A stretch of 49,646 nucleotides of DNA, counting the filler, from Bipalium vagum (taxonomy: Eukaryota): NCBI GenBank assembly GCA_037834085.1. It is 2 parts of 2 records of this genome, joined end to end, with 100 filler letters (N's around TTAATTAATTAA, not from the genome) between each part and the next. Parts side by side here need not be neighbours in the genome. Positions count along the whole stretch, not along the records: positions 1 to 19,539 come from JBBMKC010000650.1; 1 more part is not named here. One strand, written 5' to 3'. Below, piece after piece: positions 1 to 49,646 of this stretch. How positions within the stretch are numbered: position 1 is the stretch's first letter; the number at the start of each line of letters is the position of its first letter. The notes under the pieces were generated by a model. It worked only from the letters and a program-made list of their open reading frames with translations. It searched no databases and was not told where the DNA came from. Made by a program: the position numbers and the translations under genes.

Positions 1-1943
1 TTTGCACGTTTAAACCATCACCCAGTCGATTCTTAATATAAACATATTTAACGCAACCTTTCACATATTCCGAACGTAACACTCTCTAAACCCTTCTGAT
101 ATATTAAACGAGCTTATTTATTGTTGAGGTTTAGTAAATAGTAAATAATATAAGTCTAGTAAAACCCCAACATTATAATAATTAAAACAAAAATATAATT
201 TAGTAAGTACAACTTACTAAAAATAGATTTTAATAAAAAAATATTTATATAAGAATTTTATAAAGTAATATATTTACATACAAAATATACAATTAGTAAC
301 AAAATGTTACTAATTATAAAAAGACATAAAAACAATAGATATATAAATCACATATACAAATACAAAATCACTCACATTTTCACATTTTCACTTGCGATAG
401 ACAGTTACAAATTCCAAGCTTATAATCCAAACTCGATAAACAATACGACAGTCGATTTACAAATTACTATTCAAATCAATATATGCACACAAGTAATTTT
501 CATAATTTTCATATATATTATCTATATTATATTGCATTGTTAGTTTTATTTTTCGTAATTAGTAATTCGCAAAGAATTACATAATTATTTTAATTATAAA
601 TAATATTAAAGGTAAATATAAATTCGATAAAATTATTTTTAACCCTAAAGTTGGTTATCTTTTAAATAAATGTTAGGGTTCAGCCCTAAAATCAATTAAC
701 ATATTTTGTTCATTTCTTCACTTCCGTCGCAGAGCTTTTTATTTTTGTAGTTCACACACTAATTAGGGTGGTGGATTACCTATCTTTGAGGGCTTTTGAG
801 ACACTGGTATTTTTATCAGTGCGAAAAAATTTCATTCCTTTAATTAAGCCTAAATTCGGGGAAAGTTTTCTTGCGAGGATTGTTCAAACAACAATCACTC
901 TTGTCTTGTAAATTCAATTTTTAGTATCAATAAAGATTTGAAAAGTAATTAGTTCTCTTAATCGATTCAAATTCATATTACAATCACGATTAAAAATTAA
1001 CCTTCTACCGTTAAGCTCTTAGTTTTAGCTCCATTTTTAAGAGACTTAACATTTTTTTTAATTCATCATTTTAATCATTTCTCACTAGATTCTTATAATT
1101 AATAAATTTTAATATTTTTATAATTTTTAAATGTAGCTACAATATTATAATGAAAACTTTTCTAGATGAGGTTCAAGTTATAGCTTAAACAAAAAACTTA
1201 TGCAATATATGCTCATTAAATATTCCAGATAATATTATGGTTCAGAGTTCAATAAATTATTCACACAGGAATGAAGAAAATTTTGTGGCAATCCTAACTG
1301 TTTATGTATGATACATAAAGAGGTCGAATTTCGTAAACATCTTTTTAAAATGAATCAGTGGTTATAATTCTAAATGTAATCCAGTTTTGAACGACTTGGA
1401 AAATTCAAAAACATCTGAAAATGATTTTAAAACGAAAATCTCTTGTGTCCTGAACAAATTTATCCATGCCGACAGTCTTTGAGCAGATCTAGTGTTTCAC
1501 TGTTAAACACTTCTCGTGGTCTTTTTCATTATGTGTATTGATATACCCTATCAATTTTTTCAACAGGTATTTGGTGTGGATTCTTATTCAGAGATGCCAA
1601 CAAACAGAAATCTTCAACTGCCGCAGTTTAACAATTCTGCTTCATTCCATCTGATTCGATTTATCAGATTTTTCATTAAGTTTTAATATTTTTGTCAAAT
1701 TTCATCAGACTTTGCTCTTCTGTGATAAAATATATCTAAATCTATTTTACTCATTTTTTAATCATAATGAAACAATGAAATATCTTTTTATATACGTTTC
1801 ACACTTAGAATCAGTGTATTTTATATTTATCATAATGGTTGTGCGATAGTAAACTTAAAGTTAGAAGTTTTAAATTTTTATTTTATATAAAAGTCGATTT
1901 TCATTAGTCATCTCATTTTAATTTGTTCCTGTATTATATTTTC

Positions 1944-2699
1944 GGTTCTTTTTTGGAATAGGAACTCACTTACTATTGGCTGTCAATAAGTGCGTTCCTA
2001 TTGGACGACTATTTATAGATGTGACGTTTTAGACGTCGGTTCTGGAATTTGGACGACTATTTTTGATTTCAATCATACAGATGTGAAATCAACCAATGCA
2101 CAAGTCACAGAACGCAACCGCGGTATCCAGACACATCAATCCATGTCTTGCTGAAGAACGGATCATGAAATCAAATCAATGAAATCAGCATATTTTATTT
2201 CAAATTTCTGTTGGAGAAATCCAACTTACAATGCAAGTATTATTTCAAGTTCTTTCAATCATAAAACGTTGGCTTCCCGTTCAATTTAATATATATCAGC
2301 TTTTAAGTAATTGAATGATTTTAAAAATTTCATTAACATTGAAAGACCAATAAATCGTTTATTTGAAGAGAATCATTAATCTGATAAAAGTTTATGATTC
2401 ATAGTAAAAAACGCTTTCTAAGATATCACTATGGAATAATAATAATATGCTTTTGATTATTTTTTTTGTTTGATTTCTCCATTTTGTCTAAGTTTTCAGA
2501 ATTGAGATACTGCGTAAATTATATATAAAATGAAAACTCAAGTTTCTTTCTGAAATTTGAAATAAATTATGCTGATTCTGTCTTCTGTGACTTGCATTCC
2601 AGAACCGACGTCTAAAATTTCACATCTATAAATAGTTGTCCAATAGAACGCACCTACTGACAGCCAATAGTAAGTGCGTTCCTATTCCAAAAAAGAACC
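1944..2699. mobile_element. Non-autonomous DNA transposon / foldback MITE with ~105-bp terminal inverted repeats
   Basis: GGTTCTTTTTTGGAATAGGAAC...GACGTCGGTTCTGGAAT (1944-~2048) is the near-perfect reverse complement of ATTCCAGAACCGACGTC...GTTCCTATTCCAAAAAAGAACC (~2596-2699). No intact ORF and no clean TSD, so the superfamily is not assigned. Confidence 0.8.
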
Positions 2700-3071
2700 A
2701 AATATTTAAATAATCACATAGTTACATAATAATCTATTAAGAATAGATAAACAAAACTGACCCTGGGGGTATGAGAACGGAATTTTAACCCAAAATTCAA
2801 TAAGTAAATATTTTAAAAATTAAATATTTCATCTTTCTACAATTTTTTAATATGAGCATTTATTAAAATTTTTCATAACACTAGAAAAAAATGAAGACTC
2901 GTGTGGCATAATTTTAGGTTTTAAAAAACCTAGAGTAATTGATATATATTTTTAATTAGATAAATAACTGCAATGTTTAAATAATCTTAATATTTTTTAA
3001 AGAATTTAACTTATTTTAAGAATTAAATTTATTTACTTATTTTATTTCTTTATTCATAATATTATAATTTT

Positions 3072-6000
3072 ATGATGAAAAAAGTATCTTTCGATTTAGA
3101 AGTAAAAAATGAAGTTATGGAAATATGTATTTCATTATTAAAAGGTACGTATTTTATTTTTTAAAAATTATCCTTTAAAATGCACTTAAGTTTCTAATGA
3201 AAATGTAAACCCAACCAAACTTATCGACAAATTTGAGAAGTGTTTTATGTATATAAATATGCTAATAGACTTACAGAAGGGTATAAGTGTGATTGGTGTT
3301 TATTTGATTAATAAGAATAATTAACAGATTATTCTTTTATAAATTCTCAGAAAAATAAATCCGGTTATGATGATCGTGAATATAAATCCAAAGAGATGTT
3401 TAATGACTACAAAAACAAGGGCTTAATTTCTAAAGTATTTATTTCAAATTCAAGAGTGACCAAAGGATTGGGTTTATTTGCAAGAGAGCCAATTAACGTA
3501 GTTGTATTCAACTTTTTTATTATTTTATTAAATCCTTAGAAATATGAACTTACAATGACCATACCAGCTGGTGAGATGATCACCGAATTTGAATCATACT
3601 CATCGATATTTGGTTAGTGTTTAAAATTAATAAGCATAATTATAAATTTCAGGTGAATTTTTGCATTCGAATGACATCACAAAATCCATGCCAAATATAT
3701 CTCTTTCTCTCTATCTGTTGAATGAATATATTGGAAGAAATTCCGTGCATGAAAACTACATAAGTCTGTTTGTTACAGCAGATAATAATTTTACGATCTA
3801 AATTAGAATCAATGCCTTTAATTTTGGATACCTTTTTATATTTGAAACCTGAAGACATTCGGTTACTACGACACTCTCCGTATTTGTGTAAGTATTTATT
3901 GATCATTTTATTATTATACGAAATATCCATTTATAAATTAGTGAACAGATATCAAAATGCACATGAAAATATTGAAATTTATCTTATCTAATGAAACTAT
4001 TTCTTTATTGATAATATTTTCTCTTAAATTATGAATCTTGTCAGGAGTTCGCAACTCGTGGGTCACGAATCTAAATAAAGTCGAACTTTGTTTTTTGTGT
4101 GGTCGCGAATAAATTTGCAAAAAAAACAACGTACCATTTTTACTGTATATTGTTTGAAAGTTGATTTTCTCTTCATAGTACCACTGGTTCTACCTTGATA
4201 CTCATGACCAAATCAATGCGTTTTTTTTGCAAGCTGTCACAATTAATAAAATGCATTCAGTAATTCTGTTTTCCTGTTGGTATCATTGCTTCTTCCTCTC
4301 TGCAATATATCATTACCTCGTGATTTAATTGATCTCGTACTTATAAGGAATCATTTTTAAACTTCTGCTTACCATAAAATTCAGTCTGAAACCTTTGCTC
4401 ACCAAATTTATTATGAATAAAAATAAATTCTTTTTTCGAATCGTTAGTAAAATGGGTTGAGTATCACTAGTAAATATTACGGTTCTCTTCGAATTGAAAT
4501 CTTTTTTTGAAACAGAATTAATCAACATCTTTATTATTCTTCATAATAGAAGAAATATCAATTCAATTAAATTTAGTTAAATATTGTTCATTGAGTCTAA
4601 TAAAATGAGAAAAATTTTGAAAAGAAATTTTTCATTTCAATTGAAATTATCAAATCACATTATTTGAGTATAATCGAATTTTTTGTGAATTGTATCTTCA
4701 GTCTTAGATTTTCTTAATTTTATTTACCAACAAGTTTATTTTAATGCACGTTTTACTTTTTACTTAACCTTTTAAGATAAAAATCGTTATATATCAAATA
4801 AACAAAACCGATTTAAGCGGCTTTCTTTTGTGAAATATTTCAAATTGGAATAATAATAATCTGTCAGTCTGCAATTTTTGTGCATTTCAGTCAGGTTTTT
4901 GGAATTAGTCAGTGAATCTCACAGTTCACAGAACGATATCAAAACTTATCTCGCATTGATTGTCTGTGTGCTACTAAAAATACACGTGGGGCTCTATAGA
5001 ATAAAGTCAATTGGAAGATTCCACATTTCCGTATGAATCATCGTTCGTGTGTCTGCTGGATGGCATCAGTTCTCTAAATAAAATCGATCTGTTTGTATAA
5101 TAAGAAAATTTAGAAATTTAAAAAATCATTCGGTGTATATTAAATTATGATAAGTGAAGTCAATAAAATTCGGAAATACTTTGCTATTTTTATAGATTTC
5201 ATTCGTCTCTTTAACTTTTTTAACATTTTTTCTCTTTATTCAGTCATTTTAATTGTTTAATGATAATGAATTATGCTTCAATTTGAGTTTATTATACAAT
5301 TAAAAATTTTATATTGATTATATTTGATTATAATTAAATTAAGATAACCAATTTTTAAATGATTTCTAAAAAATAACTAAATTTAATCAATGGAAATTTA
5401 ATTTCATTGTTCAATAAAAATCAACAATTACTAAATAGTTATAAAGAAATTTAATACTCGATAAAAATTATATTTCGATATCTTGATTGCAAAAATCGGT
5501 TTCTCCATTTCCTTTTAGTCTTCGACTGTCACTTGTTAAAATATTGATTGTGGTCGTAATTTTTTTAATTGCAGTTCCGAAATTATCAATATTTTTCCGC
5601 TTCAGACGACATTGTTCAGCAGTATTCTTGCATGTGCTGTCATTATTGTTACTTTATGAGAACATTTTCGATGAGTAAATCAATCGCCGGCTGTTGGTTT
5701 CAAGAGGCTTTTTGTTTTGAAGATTTCAGGTTTGAGGACTGATGATACTTATAATTTCAAAATATTATTTTCTGTTCAGATGGGCTGTTTCCATAGTTAT
5801 GTCAAGAAACAATGCTATTCCATCAACTGATGGTTATTGGGAATTATTAATTTAGCCACAGAATTTAAATATCACTTTTTCAGGTAAATCGACGATGTTG
5901 GCTCTTGTTCCACTGTGGGACATGATGAATCACAAACACGGAGAGGTCAGTCTTTTTGTAAGCATTTGAAAAATCAATTGTCTATTGATTTCACGAACTG

Positions 6001-8615
6001 AGTTTGCGTATCTTTCAATTCTACTTTTCCAGATAACGACAGATTTCGATAATGAAAATTTATTGTTTTATGCCATGGAATCGTACGAACTCAATGACGA
6101 AGTGAGTTTTTTGTTTATTTTTATTGTTCAGTCAATTTTAGATTTTTGTTGCTATTTTAACTTGGAATAAAGGGTTTTCTTTAAAAAAAATTCATTTCAA
6201 TTGTGATCAAACTTTGAATGGGAATTTGATTGATTTAAATCATTTTAAAAATGACCTTGAAATTGTTTCCTTCATCAAGAGATAAATATTATTTTATGAC
6301 TCGGTTCCAATCTCTAAATCATTTCCTCAATTTTGTAGATTTTGGACAGACTTTGTTTAAGAAGACAACTTTAAAATGTCTGTCTGTTCTAATTATTTTA
6401 TTATCAGTTTTATTTCAATTCAGAACTAAGTGGGTAGAAGAAAAAACAAGTTTGTATCGAAAAAAGGTTGGAAACACTGGTTTCTATAATTTTATTTTGA
6501 AACAAGAAAATGCGGTATTAAAAATTAATTAAATTGTTACATCTTGATTTTTTAAATTTATTGATTGAATATAATTTTTCATAATAATAATAATAGATAA
6601 TTTTATAATTTATCTGTTTTACAAATGAACTAACGCGTTTATCATTATATAAATCTCCATTTTAAATTCATTCAATTTTTTCTTTTATTGTCTTCGAATT
6701 AATCTGTTCCTTTCACATATCATTGCTCACTCGGAATTGAAAATTTTTAGTTTTAACTTTTCATTAAAAAATAAATAAAAAGTTGTGATTATCATTCATC
6801 AATTCTTTGTTTGAGATATAAATGGTAAAACGCAATATTCTCTTCAGATTTGCATGGATTATGGAAAGCGGACAAATTTCCAATATTTCATGTATTCGGG
6901 ATTTGTACCAGAATTAAACCCCCACGACAAATATAAACTGCTTCTCTGTAAGTTGCAATTGAAACAAAAATTATTGGTATATATATATATATGGTTTGTT
7001 ATTAGCCTTTAACAAGAACGATGGGCTGTTTCAAATGAAACAGAAAATTCTGTCCAAGTTATCAATCGATTGGTAATTTTAATACTAAAAACCTGTATTG
7101 TATCAAATTTTGTAATTTTCAGTGAAAATCCAACGTTTATGGTTGATTGTAACACATTTGAGGTCTTCACCCGTGATTTGGTCATCTATTTGTCAGTTAT
7201 GTTAAATAGAGACGGTAAGGTCAAATGGAAATTGGGTTTTTTTTTTAAATATTCGAGTTTATTTTATGACAAAACCACATCGGCAATATAATGTTCAATA
7301 ATATTTTCTTGTAACATTGAAAATATTACGTGAAATGGAACCGTTGCTAATGTAGAATTTCTGTCATCACATAATTCAAGATTTTTATTTAAAAAACTGT
7401 TGGTCAATATTTTAATTTTTTCAGGGTGATAATCAGTTCTTGGGAACTAGTGTCTGTACCAATACGCTTCTTTTTTAATTTTTTATACCAAATTGTCTCG
7501 TCATTTCGCAACAACCAAGAATTTGAAATATATCGAACGTTGAGTTTCAACGGAGAATATAACACAAAATTATCGATCAATTTAAATCAGACGAGTAAAA
7601 TTATACTGTGCTGTCTTTATCGTCGTTGCACCTACATAAAACACAAGTCTGTCAGATATTCCACAGATTAAAATGGGTGCCTGTGGCTTTGTGCATTCTA
7701 GTTTCTGGGTAATCGAGCTCAGGTTCGATTTTCATTGATAGGCGCTAAACGATTCTTTCCTAATTTGTACTTTTGAATTAAAAAATTGTGCTTTAACAGT
7801 CTCTGATGTTCTGTACCCCAATTCCATTCATTAAAGAAAATTCGATTTTATTAAATTTGTATATTTATCATTGAAAAAATTTTAAAATTATGCCAATATC
7901 TAAACCAATAATATTACAAAATAAAAAAATTAATATTTTAAATTTATTTGTCTTAGACATTACTTTTTATGATGACTCGAATGAGACAAAACAGTTCAGA
8001 AACATAACAAATGTTCTATTAATTGATTTTTATATAAATATTTTAACTATGGTCTTTTTTGTTGGCACAATTTTCTATTGGCCTTCATATTTAACGAGAA
8101 GAATTAAATAATTTTTTAAAAAGAATCGATTATTAATATTTAGTGAGAGGTGTCAATTTGGACCTCCAAATCATTTTTACATCGCTTGTTCTAACTGGTC
8201 TCTTTAAAAGAGTAAGAATCATTGAAATGATTTTGTTCCCAATAAGACTACATTGTTTTTATCATTAAAAAGTGGATAGAAACCAGTACGAGTCTGAGAT
8301 GCTTTTATAACTTTCTTATAGGCAAAATGCTCGATCAATTTCTTCTTTCTCCGACCATGGAAGCGGATATAATGAAGTATTCAGAAACTGCTAAAGGTGA
8401 TATTAGGACTTTTGTTGAAAATCGATTAAAAATCAATAAAAAATGCTTTGACACAAATCTGGAAAAAGTTGTTCTCATTTCGTTTTGATATATTAATTTA
8501 TTGACAGTTAAAACAATTGATTCAGTTGACTTCCGATGAAGATCTGTTGGCAGAACGATTTCTCAGTTACGAAAAGAGAGTCGTAGAAAAAATCTTGGAA
8601 AAATGTCATGCTTAA
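3072..8615 (+). CDS. SETD3: SET-domain protein, SETD3-like actin-histidine N-methyltransferase (15 exons, ~472 aa)
   Basis: Manually spliced GT-AG exons 3072-3144, 3191-3280, 3328-3497, 3540-3612, 3653-3763, 3807-3887, 5606-5729, 5780-5832, 5884-5945, 6033-6101, 6848-6947, 7006-7072, 7123-7214, 8322-8467, 8508-8615 give an open 1419-nt frame. Motifs GLGLFAREPI, FCFEDFRWAVSIVMSRNNAIPSTDGKSTMLALVPLWDMMNH and ICMDYGKRTN...YSGF align with recalled SETD3 (FTYEDYRWAVSSVMTRQNQIP...LALIPLWDMCNH). Confidence 0.88.
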
Positions 8616-8933
8616 AATGTAATCTGAACACTTGTTTAATTTTCTTGTTAGAAAAAATTTGATTTGGTTGGTGATTTAAATCAAAAAGACTCGAAAATGC
8701 GGTTCGGTCTCAAATTCTTTCACTGAATGTGCCCTAAATCTTAATCTATGTTTTTAATTTCTTCATGAATAGTCTATAACAGTATAGAAACTAAACATAA
8801 ATATTACAAAGAAAATTTAGATCTTAAGAAATAGTCTATTTTCTAGATGAGTTATCAATATTTTTGAACAACTTATTATATTTTTATTAATAATCAATTT
8901 TATTTTGTTTAAACCATGAGAAACTTTAATATA

Positions 8934-9966
8934 CTAGGTCGTTCTAAAAGTCCCTAGTCTAAAAAACAAAAAATTTTTCAAGACATGAACCAGTTTTATT
9001 ATTCAACATAGTCTACTTTTAAGTGGATACATCGTTTCCATCGACCTTCAAGTTTTTTATAACCTCTGAAAAATAAGATTTCTCCAACCCTTGAAAATAT
9101 TCTGTAGTTTCAGCCATGACTTCACCACTTGTGTACGATGGATTTGAAAGCAAATCATAGTGCAATTCGTGTATTTTAGCGTTGAAATTACACTTTGATG
9201 AAGTGGTGGTCTTTTTCCTATGATTATATTACTTAATTGATCAAATAATCTTACATAATATTGTCCACTATATTGTTTTCCACTTTTTAAGAAATTCAAG
9301 GAATTAATATTCCATGGGTGTCCCTAAAACATTGCCAGAATCTTTTCAGCTGACTGTCGTTTGGAGCACTTACCGGGTCCTACCCATTGCTTTGTCTGTC
9401 GTGAAGATTCCGCTGTATAGTTATATATTCACATTTCTTTAACGGTTATATATTCATTTGGATTTCCATTAAAAACGCCTAAACACAACTTTGAATCATT
9501 AACTCCTTGCTTTTGATCGATTATCAAAGAGAGCGGCACCCATTTTGTGACAAGCTTTTTCATTTCCAATTCATCTTGAATTATTTACTGATATCTTTAC
9601 GAGTTTATGTAACTCGTAGATTTTGATTTTCGATCATTCATAATTGCTTCATTGACTTTTTGAATGTTCTTTGGCACCTCAATTGGGCGGCTGTTTCGTT
9701 CAGCATCATCTGTGCTTATACGACCGCGTTTAAATTCAGTGAACCGATTTCTTATCGTTGAATACGAAGCAGCAGAGTCGCCAAAATGTTTATCCAGTTT
9801 TCTTTCACCTTTTTCATCTAAAAAATCAGAACTGGGTATGTAATTTTAATGTTAGTGGATAATTTTAAAAAATTGGTAGATTTCATTAATGTTTGGAATT
9901 TCATAAACAACACTTTGGGTAATTTTTTACTATTAGTGATTTTTCATTTTCGGGTCAAGGACCTAG
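8934..9966 (-). mobile_element. Degenerate mariner (Himar1/irritans-like) element
   Basis: TA-flanked ends (ta|CTAGGTC ... GACCTAG|ta). Frameshifted minus-strand translation gives LDKHFGDSAASYSTIRNRFTEFKRGRISTDDAER, KKLVTKWVP and FLKSGK..SGQYYVRLFDQL. Confidence 0.85.
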
Positions 9967-10286
9967 TAATATTATTTGGCGAAATTTTAAATTAAGTATT
10001 AAATTCTAACAAGGATTACCGACAACATTATTGTTGAGACAACCACAATTAGTTCAGATTTTACTTGAAAATTCAATTTAAAATGCAGTCACTCTAGTTA
10101 CAATGAATTTGATTGTAACGGATTTTTTGGCTTAGTTCGATGTTACTGAATTAAAAAAAATAATCACATCTTTTTACATGTATGTTGGCATTCATAATGT
10201 TAATATTCCAAAAGAGTATTAAATAGTTTTAATTTAAATTTCGTTCACTCAAAATTTTCTTTATTCATTCGCAGCACAGACTAATT

Positions 10287-10729
10287 ACAAAAGTATGTTT
10301 GTAATTACCATTTTTTACAAATAAATTTTATTTTTTATTGTTTTAAAAAAAGTAATGAAAAAGAGAGTAGTATGTAAAACTAGACTTTGAGGACAGGACC
10401 CCAACTTTTTTATAAAAAAACCAGGCCCTGGGGGATAGGCCTAAAAATATATTTTGTCTAAATTAACATCTATATAAAAATCACGAAAAATATGAATTTA
10501 ATAATGATAAAAATATCTTATATAAAAACATTCAAAATGTATAAAATATGCCAAATAATTAAAATATTTTATCACAAAATTCAGGGTTCTTTTTTATAAA
10601 AAAGAAAATGGGAGTCCTCTTCTAAAAGTTTGGTTTTGCATACTACTCTCTTTTTCATTACTTTTTTTAAAACAATAAAAAATAAAATTTATTTGTAAAA
10701 AAATGGTAATGAGAGAAACATACTTTTGT
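10287..10729. repeat. Long inverted repeat (arms ~145 bp, spacer ~150 bp) at the left edge of the Polinton-like region
   Basis: 10287-~10430 is the reverse complement of ~10582-10729. The core ATTACCATTTTTTACAAATAAATTTTATTTTTTATTGTTTTAAAAAAAGTAATGAAAAAGAGAGTAGTATG is matched almost perfectly. Confidence 0.9.
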
Positions 10730-10989
10730 GACTTTGTAAAAAATATATTTCAATACCTAATAAAAAAACACTAAAATCCATACATTTAAAAGTATGAATG
10801 AAAAAAGTATCATAAGTATGAATGAGAATGAAATTCAAAATTTCCAATTTTTTTCCTATCTAAAGTTGGAGGTGACAGTTTAAGTCTCAAATAACAAACA
10901 ACAAATTTTTAGATAAATTCACGACAGGAAATATCCAGGTGAATTACATTTAAAATCTTTAAATCCTTTTAACAAAACAAACCGAGTTC

Positions 10990-11425
10990 CAACTTTAGAG
11001 TACCAGGCTCACATATAAATACACGTTTAGAAAATTATGAAGAGATAGTAAATAATTATAAAGAAACAGAAGAACTAAATATCCCTCAAATTCCAATAAA
11101 TCAAATAGATCAAGCAGCAATGAATCATGATGTAAAATATATGTCAACAGATATAAAAGATCGACATATTGGAGGTGTTGAAATGATTCATAAAATGAAC
11201 AACATTCAAAATCCAACTCCAAGAGAAAAACTTGAAAGAGCAATTGTAAAATTAATTATGAAGAGCAAGAATGCTCTAGGAAGGGCGGTGCCGCTCAAAC
11301 CAAAAATTGCTTTAGGATTAGGTTTACCACGAGCAACAAAAAATATTGAACCTTTGTCTAGAGCAACAAAGTTTCTCACTAATGAAAAACTATTTGAAAA
11401 CTCAAAAATCATTCCAAAAAAATAA
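10990..11425 (+). pseudogene. Parvovirus-type phospholipase A2 domain (Polinton/adintovirus PLA2), frameshifted
   Basis: FRVPGSHINTRL ... PINQIDQAAMNHDVKYMSTDIKDRHIG.VEMI fits the PGT..RL / P.N..D.AA..HD..Y...R pattern of viral PLA2, followed by LGLGL. Confidence 0.75.
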
Positions 11426-11590
11426 AATTCTGTAAAAGAACTTCATAAAGAATTCAGAAAACTTAAGATTTTCTTAAAAGTAAAAGTTTTTAATAAAGAT
11501 GATATTTGGTCTGCAGATTTAACTTTTGTCCCTGGAGAAAGAGATTATAAAATAATTCTAAGAGTTATCGATTTATATTCTCGTTTTTTT
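11426..11590 (+). pseudogene. Polinton c-integrase (rve) N-terminal fragment
   Basis: VKELHKEFRKLKIFLKVKVFNKDDIWSADLTFVPGERDYKIILRVIDLYSRF matches the Polinton integrase ELHK..R...V...DD.W.ADL....YK.IL.VID..S pattern. It is truncated by unrelated sequence at ~11590. Confidence 0.85.
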
Positions 11591-12123
11591 TACCGTTCTT
11601 TTCACTGACGTCATTTATTATTGATTTCATGATATTATTTTTATTTTAATGTTTTTTATCATATTTCATTATTATATCAATTTTATTATATTTTTTCAAT
11701 ATTTATGGATATTATTAAATTGATTTCATTATGTTACCATTTGATTGATTCGCTTTAATCCTGTCATTTTTGGGGATTTTATTGCCATATGTTATACTTT
11801 TCAATATGCCACCCACTATTGTAGGTTGTTTTCGTTTTTATATGTAATGCCATATGTTATAATTTATTTTATTTGTATTTCGGGATTTTAAACGTCGCCT
11901 ACTGCCTTCTTCAAGTATTATTATTATTACTTAATTTAATATTATTGTTATACCCTTTTTAGGTTGCGCTTTACTTTGTGGTACAATTTTGTTTGATGAA
12001 AGAAAGTTGTAAAAAATAACAATATTTGATGACATTGCGATCCTCTTCAGATTTTTCTCTTTTTGTTTGACGACTCTCACAGAAATAAAAGATAAAATAG
12101 ATGAAAAACCTGAAGAATAAAAA

Positions 12124-12290
12124 TCAGATGGAGTTCTACCATTAATTCCGATTCTTGGAGAAATATTTTCTGGTTTAGGAGCAGTTGCTGGAGGAGTTGC
12201 AACAGCGGTTCAGAAAGCAAAAGAATCCAAAAAAATAATGCAGAGAAAGAAAAGATTGAAGTGGAAAAACTTAAACCCAAGACGAGCTAA
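12124..12290 (+). pseudogene. Adenovirus pX-like hydrophobic peptide of a Polinton/adintovirus virion protein (fragment)
   Basis: Translation SDGVLPLIPILGEIFSGLGAVAGGVATAVQKAKE resembles the GG(F/V)LPL...GA.AGG.A motif of pX-like domains. Confidence 0.6.
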
Positions 12291-13496
12291 AGCTGTCGAT
12301 CCTTATTTTGGAAAGATACAATTCAATATCTCAGAAGAAAAAATTTTTTAAAAACCTGAAAAAAAAAGGTATTACAAAAACTTTATAAAAATAAACTGGA
12401 AACCATAAAACAAGAAAATTGATTATATTTTGATTTTTATGAGAAAAAACAACTTTCCCAACTTCAAAACAAGTGAAAAGCAATGCTTAGAATCAGAAAA
12501 TATATTTTTAAATGTTACTGGTAATGAAATGAGTAAATGTAAGAGAACCAAATGATAACGATGTTGTAAATTTAAAGTATAGGAAACAAATTTATTTAAT
12601 GCAATTAGTATATATAAAATTATTGGTAAAACACAATTCTTTTATTTAATATTCGAAATCAACTAAAAATATAGAAAAAATTGAGAGCGAATTAGCACTA
12701 CGTAACCCTGAAGATCTAAAAAAATATCAAAGATATAAAATTTGCTAAGAATATGAAAAATTTAGAACACAATTTTTATCATATATTGAATCATTTTAAA
12801 ATGTCAAACTGAAGATTCTGATAGAAAAGATTTCAATAGAAAACAAACTTAAATAACGCAATAGTAAATATAATAAAAGAATCTGAAGATGTTCAGAAAA
12901 TTATAATTCGTCGGCTTCGCAACCGACGTTTCGCACTCTTATAGAAAATATAAACAGTTTCGGATATTTTGATTTTGATATTTAAATTGATATATTGTTA
13001 AAATAAAATTGAAAACCACTGTAATAGTATTAATTTTATAGTATTAATGATAATCATGTTTTTGGTTGGTATCTTAATATTTTAGCGTTATTTATTATTA
13101 TATATTTATGATGTTATGGAAAAACTATTGTTCTAGAAAAAATATCTAAAGGAATAAGTCACTAAATCTTAATACGTATTCAACAATTTTCCAATCAATG
13201 ATTATGAATATAAAAAGTAGCATACTTTAATAGTAAAAAAATATTTCATATTTTGCTAATTGGAAATAAAATTGATAAATAATATTTAAAATCCTATTAA
13301 TTTTTTAAGACCGTATCAAAAAATTATAAAACCCCTGTAGATGTTAAAAATTAAATAAAATTCAAAATATAGTTCAAAAAATATATTTATAAAGCAATTT
13401 CTGGATTCAACTCTTTACACTCTCCTTCTTGAATACCTAAAAAATAAATGAATAAATACTGCTTTAATTCATTTTTCATAATTTAAATTATATTTA

Positions 13497-13547
13497 TCAG
13501 GGTTAAAAAGCTAAAACAATCATTATCAAGATACAAAATTTCATCAA
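13497..13547 (-). ncRNA. SNORD36: Box C/D snoRNA, U36/SNORD36/snR47-like (18S Am guide), copy 1
   Basis: TTGATGA (box C) ... AGCTTTTTAACC-CTGA (box D). The guide is complementary to conserved 18S GUUAAAAAGCU and has the same 3' end as recalled U36 (GAGCTTTTTAACCCTGA). Box D lies 60 nt from the 3' splice site. Confidence 0.85.
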
Positions 13548-13698
13548 TAATATATATGTGTATATATGTATAAGTGTAAGTTTTGAAAAACATACCTCAG
13601 AATTTTTTTAACCAATTTGTCGTGCTCTTTTCCTAAAAAGAAAAGTTTCAAATAATATACTTAAATATTATGATAATTTTATCATTTTAATCATTTAA

Positions 13699-13748
13699 TC
13701 AGATTATATTTTTCATCAACTGAGCAGACAGGGATAACGATTCATCAT
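13699..13748 (-). ncRNA. SNORD1: Box C/D snoRNA, snR38/SNORD1-like (28S Gm guide), copy 1
   Basis: ATGATGA-ATC-GTTATCCCTGT-CTGC(D')-TCAG-TTGATGA(C')-AAAATATAAT-CTGA(D). The guide is complementary to 28S ACAGGGAUAAC. Confidence 0.85.
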
Positions 13749-13909
13749 TTTTTTCGTATTACATGAAATTGGTATCAAAAGTAAGCTTACCCTTTGGTGT
13801 TTGTATTACTGTAATTTGGAATTTTGACGAAATTGATGTTCAGTCTGGAAAATTAAATGAAAATTAATATGGCAACACTTTAATTGATAATCACTCAAGA
13901 AATGAGAAT

Positions 13910-13960
13910 TCAGGGTTAAAAAGCTTTAACTCTCATTTTCAAGTGTAATAATTTCGTCCT
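13910..13960 (-). ncRNA. SNORD36: Box C/D snoRNA, U36/snR47-like, copy 2
   Basis: AGGACGA (degenerate box C) ... TTGA(D') AA ATGAGA ... AGCTTTTTAACC-CTGA. Box D lies 65 nt from the 3' splice site. Confidence 0.75.
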
Positions 13961-14097
13961 TTTAATAATTGGTTAATAAATTAACAGCTACTCACCAAAA
14001 ACTATTGAGAACTTTGTCATTTTTGAGATATACCTAGAAATAATAATCAAAGTTAACTTAATAGCGCACTTTTCTTTATAATGAAAGATCATGAAAA

Positions 14098-14147
14098 TCA
14101 GAACAAAAATCACATCATCTTATCAGACAGGGATAACGATTCATCAT
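14098..14147 (-). ncRNA. SNORD1: Box C/D snoRNA, snR38/SNORD1-like, copy 2 (best consensus)
   Basis: ATGATGAATCGTTATCCCTGTCTGATAAGATGATGTGATTTTTGTTCTGA has perfect C, D' and D boxes and an 11-nt 28S antisense element. Box D lies 64 nt from the 3' splice site. Confidence 0.9.
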
Positions 14148-14272
14148 TTTTAATCATATTCGTATTACAATACAACTTACAATTTTTACAGGAACTGTGG
14201 CTTTTTACCTAAATAAAAATATCTAATTATATCGAAAATATCATATCAAATATTAATATTTAAATAAACAAT

Positions 14273-14324
14273 TCAGTGTTAAAAAGCTTTAACTCTCATT
14301 ATCAAGTTATGTATTTTTCATCCT
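14273..14324 (-). ncRNA. SNORD36: Box C/D snoRNA, U36/snR47-like, copy 3
   Basis: AGGATGA(C)-AAAATACATAAC-TTGA(D')-TA-ATGAGA-GTTAA-AGCTTTTTAACA-CTGA(D). Confidence 0.8.
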
Positions 14325-14499
14325 TTATACATACATAAATATAATACATATATTAATATTAAAAGGACATACTTTTGATGACTGCTGCATTAATTGCTTA
14401 TTCCAAAAAGTTTTCTGTGTAACCAGTTCCATTATTCTTCAGGTCCTATAAAAATATGATGATAAGTATTATTAAAAATAATGGACTAGATAAAACTTT

Positions 14500-14549
14500 T
14501 CAGATTATTATCTTCATCAGCTAAACAGACAGGGATAACAATTCATCAT
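14500..14549 (-). ncRNA. SNORD1: Box C/D snoRNA, snR38/SNORD1-like, copy 3
   Basis: ATGATGAATTGTTATCCCTGTCTGTTTAGCTGATGAAGATAATAATCTGA; D' is CTGT. Confidence 0.8.
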
Positions 14550-14594
14550 AAAAATTAAATGATTATATTTAAAGTCTATATTGGATAAAACTTT

Positions 14595-14644
14595 TCAGAT
14601 TATTATCTTCATCATCTAAACAGACAGGGATAACAATTCATCAT
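14595..14644 (-). ncRNA. SNORD1: Box C/D snoRNA, snR38/SNORD1-like, copy 4 (recent ~95-bp tandem duplicate of copy 3)
   Basis: Differs from copy 3 at a single position between boxes C and D; the offset is 95 bp. Confidence 0.8.
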
Positions 14645-14799
14645 ATAAAATAAATGATTATATTTTAAAAGTCAGTAGACCAAAAAATATATTTAATCAT
14701 TATTTCTATTTATTAATCATTTCATTTCAAAACTGATAGAAATAAAAGCTATATTAATAACAAAAAGTTATCACAATAATTATTTAGTCATGTTTAAGA

Positions 14800-14853
14800 A
14801 CAAGACAATAATTTTAGCTCAACAGTGAGCAGACAGGGATAACAATTCATCAA
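14800..14853 (-). ncRNA. snR38/SNORD1-like copy 5, degenerate (no terminal box D)
   Basis: TTGATGAATTGTTATCCCTGTCTGC is retained, but there is no CTGA at the expected box D position. Confidence 0.55.
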
Positions 14854-15989
14854 AATATACTAATTATTAGTCTAATCATTAAGACAAGTTACCTTTTCAA
14901 AATATATTTCTCTAATGAAATGAAGATATTTAAACAACTTTATTTGAAAATTTAAATTAAGATTTAAATCCTAGTCTTAAATTTTAAAATAAGCTATATA
15001 TTTAAGAATGTGATTGTGATTGAAATCTCAAACTCTCATAAATAATGTCAAAAAGCTACTGAATATCTTTCGTTTAGTAGGATCTGCAGAATATTATAAA
15101 ATACAAAAAAATATTGCTTGTATCATGCAAGTTAAAAATTTCCTTTCTAAATTATTCCATATTCTAATTTTAGAAGTCAATTTTTTAATTTTAAGTGAAA
15201 TTTAATTTATTTAGTAATAAAATGATTAAAATTTTTATGGACTATTTTTTTTAAAAATTATTTGACGTTTTATCTGAACTGATTCTAGCAATTCAATAAC
15301 AATTTCCATTTTAATTTTTTAAACAATCTCTTGTTATTCTGGTAATAATGAAATTTTCACCTCTACTTCGGCCCTTCCTAATTCTGCGAGGTTCTGCGTT
15401 GCTTGAAGTAATTCTTTGTTTATTGGTCCCGTTGAGTTCGATAGGTCAATATAACTGTTTCCTGCTAATCTTGGCTGTCCAAAATGGTCAACTTACACTA
15501 GCAATATTATCGTTTCCTCATCCGCACAATCCATTCCACAATCCGTTAGGTACTTGTCATTATCAACTGATAAATGCTACAAAATATTATAATAATCCAT
15601 TAATGACCCATCGTCTGAATTGCTCTTTCCCTTACTGTTCTCATTCTCGCGCAATAGTTCAAACTGAACTTATGATCCATCCATCCAATCTTTTTCAGTT
15701 TGATTTTAATCGGTCGCTGATCTACTCCTCAGCCGCGTGTATCTTCCTTACCCTCTTACTAGAGCTCTCATTTCTGCTTGTGGAACTCCAGACACACATA
15801 CTAGCACACATACCAGTTCGTTCGTCAAAAACGTGTTTACCAAAGTAGTACTCTATGTGTCGAAAAAGAATAATTTTTTTTTCTTAAAAAAATAACTAAA
15901 AAAAATAATTTTAAAAATTTTAAAAATCAAAAAATTTAAAACTGAAAATATATAATTTTCTTTTGAAAAATTTCTACTCGAAACACTGC

Positions 15990-18900
15990 AAATTCCCTCA
16001 TCAATCTTGATGAATGGAAAGCTATAAAAAGTATTTTACCTTTTGAAGAATGTTCTTTTCCTGTCGATTTATTTCATGATGGTTACAATCTAAGATTTTT
16101 AAGTTTTGAAGGTAATAAAATAACTTATTTAAATTCTTATTATTATAAAAAATATTTGGAACAGTTTATCAATTTAAAATTTCTCCGAAGGATGTTACAG
16201 AAAAGACCATTACTAATTGTTTAAATCGTATTGTAGAAACTATAACAAATAATAATGATAATTACATAATGTATAATAATAAGCTAACACCTTTACATCC
16301 TTTAATTTATATAGGATATAGTTGTTTTCCTTTATGTAAAAAAGATGAAGTAGTAAATCAATTATTTACAAGATTAGAAAAAATTTTACAATCAGAACAA
16401 ACTTTAAATATTGAAGATGTAATTTTTGAATTTTTACTTTTACCAATACCTCAAGAAAAAGGAAAATAACTACAGTGCACAACGGTTACATCGAAGTTGT
16501 GGGGAACTCCAAAATACTTCGATGTAACCGATACTTCGATGTAAACGAAAAAAATTTTAAAAAATAACATTTTAAACTATTTATTTATGAAAATAGTCGA
16601 TTAAAGTTTTCTGAATTGGTCGAGATTGTAGTATATCATTTTCCACAAGTTCTTCTACCTGTGACATTGTCGATTTTATATTGGTAGAACCGTAAAAGTC
16701 TTTGTTGGACAAAAATTTTAAGACAACTCTCAAGTTTGTCATCGCTTCTTTACTTGTAACCTGGATATTTAATTTGCTACGATGTAACCGGACTTCGATG
16801 TAAGCGTAGTACGATGTAACCATTGTGCACTGTATATTAATTATAGTGGAAATAATTCTAAAAATTTAATATTAAAAAATTTTGCACAGATTTCTATTAA
16901 CATAATTCAAATTAATTATACAATCTGTTTAGCAAGATCAATAATAACTTCTTTAACATATGATAACTTTACGAACAAAAACTTTTTAAAATTTGGAGAA
17001 CGTGAATATAGAATTAGATATATTAGAAGAGGTGATCCAATACAAGAAGAATGGGCAATAAAATTACATAATATGGCTCAAGTAGAAATTAAAGAAACTG
17101 GAAATAATATTGATGATTTAAAACAATTTGAAATTTTTTACAGTAAGAATTATAGTTTATTCTCATAATGATAATCAAGTGATTCTATTTTATATAGAGG
17201 AAATGAACCATTTGAAAAACACACTTTTACTTATTATGATCAAAAAAATCATCATTTTATTTCAATTACAAAAATAACAGCTTTTTTATAATCATTAAAA
17301 TATTGTAATAAATGTTTAATTGGATTTAAAAATCACCATACACGTAAAATAGATAGCTTATAAAATAGTAAATAATAGTTAAATAGTAAAATAGTTAATC
17401 TTATAGATATAAAAAAGTTTGTAATATTTGTAATGAAGAATATTTTAATTAATATCAACAGAAGTGTGGTTATAAGAATTGTCCAATTTGTAATGAACAA
17501 TACAAATTTGTACAAAAATATTTATGTCTATGATAGCTAATGAAGAAATTGGAATACCGAGATTAATTAATTTTTAAGATATATATTCTTATAAATGTAT
17601 TAATTGATTAGAATATTTAAGTAAAATTGGTAATATAAAAATTCAACATGAAAAAGAGGAGGAGAAGAATCAATAAGAGCTAATAATAAAAAAATATAAA
17701 GTTGACGGATTTTATTATGACCAAACTTCTAAAACTTATTATATTTATAATTATAATGGTTGTTATTTTCATGGTTGTTTAAAATGTTATAATAAAGATG
17801 AAGTTTGTAAAAAGGAAATGAAACAATGGAAATTTTAAATAATCGTACTTTATAAAAAAAGAATAATATTATAAAACATTGTGAAGATATAAATTTAAAA
17901 TTAGAATTATAGAATTATGGGAATATGAATATGAAAAGCTTTTAGCAAATCCTGATTTTAAAAATTTTAAAATTGATCCAGAATTATCTAAACTAAAACC
18001 AAAAGAAGCATTTTATGGAGAAAGAACTCAACCTATTCAATTATATCATAAAAGTGAAACTGAAAAAATCAAATATGTAGATTTTGTATCTTTGTATCCA
18101 ACTGTAAATAAATACGATGAATATCCAATTGGACATCCTAGAAAAATATTTAATATTTCACCAGAAGAATATTTTAAAAATGGTGTCATTAGAAATAAAA
18201 CCATTTCTAATGACAAAGCTACGCATAATTACTTTGGAGTTATAAAATGTAAAATTTTACCACCAAGAAATTTACATTTACCAGTCTTACCTTATAAACA
18301 AGAAATAGGAAATGCTCACAAGTTATTATTTGGATTATGTAAAACATGTATGGAAAAAATAAATATTAATTGTAATCACTATGTTAAAAGCAGTTGTTGT
18401 CCAAATATCGAAATTCAAGATCATAAAATAAATAGATGCAAAATCTGTATAAATAATAAATATAACTTAATTCATTCAAAAAGAAATTGTAAAATTTGTT
18501 ATAATTTTAGAAATGAAAAATGTAATCATAATGATGAAGAAAGATCTTTAATAGGAACATGGTCAACTATTGAAATAGATAACGCAATTGAAAAAGGATA
18601 TAAAATTGTAAAATTTTATGAAATAGAACATTTTGAAAAAACTAAAAAATTATGTAAGTATATTTATGAAATATAAATTGAAAGCCTCTGGTTGTAAATG
18701 TAAATATCATTCTGAAAATTTTTCAACAGGTTGTGATAAACATTGAAACGAAGATTGTAAATATGATAATAATTGTAATACAAAAATTGAATTCGAAGCA
18801 GAAAATATTGCTTATGATTTAGATATTGATAATATTAAATTTAATGCTGGTTTAAAATTTATGGCTAAAATTTGTTTAGTTAGTTTATCGGGACATTTTG

Positions 18901-19090
18901 GAATGAGAGATGATTTTGAACAATGTTCATTTGTTTATAATTATATTGATATTTGTAAAATAATATTTGATGACAAAATTAAAGAACCAAACCCAATTAT
19001 TTTAAATGAAGAAGTTTGGATGATGAAATATCATATAAAAGAAGAATGAAAAAATCCAAATAAAACTAAAAATATTTATATAGCATTAAT
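15990..19090 (+). pseudogene. Polinton/Maverick protein-primed DNA polymerase B, frameshifted
   Basis: YKVDGF...YNGCYFHGCLKCY (endonuclease-like insert), PKEAFYGERT, KYVDFVSLYPTVNKYDEYPIGHP (motif A), FGVIKCKILPP..LPVLPY, ERSLIGTWSTIEI, NAGLKFMAKICLVSLSGHFG (degenerate motif B) and NIYIA. Truncated before motif C; the 5' boundary is approximate. Confidence 0.9.
16473..16832 (-). mobile_element. Pogo/Tigger-type internally deleted element (360 bp) inserted into the PolB relic
   Basis: TA TSD; TIRs CAGTGCACAACGGTTACATCG / CGATGTAACCATTGTGCACTG; subterminal CTTCGATGTAA repeats. The residual minus-strand ORF ends in QKTLIDYF (PIP-box-like C terminus). Confidence 0.88.
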
Positions 19091-19129
19091 AAATTATAAA
19101 TTTAATTATAAAATTATAATTTTTTTCTT

Positions 19130-19539
19130 GTTTTAAATCCTTTATTATTTTTGTTTCATCTTCTTTAATTTTATCAGGAATCCATCCAAATAATTCTCCA
19201 TCATTATTTTTATCAATCATTATAAAATTAGTTATAGAATTTGATGAACCTAATTTTTGAATAGTTTCAACTTCTGTTGATCCTAATTTTAAAGTTGCAT
19301 ATGAAAATAAATAAAGAAAAAAGTTATTTTGTAAAGTTATATTATCTTCTGGTTTTATTCCTTTTATTTCAATGTCATAAATAAAATATGCTTCATATAA
19401 ATTTAAACGATTTGTTTTTGGTGTTATTATAAATGTTAAATTTCCATTATCATTTAAATTTCTAATTGTTTCTGGATCTAAACTTACTTCATAATAATCT
19501 GTTTTTTCATATGCTGTTTTTCGATGATAGTAATTTTTA
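19130..19539 (-). pseudogene. Polinton major capsid protein (double jelly-roll) N-terminal fragment
   Basis: Minus-strand translation EDNITLQNNFFLYLFSYATLKLGSTEVETIQKLGSSNSITNF...GELFGW resembles the Polinton MCP L.NN...YLF....L....E.I..G pattern. It runs into the gap. Confidence 0.6.
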
Positions 19540-19639
19540 NNNNNNNNNNNNNNNNNNNNNNNNNNNNNNNNNNNNNNNNNNNNTTAATTAATTAANNNNN
19601 NNNNNNNNNNNNNNNNNNNNNNNNNNNNNNNNNNNNNNN
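19540..19639. other. 100-bp assembly gap with an artificial TTAATTAATTAA six-frame stop linker (19584-19595)
   Basis: Ns on both sides of a 12-mer that places stop codons in all frames. Confidence 0.95.
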
Positions 19640-21053
19640 TCTAACCTATATCAATAGAGTTAGCATTTTTATAATTTCGAGATTAGATCTCGCAGTAAGC
19701 GTCGAACCAAAGTAAACTCATACAAATTTGGCAACAGCCTTACATTTGGTCCAAACACTTACATACGACACAAAAATTTAAAAAGAATATAAAAAACACT
19801 AAAACACTAGAATGTTTTTAGATCATTTTATTGTTATTTATTGTTTTTTCGAGAAGAATTTGAAACTGAATTTGGGACCATGTCTGGGAGTCTCTACAAG
19901 TGATTAGAATAAACGTTTATCGTTATGAACAACACTCATCCTAAAAACGTAACATAAGTATTATACCAACCTAAAACATGATAATTATTTGTTGATTCAA
20001 AATTGTTGGGTTTACCCAAGACACTCCGGGGAAATAAAATCAAGGAAAATCATAAAAAGAGTATAGATGTTAAAAAAATAATCGTAATAATAATAATAAT
20101 TAAAATTAATTAACACTTGAATAACAATTAAAAATTTATAGATATTTTTAGTTTGAAAATACTTAGAAAATAAAACAACCCTCCAAAATTAATTTTTATT
20201 TTTAAAGAAGTCCAAAAGAGGTAATTTACAAATATTAATGGTATTAGAACATAATTTTTTAGGGAATTCTAGAGTTTTAATAATTTTTGAGAATTTTAAG
20301 ATTAATTTTGAGATTATTTCAAGAATAATATTCAGATGAAGATCATTTTCAGAAAAGTATATAAGCAGAGGGATTCTAGCATAATTTCACCCCTCAGAAA
20401 TCGTGATAAGCAGAAAAAGGATTACAGAGAATATTTTGAATACGAGAAGATTGATATTATTTCACGGAGACGTATTGGAAAAGCATCGATACCGCATTGG
20501 AAGACTATCGTTAACAGAGATCAGTCCAAAATTACGGAGGCAGACCCGTGCCCAAAGGATATTATCTTCAAAACCAAGTATTATTATGAATTCAGTATTC
20601 GGACTATGCTTAAAATTCCCCATCAGCGAGTTATCGGTGAGCAACCGTTTGGGCTCAGACGATAACTCGGGAGTTTTAGCAGAAGATAAATTGTAAGATC
20701 TTTCTATTTTTTTTCTGTGAACTTTATTTTCTTTTTACAAAAGTAATTATTAATTTAAAAGTAATATTTTGTTTTAATCGAACTTTAATATTTTGTTTTA
20801 ATTAAACCTTGATTATAATTGATTAGACATTATTGCTGAGACATTACATTTACTTCATTCTTTATAATTATTGTTATTGGGTTGTATTGTGTTTGTGAAA
20901 CATTTCAGATATTAATTGTGATCCCAGACTCTTGATTATCTTTCTGTATTTCGTGTATTTTTTAAGATTGTGTGATATAAATACAATTGATGCTTTACTG
21001 ATTGTTATTATTTGCATCACCTAAGAGTTGGAGTCAGATCTAAATTTGATACA
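19640..21053 (+). repeat. Dispersed repeat, possibly a solo LTR (copy A)
   Basis: 19640-19712 is similar to 36805-36877 (TCTAACCTAT..GTTAGCA..TTTCGAGA..ATCTCGCA.TAA.CGTC.AACCAAA). The 3' end CCTAAGAGTTGG..GATC..TTTGATACA resembles ~37526-37562 and finishes in CA. No pol domains are seen. Confidence 0.45.
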
Positions 21054-22140
21054 TTAAATAATGAACAAAATTTATAACATTATTGAATGTGTATTAATTT
21101 TGTCTACAATTAATATTATTGTAATTTAGTTTTCTAATATTACATTTTTCTCCATCAAAATACCCTAGCATGATTAAATTGATTTCCAAGTTTTCAGAAT
21201 ATATAATATTTCTTAATAAAGACCTTCAATAAGAATAACAGCAGGCAATTAATTTAATTTTTTCATGTTTTTATAATCATCAAATGAAAGAAATGTTTTT
21301 TATTTAATTATTATATTATTTATAAATTTATGAATGTCTTTATATTCTTTTTTTATTTTTATGATCTATTAATTTTTAACTAATTTAAAATATTTTATAT
21401 TTGAATTTTTTAATACAATTTACTATTTTGAGTAATTCAAGAAATAATAAAAAATTTTGTTAAACTTTTCATGTTTTAATTCAAGTTTCATTTCTATTTC
21501 TTCTTAATTTTTTTGTCAATCCTTAGGATTATATTGTAAGATTTCTCTTTCAATTTTAAATACTATAAAACTTTAAATAATTGTACATTTTTTTGACCAT
21601 AACCTTTAAAAAAATTTTTAAATGTAAATATTCAATGTCCATACACTATAAAAATCTTGAGTAATATTATGAATTAAATGTATTAGATGATATTATGAAA
21701 TATAATTAATATTGTTATTAATAAAAATTTTTGGAATCAAATAAGTTGCTTAGATGTAAATACTTTTTAGAAAATAAAAAATTAAAATATCATAACCTAA
21801 ACATCATAAATTTAAACAAAATCCAGAATAATGATATTTTAACCGAATTTCAATCGAATAAGACAAGCTGTTTTTAGATATTTATATCTTTTTTTAAAAA
21901 ATTATTATAATGAAACTTAATAAATTAAAACACTATCACAAAGCTTTTATATTTCAAGAATATTAATAAAACTTATGTAATAAAAAATTTAAGGAACATC
22001 TTTTTTAATCTGAAAATTACAATTTTCAAAAATTCTAGTTAAAAAACGAATCTCAATATACAAAAATAACATCAGTTGAAATCAAATCAAGAAAAATTTT
22101 CAAAGCAAGCTACAGAAACATCTTTTTATTAAAAACAAAA

Positions 22141-25100
22141 TTAACTCATCATGATTTTTCTAATCGAATTGTGTAAAATAGTATCCTTCATAGCCATAAA
22201 CACTTTCTCGATATTATTCTTATCGACTGCTGTCGTAAAATGTCGATATATTGTACGTCTGGGAATCGCGATCGGATGATCTGCCATAGGTTTATTCCCC
22301 ACTAAAGACACCGATCTGTGATAACTGGCACTCTTCGTATTGCCACAAGGATTGTCAATCAACTTGATAAAACAATCAACAATAAATGATTGAACATCAG
22401 AGAGATCAAAAGGGTTTGAGAATTGGGAAAATTCTGGAAAGTCTTTCCTTATATTCGTTTTGTCCGATTGAATTTTTTCTATCAATAAGTCGGTTTTGTT
22501 GAAGAAAAGAATAACCGATACACGGAGAAAGGCATTCTGATTAATTAATTCTTCAAATACAAACATCGCCTCTCGAAGTTTATTACGGCATTGTAGCGTG
22601 AACTTATCAAAATATTCTTCATCGAAATGACTACAAGCAATAAGAAACAATACGGACTTCATATCTTGGAACAATTGACACCACTTTCGACGCTCTTTTG
22701 TTTGCCCACCAACGTCTATAAAAACCAAAGTCGTTTCTTTAGAGACCTCGATTTCTGTTTCAAGTATCGATTCTGTTGGTTTCCTTGTCCAAACAATGTC
22801 TTCATTTGAAGGGCAATAGTCCTATATATACAAATTAAGCATCTTTGTCATATTGCGTGCCTATCATAGAACTCGGTGGTGTGAACAGAATATCTTTGAA
22901 TATTGATTATTATTATCTTATTTCGAGATACAATATAATAAAATGATAAAAATTTTCAAATAAAGTTATTATTTCAATTAAGACCTTCTCCAATTTTCTT
23001 GACCTACTTAAATTTTTTTCCAGACATCAAAAAGTAATAACAAAAATCTGTCATTTTGAGAGGTAATAATCAGTGAAATCATAAATTTTGCGCATTTTGA
23101 AATATTTATAGTGGAATGACAAAAATTTAGTTTAAGATTCAGATTACAAATGATCGATTATCCAAAACAGGAATAAAGCAAATAGACCGAGTTTCAGCAT
23201 AACATTATAGGGACTTATAATCATCACGGAATTTTTAAAATTTAAATTACAGGAATTTAAAATTTTAGTATTAAAATAAAAATTTATATTTAAAATTTAA
23301 GGGAAATTAATAATTTTTTGACTTTAAAATTAATGTAAAATATATAAATGTAAAAGTGCACCAATAGAAATTAAAACTAAATAAACAAACAATCTTGAAT
23401 TCTTATTAGCATACTATTAATTAGAAGATTTATTTCCTCTTGAGGTATGCTATTTGACTTTTAAATTAAAACTGACTTTTTAATTCATTCAAAGTTCTAG
23501 GAGTACCAAGAGAAGACTGTAGCTGTATACCCATGTTCAATAGGAGATAAATCTGATGAATAAGCTAACCAAGTTATTTTTTTTATGTCTGATTATTGCA
23601 AATATTTTGATGTTATACTGACGATATGCCATCTCACATTTTCTGATTTTTTATACTGAGAATTTCATTGATATTAATATATCGAAGAGCATTCAAATTA
23701 TTTCTGATAAATACAAAGTGACTGAAATCCAAAGCATTTGGTACTTAATACCATAATTCCAGGTATAATGCATAAGTATATCAAACCAAAATTACAGTAC
23801 AATACTCATGACTAAAATAATGGTCGTCCATGTTTGGCAAAAAATTTCAGTATCTGTATTGTCATCAAAATCGAGAAATGTAGTGTCGTATAAATTGTTT
23901 ATAACATTTTACAGATCCGATGTTCTGTGTTTCCCATCCATTGTCAGATACCCGTGATTTAAGAATCGAACAAAAGTTTTCGATCGGTATACATTGTGAA
24001 TGGTTAGGTGGATACTCCAATTTATTAACATAATATATATTCTGATGCTGTAACAGATCATTTGTTCCTTTCGTATAGTGAGCAGGAGCCAAGATCAGTC
24101 AGAATCTTAATTCGAAAGTCTACTCATAAGAAACTAAAGTTGACTTAACACATACACATAGATAAAGCTTGTCGGTCACGCTATTCAACCACTTTCCATA
24201 CATTTCTAGTAGTTATTTTTGGTGCTCATGTTTGAAGAACATTAAATATCATTCTTCAAGATAGACAATGCAATTTGAAGTGATGATTAACAGTAAAAGA
24301 TTTAGGTTTGTCAGAATGCCATTGAAAAAATTGTAAAATTTCTTTTTGTCGTGCTTCTTTACTTATTCCATCATTTATAAAGCATAAATACCAAAAATAT
24401 GTAAATACTCTCCTCCACATGACTACAAAAATATTAAGTCTATTAAGTTGAGACACATAAATACAAAGTTCAGACAAAATCCATGCACTCTTCTAGAATC
24501 TTGATTCATCACTAAATTCGTAACTTCAATATTGTCTTTCTTGAAATAAGTCAAGTCTTGCAGTTTAATGATGCGATATAAATGATAAACACCGCTTTGG
24601 ACAGTGTGAGCACAGAGAAACACTACTCAGTATTATGTGTACTGCTGAGTGACACCTTTTTTCAGAACTTTATTTTTCAATTTGTCAATTGTATGGTCAC
24701 ATAAATCTGTGTCTACAGGTTGAAAATGAATTTGTCTGTATTTACGTTCGATGTTGCTTCAAAGTGTTTCACTGCCACTAAGGATGTCTATGATTTCTTC
24801 ACACAAGTCATTCAATACTAGAATTTTGTACTAAAATTCAGATTAGTTATTAAAAACTTAGATTCTGCATATAAAACTTATTGATATTGTTTATACTTAT
24901 CTAGTTAATGAACAATCATTTTCAAGAAAATGTAAAATTTTCCATTTCTATTATAATTATATTTCTTTTCTATAATTTCTATTCAAATTATATTTTTGAT
25001 TGAAGAATTTTTCATCATTTACTTTATTGCATTTTTAATAGATTTTCAGTAAGAGGATTATTTATAAAAGCTTATATGAATCGTAGTTAACAGTGATAAT

Positions 25101-28100
25101 TCTGTATTTGTGGCTAGAAATTATTTAACCTTAAAATCAACACACAAAAAAGTTGAATTTTACCAAAAACGGCTTTTTCAAATGATTTTATGAATTGGAT
25201 TTTGGTCAAAAAAACTAAAATACAAAGTTTAAAGTTCATCATAATAAAAATAAGTTTCAAAACTACTGCATTTCGTTACAAGGAAGTTAATATAATTTTC
25301 TAATAGTAAACATTGATTTTTTCCATTTTAAAATATATTTTGACTTAATTTAAAGTAAAATAAAATTTAACATCTATTCACTTCTCAATTGATAATTTTA
25401 TAAACCTTTATTTCGACATGTTTGATTAAAAATTATTATATTTATGGTCGGAAGATGATTAAGCTTGACTTACAACTTCATATTCAGAAATATTTTATTT
25501 TTTCCTTTTGGTACTAAGTTTTAATTAAGTTGATGTCATATTTATTATTTTAAAAGAAGAATCCTTAGACATTTTTTATTTTCAATAAATTTTTATAAGT
25601 AAAATAATCATAATCATATATTTAATTAAATTTTATTTGCATTGATTTTTATTCTTCTGGAAGATTTAAGTTATTTTTAGTGAATCTTTCACATCTTATT
25701 GTTTCGCACTGCACACAGAAAAAATAAAAAAAATCACCTTTTCCAAATATTTTTAATTAATATTTACGAAATTAACTGAATCAATTAACAATCAATATTT
25801 GTGGCCTTTTAACGTTCTCAAAAATTTATTAATGAGGTATGATCACTATATTTATTTTTGCATTCTTTCAGGCGTGGTACAAATTACATTGTGAATTGTT
25901 TCTTATGGAATAGAAATCCACTCATATCATTAACCTATTTGAAATCCTATTTACATGCATACCTTGTAATTATCTCTTAAACAGTGCCATACTTCCTCTC
26001 ACAAGTGCTCAATTGGGAACAGTTTGGGGATCTTGTGTGCTATGGAAGAACTGCAATTGTATCGAATTCCTAATTTATGAAGTCTGGTATTGTCCTTTTG
26101 TAATGTCAGATTATTCTTTTTAACAATTTTAAAAGGTCCGTTTTGATATTTCAATTATTTCTGATACATCCCGAAGGCTAATACCTGTCTCCAACAATCA
26201 CCATTTCTTGAATTCTAATATTTCCACCATATTCTTAACTGATATGTGAATAAAAACTGAAATAAATTATTTTAACTTAATATAGATGTGGCCAAGTCAC
26301 TGAACATGCTATTTTTGTCTTTTTTGAGTTGATAGTTTCCTGTCAATATTCTTGTTTGCAAGTCAATAAAAATCATTTGACGTTACTGTTTCCGATAAAT
26401 ATCTAGGTAAGCATAAACTTCGTTTGGTTAAATTTTACAGTTTTTTCTTAGTCTCTATTGAAATAATAGCACCAAAAAATTAGGTAAATTGATTTACAGT
26501 CTGAATAGCAAATCAATTCCAGAAATATCAACAAAAGTAGGTTTTGTTAAGTCTACAGTCAATAATTTGCTTGTCTCGCTACAAGGCTACAGGTAGTTGA
26601 AAATATAAGAAACATAAGGGCCGATCACGTGCTAGTAGTATGCGTCATGTCCTTGCTCATTCATTTTCTAACAGTAATCACGTAAAGGATGCAGTAGATT
26701 ATATAGCAAGTACGCACATAATTCATTAGAGATTGGTGGATGAATTCAACTACAAGTCTCACCATGTTGAAAAGAAACCTTTACTAAAGCCATTTTAATT
26801 GAAGAAGACACTTCAATTCTTCAAGACCTATGCCTGAGCAGCAGTGCTAGGAAAAAATGTTTTGCGACGAATGTTCGTTTCAACAATTTGGCCTTGGATC
26901 CCTCCGTGTAAGACGCTTTCAAAATAAAAGATTCTGTCCACAAAACACATTTCCTACAGTGAAACATAGTCCTAAGGGAAAATTGGGATGTCTTAGTGCT
27001 GCTGGACATGACAATTTGGTATTTATACCTGATGGAAAGACAGTAAATGCTCAGATGTACCGCACCATACTTGAAGAAAGGCTTGAGGGACAATGCTGAT
27101 GCACAGATGTTACATATTTCAGTAAGACAGTGCCTTAAAATACCACTGGTACTGTGAAGAATTGGCTTAAAGAGAAGAAGATTAAACTATTGTACTGGCC
27201 TGGGAATTTCCCTGGACTGAATCCAATTGAAAATTTATGGCAATTCCTAAAGAAGGCACAACATCATGCACTAAGTAATCTACAATGCCTCTATTACTGG
27301 ATAGAGTGTGGGATAAGAAAGTGTCTGAAGATGTTTTCCACAATCTGGTCGTTTCCATGACGATCGCATTTAGAAAATATGCAAAGGACAGGTGCCTAAA
27401 TATTATTGGGTCGTAACGTGCTTGTAATAATAACAAAAATTTTCCGAGTGAAAGGTGTCTTTTGACTACAACTGTACATATAAATTAAACATTATTTTAT
27501 TTTCAAATTATAAAATTGACATATTTGATTACTTTTGACCTACCATTATGTTTTTTTAAAAAATAAACTTAGTTTAGTTTCGTAAATATTGCAGATGAAT
27601 ATGCTGTATGTTTCAAAATTTCATTTTATTTCAATAAGAATGGAGAAAATTTATAAAAAATCATGAATGGATAATATTTGAAGATAACTTAGAATATTAA
27701 AATTGATTTAAGATCAAATGAAAAGATCAAAACATATTAAAATAGTATTATACTAAATACATTGGTGGAAATATTTTTCTGACACTTAAAATTTTTGTGA
27801 TAAAAGAAAAAAAATATTTTTGAAAGTTGTTGATATTTATCGGTTTCACATGCTAAAAAGACACTCAATATATATATCTACATTTCAAAGACTTGTTTAA
27901 ATAATATCTATAAATCGAAAATTTTAAATGGAAACATTTCGCAAACAGTTTAAAAGGTTTCCTTTCTGCATTTTTGTCATTCATCTGGTAATCACTCACC
28001 TTACTTTTGTATCAATATATTGCTTTTTTATCAATAGTGGATCTTTAAACATTCAATGTTTGTGCCATTTTTCCCAAGCGTTTCGAAAGGATCTTCTTGA

Positions 28101-31100
28101 AGTAATGCTCTTAAGTATATATATTCAAACTTTTGGTTGGTCTGAACATTCTCTGTCTTGTACACTGTAGTCACCAGTCTTAAATCGATGAAAGCATTCT
28201 CTGCTTAAGATGGCAAATATTCGCCGTAAACTTGTAACAATAATCTAAAAGTTTCTGCTCCTAATTTCCTAAAATTGAAGCAAAATAATACTGCATTTTA
28301 CAAATAATCTTTTGTCCATTTATTTGCATTTCAGCCTAAATTAAAAATAAGTTAATCGATATTCATTTTAACAGATTCACTCAAATATTACATTTTAGTT
28401 GATAAATGTACATATTTGTAATATGCAATAAGTAAAAATGCAAAAATTAGAATTACTACATTTTTCCGTGAATTTTTATAAATTGAATTTAATAATTATT
28501 AGTGCCGTTAAAAGTCAGTAAAGTAAAAATGAGTAGATAAGATCATTTTATAGAGATATTTCGAAAAATAATAACAATTCTTATATCGAACCCCCTAAAG
28601 AGATTATAAAGTCAAAAATTCCATTTTAAGCTTTAAATGACGAATTTTAAATAATTTTAAATAGATGTTTTTTAAAATTTAAGTAATAATATCGTGATAG
28701 GTTTTATATTATTATTTATGAAATTATTCCCTTTCAGATATTATCTAGCATAACATTTAGCATTTTCAGTACTATTTATTGAATTAAAAATGCCGAAAGT
28801 TGCAATATGAACGCCTATAAATTGAAGAACATTGTACAAAAAGTTAAGGATGAATAATAACACCAGCAAATGCATTATTGTGCCAAATATGTGAGACAAC
28901 CGTTAAACATGAAAAAAATATTTTTCTTTGAAATTCATAGAAATAGCGTAAAACAGTTCGAATTTTCTTCAAATAATAAGGCAGAACAAACCTTTCTTCA
29001 GAATGAAACTAGATAATTTTACCGAAAATTTAGTAAATACATTTCTGTCAGCAGACATATCTCTAAAAAAATCCGAATTGAAAAAATTCAGGAATTATTC
29101 GTGAAGATTGGAAAACGTTTACCATCAGAAAGCACTTTTTAAAAGGTATCTGACTTAGCAGACAAAGAGAATCATCCTGTTAATGATATTGTGAGAAACA
29201 GGCAGATATTTTTAGAGATAGATGAAGTATCAGGCATGAATGTATTGATACGGACAAAGGATAACCCAAAAAAAAGTATTCTTGCACAGCATTAACTGGC
29301 AATGGTAATTCTCAGGTGATAATTCACATCAAGGCGTAACAGAGGTCAAAATTTTTAATATTTCTCCATCTGTTAGTGGAATTATAGACAACTATGAAGT
29401 CATACATTTATTCATTAGCATTTTAATAAAAGAACTTGAAAATCCTAAATAATAAATACGAAAATTTCAGTCAAGAGTAAAACATATTAGTGGTATTAAA
29501 TTTTCACACATGGGAGTTAAGAAATGTCTAAAATTTTTTCTCAATGTAAAAACTTCTATTATCAAAGAAAAACTTCATAGTGGGATGTAGTATTTCGAGT
29601 AAGTGGCTCAAGATGAATATGGAAGAATTAAAGCCGATGATATTTAGTGATGAATCAAAATCTATCATATCTTCAATGCGTAGGCTACTGTTAGGAGAAA
29701 ACCAGGAACTAGATTGAATTTCAAATTTGAAATGTTGCGTTTTCTCTTTACATACTTTAAATTAATCCATTACAAAAAGATGGGAACTGGTTCCCACACC
29801 TAATAAATATATTCAGGTTCATGCATATATTTAAAACAATTTCGTTTTAATTTTTAATGTAATCTTATAGATACTTTTACTCAGACAAATGAGAAGACAT
29901 CGAAATGAATTAGGAAAGACAATAAAAAACTTTCATTGATTTCTGATTGAGTGGTTGAAAATAAACAAAAATAAATTTTTTACCTTTTGATGATAACAGA
30001 ATAAAGGCCAGGTGTCAGAAAATTTTGTTTGTTTTTGCAAAATTTAAAAGAAATGAAAAAAATAATATCTGAAAGAAAATTCCTTTTCAACGTTTAAATT
30101 TAATTCCTCCAATTATTTCAAGGTATCTTTGTGTTCTAGTTAAAACGTGTTGTGTAGATCGGTGAAATTTTACAAATCACAACGTTATCTCTTAAAATGA
30201 ATAATATGAAATATGTTGGTAAAGGTAGACTAAAATAATCAATTAAATGATTTTTAAATTTATTGAACTATACTAAAAAGTAAATATTTGATTAACATGG
30301 ATAGTAAACTGTTTACTTAGCAATGTCGACAGCTCGGTACTGTTGTTTAAAAGTTATATTTATAGTAAAGTGTATTAGTACTGAAATTCGTGCAAAAATC
30401 AAAAGTTAATATTCCAGTATAATCAACTACTATTTGTATGGATAAAAAATTAAAACAGATTTATGGATGTTTTTTTAAGTAATACTTTTTTTTATTAGAA
30501 AATATGAAAAGTTAAAATCAATAAAGAAATAAATCATTCGTTAAATTTTGGAAAGTACCGAAGATAAGTAATTTTATTTAAAAGAAATTGTATTTTTCTC
30601 TTTAATTTAATCGTCAATGTTAATGTTTATTCAAAAATCAATCAGTAATGATTATAATAAACTTCAATTATTTATTTTATTGCTATAACTGAAGAAATTA
30701 CCTAATCTGTGTAGCAATATAGTGAAAAAAAAGATTGTGGAACATGCCGATATCCATAACTACAATTACCGAGAAAGAAATCTTAAGTCAATGAAAGTTG
30801 ATAAATAGGAATCCTTTGAATAAAACTAGTACATAGAATCTTTTCTTTAACACCATCAGTATATGATTAGATTAGAAAATTAATTTGAACAACTGGATTT
30901 TTAATCAAAGAGAAGATTGGACAGTTTTAAAATTGTAAAAGAATAACATACAAAGAATCTCAGTATCGCCAATAAATGATTTAATATCTTCAGTTAAAGA
31001 TGCAATCTTAGGGAAATTCGTTTCAATGAAATCTATGTTAAAGTTAGTCAATCAATATTAGTCAAACCATTTGAATAGTTTTATCAAATCAATATTAGAT

Positions 31101-31927
31101 TTTGACTTGACACTAATTGGTTTTGGCATAGCCTGATATGTCCTCAATATTTCCGATTAAACGTGAACAAAATCAAAAAAACATCCTCAAAATTCCACCA
31201 CTTTTCAAATAAACTGAGTTACCTCCGGTACTTTCAGACATGTAATAAAATAAATAGCAAGAATATTTTACCGCTGATCCTATTTCATCGATCTTGTTCA
31301 AATAAAATCGCGTATTTTCACTCTGAAATTTAAATTTATTTAATTAATCATTTTTAAGAAAAAAAATAACAAAATTTTCGGTGATCAATTCATTTCGTCT
31401 GAAAAATGATTGTTGAATACTTTGATCATTCCAAATAGATTTCAAATGAATCACTATTTGCAAAAATTCAGACTGTTTCCAAATGGGTTGCTTAGCAAGT
31501 TTCCTTTCTCTGTGAATTGGTTTCATCTGTTTAAAATACTGTTCTACAAAATCAGCCGATTCCATAAACTGTGGAGATTGCCACTCAATGTTCAATTGTT
31601 TTCTAGCCTTTGATAAAAGATAATAACAATCTAAATAAAAATCTTTACATCCAATAAGAATAGAATTCCTTTAAATATATTATCATAGATTACATCTTTA
31701 AAATTTTCAATTTCTTCATTTGTGAAACCAATGTCACAGACGATTTTCAGTTGCTTAACAAAAGTACTTTTACCACTTTCTCCTGTTCCAAGTAACAAAA
31801 TTTGCTGTTTCATTGAATTTTTTTTCCTTTCAATTTTAAGACTTTTATCAATCAGTTTGCTAAAGTATGTTTGTGATTTTAAGTCAATTTCTTTATATAT
31901 TTTTTTAGAATTAAAGCAACTGCACAT
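22141..31927 (-). CDS. GNA12: Heterotrimeric G protein alpha subunit, G12/13 class (concertina/gpa-12-like), 4 exons, ~415 aa
   Basis: Exons 31927-31649, 31607-31371, 31322-31272, 22821-22141 (all phase 0). Motifs: G1 LLLGTGESGKST, G2 TRKPT, G3 DVGGQ, G4 NKTD, G5 HFTTAVD. The C terminus MKDTILHNSIRKIMMS resembles G12/13 (VKDTIL..NL..IMLQ). Confidence 0.9.
23860..24400 (-). mobile_element. Degenerate Tc1/mariner of the DD37E type (intronic)
   Basis: (D)LAPAHY...YPPNHSQCIPIENF shows 37 residues between the frameshifted D and the E. N-terminal relic KEARQKEILQFF. Confidence 0.7.
26283..27474 (+). mobile_element. Degenerate Tc1-like (DD34E) transposon (intronic)
   Basis: FCDECSFQQF, TVKH, WLKEKKIKLLYWPGNFPGLNPIENLWQFLK. 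The right end is TTGACTACAACTG|TA, with a degenerate left match. Confidence 0.85.
27940..28330 (-). mobile_element. Mariner (Mos1-like) N-terminal HTH relic
   Basis: Minus strand AVLFCFNFRKLGAETFRLLLQVYGEYLPS followed by frameshifted RFK.GD..V.D.E and LL.EDP segments. Confidence 0.65.
29500..29725 (+). mobile_element. Short Tc1-like transposase relic
   Basis: IFSDESK motif at ~29639-29659, followed by VRRKPG. Confidence 0.5.
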
Positions 31928-32631
31928 CGTTCCGATTTACGATTAACGAATTTTATAAGAAATTAAACATAATTAAATTAAATTTTGACTAGAAAAAATT
32001 TCAAACTTTTGGAATTTAAAATTTAAACTTAAAAACATATTTTTAAAATTAAAACATTTAAAAAGTTTTTAATAAAAATTTATATTTTTATTGTTAAACT
32101 AACTTAATGATATTGTATTAATTTATAGTTCTAAATGGTTATAGTGTTGTTTCTTATATATAATCAATGTCTAAAAGAAATTTTACAAAGAATTGAGATC
32201 TATGATGATATTAATGCCAATTGTACACAAATTCTTTAGTATCCAGAGAACAAAAGATTTTGGAATTGACAACTTGCATAATATAAATATAGAAAACGAT
32301 CTAGAAGATTGTGGGATTCTATGATTTCACACCTGAGTGGGATCATGGTGAAGTACTTCAATGCCCAATTAGTTAAGATTGAGTCAATTATATTAATTGA
32401 TAATTAATTTCCAATTAATTAATTTACTATGTATTATTATTTTTTATTATGACTCAATGAGACCCTTGTTTAATCTTATATTACTTTTAATCTAATCCTC
32501 TTTACTTAATGAGCTCATTTCATTATTTATTTTTATTTACAATTAATTTTACTTGTTTTTAATATTTTATTCATTATATAAATCATCAAGAAGATATTAT
32601 TTAAAATAAAAATAAATCTATTCATTTACAC

Positions 32632-33420
32632 CAGTGCTTCTCAAACTTATTTTATCTGCTACTCCCTTTTTGAAAAATTTTTTATCGCCTCCTTAACATT
32701 TTTTCTATCAATAAACAAATTTTTATACTATAAACATATTAGACACATTGAAACTTAAAACTACGATCACCTTTAACGTCGAATGTTATTGAATTTCTTA
32801 TTATTTAACTTGAAAATAAAGTTATACATACCAATTATACATAACAATTGAAACTACTAGTCACTAGTGTGATGGATGCGCCTAATAAAGGTTTATAATT
32901 TTATTAATTTCTTATTTCTAGTTTGTCAAATATAATCGTAAGTTCAACTATGTCAAATCTATTCCTTTGTTTGGATAAAAATTCATAACTACACTAAATC
33001 CGCTTTCCACTAAATATGTTGACGAAAATGCTATTATTAACCTTTCTACGACCGACCATAATTCTAAATACAGTTTAGGTATTTTTTTCTGCAGCAAGAA
33101 ATTTTGGTAGCCACATATAAATTTAAGTTCTTCATTTGTTTTTATTTCCATCAACTCCTCTTGAAATATTAAAGATTTGTCTTTTTCTGTAACTAAAAAA
33201 AGGATTTAAAAGCTAATTCGGAATGTCAATTTTTAAAATATCTTGTTATCTTTCATTGAAATCCGAATGATGACAATAATTGATAATAACTTGATCAGTT
33301 ATTTCAACTTCTTATAAATTTGGAAAGTGCCTAAATTCTCTTCGACCCAATTTTTGTTTGTAAATCTGAATTTTTGCACCAAAGGAGAAATAACGCGTTT
33401 TGTTTGAATTAAATTCTGTT
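32632..33420 (-). mobile_element. hAT (Buster/Charlie-type) 3' fragment
   Basis: Terminus CAGTGCTTCTCAAACTT at 32632. Dimerisation-domain relic LWSVVERLIIAFSSTYLVESGFSVV. Confidence 0.8.
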
Positions 33421-33429
33421 TCTTCATGT

Positions 33430-34280
33430 AAAAATTCCATTTTCTTCAATTATAACTGAGTAATTATCCTTTTATCATAAAATAGGTCCACTAAATTAAA
33501 GTAAATGTTTCACTTGGGTTCTCATTTTTAAATTTAAATAATTTTACATCATCAAAGTATGGTTTTATTCATATTGGTATTGGGAGTCTAATTTTGGTAA
33601 ACTCTTTAAAATAAATGTTTTTATTATAATATTCAAAATCAGCATAAATCACAAATGGTATTTTATTTCTAAAATAATAGTTTTTAAGTTTAAAACAATC
33701 CTCTTCTGGAAATGTTGCTTTATCTTTTTTATATTCTTTACAATAATTAATATGTTCATTTAATACAATCAATCAATTGATTTATATGAATTTAAATATT
33801 TCATGCATAAATAATTTTTTGAAAATATATTCATATTAATACAAAATACTTAATGGATTTGATATAATATTAAATTTATTTGTCTCACTATGATTTGAGT
33901 TTGCTTTCCAATGTTCAGAATGAAGAGGAGAAATTGTTTCCTCATCATTTAATTCAAAAACTTTTACTTCAATATTATTTTGTATTAAATTTTTTAATAT
34001 GATCAAGCTTTAAAGGAAACTCAATATAACTTAAATTCAATTCATTTATATATCTATCATAATCATCTAATCTATCCGAATGATTTTAAAGTGGATGAAA
34101 ATTTTTTATCTATTATGTAGACTTCATCTATTATCATTATTTCTAATATTTACTACATATGAAGATCTTATTGGTAATCTTATATAACTTGAACCAACTA
34201 ATGATTAATATCCATTTAAGTCAATTCTAATTTCTTTAATATACTTAAACATCCAGCCAGAATCAATCAGTTCGTTTCCT
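33430..34280 (-). pseudogene. Second Polinton protein-primed PolB relic (N-terminal region)
   Basis: DSGWMFK...GSSYIRLP...VNIRN.D...HP...ELNLSYIEFPL...H..YC...KNYYFRNKIPFVIYADFE. Confidence 0.75.
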
Positions 34281-34689
34281 CATATTATATATATATTAAG
34301 TAGTCTATTTATTAAACATTATTATGTATTTAAGTTTTTTTATTATGTTTTAATTGTTATTATAAAATTTAATGTTTTTGAAAATTTAATAGATTAATAA
34401 TGGTAACTTCTTTTTTGCAACACCTTTTGGACTAAGGTAATTGATTTCAATTTGATAATGAATCGAACAAGTTCAATTGTCGAACAAGTTCATTGTCACT
34501 TTAAAATTCTTTTCAGATACATAAACAGAAAACACATAACTTAAGCACCAAAATCAAACCTATCTTATTAATTATATGATAATTAACAATAATATACCGT
34601 TTTTCAAAAATATAATAATTCATGAATATTTAAATACAATAAAATATATTTACACAATTTATAAAAGCAATTAAAAAATTTCTATTGAT

Positions 34690-35030
34690 ATTGCTTCTAT
34701 CAAATAACTATTTATATCTAAGAAATGCTTCGCATTTTCTTCAGTTACAATAGGAGATATTTGTATTTGTTCAAGAAATTCTCCTTTTGATTGGCAATTA
34801 CGACCTATAGATTCCTTCTATATACTAAATGTCTCCTCAATGGGGTTAAATAAGGAAAAATATGTAAGTAAACATAATAAAGTATGTCCATCTTCAATAA
34901 TATTTTAATTTACAATAGTTGCCTTGTAAAAATGAACATTATCATACACAAAATTCATATTTTCTAATTCTTTTCAGTTAATTTATTAAGAATTTCAGAG
35001 ATACATACAGGCTACTAGTTTTGTAAAACG
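34690..35030 (-). mobile_element. IS630/Tc1-like DDE C-terminal relic
   Basis: FVYDNVHFYK...GHTLLCLLTYFSLFNPIEETFS. Confidence 0.6.
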
Positions 35031-35077
35031 AGGATCAATATTTTAAGAGATTAAAAATCTACAAAATTGAAGTAATA

Positions 35078-35900
35078 TAAGGTGGCGCATTTAAAACGTT
35101 CGAAAGTAATGATTGATAACTTCATTCTAATACAGGCATATTTGTTTTAAGGTTTCATTTTGTTGTAAGTACAGTTTGAAAATTTAAATCATTATAATTA
35201 TGAATCCAGAAATCAAAATTAAAATAATTAAATTTTTTTATGAATTTCATTCTCCAATTTTGGTCCGGCTATCAGTCAGACGGGAATATAAATGGAAGAC
35301 ACAGAGTACAACAACCATTAGGCGTGTGATAAATCATTTCGAACGTGAGGGTAATGTTTATGTTATGCCAAGAAATAGAAATTGTCCCATTTGAATTGCT
35401 GACAACATCGCTGCAGTAACCGCGGCAATTGAAACAAATCCGAGATTATCAACACGCAGACTGTCTTGTCAACTTAATATCATTAGACGAAGTGTTCAAC
35501 GCATTTTAAATGATGATTTGCATTTATTTCCATACAAAATGCAAATAGTGAGTAAATTACAACAAACTGACTACCGTTTACGTCTCCAGTTCTGATCAGT
35601 ATGGTGGAAGAGGATGGGACCTTGTTAAACCGTTTGTTCATGTCTGATGAGGCACATTTTGATCTTAACGGAAATGTGAATAAAATTACATCCAGGTCGA
35701 GTAACGATATGGTGTGCAGTATCGTCAAAGTGTGTCATTGGTCCTTATTTCTTTGAAATGAAAGGCAAAAGTGCAAATGTCACTGAGGAGAGTTATTTGA
35801 TGATGTTACAGCAGTTTTTTGTGACAGAATTGCGTTGGCATCGTATATCTATTCGTTCGACATGGTTTCAACAAGATGGAGCAAAGGAGCTGGAACCGCA
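35078..35900 (+). mobile_element. Degenerate Tc1/mariner element (DUF4817-type HTH; rosa/DD41D-like)
   Basis: MNPEIKIKIIKFFYE...TIRRVINHFEREGNV, NPRLSTRRLS, FMSDEAHFDLNGNVNK, IGPYFFE, WFQQDGA. Confidence 0.8.
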
Positions 35901-36768
35901 ATAAATGGGCCAAGAGCTGATGGACAGTGATTCTCCACAGCTCATAATTGATATTTAACAATTGATTATTTTTGAGAATTTTGCATGAAAATGCATTCTT
36001 AGTCTTACTTTCTCTTTATATTTATGGAGTCCTTATGTAATTTTATATTTTATAAAAATAATGATATTTTAATTTATAAATTCGTTTTTAATTAAGATAA
36101 ATAAATAATTTAATAATAAATATAAATCATGGGTTGAAGTTAATTAAAACTTAACCCACAAAATTAACAAAAACAAAATTAATGAATAAGCATGATTCTA
36201 AAAATGAAATTTACTATAAATACATTAGTATGAGTGAGTATTAATATGCGAGTGGATATATTTAGTAAGTTCTATAATATAAGAACTTTCCTTAAATAAC
36301 AACAGTCCACAACAGTTCTATTGATGAAAAGTTTTATTTTAATCAATCCAGAGATCAGGAATGTAAAAATCAATTCACACTTAACTTCGTCTGAACAAGT
36401 TTAGCCAGTAATAAAAAAAAGGTAAATAAAATATGCTTTTGCTATCTTATAAATCGATCTCTTTTGAGTCAAGCAAATTAAATAATTAATACTTAACGGA
36501 TTCAGAGCAAATACTGTGCAATATGTTTTTTTAATTATATTCTCTATTTTCCGTTTTTTGTTCTCTTTGAAAATCAATTCTGCTTTGCCCTAGGTGACAG
36601 AATTCGTATTTTTGATACCAGGGCTTCTTCGATTAGCATAAAACTAAGAAGACTTTAATTAATATTATTGTTATAAGAAAGAGTTGTATTTGTTTTATAA
36701 AAAATATTTTTATAAAAACAAATCGTGTTATTTTTGTTGATCTTAGTTTGCATCTTAGAACACTTATT

Positions 36769-37562
36769 TGTTATAATACCTTTGAAGGAGTTGGTGAACC
36801 AAAATCTAACCTATTTTTAAAGTGTTAGCAGTTAGTATTTTCGAGAATTAATCTCGCATTAAACGTCAAACCAAAAGCTTACAAATGGCATAAATACTGA
36901 ATTCTGAGAAAGGGTAAGGTGGTTCAATAAATATAAAAGAAAATAAAGTTAAGCTGATTTTTATATTAAAAATTCCTGGTTCTTTCATTTTTTCTATAGA
37001 CATCGAGTTTAACCAGATTTATTTATGACATGAACTAATATTATTATTAAGTTTTTATATTTTGTATGTGAATCGATGTAAGAGTTTGGCCTCTTAACAT
37101 AAACTGTTTATTTATTATTTTTACGTAACGACAGGAGTAACTTAGAGAATTAAAATTCAATATTTAGAGCGTGAAGAGGTTTATCAAAGGTTGACATAAA
37201 AATATTATAAATCGTCAAATACAAATTAAAAATTTATTAACCATGAATCGATTGTAAAAATGTATGGTTTAAACAATAAATCGAAATTACAAATAGTCGA
37301 GGCTGCTGTAAATTTAAATAAAATCTATTTTAATAAGTATTAAAATTATTATTGTAAATATGTTTTACTAAAAGACGGGACCTCAATAAGATTAAAAGAA
37401 TGGACAGGAAACCCTTCATTATTTACTTTCCATGGTTCTCAGACAAAAATTTAGTTCTTCGTCCTGCTTGACCTGGAAAACCAAAAATACTAAGAAATAA
37501 CTAATAAAAATTTCAATTATTTAAGCCTAAGGTGTTGGGGATGCTGATCCAACCTTTAGTAA
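36769..37562 (+). repeat. Dispersed repeat, possibly a solo LTR (copy B)
   Basis: Shares 5' and 3' blocks with 19640-21053 and begins with TG. Boundaries are approximate. Confidence 0.4.
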
Positions 37563-40389
37563 TAATTTATATTCATTATTGATTAGTGACTTATAATTTT
37601 TGAAGTCGAATTATAGTTTTTAATCAAGATTTTTGTTTCCTTAAAGTAGTAAATTAATGTTACTATTTTTAGATTTTAAATTAAAATTTTTTGCCTAAAA
37701 TCTATTTTTAGTAATTTACTATTAAAATTTTAATGTATTATAAGGAAATTTATAATTGATAACTTCATGTTACTAATTAATTTTTGTAATATTTTAAGAT
37801 AGTTAATCATCAAAATAACAATTTTTTAAATTAATATTTATATGTTATTATTTGTATACTTTATATTTTAATATATAATTTTGTTTTTTGCATATTTTTT
37901 CTAGAAAAGAAAGATTTTTAAATTCTATGGGTTCTATCTTTTACAAAAAAATAAAATAAAATTTTTACATATAAAACACAATATTATATTTTTTCATGCA
38001 AAAAATTAGGATGAATGTTTAAGGATCAATAATTGTTGTCAATTAAGTTAGTTTGAGCCTGGGTTTAAGAGTCTCCTCATTATGTTTCATAAAATACAAT
38101 AGTTTTAATTGAAAAAATTAATAAATAGCATAAACTGTGACAAGGAATAAAATTACCTCATTTATAATGTTCAGTTTCAAATTAAGATTATACTGTGAAT
38201 CTGGGAAGAATAATATTCATATTAAATTAGACTCAATCACCTCATAAGCTTCTTAGTTTATCTGTCACGCTTTTTCCAGAAAATCTAAATACTTTTACTA
38301 AGTACTTTATTCTGAGATTTGTATTTTTATATTCACTTTTTTGGAATTTTTTCAGACCAAGAAACAAAAACTCAAATAAAAATAATTAAAGAAATACACA
38401 AATATATCATATAATTATTTATGCTAATAAATTATAATAAAGAGGAATTTTGTCTCATAATTAAAATGAGCCAGGATCATTTTAATAGACTCAAATCTTT
38501 GTAAGTATCGAATTTACTAATTTTAATCTGAAATAAAATCTTATTGTAAAAATACAAAATATATATGGAAAATTTTTTCTAAATTTATATATCAAAAACT
38601 TCAAGAAATTCTTTCAAATACCCTGAAAGAAAATATTAAATCTATTAAGAGAGATAATTAAATAAACTATGTTGCCCATTTCATGAGTTATATCTTCAAA
38701 ATTTATTCTAAGGACTTCAAATTGATCAGAAGACTTCAAAATTTTCTCCGTTAAGTAAAATTGTTTAAATTACTTTTCTTAACGGAAATAATTATCAACG
38801 AAGTCTTTCAATTACTTTCTGAATTTTGAAATTAAATAAAATTACATAAAAATTGATGTTTTATATATTTCTAATGATTTCGAACACTTTCAGATGCCTT
38901 TTTACATTATGCTGATGATTTTTAATGATATTTTGAAAGGAAAATGTCTTTAACAGTTATTATTTTTAATGAAAAAATAATAACTTTCTATTCTGATTTA
39001 TAATATTCAATGAGAATAATAATATTCAAAATTTAAGAAATTCATTGGTCATTTATTATTAATCTCAACAGAAAGGCATAAATAGTTCATGTAATAATTT
39101 AAAATATTTTTTAAAATTGTGAATTTTTAAATTCTATCTGTTTTATAAATGAAAACATTTTATTTTTATAAAATTTTGGAATATTTAACGAAAACTCAAT
39201 TTTAAATTAATTTTTTATTTTTTTGTTATTTTTCATGTTTTATTTTCAATGATTTTCTGACTTGTAAATGATTGCTTACTCATGCAATAAATTTTTTTTC
39301 AAATATAAAAGATATTTAACAATATTTTAATATATTTTTCATTTTGAACTGTTGTATAGACATTAATGAGTTAGGAACCAAATGAATATTAATGAATATG
39401 AGGACTGTTGTTATAAATTCATGAACATTGAGATTAAATATCATTATATCAGTATATCTTAACTTCAGAAAACATTATTCTTAATTCAATGACTATTATT
39501 ATTTATTATTATATTTAATAAATAATAATGACAAATAATACCAGGATAGTCCGAAATTTTAGCATGTTTTAAGCTTTGTTTGAGAACTTTATTAAACAAA
39601 ACTTTTAAATATATTTTTAAGTACAATATTCTTCTTCAATCTTTCTCTTAGTGATTGAATACTTAAGCAACACGATGTAAAGTCATGGGGGTGCAAAATT
39701 CTTGATAGGATTTTCCGATGTCGCCAGTATTATTGAATGGGCATTCCATTAGGAAGATCTCAATATAAGACAAGTCTGAGCTGTTGGAAGGAGTTAAAAG
39801 AACATTTTGAGGCTCATTAATATTTCATAGTATGTAAGTCTTGCCGTCGTTGAAGAATAATTATTTTCTCATAAGAATGAGAAAAAAATAACATATCCCT
39901 GCAATCTCTACTCACTTGTTTATAAAGTCTTAACAAAATTACACCGGAGATCTTTTGAAATATATTTTCTAATTGTTTTCCAGTTGACTTCATATATTAA
40001 CTTTATACTCATAGATTATAGTGTTAGAAATATAATTTATTTCAGTATTTAAATATTTTTGTAAGAATAAATCATCCAAAATTTAAAATATTTTTTTTTC
40101 ATTTTTTAAAAAAAGTTTTCTTATCTGCTGTTGAATTGAAAACTGAGATCAATAATAACTGATAATTTATTTAAAGCATTTCAAAACTTTATTAATAATT
40201 TTTGTTATAAAATATTATTATAAATAATATGCAAATAAAAAGTTAATGTTATTTTAGAAAACTTTATTAAGATCCATAAATTAAATTTTAATCATTTGAA
40301 TCCGTATAAGTCACAAAACTTGACGTTGAGAAATATTATTTGAGATAAATTAACTCAAAAATCATTACAAATAATCTAAATTAAAAAAA

Positions 40390-43300
40390 TTATACAAGCG
40401 TTATCTTCCTTCTAACAGGCTTGTAGTTATGAAATAAAAATTTTGGTTTTGTGTTATCATCCACTGATATTGAAAAAGCAGAATTTGAGCATTTCATTTG
40501 AGAAAATTGTGTTGTAGATAGATGATCCGTAAGATCTTTTGAATTGGTTCTTTGAAGAGACAAATTGGATATTTTCTTCGATAAATAATTATCATACGCT
40601 CCCCACTTGTCCTCGTAAATTTTAGCGTCAAAGAGGTTTTTGGAATATTTGACTGCATTTGACAAAAGGTTATCAGAAGCGGACATTAGATTTGGAAAAG
40701 ATTTTCTTGTTTTAAATATCGGTGATTGCGTGCCTTGAATAGTGGAAGGCAGATTATATAACAAAAAGGGCTTTCTGTCGGAAAAATCGTAACTTTCATT
40801 ATTAATAAAGTTTCCAGGAGGAATTTGAAAATGCGTATGTTGGGAACATTCAAACTTATTTATGTTCACCAACGATTCCGTCATTTGAACTCGCAAATTA
40901 TGCTTTGAAATGGCGATATAGTGATAGAGAGAAACCACTCCGGAAAGTTTCAATAGTACAAAGGAAATCACCGTTAAATGAAAAGATATATCATACGCAT
41001 ATAAATATTTACTTTCAGTATGAATTGAATTTGAACTACTGTCAAAAGACTGGCTAACACTTCCAACATATAAAACGATTCCTACAAGTAAGGCTAACCC
41101 TACAAGAATATCAAACCAATTTTATTATATAAATACAAAACAAAAATCATTAAATAAATAAAATTTAAGAACAATATTTTAATAGATTTAGTAAATAAAA
41201 TTATTTATTATTTAATAAAATTTATAAAAATTTCCAATTAAATTTGTAATATAAATTACATATATAATTTTGTACTTTTTTAAAAGCCAAGAAATTAATA
41301 ATTTGGGATTAGAAAGAATTCAAATCTAATGGAACTTTTCATTATTTAGTGTAAATTATTTTTAAAAATTCTTTTTTGAGACTTATTTATTTAATTAACA
41401 CTATTTAATGTATAAATATATATTATAAAAATGTAAAAACTTTATTTTTGAAATGAACCTTTACCTAACAAACAATATTGCACTTTTTAAAATTCTATTT
41501 ATTGTGATACTAACTTGATACATGTATCTAACTCGTAGTTCTTCAGATGGTTAATTTCAATTAGAGTAATTAAAATAATTTATTTATTTTTATTTATTTA
41601 TTTGTTAAAATTACTTATTATTATTTCTAAAAATAATTTTAAAAACTCAAAAATATTTTACGAAACCTTAAAAAAATAATTATTTATTGATTTCTATATT
41701 TTTTCAATTTGTAAATAAATCTCTATTTTTTCTTGATTAACAATATCCCATAATCCACATTTTCCGTCATTATGAAAATAGTTTAACACTACATTTTTTA
41801 TACAAATTCTATTTCTTTTTAATTGTTACAACTTATGTTGTTGTACAGTAGTCCAATTGTTATATTTTGTGAATTATATCTGAACTATGAAATTTAGTGT
41901 TAAAAAGGTTTTTGCTAACCAATACATGATAAACTGTCAATCAGAAATTTAATACAGAAATTGTTTTCCACAATTCCTGTGCATAATATTCTATGAGAAT
42001 ATTATCTAAACAGTAGACATTTTGAGATCTAAATATTTGTTTACATAACTTTGATTAATGCTATTCAATAATAAAATTTGCCTATTGAACCTGTATATGA
42101 TTTATCAAATCAAAGATAAAACTATCTATGGCAAACTCTTTATTGCGTATTCATTTAAAATTGAATTTTTAAAAAAATTAATTAAATTATAAAAATTCAA
42201 AACTAATTTTCAATCCCATTTCTAAATAACCAAATTGGCATTGTTTTGTTTATGAATTCTACAGCTAAAGGAAATCGCATTCACAAGTTTTTTGGAATCA
42301 GATAACAATTATTTAAATTAATTAATTTACTTTATGTAAATAAATAAAAATAAAAATTTGTAAAGATATATTTTTTGTAAAACAGTCCTTTATAAAAAAC
42401 GAAGATCAGAAAACATCATATATACCCGGTGTGTATAAGTAACCGACATTTTGATTTAAATCATATACTAAAAGTTTCATTTGTTTAAAGTAATCTTGAA
42501 TTTAAATTTCATCATTCATCCTTGAAAATCATCAAAATTTATTTTATTCGGCAAAACAGATTTGAATTCTTTGCATTTAAATAAAGGTATATATCATGTT
42601 TATGTCACAGATTTACAATGGAACAAAGAGCAAATATTAAATTTTCTTTTAAAATCTGGAAAAAATTTAAAGACTTATGAATTGCTGCAAAAAACCTATG
42701 GTGATCATTGTATGTCTTGTTTACAAGTGTATATATGATTTACACGATTTAAAAATTGTCGTGATGATTTAAATGACGATAAAAAACCTGGATGTCCAGA
42801 TGATAAAAATCGTTCCATGGTAAAATGTACATGAAATCATTGCTTTTGATGGTAAAATGTTAGCAGAAGAATTAAATATGTTTTTTCTATTTAGACAGTT
42901 TTAACGAAAGATTTGGGTAAAAGAAAGGTTTATGCCAAATTTGTTCTCCATGCATTAAATGATACCAAATTAAGACCTGATATTGAATATTGTAAAGATC
43001 TTTTCAACTCTGTTGAAAACAATCCATATTATATTGACTAATTTCTTTTCGGTGATGAGACGTGATGTGTCAAATATTATCCACAAGCCGAGCGTTAAAG
43101 TGGTAAATGGAAGTCAGTAGGTGAACCGAAATCTAAAAAATTGCGTTTTCAAAAATGAAGAATTAAGAGAATGCTTATTACTTTTTATGATTCCAAAGGT
43201 ATAGTTCACAAAGAATTAGTTCTAAAAGATCAAACTGTTGATGGGGAATATTAATTAAATGTTTTACATTATTTATGGTCAAGAATTGTCCGAATCAATC

Positions 43301-45821
43301 CGAATTATCAAGAAGAAAAGCAATGGTTTTTATTTCACGATAATGCCTCGCCCCAGGAGACCATAAAGGTTTGTGAACTTTTGACCAAAACAAAATTTGT
43401 GTGATCGGACATCCATCATATTCGACTATTTTCTATTCCAAAAACTGAAATTTGCATTGAAAGGTCTATTTTATGATGATGTCCTAGCTATTCAAGCAGT
43501 TTATTCCTTTAAATGACTTTGAAAAATCTATTTTTGCACTAACTGTCAAATGTTGTATCGAATCCCATGGGACCTATTTGGAATAATTATAATTTTTAAT
43601 TTATGTGTATTTTACTGTGCATCAATAAAGTTCGGTTATTTATGTAACAAGCTCTGTATAAGATAGAGGAATTTAACATATTCAATTCAATAGGCTTAAC
43701 AATATATTTAGGGTTCCCTTGATTTTAAAAATATATAATTAATATATAATGAAAAATCTGTGTTATTTATTATAATATTTTGAATTTGTTTTTTAATTGA
43801 AATCTTTGAATTCATTCTTGGCAGTAACTGTTTGAATGAATTCTTTCATAAAAGCTATGAATGATGTATAATAAATCATTTAATTAAATTAACTGTTCTA
43901 AAATGATTTCAACTTTAATAAATTATATATAATATATTTAATGCATAAATCAAATGAGTACGTAGTGAAAAAAGAAGCATTTCAATTTTTTGCGCTTTTC
44001 TTCACATTTTTATATAATACAATAAATTAATATTTTTAAAGATTTTATTTCTGAAAATAGAGAAAATTATAACATGGATACGATTTTATTTTTTATTAGA
44101 CAAAAACAGTCAACTATCAATTTATTCTTAAATAATCTTCATTATTTGTCTGTATCAAATAAATATATAGAAATTTGTTACAAAAAATCTTAAACGTTTT
44201 GAAATGTATTTATCTGAACTTTTGAATAAAATAATAATGGTTATTTTATTGTTATTATTATTTTTTAACAGCGCGTATTTCAAATATGACTCACAAAAAT
44301 TGAAATGAAAGTATTCATTAAATTCTTAAGCAAAATTAAGTACATAAAGAACTAGATGTCATTTTTAAAACAAAAATGGCTCACAGAAATAATGGTAAAA
44401 AATGATTTCCAGTAGAAAAATTGATTTAAAGGTTAGAAAAGTAACTCTAATTTGTTGATCTGAATAAACAACCTATAGTTCTTTTTTCAACATGTAAAAG
44501 AAAAACATTGAGTCTATTAAGAATCTCGAATATTCAAAGAAAGTTTCGCTTAAAAGCCAGATTTCTACAAGAATAATTTAGAAAAACGGGAAAAAGTATA
44601 AGCATTAGTAATTACTAACTCTAATTTAATAGTCATAAGTACTTTGAGTTGCTTGGACTTAAATTAACGAAGTATTTTGAAATATTAATACATTTCTTTA
44701 TCCACAAGCTATTTCTTATAGAAAAAATAAATTTATACAATTGTGTACTATTATTAATACTTCTTATTAGGATCTTGAATTGTCCAGGAAAATCTTAAAA
44801 AAGACTAATTTCTAAATTTTAAATTAAATTTATGTGATTTTTAAAGGAAAAATATTTGTGTAAGTGAATTCCTTCGGATTTTGAATTATTATCTTTTTTA
44901 CACTAGAGAATATTACTTATTTAAACTTTTAAAATAGATTATTTTATTTATTCAACATTTTAATAAATAAACTTCAAATTGTCTTTACTTATTTATTTAC
45001 ATAATATTGACAACTGATTGAAATAATATTAATGAAAATGATAAAAATAAATTATTAAAAAAAACATTTTAAATTGATTTTTTCCTTTAAAAAATTATTA
45101 ATGAAATGGAAATTAAATATGGATTTGATAAATAAAACAAATATATAAATAAAAAATGTAAATTAAATTTTACAAAATCAACTAAAAACTCAGTATAAAA
45201 ATATTATTTTTAGCCTGACTTTATAACATTGAATAATTTGAAAATAATTTTATATTACATTTCTTTTTCTACTTCAAAGTGCTCTCAAATTGAGTCAGAT
45301 ACTTTTATATAGCTAATATACATATAAAAATATTGGTTTTAAATTACTAATCTACGAGAAAAATGAAAGATAAAATTAAAAGTTGTTTTAGTATAAATTA
45401 GTTTTAAAACAATTTTTCAATATTTTGTTTTAATTGTACTCGTCCATGATTTAAAAATGTTCTGGTATTAATTCATTTTCATGTATTTGTTTTAAAAGAA
45501 GCTGTATTAGTAACAGTACCAGTGGTGATAATAATAAATAAAAAAATTAAAAATACCTTTTGCTTTTACAAATGGTACTGATAGTAATCAGACAAATAGT
45601 CAGTTAATATTAATTTTCTCAATGTCAATAGGAAAGAAATTGTTTATCTAATAAATCACATCAATATAAAATCTTCTAACCAGATATAACAAAATTTGCC
45701 CCAGCAGCCATTATCATTCTTTCGATCTGTAAGCAAGTCTGATTAAGAATGGCACAGGCACAAGCTATGGCAAGAAATATCAGACTGATAATTGGGAATA
45801 TAGCACTTGGTTGCATTTCAA
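40390..45821 (-). CDS. Stargazin/CACNG (TARP, claudin superfamily)-like protein, last two exons; 5' exons not resolved
   Basis: Exon 45821-45681 (SAIFPIISLIFLA...MIMAAGANFVISG) and exon 41099-40390 (GLALLVGIVLYV...YLYAYDISFHLTVISFVLLKLSGVVSLY) join in phase 1. The C terminus RRKITLV is a class I PDZ ligand like stargazin RRTTPV. Confidence 0.8.
42425..43656 (+). mobile_element. Full-length but degenerate mariner element in the CACNG-like intron
   Basis: TA-flanked TIRs containing ATAAGTAACCGA / TCGGTTATTTAT. Translation MEQRANIKF, KRKVYAKFV, GDET, MLITFYDSKGIVHKE, HDNASP, HPSYS. Confidence 0.9.
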
Positions 45822-48800
45822 CTAAATGGAAGAAATAAATTTCCTATTTTCATAGATTATTTTTACAAGAATGCATGTCCGAAAACTATCAGTTATCATT
45901 ATTGAGAAAAATTCAATTGTAAATTTTTTTCAGTCATTTCAATCTGATTTTGATAAATGTTTTTGTTGGTCTTTTATCATACTTTTCTTCTCATTACATT
46001 TTACTGAAATAGTTTCAATGGACGAAAATGGTGTTGTTATGTGGGATTAGGGAAATGTCATTTTATTTATGTACCCAAGGAGAAAGGGCTCTTAGAGCTC
46101 AATTGAAAACGTTCCTTGGATTAGTCAATTTTACTTGAGAGTAGTATTTCAATAATATAAATAAATAATTATTTTTAAAGAAAAGTTAATACGTAATAAT
46201 ACATTTTACAATTCTATCGCTACCATTTTAAATGCGAACAGTTTAAAGAAACTGATTTTATTGAGATGGTAAATTTTTTCTGGTTAGGTCTTTACATATA
46301 ATCACATTTGGTATAAATTTTAATATACACTTTTGACATTTTTTTCTATAACATTCAGATAAATTTTCTCTGATATTGTACCGACTTCAATGCAAATATT
46401 GTCTTTAGGTTAAAAATTTTTTGTGGTTTGCTTGAGTTACAGAATTTCTCATGATAACTATTTACACATAAACATGTAAATGATGTTACGAAGATCAAGA
46501 GGATAAAGAGACAGAGAAAAGAGAAAACGAAGATAGGGGAGACAAAGTAACGCGAAGTGGATGTATGTGAAAATATTCTTTCACAGCAGTGGAGAAGACT
46601 TGGTAGATAGATTTGGTTGGTAGAGATTCAATGCTCTTGGATGACAAAACAAGACTTCGAAGACATTTATCGTTTTTTGGTTTTCTTAATTCAAAACAGT
46701 CAACATTGAAAACGCAAATATTAACAATGCGCAAATCTTCGTAATCATTTTAATATTTTCTTTAAAATAAATTTATTCAAAAATTGAGAAAGAGAAATTG
46801 TATATATTTATTCCAAGGATTTTGAATGAATACAAATTAAAACAAATGTATTTTGGTAAAGAAAAAATTGAGGATATCATGATATCATAATTTCTCAAAA
46901 GAATTAAAATCAAGGTTTTAAATATATTTTCAACTTTTTGATTATGATGATTGTATTATTTTATAAATTTAAATTATATATATAAAAATTATTATCAGTA
47001 AAAACGTATCAATAAAAAATTAAAGCTGAACAAATAAAACTGTTCTATATATTTGATCAAATTTCATGAAATAAATAAGTTTATATTGAAAATAAATAAA
47101 TGTCAACATGGAGTATTGTCACCGCGCCTTCCCTTGATATATTATTAATTAATAGATTTATCTCCTTGGACGTATACCATTCTTTATTTGTTGAAGCTGG
47201 TTTTTCTATTCATCTAATGTTTTATGGGTACCAAAGTTATTTTAATCTTTAAATTTAGTTTGTTCTTATTCATTTTAATGCTGATATTTTTTGGATTATT
47301 TTAATATTTATATTTGCAAAAATTTTCTTTTTTTATTAATTAATTCTTTTATTTTATAAGTATGGAGAAATATTTCAATATCTTCAGAATCTAAAACAAA
47401 CTTATTATTATCTCTATTTAATAGTAAATTATTAAATAGTCAAACAAAAATGATTTTTTGCATGTAAATACATGATATTTATAATTAAAAAAGAGAAATG
47501 AAATTTCTTATGGAACAATAAATTTACAACTTTATTGATTAAAAATATTTTTCAATTAATTTTTTAAAAATAATCTCTATTTTTTACATAAAAAATTAAA
47601 ATTGTCTTAGCTTAAATTAAATTTTTTTAATATTTATAATTTTTACTTTATTAAAACAAAATATTTTGGTTATTATTAGTATAAATTTTATTATTATTAT
47701 TAATATTTTATTAATATTACTTTTTATTATTATTGTTTATAATTATTGTCATAATTATTATACTTTCTTTTGATATTGGGAGATATCAAATATTCATAAA
47801 ATAATATTAGTCTTTTGTAAATACATGAAAAATATAATTAAAATAAAATTACTTTTTGACTCATAGTTTTCAATGTAATCTTATCAATTTTATTTTTTGT
47901 AATTAATAAAATAAATATTAATTTTTAAGATGGAAAAAATCGAACTTATAAATATTAGAGATTGATCAGCCTCTGCAATAGCAAACGTATTTTGCTGTAA
48001 CCAGACAAAGTTTAAATTACGACCATGTTGTTTTATCAACTATTCAGGCTCATTTATATGTAACAGAAGAAATTAATCAAAAAATCAATGCTATTCTTGG
48101 TGGTTGAATTTCTAAATTACCAATCGTTGTTCTCTCCCAGGTAGATTAGACAGTCAATGAAACAGTGACTAAATAAATAATTATTATTTAATAAAATAAC
48201 TAATGAAAGAAATATTAATTCATTTTGAATTTGGATTTTGTTTTGAAGAATAATCAAATTTTACGTCACTCACATTTTAATTTAATAAATGAATTTTTTG
48301 CAGAAAGAAGAATCTTAAGAATAGAGATTTCCAAATAATATATTGAAAACAATAACTTTTAGTTATAAAGATCAATTACATATAATGCTCAGATCTTATA
48401 TTTGTAATTATGAAAAATGTTCTTGATTGTTTTAATAATCTCTTTAGTACGAGTTCGTAATTAATGAAAAATATTCATAATTAAAAAGTAATCCATAATG
48501 AAATTGTGAATTTTCTAACTTTTAAGTTGAATTTTAATTATTTCAGATTTTTTATTTTATCTGTTTAAAACAAATTTTGATAATAATATATTCAGTGATT
48601 ATCATATTTATTCAGAATCACAGCATATCTTGGACTATTGACAACGTATAATATAATTAAAAAAATGGATAATTTACAATAAAAAAAGAAAAATTACAAA
48701 AATCTGAAAAATTTAAATTACTGCAGCATAAATAATATTAGGTATTATTCCCAGAGGAGATGATTCTTAAACAAAATATTTCAATATGAATATTTATGAT

Positions 48801-49573
48801 ATATAATGAAGATAGATTTAAAAATATTAAAAATCTTCTTTAATTTGTACCAATTACTCTGTGATACCCATTGAAATTATTTTTCTTAATAATTTAAAAT
48901 ATTTTGTTTAAATTAAATTACTAATTTTAAAACTAAAATTAAATCTTATTCATTGATAAAATTTGATAATAATTATTATTAAATGTAAGAGAGAAAAATT
49001 GATATTTAAGAAATTTTAAAAAATAAGTTTCAAAATATAATGATAAAATCGCTACGGTGAAAATTTAATTAAATTCTTTGAAGTCAATTATAGTGGCTTT
49101 ATATTTGTGAAAGAGTGAAATGAACTTATCTGGACCGTTCTAATTGCCGTAATGATGAAGCCAGAAATTAAAATCGGAAATATACCAAATCCCAATGTAT
49201 TTGACCAGCTTCCTGTCTCAAACATCAAAAGAAATATAGTACCGCTATAAAAAAAATTAAAATGATCCGCTACATTAAAATAATCATAATTATTTCATCT
49301 CCTCTATTTTCCATTCACTGAATAAAAGCGAAATAATTGATTTTTTTCAAATTCATTAATATTCACTACTTTTCAGAATTTTGGAAAATTTGTTATATAT
49401 ATATATATTAATGAAAAATTTTAAAATTAAAATTGTTAAATAAAATAGACTTATAATTATATAATTAAAAGAAAAAATAAACTTGATGGTTCTTAAAATG
49501 TTGATGCTCTTGAGAATTAATATTAAATGAGAAATATTCAGAAGGCAATGATAATTTTCAAAATTTCATTTAT

Positions 49574-49574
<1 letters not shown>

Positions 49575-49646
<72 letters not shown>
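49575..49646. repeat. (TAA)n microsatellite running to the window end
   Basis: Perfect trinucleotide repeat of 24 units. Confidence 0.97.

Follow-up and report, generated by a model that had tools for sequence, protein, structure and literature searches.

The window, by which we mean the whole 49,646-nt stretch of Bipalium vagum DNA analysed here (assembly GCA_037834085.1), carries a predicted snoRNA host gene that lies between the remains of Polinton/Maverick genes. The features of the interval from 10,287 to 19,539 are as follows:

10,287-10,729, no strand: self-contained palindromic MITE-like element (self inverted match of 443 bp, 73%; arms of 110 nt, 87%)
10,973-11,593, plus: relic of a Polinton PLA2-integrase fusion, 5' part only, integrase core cut off (PLA2 and INT profiles, tblastn)
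12,121-12,261, plus: pX-like relic (single tblastn match to the pX of the related locus L019, 38% over 50 aa, E 3e-6)
12,300-13,330, no strand: AT-rich stretch (one motif recalls a repeat of the fibre-like ORF of L001; no significant match)
13,330-14,920, both ends approximate, minus: predicted non-coding snoRNA host gene (splice-site pattern, spacing, no ORF)
14,892-14,446, 14,372-14,209, 14,180-14,034, 13,995-13,845, 13,790-13,633 and 13,595-13,437, minus: predicted introns 1 to 6 (GT...AG)
13,497-13,546, minus: snR47/SNORD36-type C/D snoRNA, intron 6 (Rfam and guide/D box pattern)
13,699-13,747, minus: snR38/SNORD1-type C/D snoRNA, intron 5 (Rfam RF00213, E 0.003)
13,910-13,959, minus: snR47/SNORD36-type C/D snoRNA, intron 4 (C box deviant)
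14,098-14,146, minus: snR38/SNORD1-type C/D snoRNA, intron 3 (Rfam RF00213, E 1.3e-4)
14,273-14,323, minus: snR47/SNORD36-type C/D snoRNA, intron 2 (Rfam and guide/D box pattern)
14,500-14,548, minus: snR38/SNORD1-type C/D snoRNA, last copy of intron 1 (Rfam RF00213, E 1e-4)
14,595-14,643, minus: snR38-type copy of a recent 95-bp tandem duplication, intron 1 (period 95, 96% matches; Rfam E 0.0014)
14,800-14,852, minus: degenerate copy of the snR38 type, with C box, guide and D' box but lacking a terminal D box over 40 nt (Rfam E 9.3)
15,300-15,860, no strand: block of higher GC (38%) separating the snoRNA gene from PolB; it contains an ORF of 166 codons on the plus strand (15,348-15,845)
16,158-19,091, plus: protein-primed PolB relic (PF03175, E 5e-11; tblastn map; profile; tree)
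16,471-16,834, no strand: MITE inside PolB, presumably of Tc1/mariner type (terminal inverted match of 23 nt, 96%)
19,089-19,539, minus: N-terminal part of a double jelly-roll major capsid protein (MCP) gene (profile iE 6e-13; PF21738, E 0.024), abutting the cut PolB and running into a gap

The combination of C box, snR38 guide and D' box occurs five times on the minus strand (at 13,725, 14,124, 14,526, 14,621 and 14,830), and that of snR47/U36 guide and D box three times on the same strand (at 13,497, 13,910 and 14,273); 100 shuffles for each pattern yielded 0 matches. Four of the five snR38 copies have a full set of C, D', C' and D boxes and the snR38 guide preceding D', the copy at 14,800-14,852 being without terminal boxes. 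All three snR47-type copies have the guide directly before the D box and a C box upstream (TGATGA, GGATGA and GGACGA, with a deviant box in the intron 4 copy), and their second guide position, at D', varies from copy to copy. Rfam detects snoR38 at E 1e-4 to 3e-3 in four of the five copies (E 9.3 in the remaining one) and snR47/SNORD36 at 21.7-27.4 bits (E 1 to 4.6) in the other three. Compared with the families snR38/SNORD1 (RF00213) and snR47/SNORD36 (RF01203/RF00049), the guide and adjacent box are identical to the consensus in the alignments shown, but the copies in the window are shorter; owing to their shorter spacers, none of them reaches the Rfam gathering score, the best snR38 copy attaining 41.8 bits (E 1e-4) against a cut-off of 45. 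In Arabidopsis, the two families are described as sitting in different clusters (PMC2875012), and our literature search found no report of a host gene common to both.

Six GT-AG introns can be predicted together with these five snR38/SNORD1-type and three snR47/SNORD36-type snoRNAs; five of them hold one snoRNA each, and intron 1 holds three snR38 copies. The distance from D box to acceptor is 60-66 nt in the five single-snoRNA introns and 54 nt for the last copy of intron 1, placing six of the seven complete copies at 54-66 nt and the duplicated copy at 149 nt. Because the processing of intronic snoRNAs is reported to depend on their position relative to the branch point (PMC13736004), this constant spacing is consistent with a working host gene. 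The predicted spliced exons contain no protein ORF, the longest Met-started frame having 34 codons with a first exon that is not fully defined, and a coding role of the exons was rejected on this basis. The snoRNA bodies are 76-82% identical between paralogous introns and their flanks 45-59%, where random pairs average 51% with a 95th percentile of 60%. This conservation of the bodies beside flanks that have diverged to the level of random pairs suggests long selection on the RNAs, and the snoRNA gene is likely an old host gene, predicted to be still working. The nearest known type of non-coding snoRNA host gene is that of UHG/SNHG1 and GAS5, which it resembles in its short, poorly conserved exons without an ORF and in introns that each hold a box C/D snoRNA at a constant distance from the acceptor. 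It differs from these genes in carrying just two guide families, which alternate over five introns, in its very compact RNAs (about 49-51 nt) and in having three snR38 copies in intron 1; no 5' terminal oligopyrimidine start was found in it. Judging from the sequence, RNA polymerase II would transcribe the gene leftwards, splicing would release the introns, and box C/D RNAs of roughly 50 nt would be trimmed from them, leaving exons that are likely disposable. With fibrillarin, the snR38 type is predicted to direct 2'-O-methylation to the large-subunit position that corresponds to human Gm4362, and the snR47/U36 type to the small-subunit position that corresponds to human Am668; both targets are taken from PMC3511168.

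To the left of the gene, a PLA2 profile built from relatives matches 11,120-11,281 (iE 6e-8), and the start of an integrase lies at 11,477-11,593 (iE 9e-5), covering the first 44 of the 245 positions of the rve integrase profile. The tblastn comparison of this relic with the fused ORFs of L019, L006 and L001 gives E values of 5e-13 to 1e-10. A pX profile from the same kind of source has no match at the pX-like relic or elsewhere in the window. To the right, five segments spanning 16,161-19,091 match the relatives' PolB profile (best iE 2e-93); this gene is damaged by frame changes, stops and the loss of about 280 residues inside and about 160 at the C terminus. The MCP profile match at 19,164-19,496, on the minus strand, corresponds to profile positions 24-144 of 570, and the right end at 19,539 is the start of the gap (from 19,540), not the end of an element. 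Packaging ATPase, cysteine protease and minor capsid genes were not found in the window with the relatives' profiles; the ATPase and protease may lie in the gap. Profiles and tblastn thus confirm the arrangement given in the preliminary description, with PLA2, integrase and pX on the left and PolB and MCP on the right, pX from one tblastn match. Its picture of relics riddled with stops beside largely intact snoRNAs holds for the snoRNAs, whose boxes and guides are mostly kept and for which GT-AG introns can be drawn, but overstates the stops, of which there is one in the 207 codons of the PLA2-integrase relic and 15 in the 816 codons of PolB; the main damage consists of truncation, deletion, frame changes and MITE insertion. 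Open stretches of 255 codons (within PolB) and 150 codons persist in the relics while the intron flanks are at background identity, suggesting that the decay of the relics is likely younger than the snoRNA cluster.

Protein-primed PolB, rve integrase, double jelly-roll capsid, PLA2-like and pX-like genes are all shared with the Polinton/Maverick and adintovirus-like elements treated in PMC8502044 and PMC6431247; in contrast to those elements, the genes of the window are all broken and without terminal repeats. PLA2 is fused here to the integrase, as in L001, L006, L013, L016, L018 and L019, whereas the PLA2X described in PMC8502044 is PLA2 fused to pX. Two origins had been proposed for the locus, capture of the snoRNA cluster by one Polinton and separate Polinton insertions on either side of a host snoRNA locus. 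Under the first, one Polinton would have taken the host snoRNA gene as cargo, moved it here, and later been rearranged (by at least one inversion) and inactivated, with the host keeping the cargo working. We regard this as unlikely, although several observations favor it: the nearest Polinton genes lie ~1.1-1.3 kb from the snoRNA gene on each side on one gap-free contig, no Polinton core gene is present twice, and the integrase piece on the left and the MCP piece on the right both have their closest matches in one and the same set of loci, a set that forms the sister group of the PolB clade in the tree (94/80 support). Precedents for cargo also exist. The nematode Mavericks described in 10.1101/2022.07.12.499685 carry intron-containing host-derived cargo of 2-5 kb (wasp proteases, krma kinases), and the window likewise has an intron-containing host-type gene beside Maverick core genes. 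That cargo consists of protein-coding genes, is placed between left terminal repeat and integrase in largely complete elements, and recurs across species; the window presents a non-coding gene, located between pX and PolB and between broken relics. Protist Polinton-like viruses share with the window the presence of host RNA genes within or between such elements (PMC12220804), including U3 snoRNA matches in dinoflagellate elements and a 5S rRNA gene in one complete element. All 22 snoRNA rows of Table S11 of that work are U3 from one dinoflagellate, in contrast to the methylation guides in a predicted spliced animal host gene seen here.

The gene layout of the window was compared with 82 related Polinton loci (512 kb), which were chosen by PolB and are mostly partial, several of them near-identical, so that counts among them are not independent. 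All 11 loci compared for integrase and MCP have the two genes on one strand, as do all 8 compared for pX and MCP, where the pair lies within 35 nt in six cases; the PLA2-fused integrase is downstream of PolB in 6 of 6, and an integrase upstream of a co-oriented PolB occurs in 0 of 21. The window breaks all four rules, since its MCP is opposite in strand to integrase and pX and its PolB is downstream of both, and capture would need extra rearrangements to account for this; its gene order matches no single relative. In the PolB clade nearest the window, no core gene precedes PolB in 8 of the 9 loci with more than 400 bases there, suggesting that PolB mostly comes first among the genes of the element and that the snoRNA gene would lie outside it. 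The nearest PolB (P0102, 60% identity) is a sequence without genomic context, and the exact family of the window is absent from the loci compared. The integrase, PolB and MCP relics may belong to one family: the shared nearest group of the integrase and MCP pieces speaks for it, and against it stands the integrase of the nearest PolB locus, which is without PLA2 and scores 26.9 bits against the left relic, compared with 35-45 bits. No inverted or direct repeat pair encloses the snoRNA gene in the window, and the anticipated terminal inverted repeats with target-site duplication were likewise not found there, the right side being lost in the gap.

Nor were these snoRNAs found in the related Polintons. 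Across the 82 distant loci, models of these snoRNAs gave no match above 15 bits, as against 54-66 bits for the window copies; Rfam at gathering score gave 0 matches on 12 of these loci, a weak result since this setting misses the window copies too. IMG/VR scans with the window PolB piece and with P0102 returned no locus, the alignment scan returned two, and the MCP scan returned only L001 again. The snR38 pattern has 0 matches in IMG/VR and 0 in prokaryote genomes. The snR47 16-mer has 28 matches in IMG/VR (best 15.9 bits); no C box stands upstream of any of them, none is accompanied by a Polinton gene, and all were taken as chance. The evidence gathered points away from capture. Equally improbable is the version in which a Polinton took up an entire spliced snoRNA host gene with two universal rRNA methylation guides, moved it and died around it, leaving a host dependent on or supplemented by virus-borne guides. 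If true, this would be the first case found of methylation guides as animal Polinton cargo, our literature search having found no earlier one; it would provide a concrete DNA-based route for snoRNA relocation and raise the question of whether Polintons tune host ribosomes. How snoRNA genes change position is treated as an open question in PMC3511168 and PMC13736004.

Two further explanations involve the Polinton relics without single-element capture. Two copies of one family may have landed on the two sides of the host gene and later carried it along or duplicated it as one composite, or a local rearrangement may have brought the gene into an existing Polinton cluster. When the relics are read against L001, L006, L013 and L019, whose layout is co-linear, the left one corresponds to the tail of a plus-strand element and the right one to the head of a second plus-strand element, and snoRNA genes are reported to change position often (PMC3511168). 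No inner terminal repeats are present at 12.9-13.3 and 15-15.9 kb, however, the MCP fragment is inverted relative to the co-linear layout, and there is no sign of movement, so that we consider either course quite unlikely. An assembly artefact joining repeat-derived pieces to a real snoRNA gene is very unlikely: the gap falls directly at the MCP fragment and the best public run contains 58% of the sampled words (second run 0.06), but positions 1-19,539 belong to a single contig without gaps, on which a SETD3-like gene lies as well, and the relics are diverged, not collapsed identical repeats.

The locus is most probably an old host snoRNA gene with two decayed Polinton insertions beside it, the second of the origins proposed earlier and one that fits every test run. 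That there were two insertions is read from the gene order, no element end or target-site duplication having been found for either relic. A precedent is the 18S rRNA gene flanked by a pair of adjacent Polinton-like viruses, which was likewise interpreted as two insertions (PMC12220804). Certain observations count against two insertions: two Polinton relics beside one 1.6-kb gene are a coincidence, the integrase and MCP pieces are nearest to the same loci, and an old gene can still be captured late. Related layouts also vary widely: in L043, capsid, protease and ATPase precede PolB on the same strand, and in L003, the nearest locus, an integrase precedes PolB, though divergent. Read as a host gene beside two insertions, the locus offers a useful annotation, namely a compact flatworm snoRNA host gene missed by Rfam default thresholds, in which two ancient guide families appear to alternate under purifying selection within a transposon-rich interval.

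The region holds many further transposon relics, including the MITE inside PolB, whose type we assigned from its TA-flanked CAG...CTG ends. The palindrome at 10,287-10,729 was rejected as a Polinton left end, having no partner elsewhere in the window. Rfam found nothing in the 12,300-13,330 stretch, and a fibre-like gene at 12.3-13.0 kb was rejected for want of a significant match. The 166-codon ORF has no Pfam family and 0 matches among 1.84 billion representatives; a retrotransposon gag at 15.3-15.9 kb was rejected on the Pfam result. At 15,844, six bases are similar to the start of contigs L019 and L060, a motif too short to count. Searches for a second PolB-class relic at 33.3-34.3 kb, suspected from motifs, were not significant. 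Pfam was negative on three exon pieces of the SETD3-like gene, and all ten PDB matches of one of its exons are SETD3, at E 0.12.

The window is AT-rich with few genes, and the snoRNA gene that the preliminary description had placed between Polinton relics proved to be there, with snoRNA patterns at its core and profile matches on both sides. The minus strand from 13.3 to 14.9 kb carries the combination of C box, snR38 guide and D' box five times and that of snR47/U36 guide and D box three times, against no match to either pattern in shuffled sequence. The guides are identical to the Rfam consensus, and snoR38 is the top-ranked Rfam family for four of the snR38-type copies (E 1e-4 to 3e-3), with snR47/SNORD36 matches at E values of 1 to 4.6. 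No match over the snoRNA gene attained the Rfam gathering score, because the snoRNAs (13,497-14,852, minus) are short, measuring ~49-51 nt from C box to D box; short length may also be the reason that flatworm snoRNAs are under-annotated. Both snoRNA families are described in a published account as ancestral to eukaryotes, with human LSU Gm4362 and SSU Am668 as targets (PMC3511168). The guides in the window are expected to pair with the rRNA of this organism.

Six predicted GT-AG introns bracket the snoRNAs. Intron 1 contains three copies of snR38, of which one is degenerate and two derive from a 95-bp duplication (96% identity), and introns 2 to 6 hold snR47, snR38, snR47, snR38 and snR47, in that order. 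The D box precedes the acceptor by 64, 64, 65, 66 and 60 nt in introns 2 to 6; in intron 1 the distance for the last copy is 54 nt. A comparable donor-plus-acceptor bracket was found at 0.4% of random positions, a frequency that applies to patterns picked post hoc on data already seen. The longest Met-started frame in the predicted spliced exons is 34 codons. In four pairs of paralogous introns the snoRNA bodies are 76-82% identical and the flanks 45-59%, with random pairs at 51%. The gene is presumably spliced and expressed, and it appears to be an old gene of the host, kept under selection. Just upstream of its first donor site is a 53-bp imperfect palindrome (14,940-14,992; 85%), which could be either a promoter element or an AT-rich chance occurrence. 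Head-to-head with the gene lies a block of 38% GC (15,300-15,860) containing a 166-codon plus-strand ORF with a hydrophobic start, for which no homologue was found among 1.84 billion representatives.

Homologues of the window PolB are animal Polinton-type polymerases. Search profiles were made from the ORFs of 82 related loci (two from IMG/VR and the top 80 among 192 metagenomic ones; L047 duplicates L001).

Protein-coding features and relics in the window, with supporting evidence
11.0-11.6 kb, plus strand: PLA2 and start of integrase (profiles from relatives)
16.2-19.1 kb, plus strand: PolB (profile from relatives)
19.2-19.5 kb, minus strand: start of the major capsid protein, MCP (profile from relatives)
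40,390-41,121, minus strand: long exon from a gene for a claudin/PMP22-like membrane protein (Pfam match, E 0.008)

The PolB relic changes frame, has 15 stops over 816 codons, lacks ~280 residues internally and is cut at its C terminus; a MITE flanked by TA sits within it. The PLA2-integrase has one stop in 207 codons and is truncated ahead of a complete catalytic core. For pX there is a single tblastn match, and these profiles found no ATPase, protease or minor capsid gene in the window.

Gene order was counted only in loci with both genes detected, with L047 dropped. The integrase and MCP genes are on the same strand in all 11 related loci that have both, and the pX and MCP genes in all eight (next to each other in six). 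The integrase lies downstream of PolB in 18 of 21 loci and upstream but divergent in the other three, and all six PLA2-fused integrases are downstream of a co-oriented PolB. In the window, integrase and pX are on the plus strand, MCP is on the minus strand 7 kb away, and PolB is downstream of the integrase on the same strand. This order matches none of the related loci, which are partial and partly redundant and do not include the window's own family, the nearest PolB (P0102, 60% identity) being without context. Of the 26 loci in the PolB clades closest to the window, nine extend more than 400 bases ahead of PolB, and eight of these nine show no core gene in that stretch. The simplest account is two pieces on either side of the snoRNA gene, the left a remnant of an integrase-to-pX arm and the right a remnant starting with PolB. 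We regard an old host snoRNA gene under selection, flanked by two decayed Polinton insertions, as the probable reading. That a single Polinton captured the gene is unlikely. Locus L043 does show that PolB can be placed downstream of virion genes of the same orientation. Six of the loci (L001, L006, L013, L016, L018 and L019) form a group in which the N terminus of the integrase carries a fused PLA2-like domain and every gene lies on one strand; in L020 it is a protease that is fused to the integrase.

The PolB tree groups the window with P0102 and mussel elements (support 100/97), and L003, the only locus of this group, has an integrase without PLA2. The short left integrase piece scored 26.9 bits against the L003 integrase and 35-45 bits against PLA2-fused integrases, and the short right MCP piece is likewise nearest to PLA2-fusion loci. 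Composite movement or relocation is about as unlikely as capture. The window contains no inverted or direct repeat pair enclosing the snoRNA gene, and none facing inward from the two relics. Of the boundaries given in the preliminary description, the left is a self-contained palindromic element and the right is the assembly gap that begins at 19,540. Misassembly is very improbable; positions 1-19,539 are without gaps.

Searches of the 82 loci with exact patterns and with models derived from the window copies turned up nothing similar, the best scores being 9.4 and 14.8 bits, versus 54-66 bits in the window. In IMG/VR the snR38 pattern had no match, and the snR47 16-mer had 28, all of them lacking both a C box and a Polinton gene. 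As the 82 loci are distant relatives from other hosts, this absence shows only that snoRNA cargo is not a family-wide trait. Nematode Mavericks are described as carrying cargo genes for proteins, located between the integrase and the left terminal repeat (10.1101/2022.07.12.499685), whereas the gene here is a predicted non-coding snoRNA host gene. For protist Polinton-like elements, another study reports 22 snoRNA matches, all U3 and from one dinoflagellate, along with a complete element that contains a 5S gene and two adjacent elements separated by an 18S gene, an arrangement interpreted as two insertions; examples of non-coding RNA genes lying inside or between elements of this kind have thus already been published (PMC12220804). 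Literature surveyed mostly at overview level contained no description of an animal Polinton with methylation-guide snoRNAs.

A gene that is possibly SETD3-like lies on the left. At 22.1-22.8 kb is the final exon of a gene for a G-protein alpha subunit; its best named matches are from trematodes and cestodes (~50% identity), which makes a flatworm host likely. A broken minus-strand frame at 33,300-34,300 gave nothing significant in Pfam, homologue or atlas searches; its motifs resemble those of the N terminus of a different class of Polinton PolB. Another MITE-like element, at 1,934-2,709, has inverted arms of 115 nt (91-94%). Mariner/Tc1-like transposase relics, from weak Pfam matches and tblastn, are at 9,600-9,845, 26,850-27,360, 35,400-35,900 (presumably of this type) and 42,600-43,400. 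A 72-bp repeat (78%) occurs directly after the assembly gap (19,640-19,711) and again at 36,805-36,875.

What the first reader, a model, noticed from the sequence alone, without database searches (positions are those of the whole stretch)
13390..14930. Hidden non-coding snoRNA host gene: tandem array of minimal snR38- and U36-type guides, one per intron
Seen: two short repeats (CAGACAGGGATAAC.ATTCATCA x5 and CAG.GTTAAAAAGCT x3). On the minus strand these read as box C + GTTATCCCTGT + D' and AGCTTTTTAAC + box D. Each lies in a GT-AG intron of mostly 147-164 nt, box D is about 54-66 nt from the 3' splice site, and the exons between them are 28-73 nt with no open frame in the one tested. Known: the guides match conserved rRNA sites (28S ACAGGGAUAAC, the snR38/SNORD1 target, yeast Gm2815; 18S GUUAAAAAGCU, the U36/snR47 target, yeast Am619/human Am668). 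Intronic C/D snoRNAs typically sit at about this distance from the 3' splice site. Inference: this is an unannotated UHG/GAS5-style host transcript that exists to release the two guides; in vertebrates these families use separate hosts.
Basis: partly seen in the sequence, partly recalled or inferred. Interest (0 to 1): 0.85.

Follow-up and report, generated by a model that had tools for sequence, protein, structure and literature searches.

The report
Intron-borne snoRNA array, non-coding host
A 1.6-kb stretch on the minus strand looks like a small spliced gene with no protein of its own, whose introns carry repeated copies of two ancient guide RNAs that direct methylation of ribosomal RNA; this kind of gene is already known from flies, mammals and fungi.

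Summary
GTTATCCCTGT occurs 5 times and AGCTTTTTAAC 3 times, all on the minus strand (0.01 and 0.04 expected by chance). Each sits in box C/D snoRNA anatomy. The A units (C box, guide, D', C', D; core exactly 50 nt) match Rfam snoR38 (snR38/SNORD1) just under threshold. The B units end with the same guide and D box as the snR47/SNORD36 consensus.

Box and guide columns never vary between paralogues, while the flanks are randomised. Five GT-AG introns of 147-164 nt each hold one unit. In six units box D lies 54-66 nt from the only acceptor-like site nearby. The exons (28-73 nt) give no ORF longer than 34 aa.

- A1 has lost C' and D and is dead.
- A2 and A3 are a recent 95-nt duplication and share one intron.
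- The exon proposed between A1 and A2 has no credible donor.
- B1 and B2 have variant C boxes.
- The B units have lost the second (LSU) guide of U36/snR47.
- A decayed B copy lies upstream.

Best reading: a UHG/SNHG-type non-coding host gene, grown by tandem duplication of a two-intron module. Expression, splicing and methylation could not be tested. It is a new member of a known kind, of moderate to low interest.

The parts
15005..15040 (-). Bx: decayed B-type (U36-like) remnant upstream of the putative first exon
   Evidence: 75% match to the B repeat (family D4). The alignment shows ATGAGAGTT retained while the guide and box D are mutated.
14893..14990 (-). Putative 5' exon; only its 3' end (donor AAAAG|GTAACT at 14892) is defined, the start is undetermined
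   Evidence: Donor score and sequence. No clear TOP tract or unambiguous TATA box was seen.
14446..14892 (-). First intron (447 nt) holding A1, A2 and A3; alternative model splits it with a weak exon 14681-14748 (donor GTCTAC)
   Evidence: No donor scoring 5 or more lies between 14892 and 14372 other than 14892 itself.
14804..14853 (-). A1: dead snR38-type copy (box C and guide intact, C' and box D lost)
   Evidence: Alignment. Rfam snoR38 gives only 20.3 bits. No CTGA lies within 70 nt of the guide.
14595..14644 (-). A2: snR38/SNORD1-type C/D core (50 nt), 149 nt from the 3' splice site
   Evidence: snoR38 36.8 bits. Core found by the C/D scan. Part of the 95-nt tandem duplication.
14500..14549 (-). 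A3: snR38/SNORD1-type C/D core (50 nt), box D 54 nt from the 3' splice site
   Evidence: snoR38 41.8 bits, E 5e-5.
14373..14445 (-). Exon, 73 nt; contains the ATG of the longest (34-aa) ORF
   Evidence: Pfam gave nothing significant.
14209..14372 (-). Intron, 164 nt (GTATGT...TTTAG) holding B1
14273..14324 (-). B1: U36/snR47-type C/D core, box C variant AGGAUGA, box D 64 nt from the 3' splice site
   Evidence: SNORD36 21.7 bits.
14181..14208 (-). Exon, 28 nt
14034..14180 (-). Intron, 147 nt (GTAAGT...TTCTAG) holding A4
14098..14147 (-). A4: snR38/SNORD1-type C/D core with perfect D' (CUGA) and an AAAA/UUUU terminal stem; box D 64 nt from the 3' splice site
   Evidence: snoR38 41.3 bits, E 6.8e-5.
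13996..14033 (-). Exon, 38 nt; contains the stop of the 34-aa ORF
13845..13995 (-). Intron, 151 nt (GTGAGT...TTCCAG) holding B2
13910..13960 (-). B2: U36/snR47-type C/D core, box C variant AGGACGA, box D 65 nt from the 3' splice site
   Evidence: snR47 27.4 bits, with the 3' end AGCUUUUUAACCCUGA identical to the consensus.
13791..13844 (-). Exon, 54 nt; distantly alignable to the 28-nt exon
13633..13790 (-). Intron, 158 nt (GTAAGC...TTTTAG) holding A5
13699..13748 (-). A5: snR38/SNORD1-type C/D core, weak terminal stem, box D 66 nt from the 3' splice site
   Evidence: snoR38 35.3 bits.
13596..13632 (-). Exon, 37 nt
13437..13595 (-). Intron, 159 nt (GTATGT...TTTTAG) holding B3
13497..13547 (-). 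B3: U36/snR47-type C/D core with canonical UGAUGA box C, box D 60 nt from the 3' splice site
   Evidence: SNORD36 24.4 bits against a gathering score of 30.
13330..13436 (-). Last exon; 3' end and poly(A) site undetermined in AT-rich sequence
   Evidence: Acceptor TTTTTTAG|GTATTC at 13437. No further C/D unit lies downstream to 12300.

Best explanation
The locus is a small multi-exon RNA polymerase II gene on the minus strand, from about 14990 to about 13330. Its exons carry no protein. Its purpose is to deliver box C/D snoRNAs from its introns.

Proposed mechanism (inferred):
1. Splicing releases each intron as a lariat.
2. The lariat is debranched.
3. Exonucleases trim it to the snoRNP-protected core.

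A-type RNAs (A2-A5; about 50-nt core, about 60 nt when mature) use the 11-nt guide GUUAUCCCUGU next to box D'. They would direct 2'-O-methylation of the middle G in the LSU rRNA sequence ACAG(G)GAUAAC. This is the site of yeast Gm2815 and human Gm4362.

B-type RNAs (B1-B3) use AGCUUUUUAAC plus one nt next to box D. They would methylate the first A of the A-run in SSU rRNA GUU(A)AAAAGCU. This is the site of yeast Am619 and human Am668.

The array grew by tandem duplication of a module of about 400 nt made of B-intron, exon, A-intron, exon. A recent 95-nt duplication then produced A2 and A3. The 5'-most units (Bx, A1) have decayed.

What is shown: the sequence anatomy, the conservation pattern and the splice-signal placement. 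What is inferred: transcription, splicing, processing and methylation.
For: - Copy number is far above chance.
- Every A copy aligns end to end with Rfam snoR38. Boxes C, D', C' and D and the guide fall on the model's conserved positions. Scores are 35-42 bits with E 5e-5 to 2e-3 in the 1.9-kb search. They remain the top hits of the whole window.
- The 3' end of the B copies is identical to the snR47/SNORD36 consensus AGCUUUUUAACcCUGA.
- Purifying selection is visible. Among A3, A4 and A5, 0 of 30 box and guide columns vary. In contrast 13 of 20 other core columns and 57 of 60 flank columns vary (Fisher 2e-7 and 1e-18).
- Strong donor hexamers: 6 lie in 778 nt against 0.96 expected (P 5e-4). 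Five of them sit at the predicted exon ends.
- Each of six units has exactly one acceptor-like site 40-100 nt after box D, always at 54-66 nt. The background chance is 0.033 per unit.
- These introns are 147-164 nt, while two ordinary introns of the neighbouring SETD3-like gene are 51 and 87 nt. The difference is roughly a short intron plus one snoRNA.
- The longest ORF of the spliced model is 34 aa, and its stop lies upstream of three more junctions.
- Literature supports the target sites (PMC5199042, PMC3511168), the fifth-nucleotide rule (PMC10557570), the position of intronic C/D snoRNAs relative to the branch point (PMC5519232), and dedicated non-coding hosts (PMC4430873, PMC7154078, PMC2780460).
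- An unrelated metagenome locus, L008, shows snoR38 / SNORD49 / snoR38 in three consecutive GT-AG introns.
Against: - No unit reaches an Rfam gathering score. The best are 41.8 against 45 for snoR38, 24.4 against 30 for SNORD36, and 27.4 against 61 for snR47.
- Terminal stems are weak for A5, B2 and B3. MFE folds do not differ from shuffles, with z between -1.5 and +2.2.
- B1 (AGGAUGA) and B2 (AGGACGA) depart from the RUGAUGA box C.
- D' is CUGU or CUGC in three A copies.
- The 5' third is irregular. A1 is dead, A2 is misplaced, and there is no credible exon 2 donor.
- The transcription start, any TOP tract and the poly(A) site are not defined.
- The locus sits among transposon remnants.
- No expression data, no rRNA from this species and no orthologous locus were available.
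- The splice-signal statistics treat units as independent, although they descend from one ancestor.
Confidence: 0.75

Rival explanations
1. The snoRNAs are real and intronic, but the host is not a dedicated non-coding gene. The small exons would be untranslated exons of a protein-coding gene whose coding exons lie outside the stretch examined, or part of a longer transcript.
For: Neither end of the transcript is defined. An acceptor-like CTTCATTTCATTAG at about 14912 could make the '5' exon' an internal 19-nt exon. A GTAAGT donor lies upstream at 15496. Many snoRNAs lie in ribosomal-protein genes, for example SNORD36 in RPL7A (PMC3511933).
Against: No stop-free stretch with a Pfam hit lies on the minus strand within 1.5 kb either side. 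The six consecutive exons have no common open frame. No strong donor follows the last exon before 13225. Six introns in an untranslated region would be unusual.
Confidence: 0.1
2. The array is a decaying, silent paralogue, a duplicated or transposon-carried copy of the functional host gene that lies elsewhere in the genome.
For: Bx and A1 are dead. B1 and B2 have variant C boxes. D' boxes are imperfect and terminal stems are weak. The neighbourhood is rich in transposon remnants: polB type 2, an rve fragment and MITE-like inverted repeats.
Against: Box and guide columns are invariant while the flanks are randomised. This requires long purifying selection on these very copies. All five 3' introns keep consensus donors and acceptors at a constant distance. 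A recent 95-nt duplication retains intact boxes. No terminal inverted repeats enclose the array.
Confidence: 0.1
3. The locus is a polycistronic snoRNA cluster processed by endonuclease cleavage, independently of splicing, as in plants, trypanosomes or yeast clusters. The GT...AG pairs would be incidental.
For: A2 and A3 lie in tandem 95 nt apart with no exon between them. AT-rich sequence yields many weak splice-like motifs.
Against: Strong donors are enriched six-fold and alternate exactly with acceptors. The box D to acceptor distance is constant at 54-66 nt in six units. This has no role in splicing-independent processing, but it fits the splicing-coupled assembly of intronic C/D snoRNPs (PMC5519232).
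Confidence: 0.04
4. The repeats are chance matches, a satellite, or rRNA-derived fragments with no snoRNA function.
For: None beyond the low complexity of the region.
Against: Searches show 0 of 200 shuffles reach the observed counts. The complete C/D'/C'/D architecture is present. Selective conservation is seen. The sequence flanking the 11-mers does not continue the rRNA sequence as I recall it; no rRNA sequence was available to check this.
Confidence: 0.01

Closest known systems
Drosophila Uhg genes (Uhg1-5, 7, 8) and mammalian UHG/GAS5/SNHG genes
   Same: Spliced transcripts without a recognisable ORF, dedicated to snoRNA production. Uhg genes have many short introns, each with a single snoRNA (PMC4430873). 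They often hold several isoforms of one family. The exons are short and poorly conserved.
   Different: Only two families are present here, alternating in a duplicated two-intron module. The first intron holds three units, one of them dead. A 5'TOP start and Myc E-boxes were not identified. Expression is unknown.
Human SNHG16 with SNORD1A/B/C
   Same: A non-coding host whose introns release several isoforms of the same snR38/SNORD1 family (PMC7154078). The family guides the same LSU G (human Gm4362, PMC3511168).
   Different: SNHG16 does not host U36. The human snoRNAs are longer; the Rfam snoR38 model is 91 positions long, whereas the matches here span 64-65 nt, with 16-nt and 9-nt deletions relative to the model.
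SNORD36A/B/C (U36) in RPL7A; yeast snR47
   Same: The same 3' guide plus box D, AGCUUUUUAACcCUGA. The same SSU target, Am668 in human and Am619 in yeast (PMC3511168, PMC5199042). Several isoforms sit in successive introns of one host (PMC3511933).
   Different: The human host is a ribosomal-protein gene. U36 and snR47 also carry a D' guide for LSU Am3703/Am2220. In B1-B3 that spacer is not conserved and does not match the consensus guide.
Neurospora crassa UHG-like snoRNA clusters
   Same: One C/D snoRNA per intron in hosts with only short ORFs. The distances to splice sites are constrained (PMC2780460).
   Different: The family content differs. Those clusters are conserved with yeast, whereas conservation of this locus could not be examined.
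Metagenome locus L008 (contig MDSQ01088306.1), unidentified eukaryote
   Same: Two snoR38-family copies (one at 57.1 bits, above the gathering score) and a SNORD49 lie in three consecutive GT-AG introns separated by short exons.
   Different: The partner family differs (SNORD49, not U36). The snoRNAs are longer and the GC content is 38%. It is not a close relative of the window.

Membership tests
Box C/D snoRNA (general class) | Box C (RUGAUGA) near the 5' end and box D (CUGA) near the 3' end | tested here: met
   A2-A5 have AUGAUGA and CUGA exactly 50 nt apart. B3 has UUGAUGA and CUGA. B1 (AGGAUGA) and B2 (AGGACGA) deviate at one and two positions. A1 lacks box D.
Box C/D snoRNA (general class) | Short terminal stem bringing boxes C and D together | tested here: inconclusive
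   Stems of 4-6 bp are present for A2, A3 and A4. They are weak or absent for A5, B2 and B3. MFE folds do not differ from shuffles.
Box C/D snoRNA (general class) | Guide of at least 10 nt complementary to rRNA, ending directly at box D or D', with the target paired to the fifth nucleotide upstream | tested here: met
   The 11-nt guides abut D' (A units) or lie one nt from D (B units). This is the same register as the Rfam consensus sequences. The rule is taken from PMC10557570. The species' own rRNA was not available.
Box C/D snoRNA (general class) | Stable small RNA bound by Snu13/Nop56/Nop58/fibrillarin | not testable with these tools
   No expression or binding data are available.
Rfam RF00213 snoR38 (snR38 / SNORD1) | Score at or above the gathering threshold (45 bits) | tested here: not met
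   Scores are 41.8, 41.3, 36.8, 35.3 and 20.3 bits. The deficit comes from 16-nt and 9-nt deletions relative to the model. In one search, which scanned 20 of the 55 metagenome loci, nine of the eleven short-spacer (1-4 nt) units were covered, and none reached the threshold either.
Rfam RF00213 snoR38 (snR38 / SNORD1) | D' guide GUUAUCCCUGU + CUGA targeting the LSU G (yeast Gm2815, human Gm4362, Arabidopsis Gm2805) | tested here: met
   The guide is identical to the model consensus and in the same register. Targets are from PMC3511168 and PMC5199042.
Rfam clan CL00051: SNORD36 (RF00049) / snR47 (RF01203) | Score at or above the gathering threshold (30 / 61 bits) | tested here: not met
   B3 scores 24.4 and B1 21.7 against SNORD36. 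B2 scores 27.4 against snR47.
Rfam clan CL00051: SNORD36 (RF00049) / snR47 (RF01203) | D guide AGCUUUUUAAC + N + CUGA targeting the SSU A (yeast Am619, human Am668) | tested here: met
   Identical to both consensus sequences. Targets are from PMC3511168 and PMC5199042.
Rfam clan CL00051: SNORD36 (RF00049) / snR47 (RF01203) | Second (D') guide for the LSU A (yeast Am2220, human Am3703) | tested here: not met
   The spacers between box C and D' differ among B1, B2 and B3. They match the consensus GAAUUUCUUcac only partly. This guide appears to be lost.
UHG/SNHG-type non-coding snoRNA host gene | snoRNAs in introns of a spliced transcript, typically one per intron | tested here: met
   Five consensus GT-AG introns each hold one unit. 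The first intron holds three units. Splicing itself was not testable.
UHG/SNHG-type non-coding snoRNA host gene | No long or conserved ORF in the spliced RNA | tested here: met
   The longest ATG ORF is 34 aa and the longest stop-free stretch is 41 aa in a model of about 435 nt (local script). The 22-aa open piece of the 73-nt exon has no significant Pfam hit.
UHG/SNHG-type non-coding snoRNA host gene | 5'-terminal oligopyrimidine (TOP) start | tested here: inconclusive
   The transcription start is unknown. No uninterrupted pyrimidine tract lies upstream of the first donor. That TOP starts are typical of these genes is my own knowledge.
UHG/SNHG-type non-coding snoRNA host gene | Exons evolve freely while the intronic snoRNAs are conserved | tested here: met
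   Paralogous exons are barely alignable, while snoRNA boxes and guides are invariant. A comparison with orthologues was not possible.

The most novel reading that the evidence does not exclude
This may be a lineage-specific dedicated host in which one two-intron module was amplified in tandem. The module pairs a U36-type guide for the small subunit with an snR38-type guide for the large subunit. One transcript would then supply both guides in a near-fixed ratio. The snoRNA cores are pared to archaeal size (50-52 nt, with 11-14-nt spacers) in a genome whose ordinary introns are only about 50-90 nt. The array would turn over by birth and death: dead units at the 5' end, and a 95-nt duplication as the newest birth. 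Co-hosting of these two families was not seen in any of the 55 metagenome loci carrying the snR38-type guide.
Probability: 0.35. Interest if true: 0.4.

Novelty: new member of a known kind. Interest (0 to 1): 0.3.

Why it matters
If expressed, the locus supplies guides for two rRNA methylations that trace back to the last eukaryotic common ancestor (PMC3511168), in an AT-rich, short-intron eukaryote that I could not identify. It would add a compact example of how non-coding snoRNA hosts are built and renewed. The example shows module duplication, decay of 5' units and loss of one of the two U36 guides. It also gives annotators a ready gene model. It does not change what is known about snoRNA biogenesis or host genes.

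Tried and rejected
- Rfam at gathering thresholds found nothing in the window. Only the E-value mode showed the family matches.
- MFE folding of the eight units was uninformative, with z-scores between -1.5 and +2.2.
- Organism identification failed. The best relatives of the polB fragment are only 48% identical (Mytilus). Exact-product look-ups for two window ORFs and for P0047 found no record. Pfam on 20 stop-free stretches gave only polB type 2 and a weak rve match.
- The metagenome scan for box C plus the A guide returned 55 loci. None is a close relative, and none has the B guide on the same strand.
- Viral-contig scans were of no use. The B pattern gave 72 hits, all in viral contigs and of no help in finding relatives. 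The A pattern gave none.
- A C/D-looking candidate at 5922-6001 (+) from my own scan was rejected. Its 'box C' is the codons for WDMMNH of a SETD3-like exon, and the candidate spans an exon-intron boundary.
- A transposon carrying the array was considered. No inverted repeats enclose it.
- An exon between A2 and A3 was considered. There is no AG...GT pair that could define one.
The joined model was used only inside a local script to count ORFs. All exons except the 73-nt one are too short for an exon-by-exon protein search.
- The window was not taken for human sequence.
- Nothing was filled in for the N run at the end of the window, which was left as given.
- The polB remnant was described only, not mended.

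Full report
**1. Observation**

- GTTATCCCTGT occurs five times. The guide 5' ends are at 14843, 14634, 14539, 14137 and 13738, named A1-A5 here. The shuffle expectation is 0.01, and no shuffle out of 200 reaches five.
- AGCTTTTTAAC occurs three times, at 14288, 13925 and 13512, named B1-B3 here. The expectation is 0.04.
- The repeat finder recovers the same families. It also shows that A2 and A3 belong to a 95-nt tandem duplication with 95-96% identity.
- The window has 20-33% GC over 1-kb windows, about 26% overall. It holds no tRNA.

**2. Anatomy of the units**

A units:
- A2-A5 share one architecture with a core of exactly 50 nt: AUGAUGA (box C), 3 nt, GUUAUCCCUGU, CUG(N) (D'), 4 nt, (N)UGAUG(N) (C'), 10 nt, CUGA (box D).
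- A1 keeps box C and the guide. It has mutated C' (UGAGCU) and box D (CUUG), so it is a dead copy.

B units:
- B1-B3 read box C, 11-12 nt, UUGA, 2 nt, AUGAGA or AUGAUU, 5 nt, AGCUUUUUAAC, 1 nt, CUGA. The core is 51-52 nt.
- Box C is canonical only in B3 (UUGAUGA). B1 has AGGAUGA and B2 has AGGACGA.
- A fourth, badly decayed B-like remnant (Bx) lies at about 15005-15040, upstream of the first donor.

**3. Family assignment**

- Rfam finds nothing at gathering thresholds.
- In E-value mode the four intact A units are the best hits of the region and of the whole window. All are to RF00213 snoR38, at 41.8, 41.3, 36.8 and 35.3 bits against a gathering score of 45. E-values are 5e-5 to 2e-3 in the 1.9-kb search.
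- These alignments run end to end. Every box and the guide falls on the conserved model positions. The lost score comes from two deletions of 16 and 9 nt, so these RNAs are shorter than the seed members.
- B3 and B1 match SNORD36 at 24.4 and 21.7 bits (gathering score 30). B2 matches snR47 at 27.4 bits (gathering score 61). The 3' end AGCUUUUUAACCCUGA is identical to both consensus sequences.
- By the published tables, RF00213 guides Arabidopsis Gm2805, human Gm4362 and yeast Gm2812/2815. U36/snR47 guides SSU Am621/Am668/Am619 and also LSU Am2210/Am3703/Am2218-2220 (PMC3511168, PMC5199042).
- The methylated residue pairs with the fifth nucleotide upstream of box D or D' (PMC10557570). In the register seen here that is the middle G of ACAG(G)GAUAAC and the first A of the A-run in GUU(A)AAAAGCU.
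- The second (D') guide of U36/snR47 is not retained. The spacers between box C and D' differ among B1-B3 and match the consensus only in part.
- The 10-nt spacer before box D in the A units also varies, so both types are single-guide RNAs.

**4. Evidence for selection**

Among A3, A4 and A5, variation is distributed as follows (A2 was left out because it is a near-copy of A3):

| Columns | Variable |
|---|---|
| Box and guide columns | 0 of 30 |
| Other core columns | 13 of 20 |
| Flanking columns | 57 of 60 |

Fisher's test gives 2e-7 within the core and 1e-18 with the flanks included. Alignments of whole exon-plus-intron modules show the same picture. The snoRNA core and the splice sites stand out of otherwise randomised sequence. 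I set the functional columns from the general C/D architecture, but after seeing the alignment.

**5. Host gene model (minus strand)**

| Element | Coordinates | Length | Content |
|---|---|---|---|
| First donor | 14892 | - | AAAAG\|GTAACT |
| Intron | 14892-14446 | 447 nt | A1, A2, A3 |
| Exon | 14445-14373 | 73 nt | |
| Intron | 14372-14209 | 164 nt | B1 |
| Exon | 14208-14181 | 28 nt | |
| Intron | 14180-14034 | 147 nt | A4 |
| Exon | 14033-13996 | 38 nt | |
| Intron | 13995-13845 | 151 nt | B2 |
| Exon | 13844-13791 | 54 nt | |
| Intron | 13790-13633 | 158 nt | A5 |
| Exon | 13632-13596 | 37 nt | |
| Intron | 13595-13437 | 159 nt | B3 |
| Last exon | from 13436 | undetermined | |

- The five 3' donors are GTATGT, GTAAGT, GTGAGT, GTAAGC and GTATGT.
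- Strong donor hexamers number 24 on this strand of the window. Six of them lie within these 778 nt, against 0.96 expected (P about 5e-4).
- Each of A3, B1, A4, B2, A5 and B3 has exactly one acceptor-like site 40-100 nt after box D. The distances are 54, 64, 64, 65, 66 and 60 nt. The background chance of such a site in that 13-nt range is 0.033 per unit.
- The units share ancestry, so these are not six independent trials. However, their flanks have diverged to randomness, so keeping the signals implies constraint.
- The constant distance fits the known position dependence of splicing-coupled C/D snoRNP assembly, with human C/D snoRNAs about 50 nt upstream of the branch point (PMC5519232, PMC10557570). 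Neurospora and Drosophila show similar constraints (PMC2780460).
- Two ordinary introns of a neighbouring SETD3-like gene are only 51 and 87 nt. The host introns therefore look like short introns enlarged by one snoRNA.

**6. Coding potential**

- A local script that joined the exons found a longest ATG ORF of 34 aa. It starts at 14432 in the 73-nt exon and stops in the 38-nt exon. The longest stop-free stretch is 41 aa in a model of about 435 nt.
- The stop lies upstream of three further junctions. This is the arrangement that exposes UHG/GAS5-type RNAs to nonsense-mediated decay (an inference from my own knowledge).
- Exon by exon, only the 73-nt exon gives a peptide long enough to search (22 aa). 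It has no significant Pfam match.

**7.

- 'One per intron' holds for five units only.
- A2 and A3 share an intron because of the 95-nt duplication, and no AG...GT pair between them could define an exon. A2 therefore lies 149 nt from the 3' splice site.
- Removing the 95-nt duplicate from that hypothetical second intron gives 140 nt. The seven-intron layout is therefore probably ancestral, with the 5' part now degenerate.
- The order of units is Bx, A1, A2/A3, B1, A4, B2, A5, B3. The spacings are 399-413 nt between like units in the 3' part. This indicates tandem duplication of a two-intron module of about 400 nt. The 28-nt and 54-nt exons are still faintly alignable.

**8. Context**

- The array lies among mobile-element remnants. 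A type-2 DNA polymerase B (PF03175, 17885-18673 +) lies in a region broken into several stop-free pieces, and its best relatives are only 48% identical.
- Other remnants are a weak rve integrase fragment (11426-11605 +), a stretch at 9022-9845 (-) that looks mariner-like to my eye but has no Pfam hit, and MITE-like inverted repeats.
- No inverted repeat encloses the array.
- The organism could not be identified. The SETD3-like gene and the element types suggest an AT-rich, short-intron eukaryote, probably an animal.
- The window was not taken for human sequence.

**9. Comparison with other sequences**

- A metagenome scan for box C, 1-8 nt, then the A guide and CTG returned 55 loci with 28-71% GC. 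This guide architecture is therefore widespread.
- A gap of four nt or fewer between box C and the guide, against 3 nt here, is also seen in L004 (first unit), L018, L022, L024, L026, L030 and L051, so a short spacer is not unique to this locus.
- Several loci hold two or three tandem copies (L004, L005, L008, L012, L028, L033).
- None has the B guide on the same strand.
- In the Rfam scan of 20 of these loci, seven units pass the snoR38 threshold. None of the nine short-spacer units in the scanned loci does.
- L008 carries snoR38, SNORD49 and snoR38 in three consecutive GT-AG introns. This is an independent natural example of the same layout.

**10. Comparison with what is known**

- Drosophila Uhg genes have no recognisable ORF and up to 16 introns, each encoding a single snoRNA (PMC4430873).
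- Human SNHG16 releases SNORD1A, B and C from its introns (PMC7154078).
- SNORD36B and C sit in RPL7A (PMC3511933).
- Neurospora has UHG-like clusters with only short ORFs (PMC2780460).
- Drosophila snoRNAs are reported from 49 nt upwards (PMC13228274), so a 50-nt core is at the small end but not unprecedented.

The locus therefore works like, and most likely is, a UHG/SNHG-type host. Its particular features are the pairing of these two families in a duplicated module, the loss of the LSU guide of U36, and visible turnover of the units.

**11. Verdict**

- I put 0.75 on a functional, dedicated non-coding host.
- I put about 0.1 each on a coding or longer host and on a silent paralogue. A splicing-independent cluster gets 0.04 and chance repeats 0.01.
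- Transcription, splicing, small-RNA release and methylation remain inferred.
- Novelty: a new member of a known kind. Interest: 0.3.

Noticed in passing
window 5781-7009 (+): A SETD3-like (actin-histidine methyltransferase) gene. Its exons encode WAVSIVMSRNNAIPSTD, KSTMLALVPLWDMMNHKHGE, ITTDFDNENLLFYAMESYELNDE and a ...YGKRTNFQYFMYSGFVPELNPHD piece. Two of the pieces match PDB SETD3 chains collinearly (E 0.014 and 0.03). Its ordinary introns are 51 and 87 nt, one of them with a GTCAGT donor.
   Followed up: partly
window 15967-19046 (+), Pfam hit at 17885-18673: A type-2 (organellar/viral) DNA polymerase B, PF03175, E 4.7e-11. It lies in a region split into several stop-free pieces in different frames, so it is probably a broken Polinton/Maverick-like remnant. 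The best relatives are 48% identical (Mytilus). I described it only and mended nothing.
   Followed up: partly
window 19089-19538 (-): A 150-aa stop-free stretch that runs off the end of the piece, next to the polB remnant. It has no Pfam match and no meaningful PDB match. It could be another gene of the same element.
   Followed up: partly
window 10973-11605 (+) and 12121-12348 (+): A weak rve integrase core match (E 0.004, below threshold) follows a 150-aa open stretch. Further on is a 76-aa stretch with a glycine/alanine-rich hydrophobic segment. These may be pieces of another mobile element.
   Followed up: partly
window 9022-9845 (-): Several stop-free pieces whose sequence (for example ...FTEFKRGRISTDDAERNSRPIEVP...) looks to me like the N-terminus of a mariner-type transposase. 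Pfam gave no hit on the two pieces I tested, so this is my recollection only.
   Followed up: partly
window 10311-10420 / 10593-10702 and 1934-2048 / 2596-2709: Two MITE-like structures. The first has 110-nt inverted arms, 87% complementary, 172 nt apart. The second has arms of 64 and 51 nt, 91-94% complementary, about 550-650 nt apart.
   Followed up: no
window 15330-15850: A block of about 500 nt that looks richer in G+C than its surroundings by eye. It has a 166-177-aa open frame on the plus strand with no Pfam match. It lies just upstream of the snoRNA host, and its nature is unknown.
   Followed up: partly
window 12905-12945 (-): An isolated G+C-rich hairpin (CGTCGG...CCGACG with an 8-nt loop) in otherwise AT-rich sequence.
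   Followed up: no
L008:1000-1590 (-): A metagenome contig from an unidentified eukaryote. It has snoR38 (57.1 bits), SNORD49 (63.7 bits) and a second snoR38-type unit in three consecutive GT-AG introns.
   Followed up: partly
L004:666-736 (+): A unit carrying the snR38-type D' guide scores above the SNORD36 gathering threshold (32.3 against 30 bits). It may be a chimeric or dual-guide snoRNA. The same contig has two more snR38-type units.
   Followed up: no
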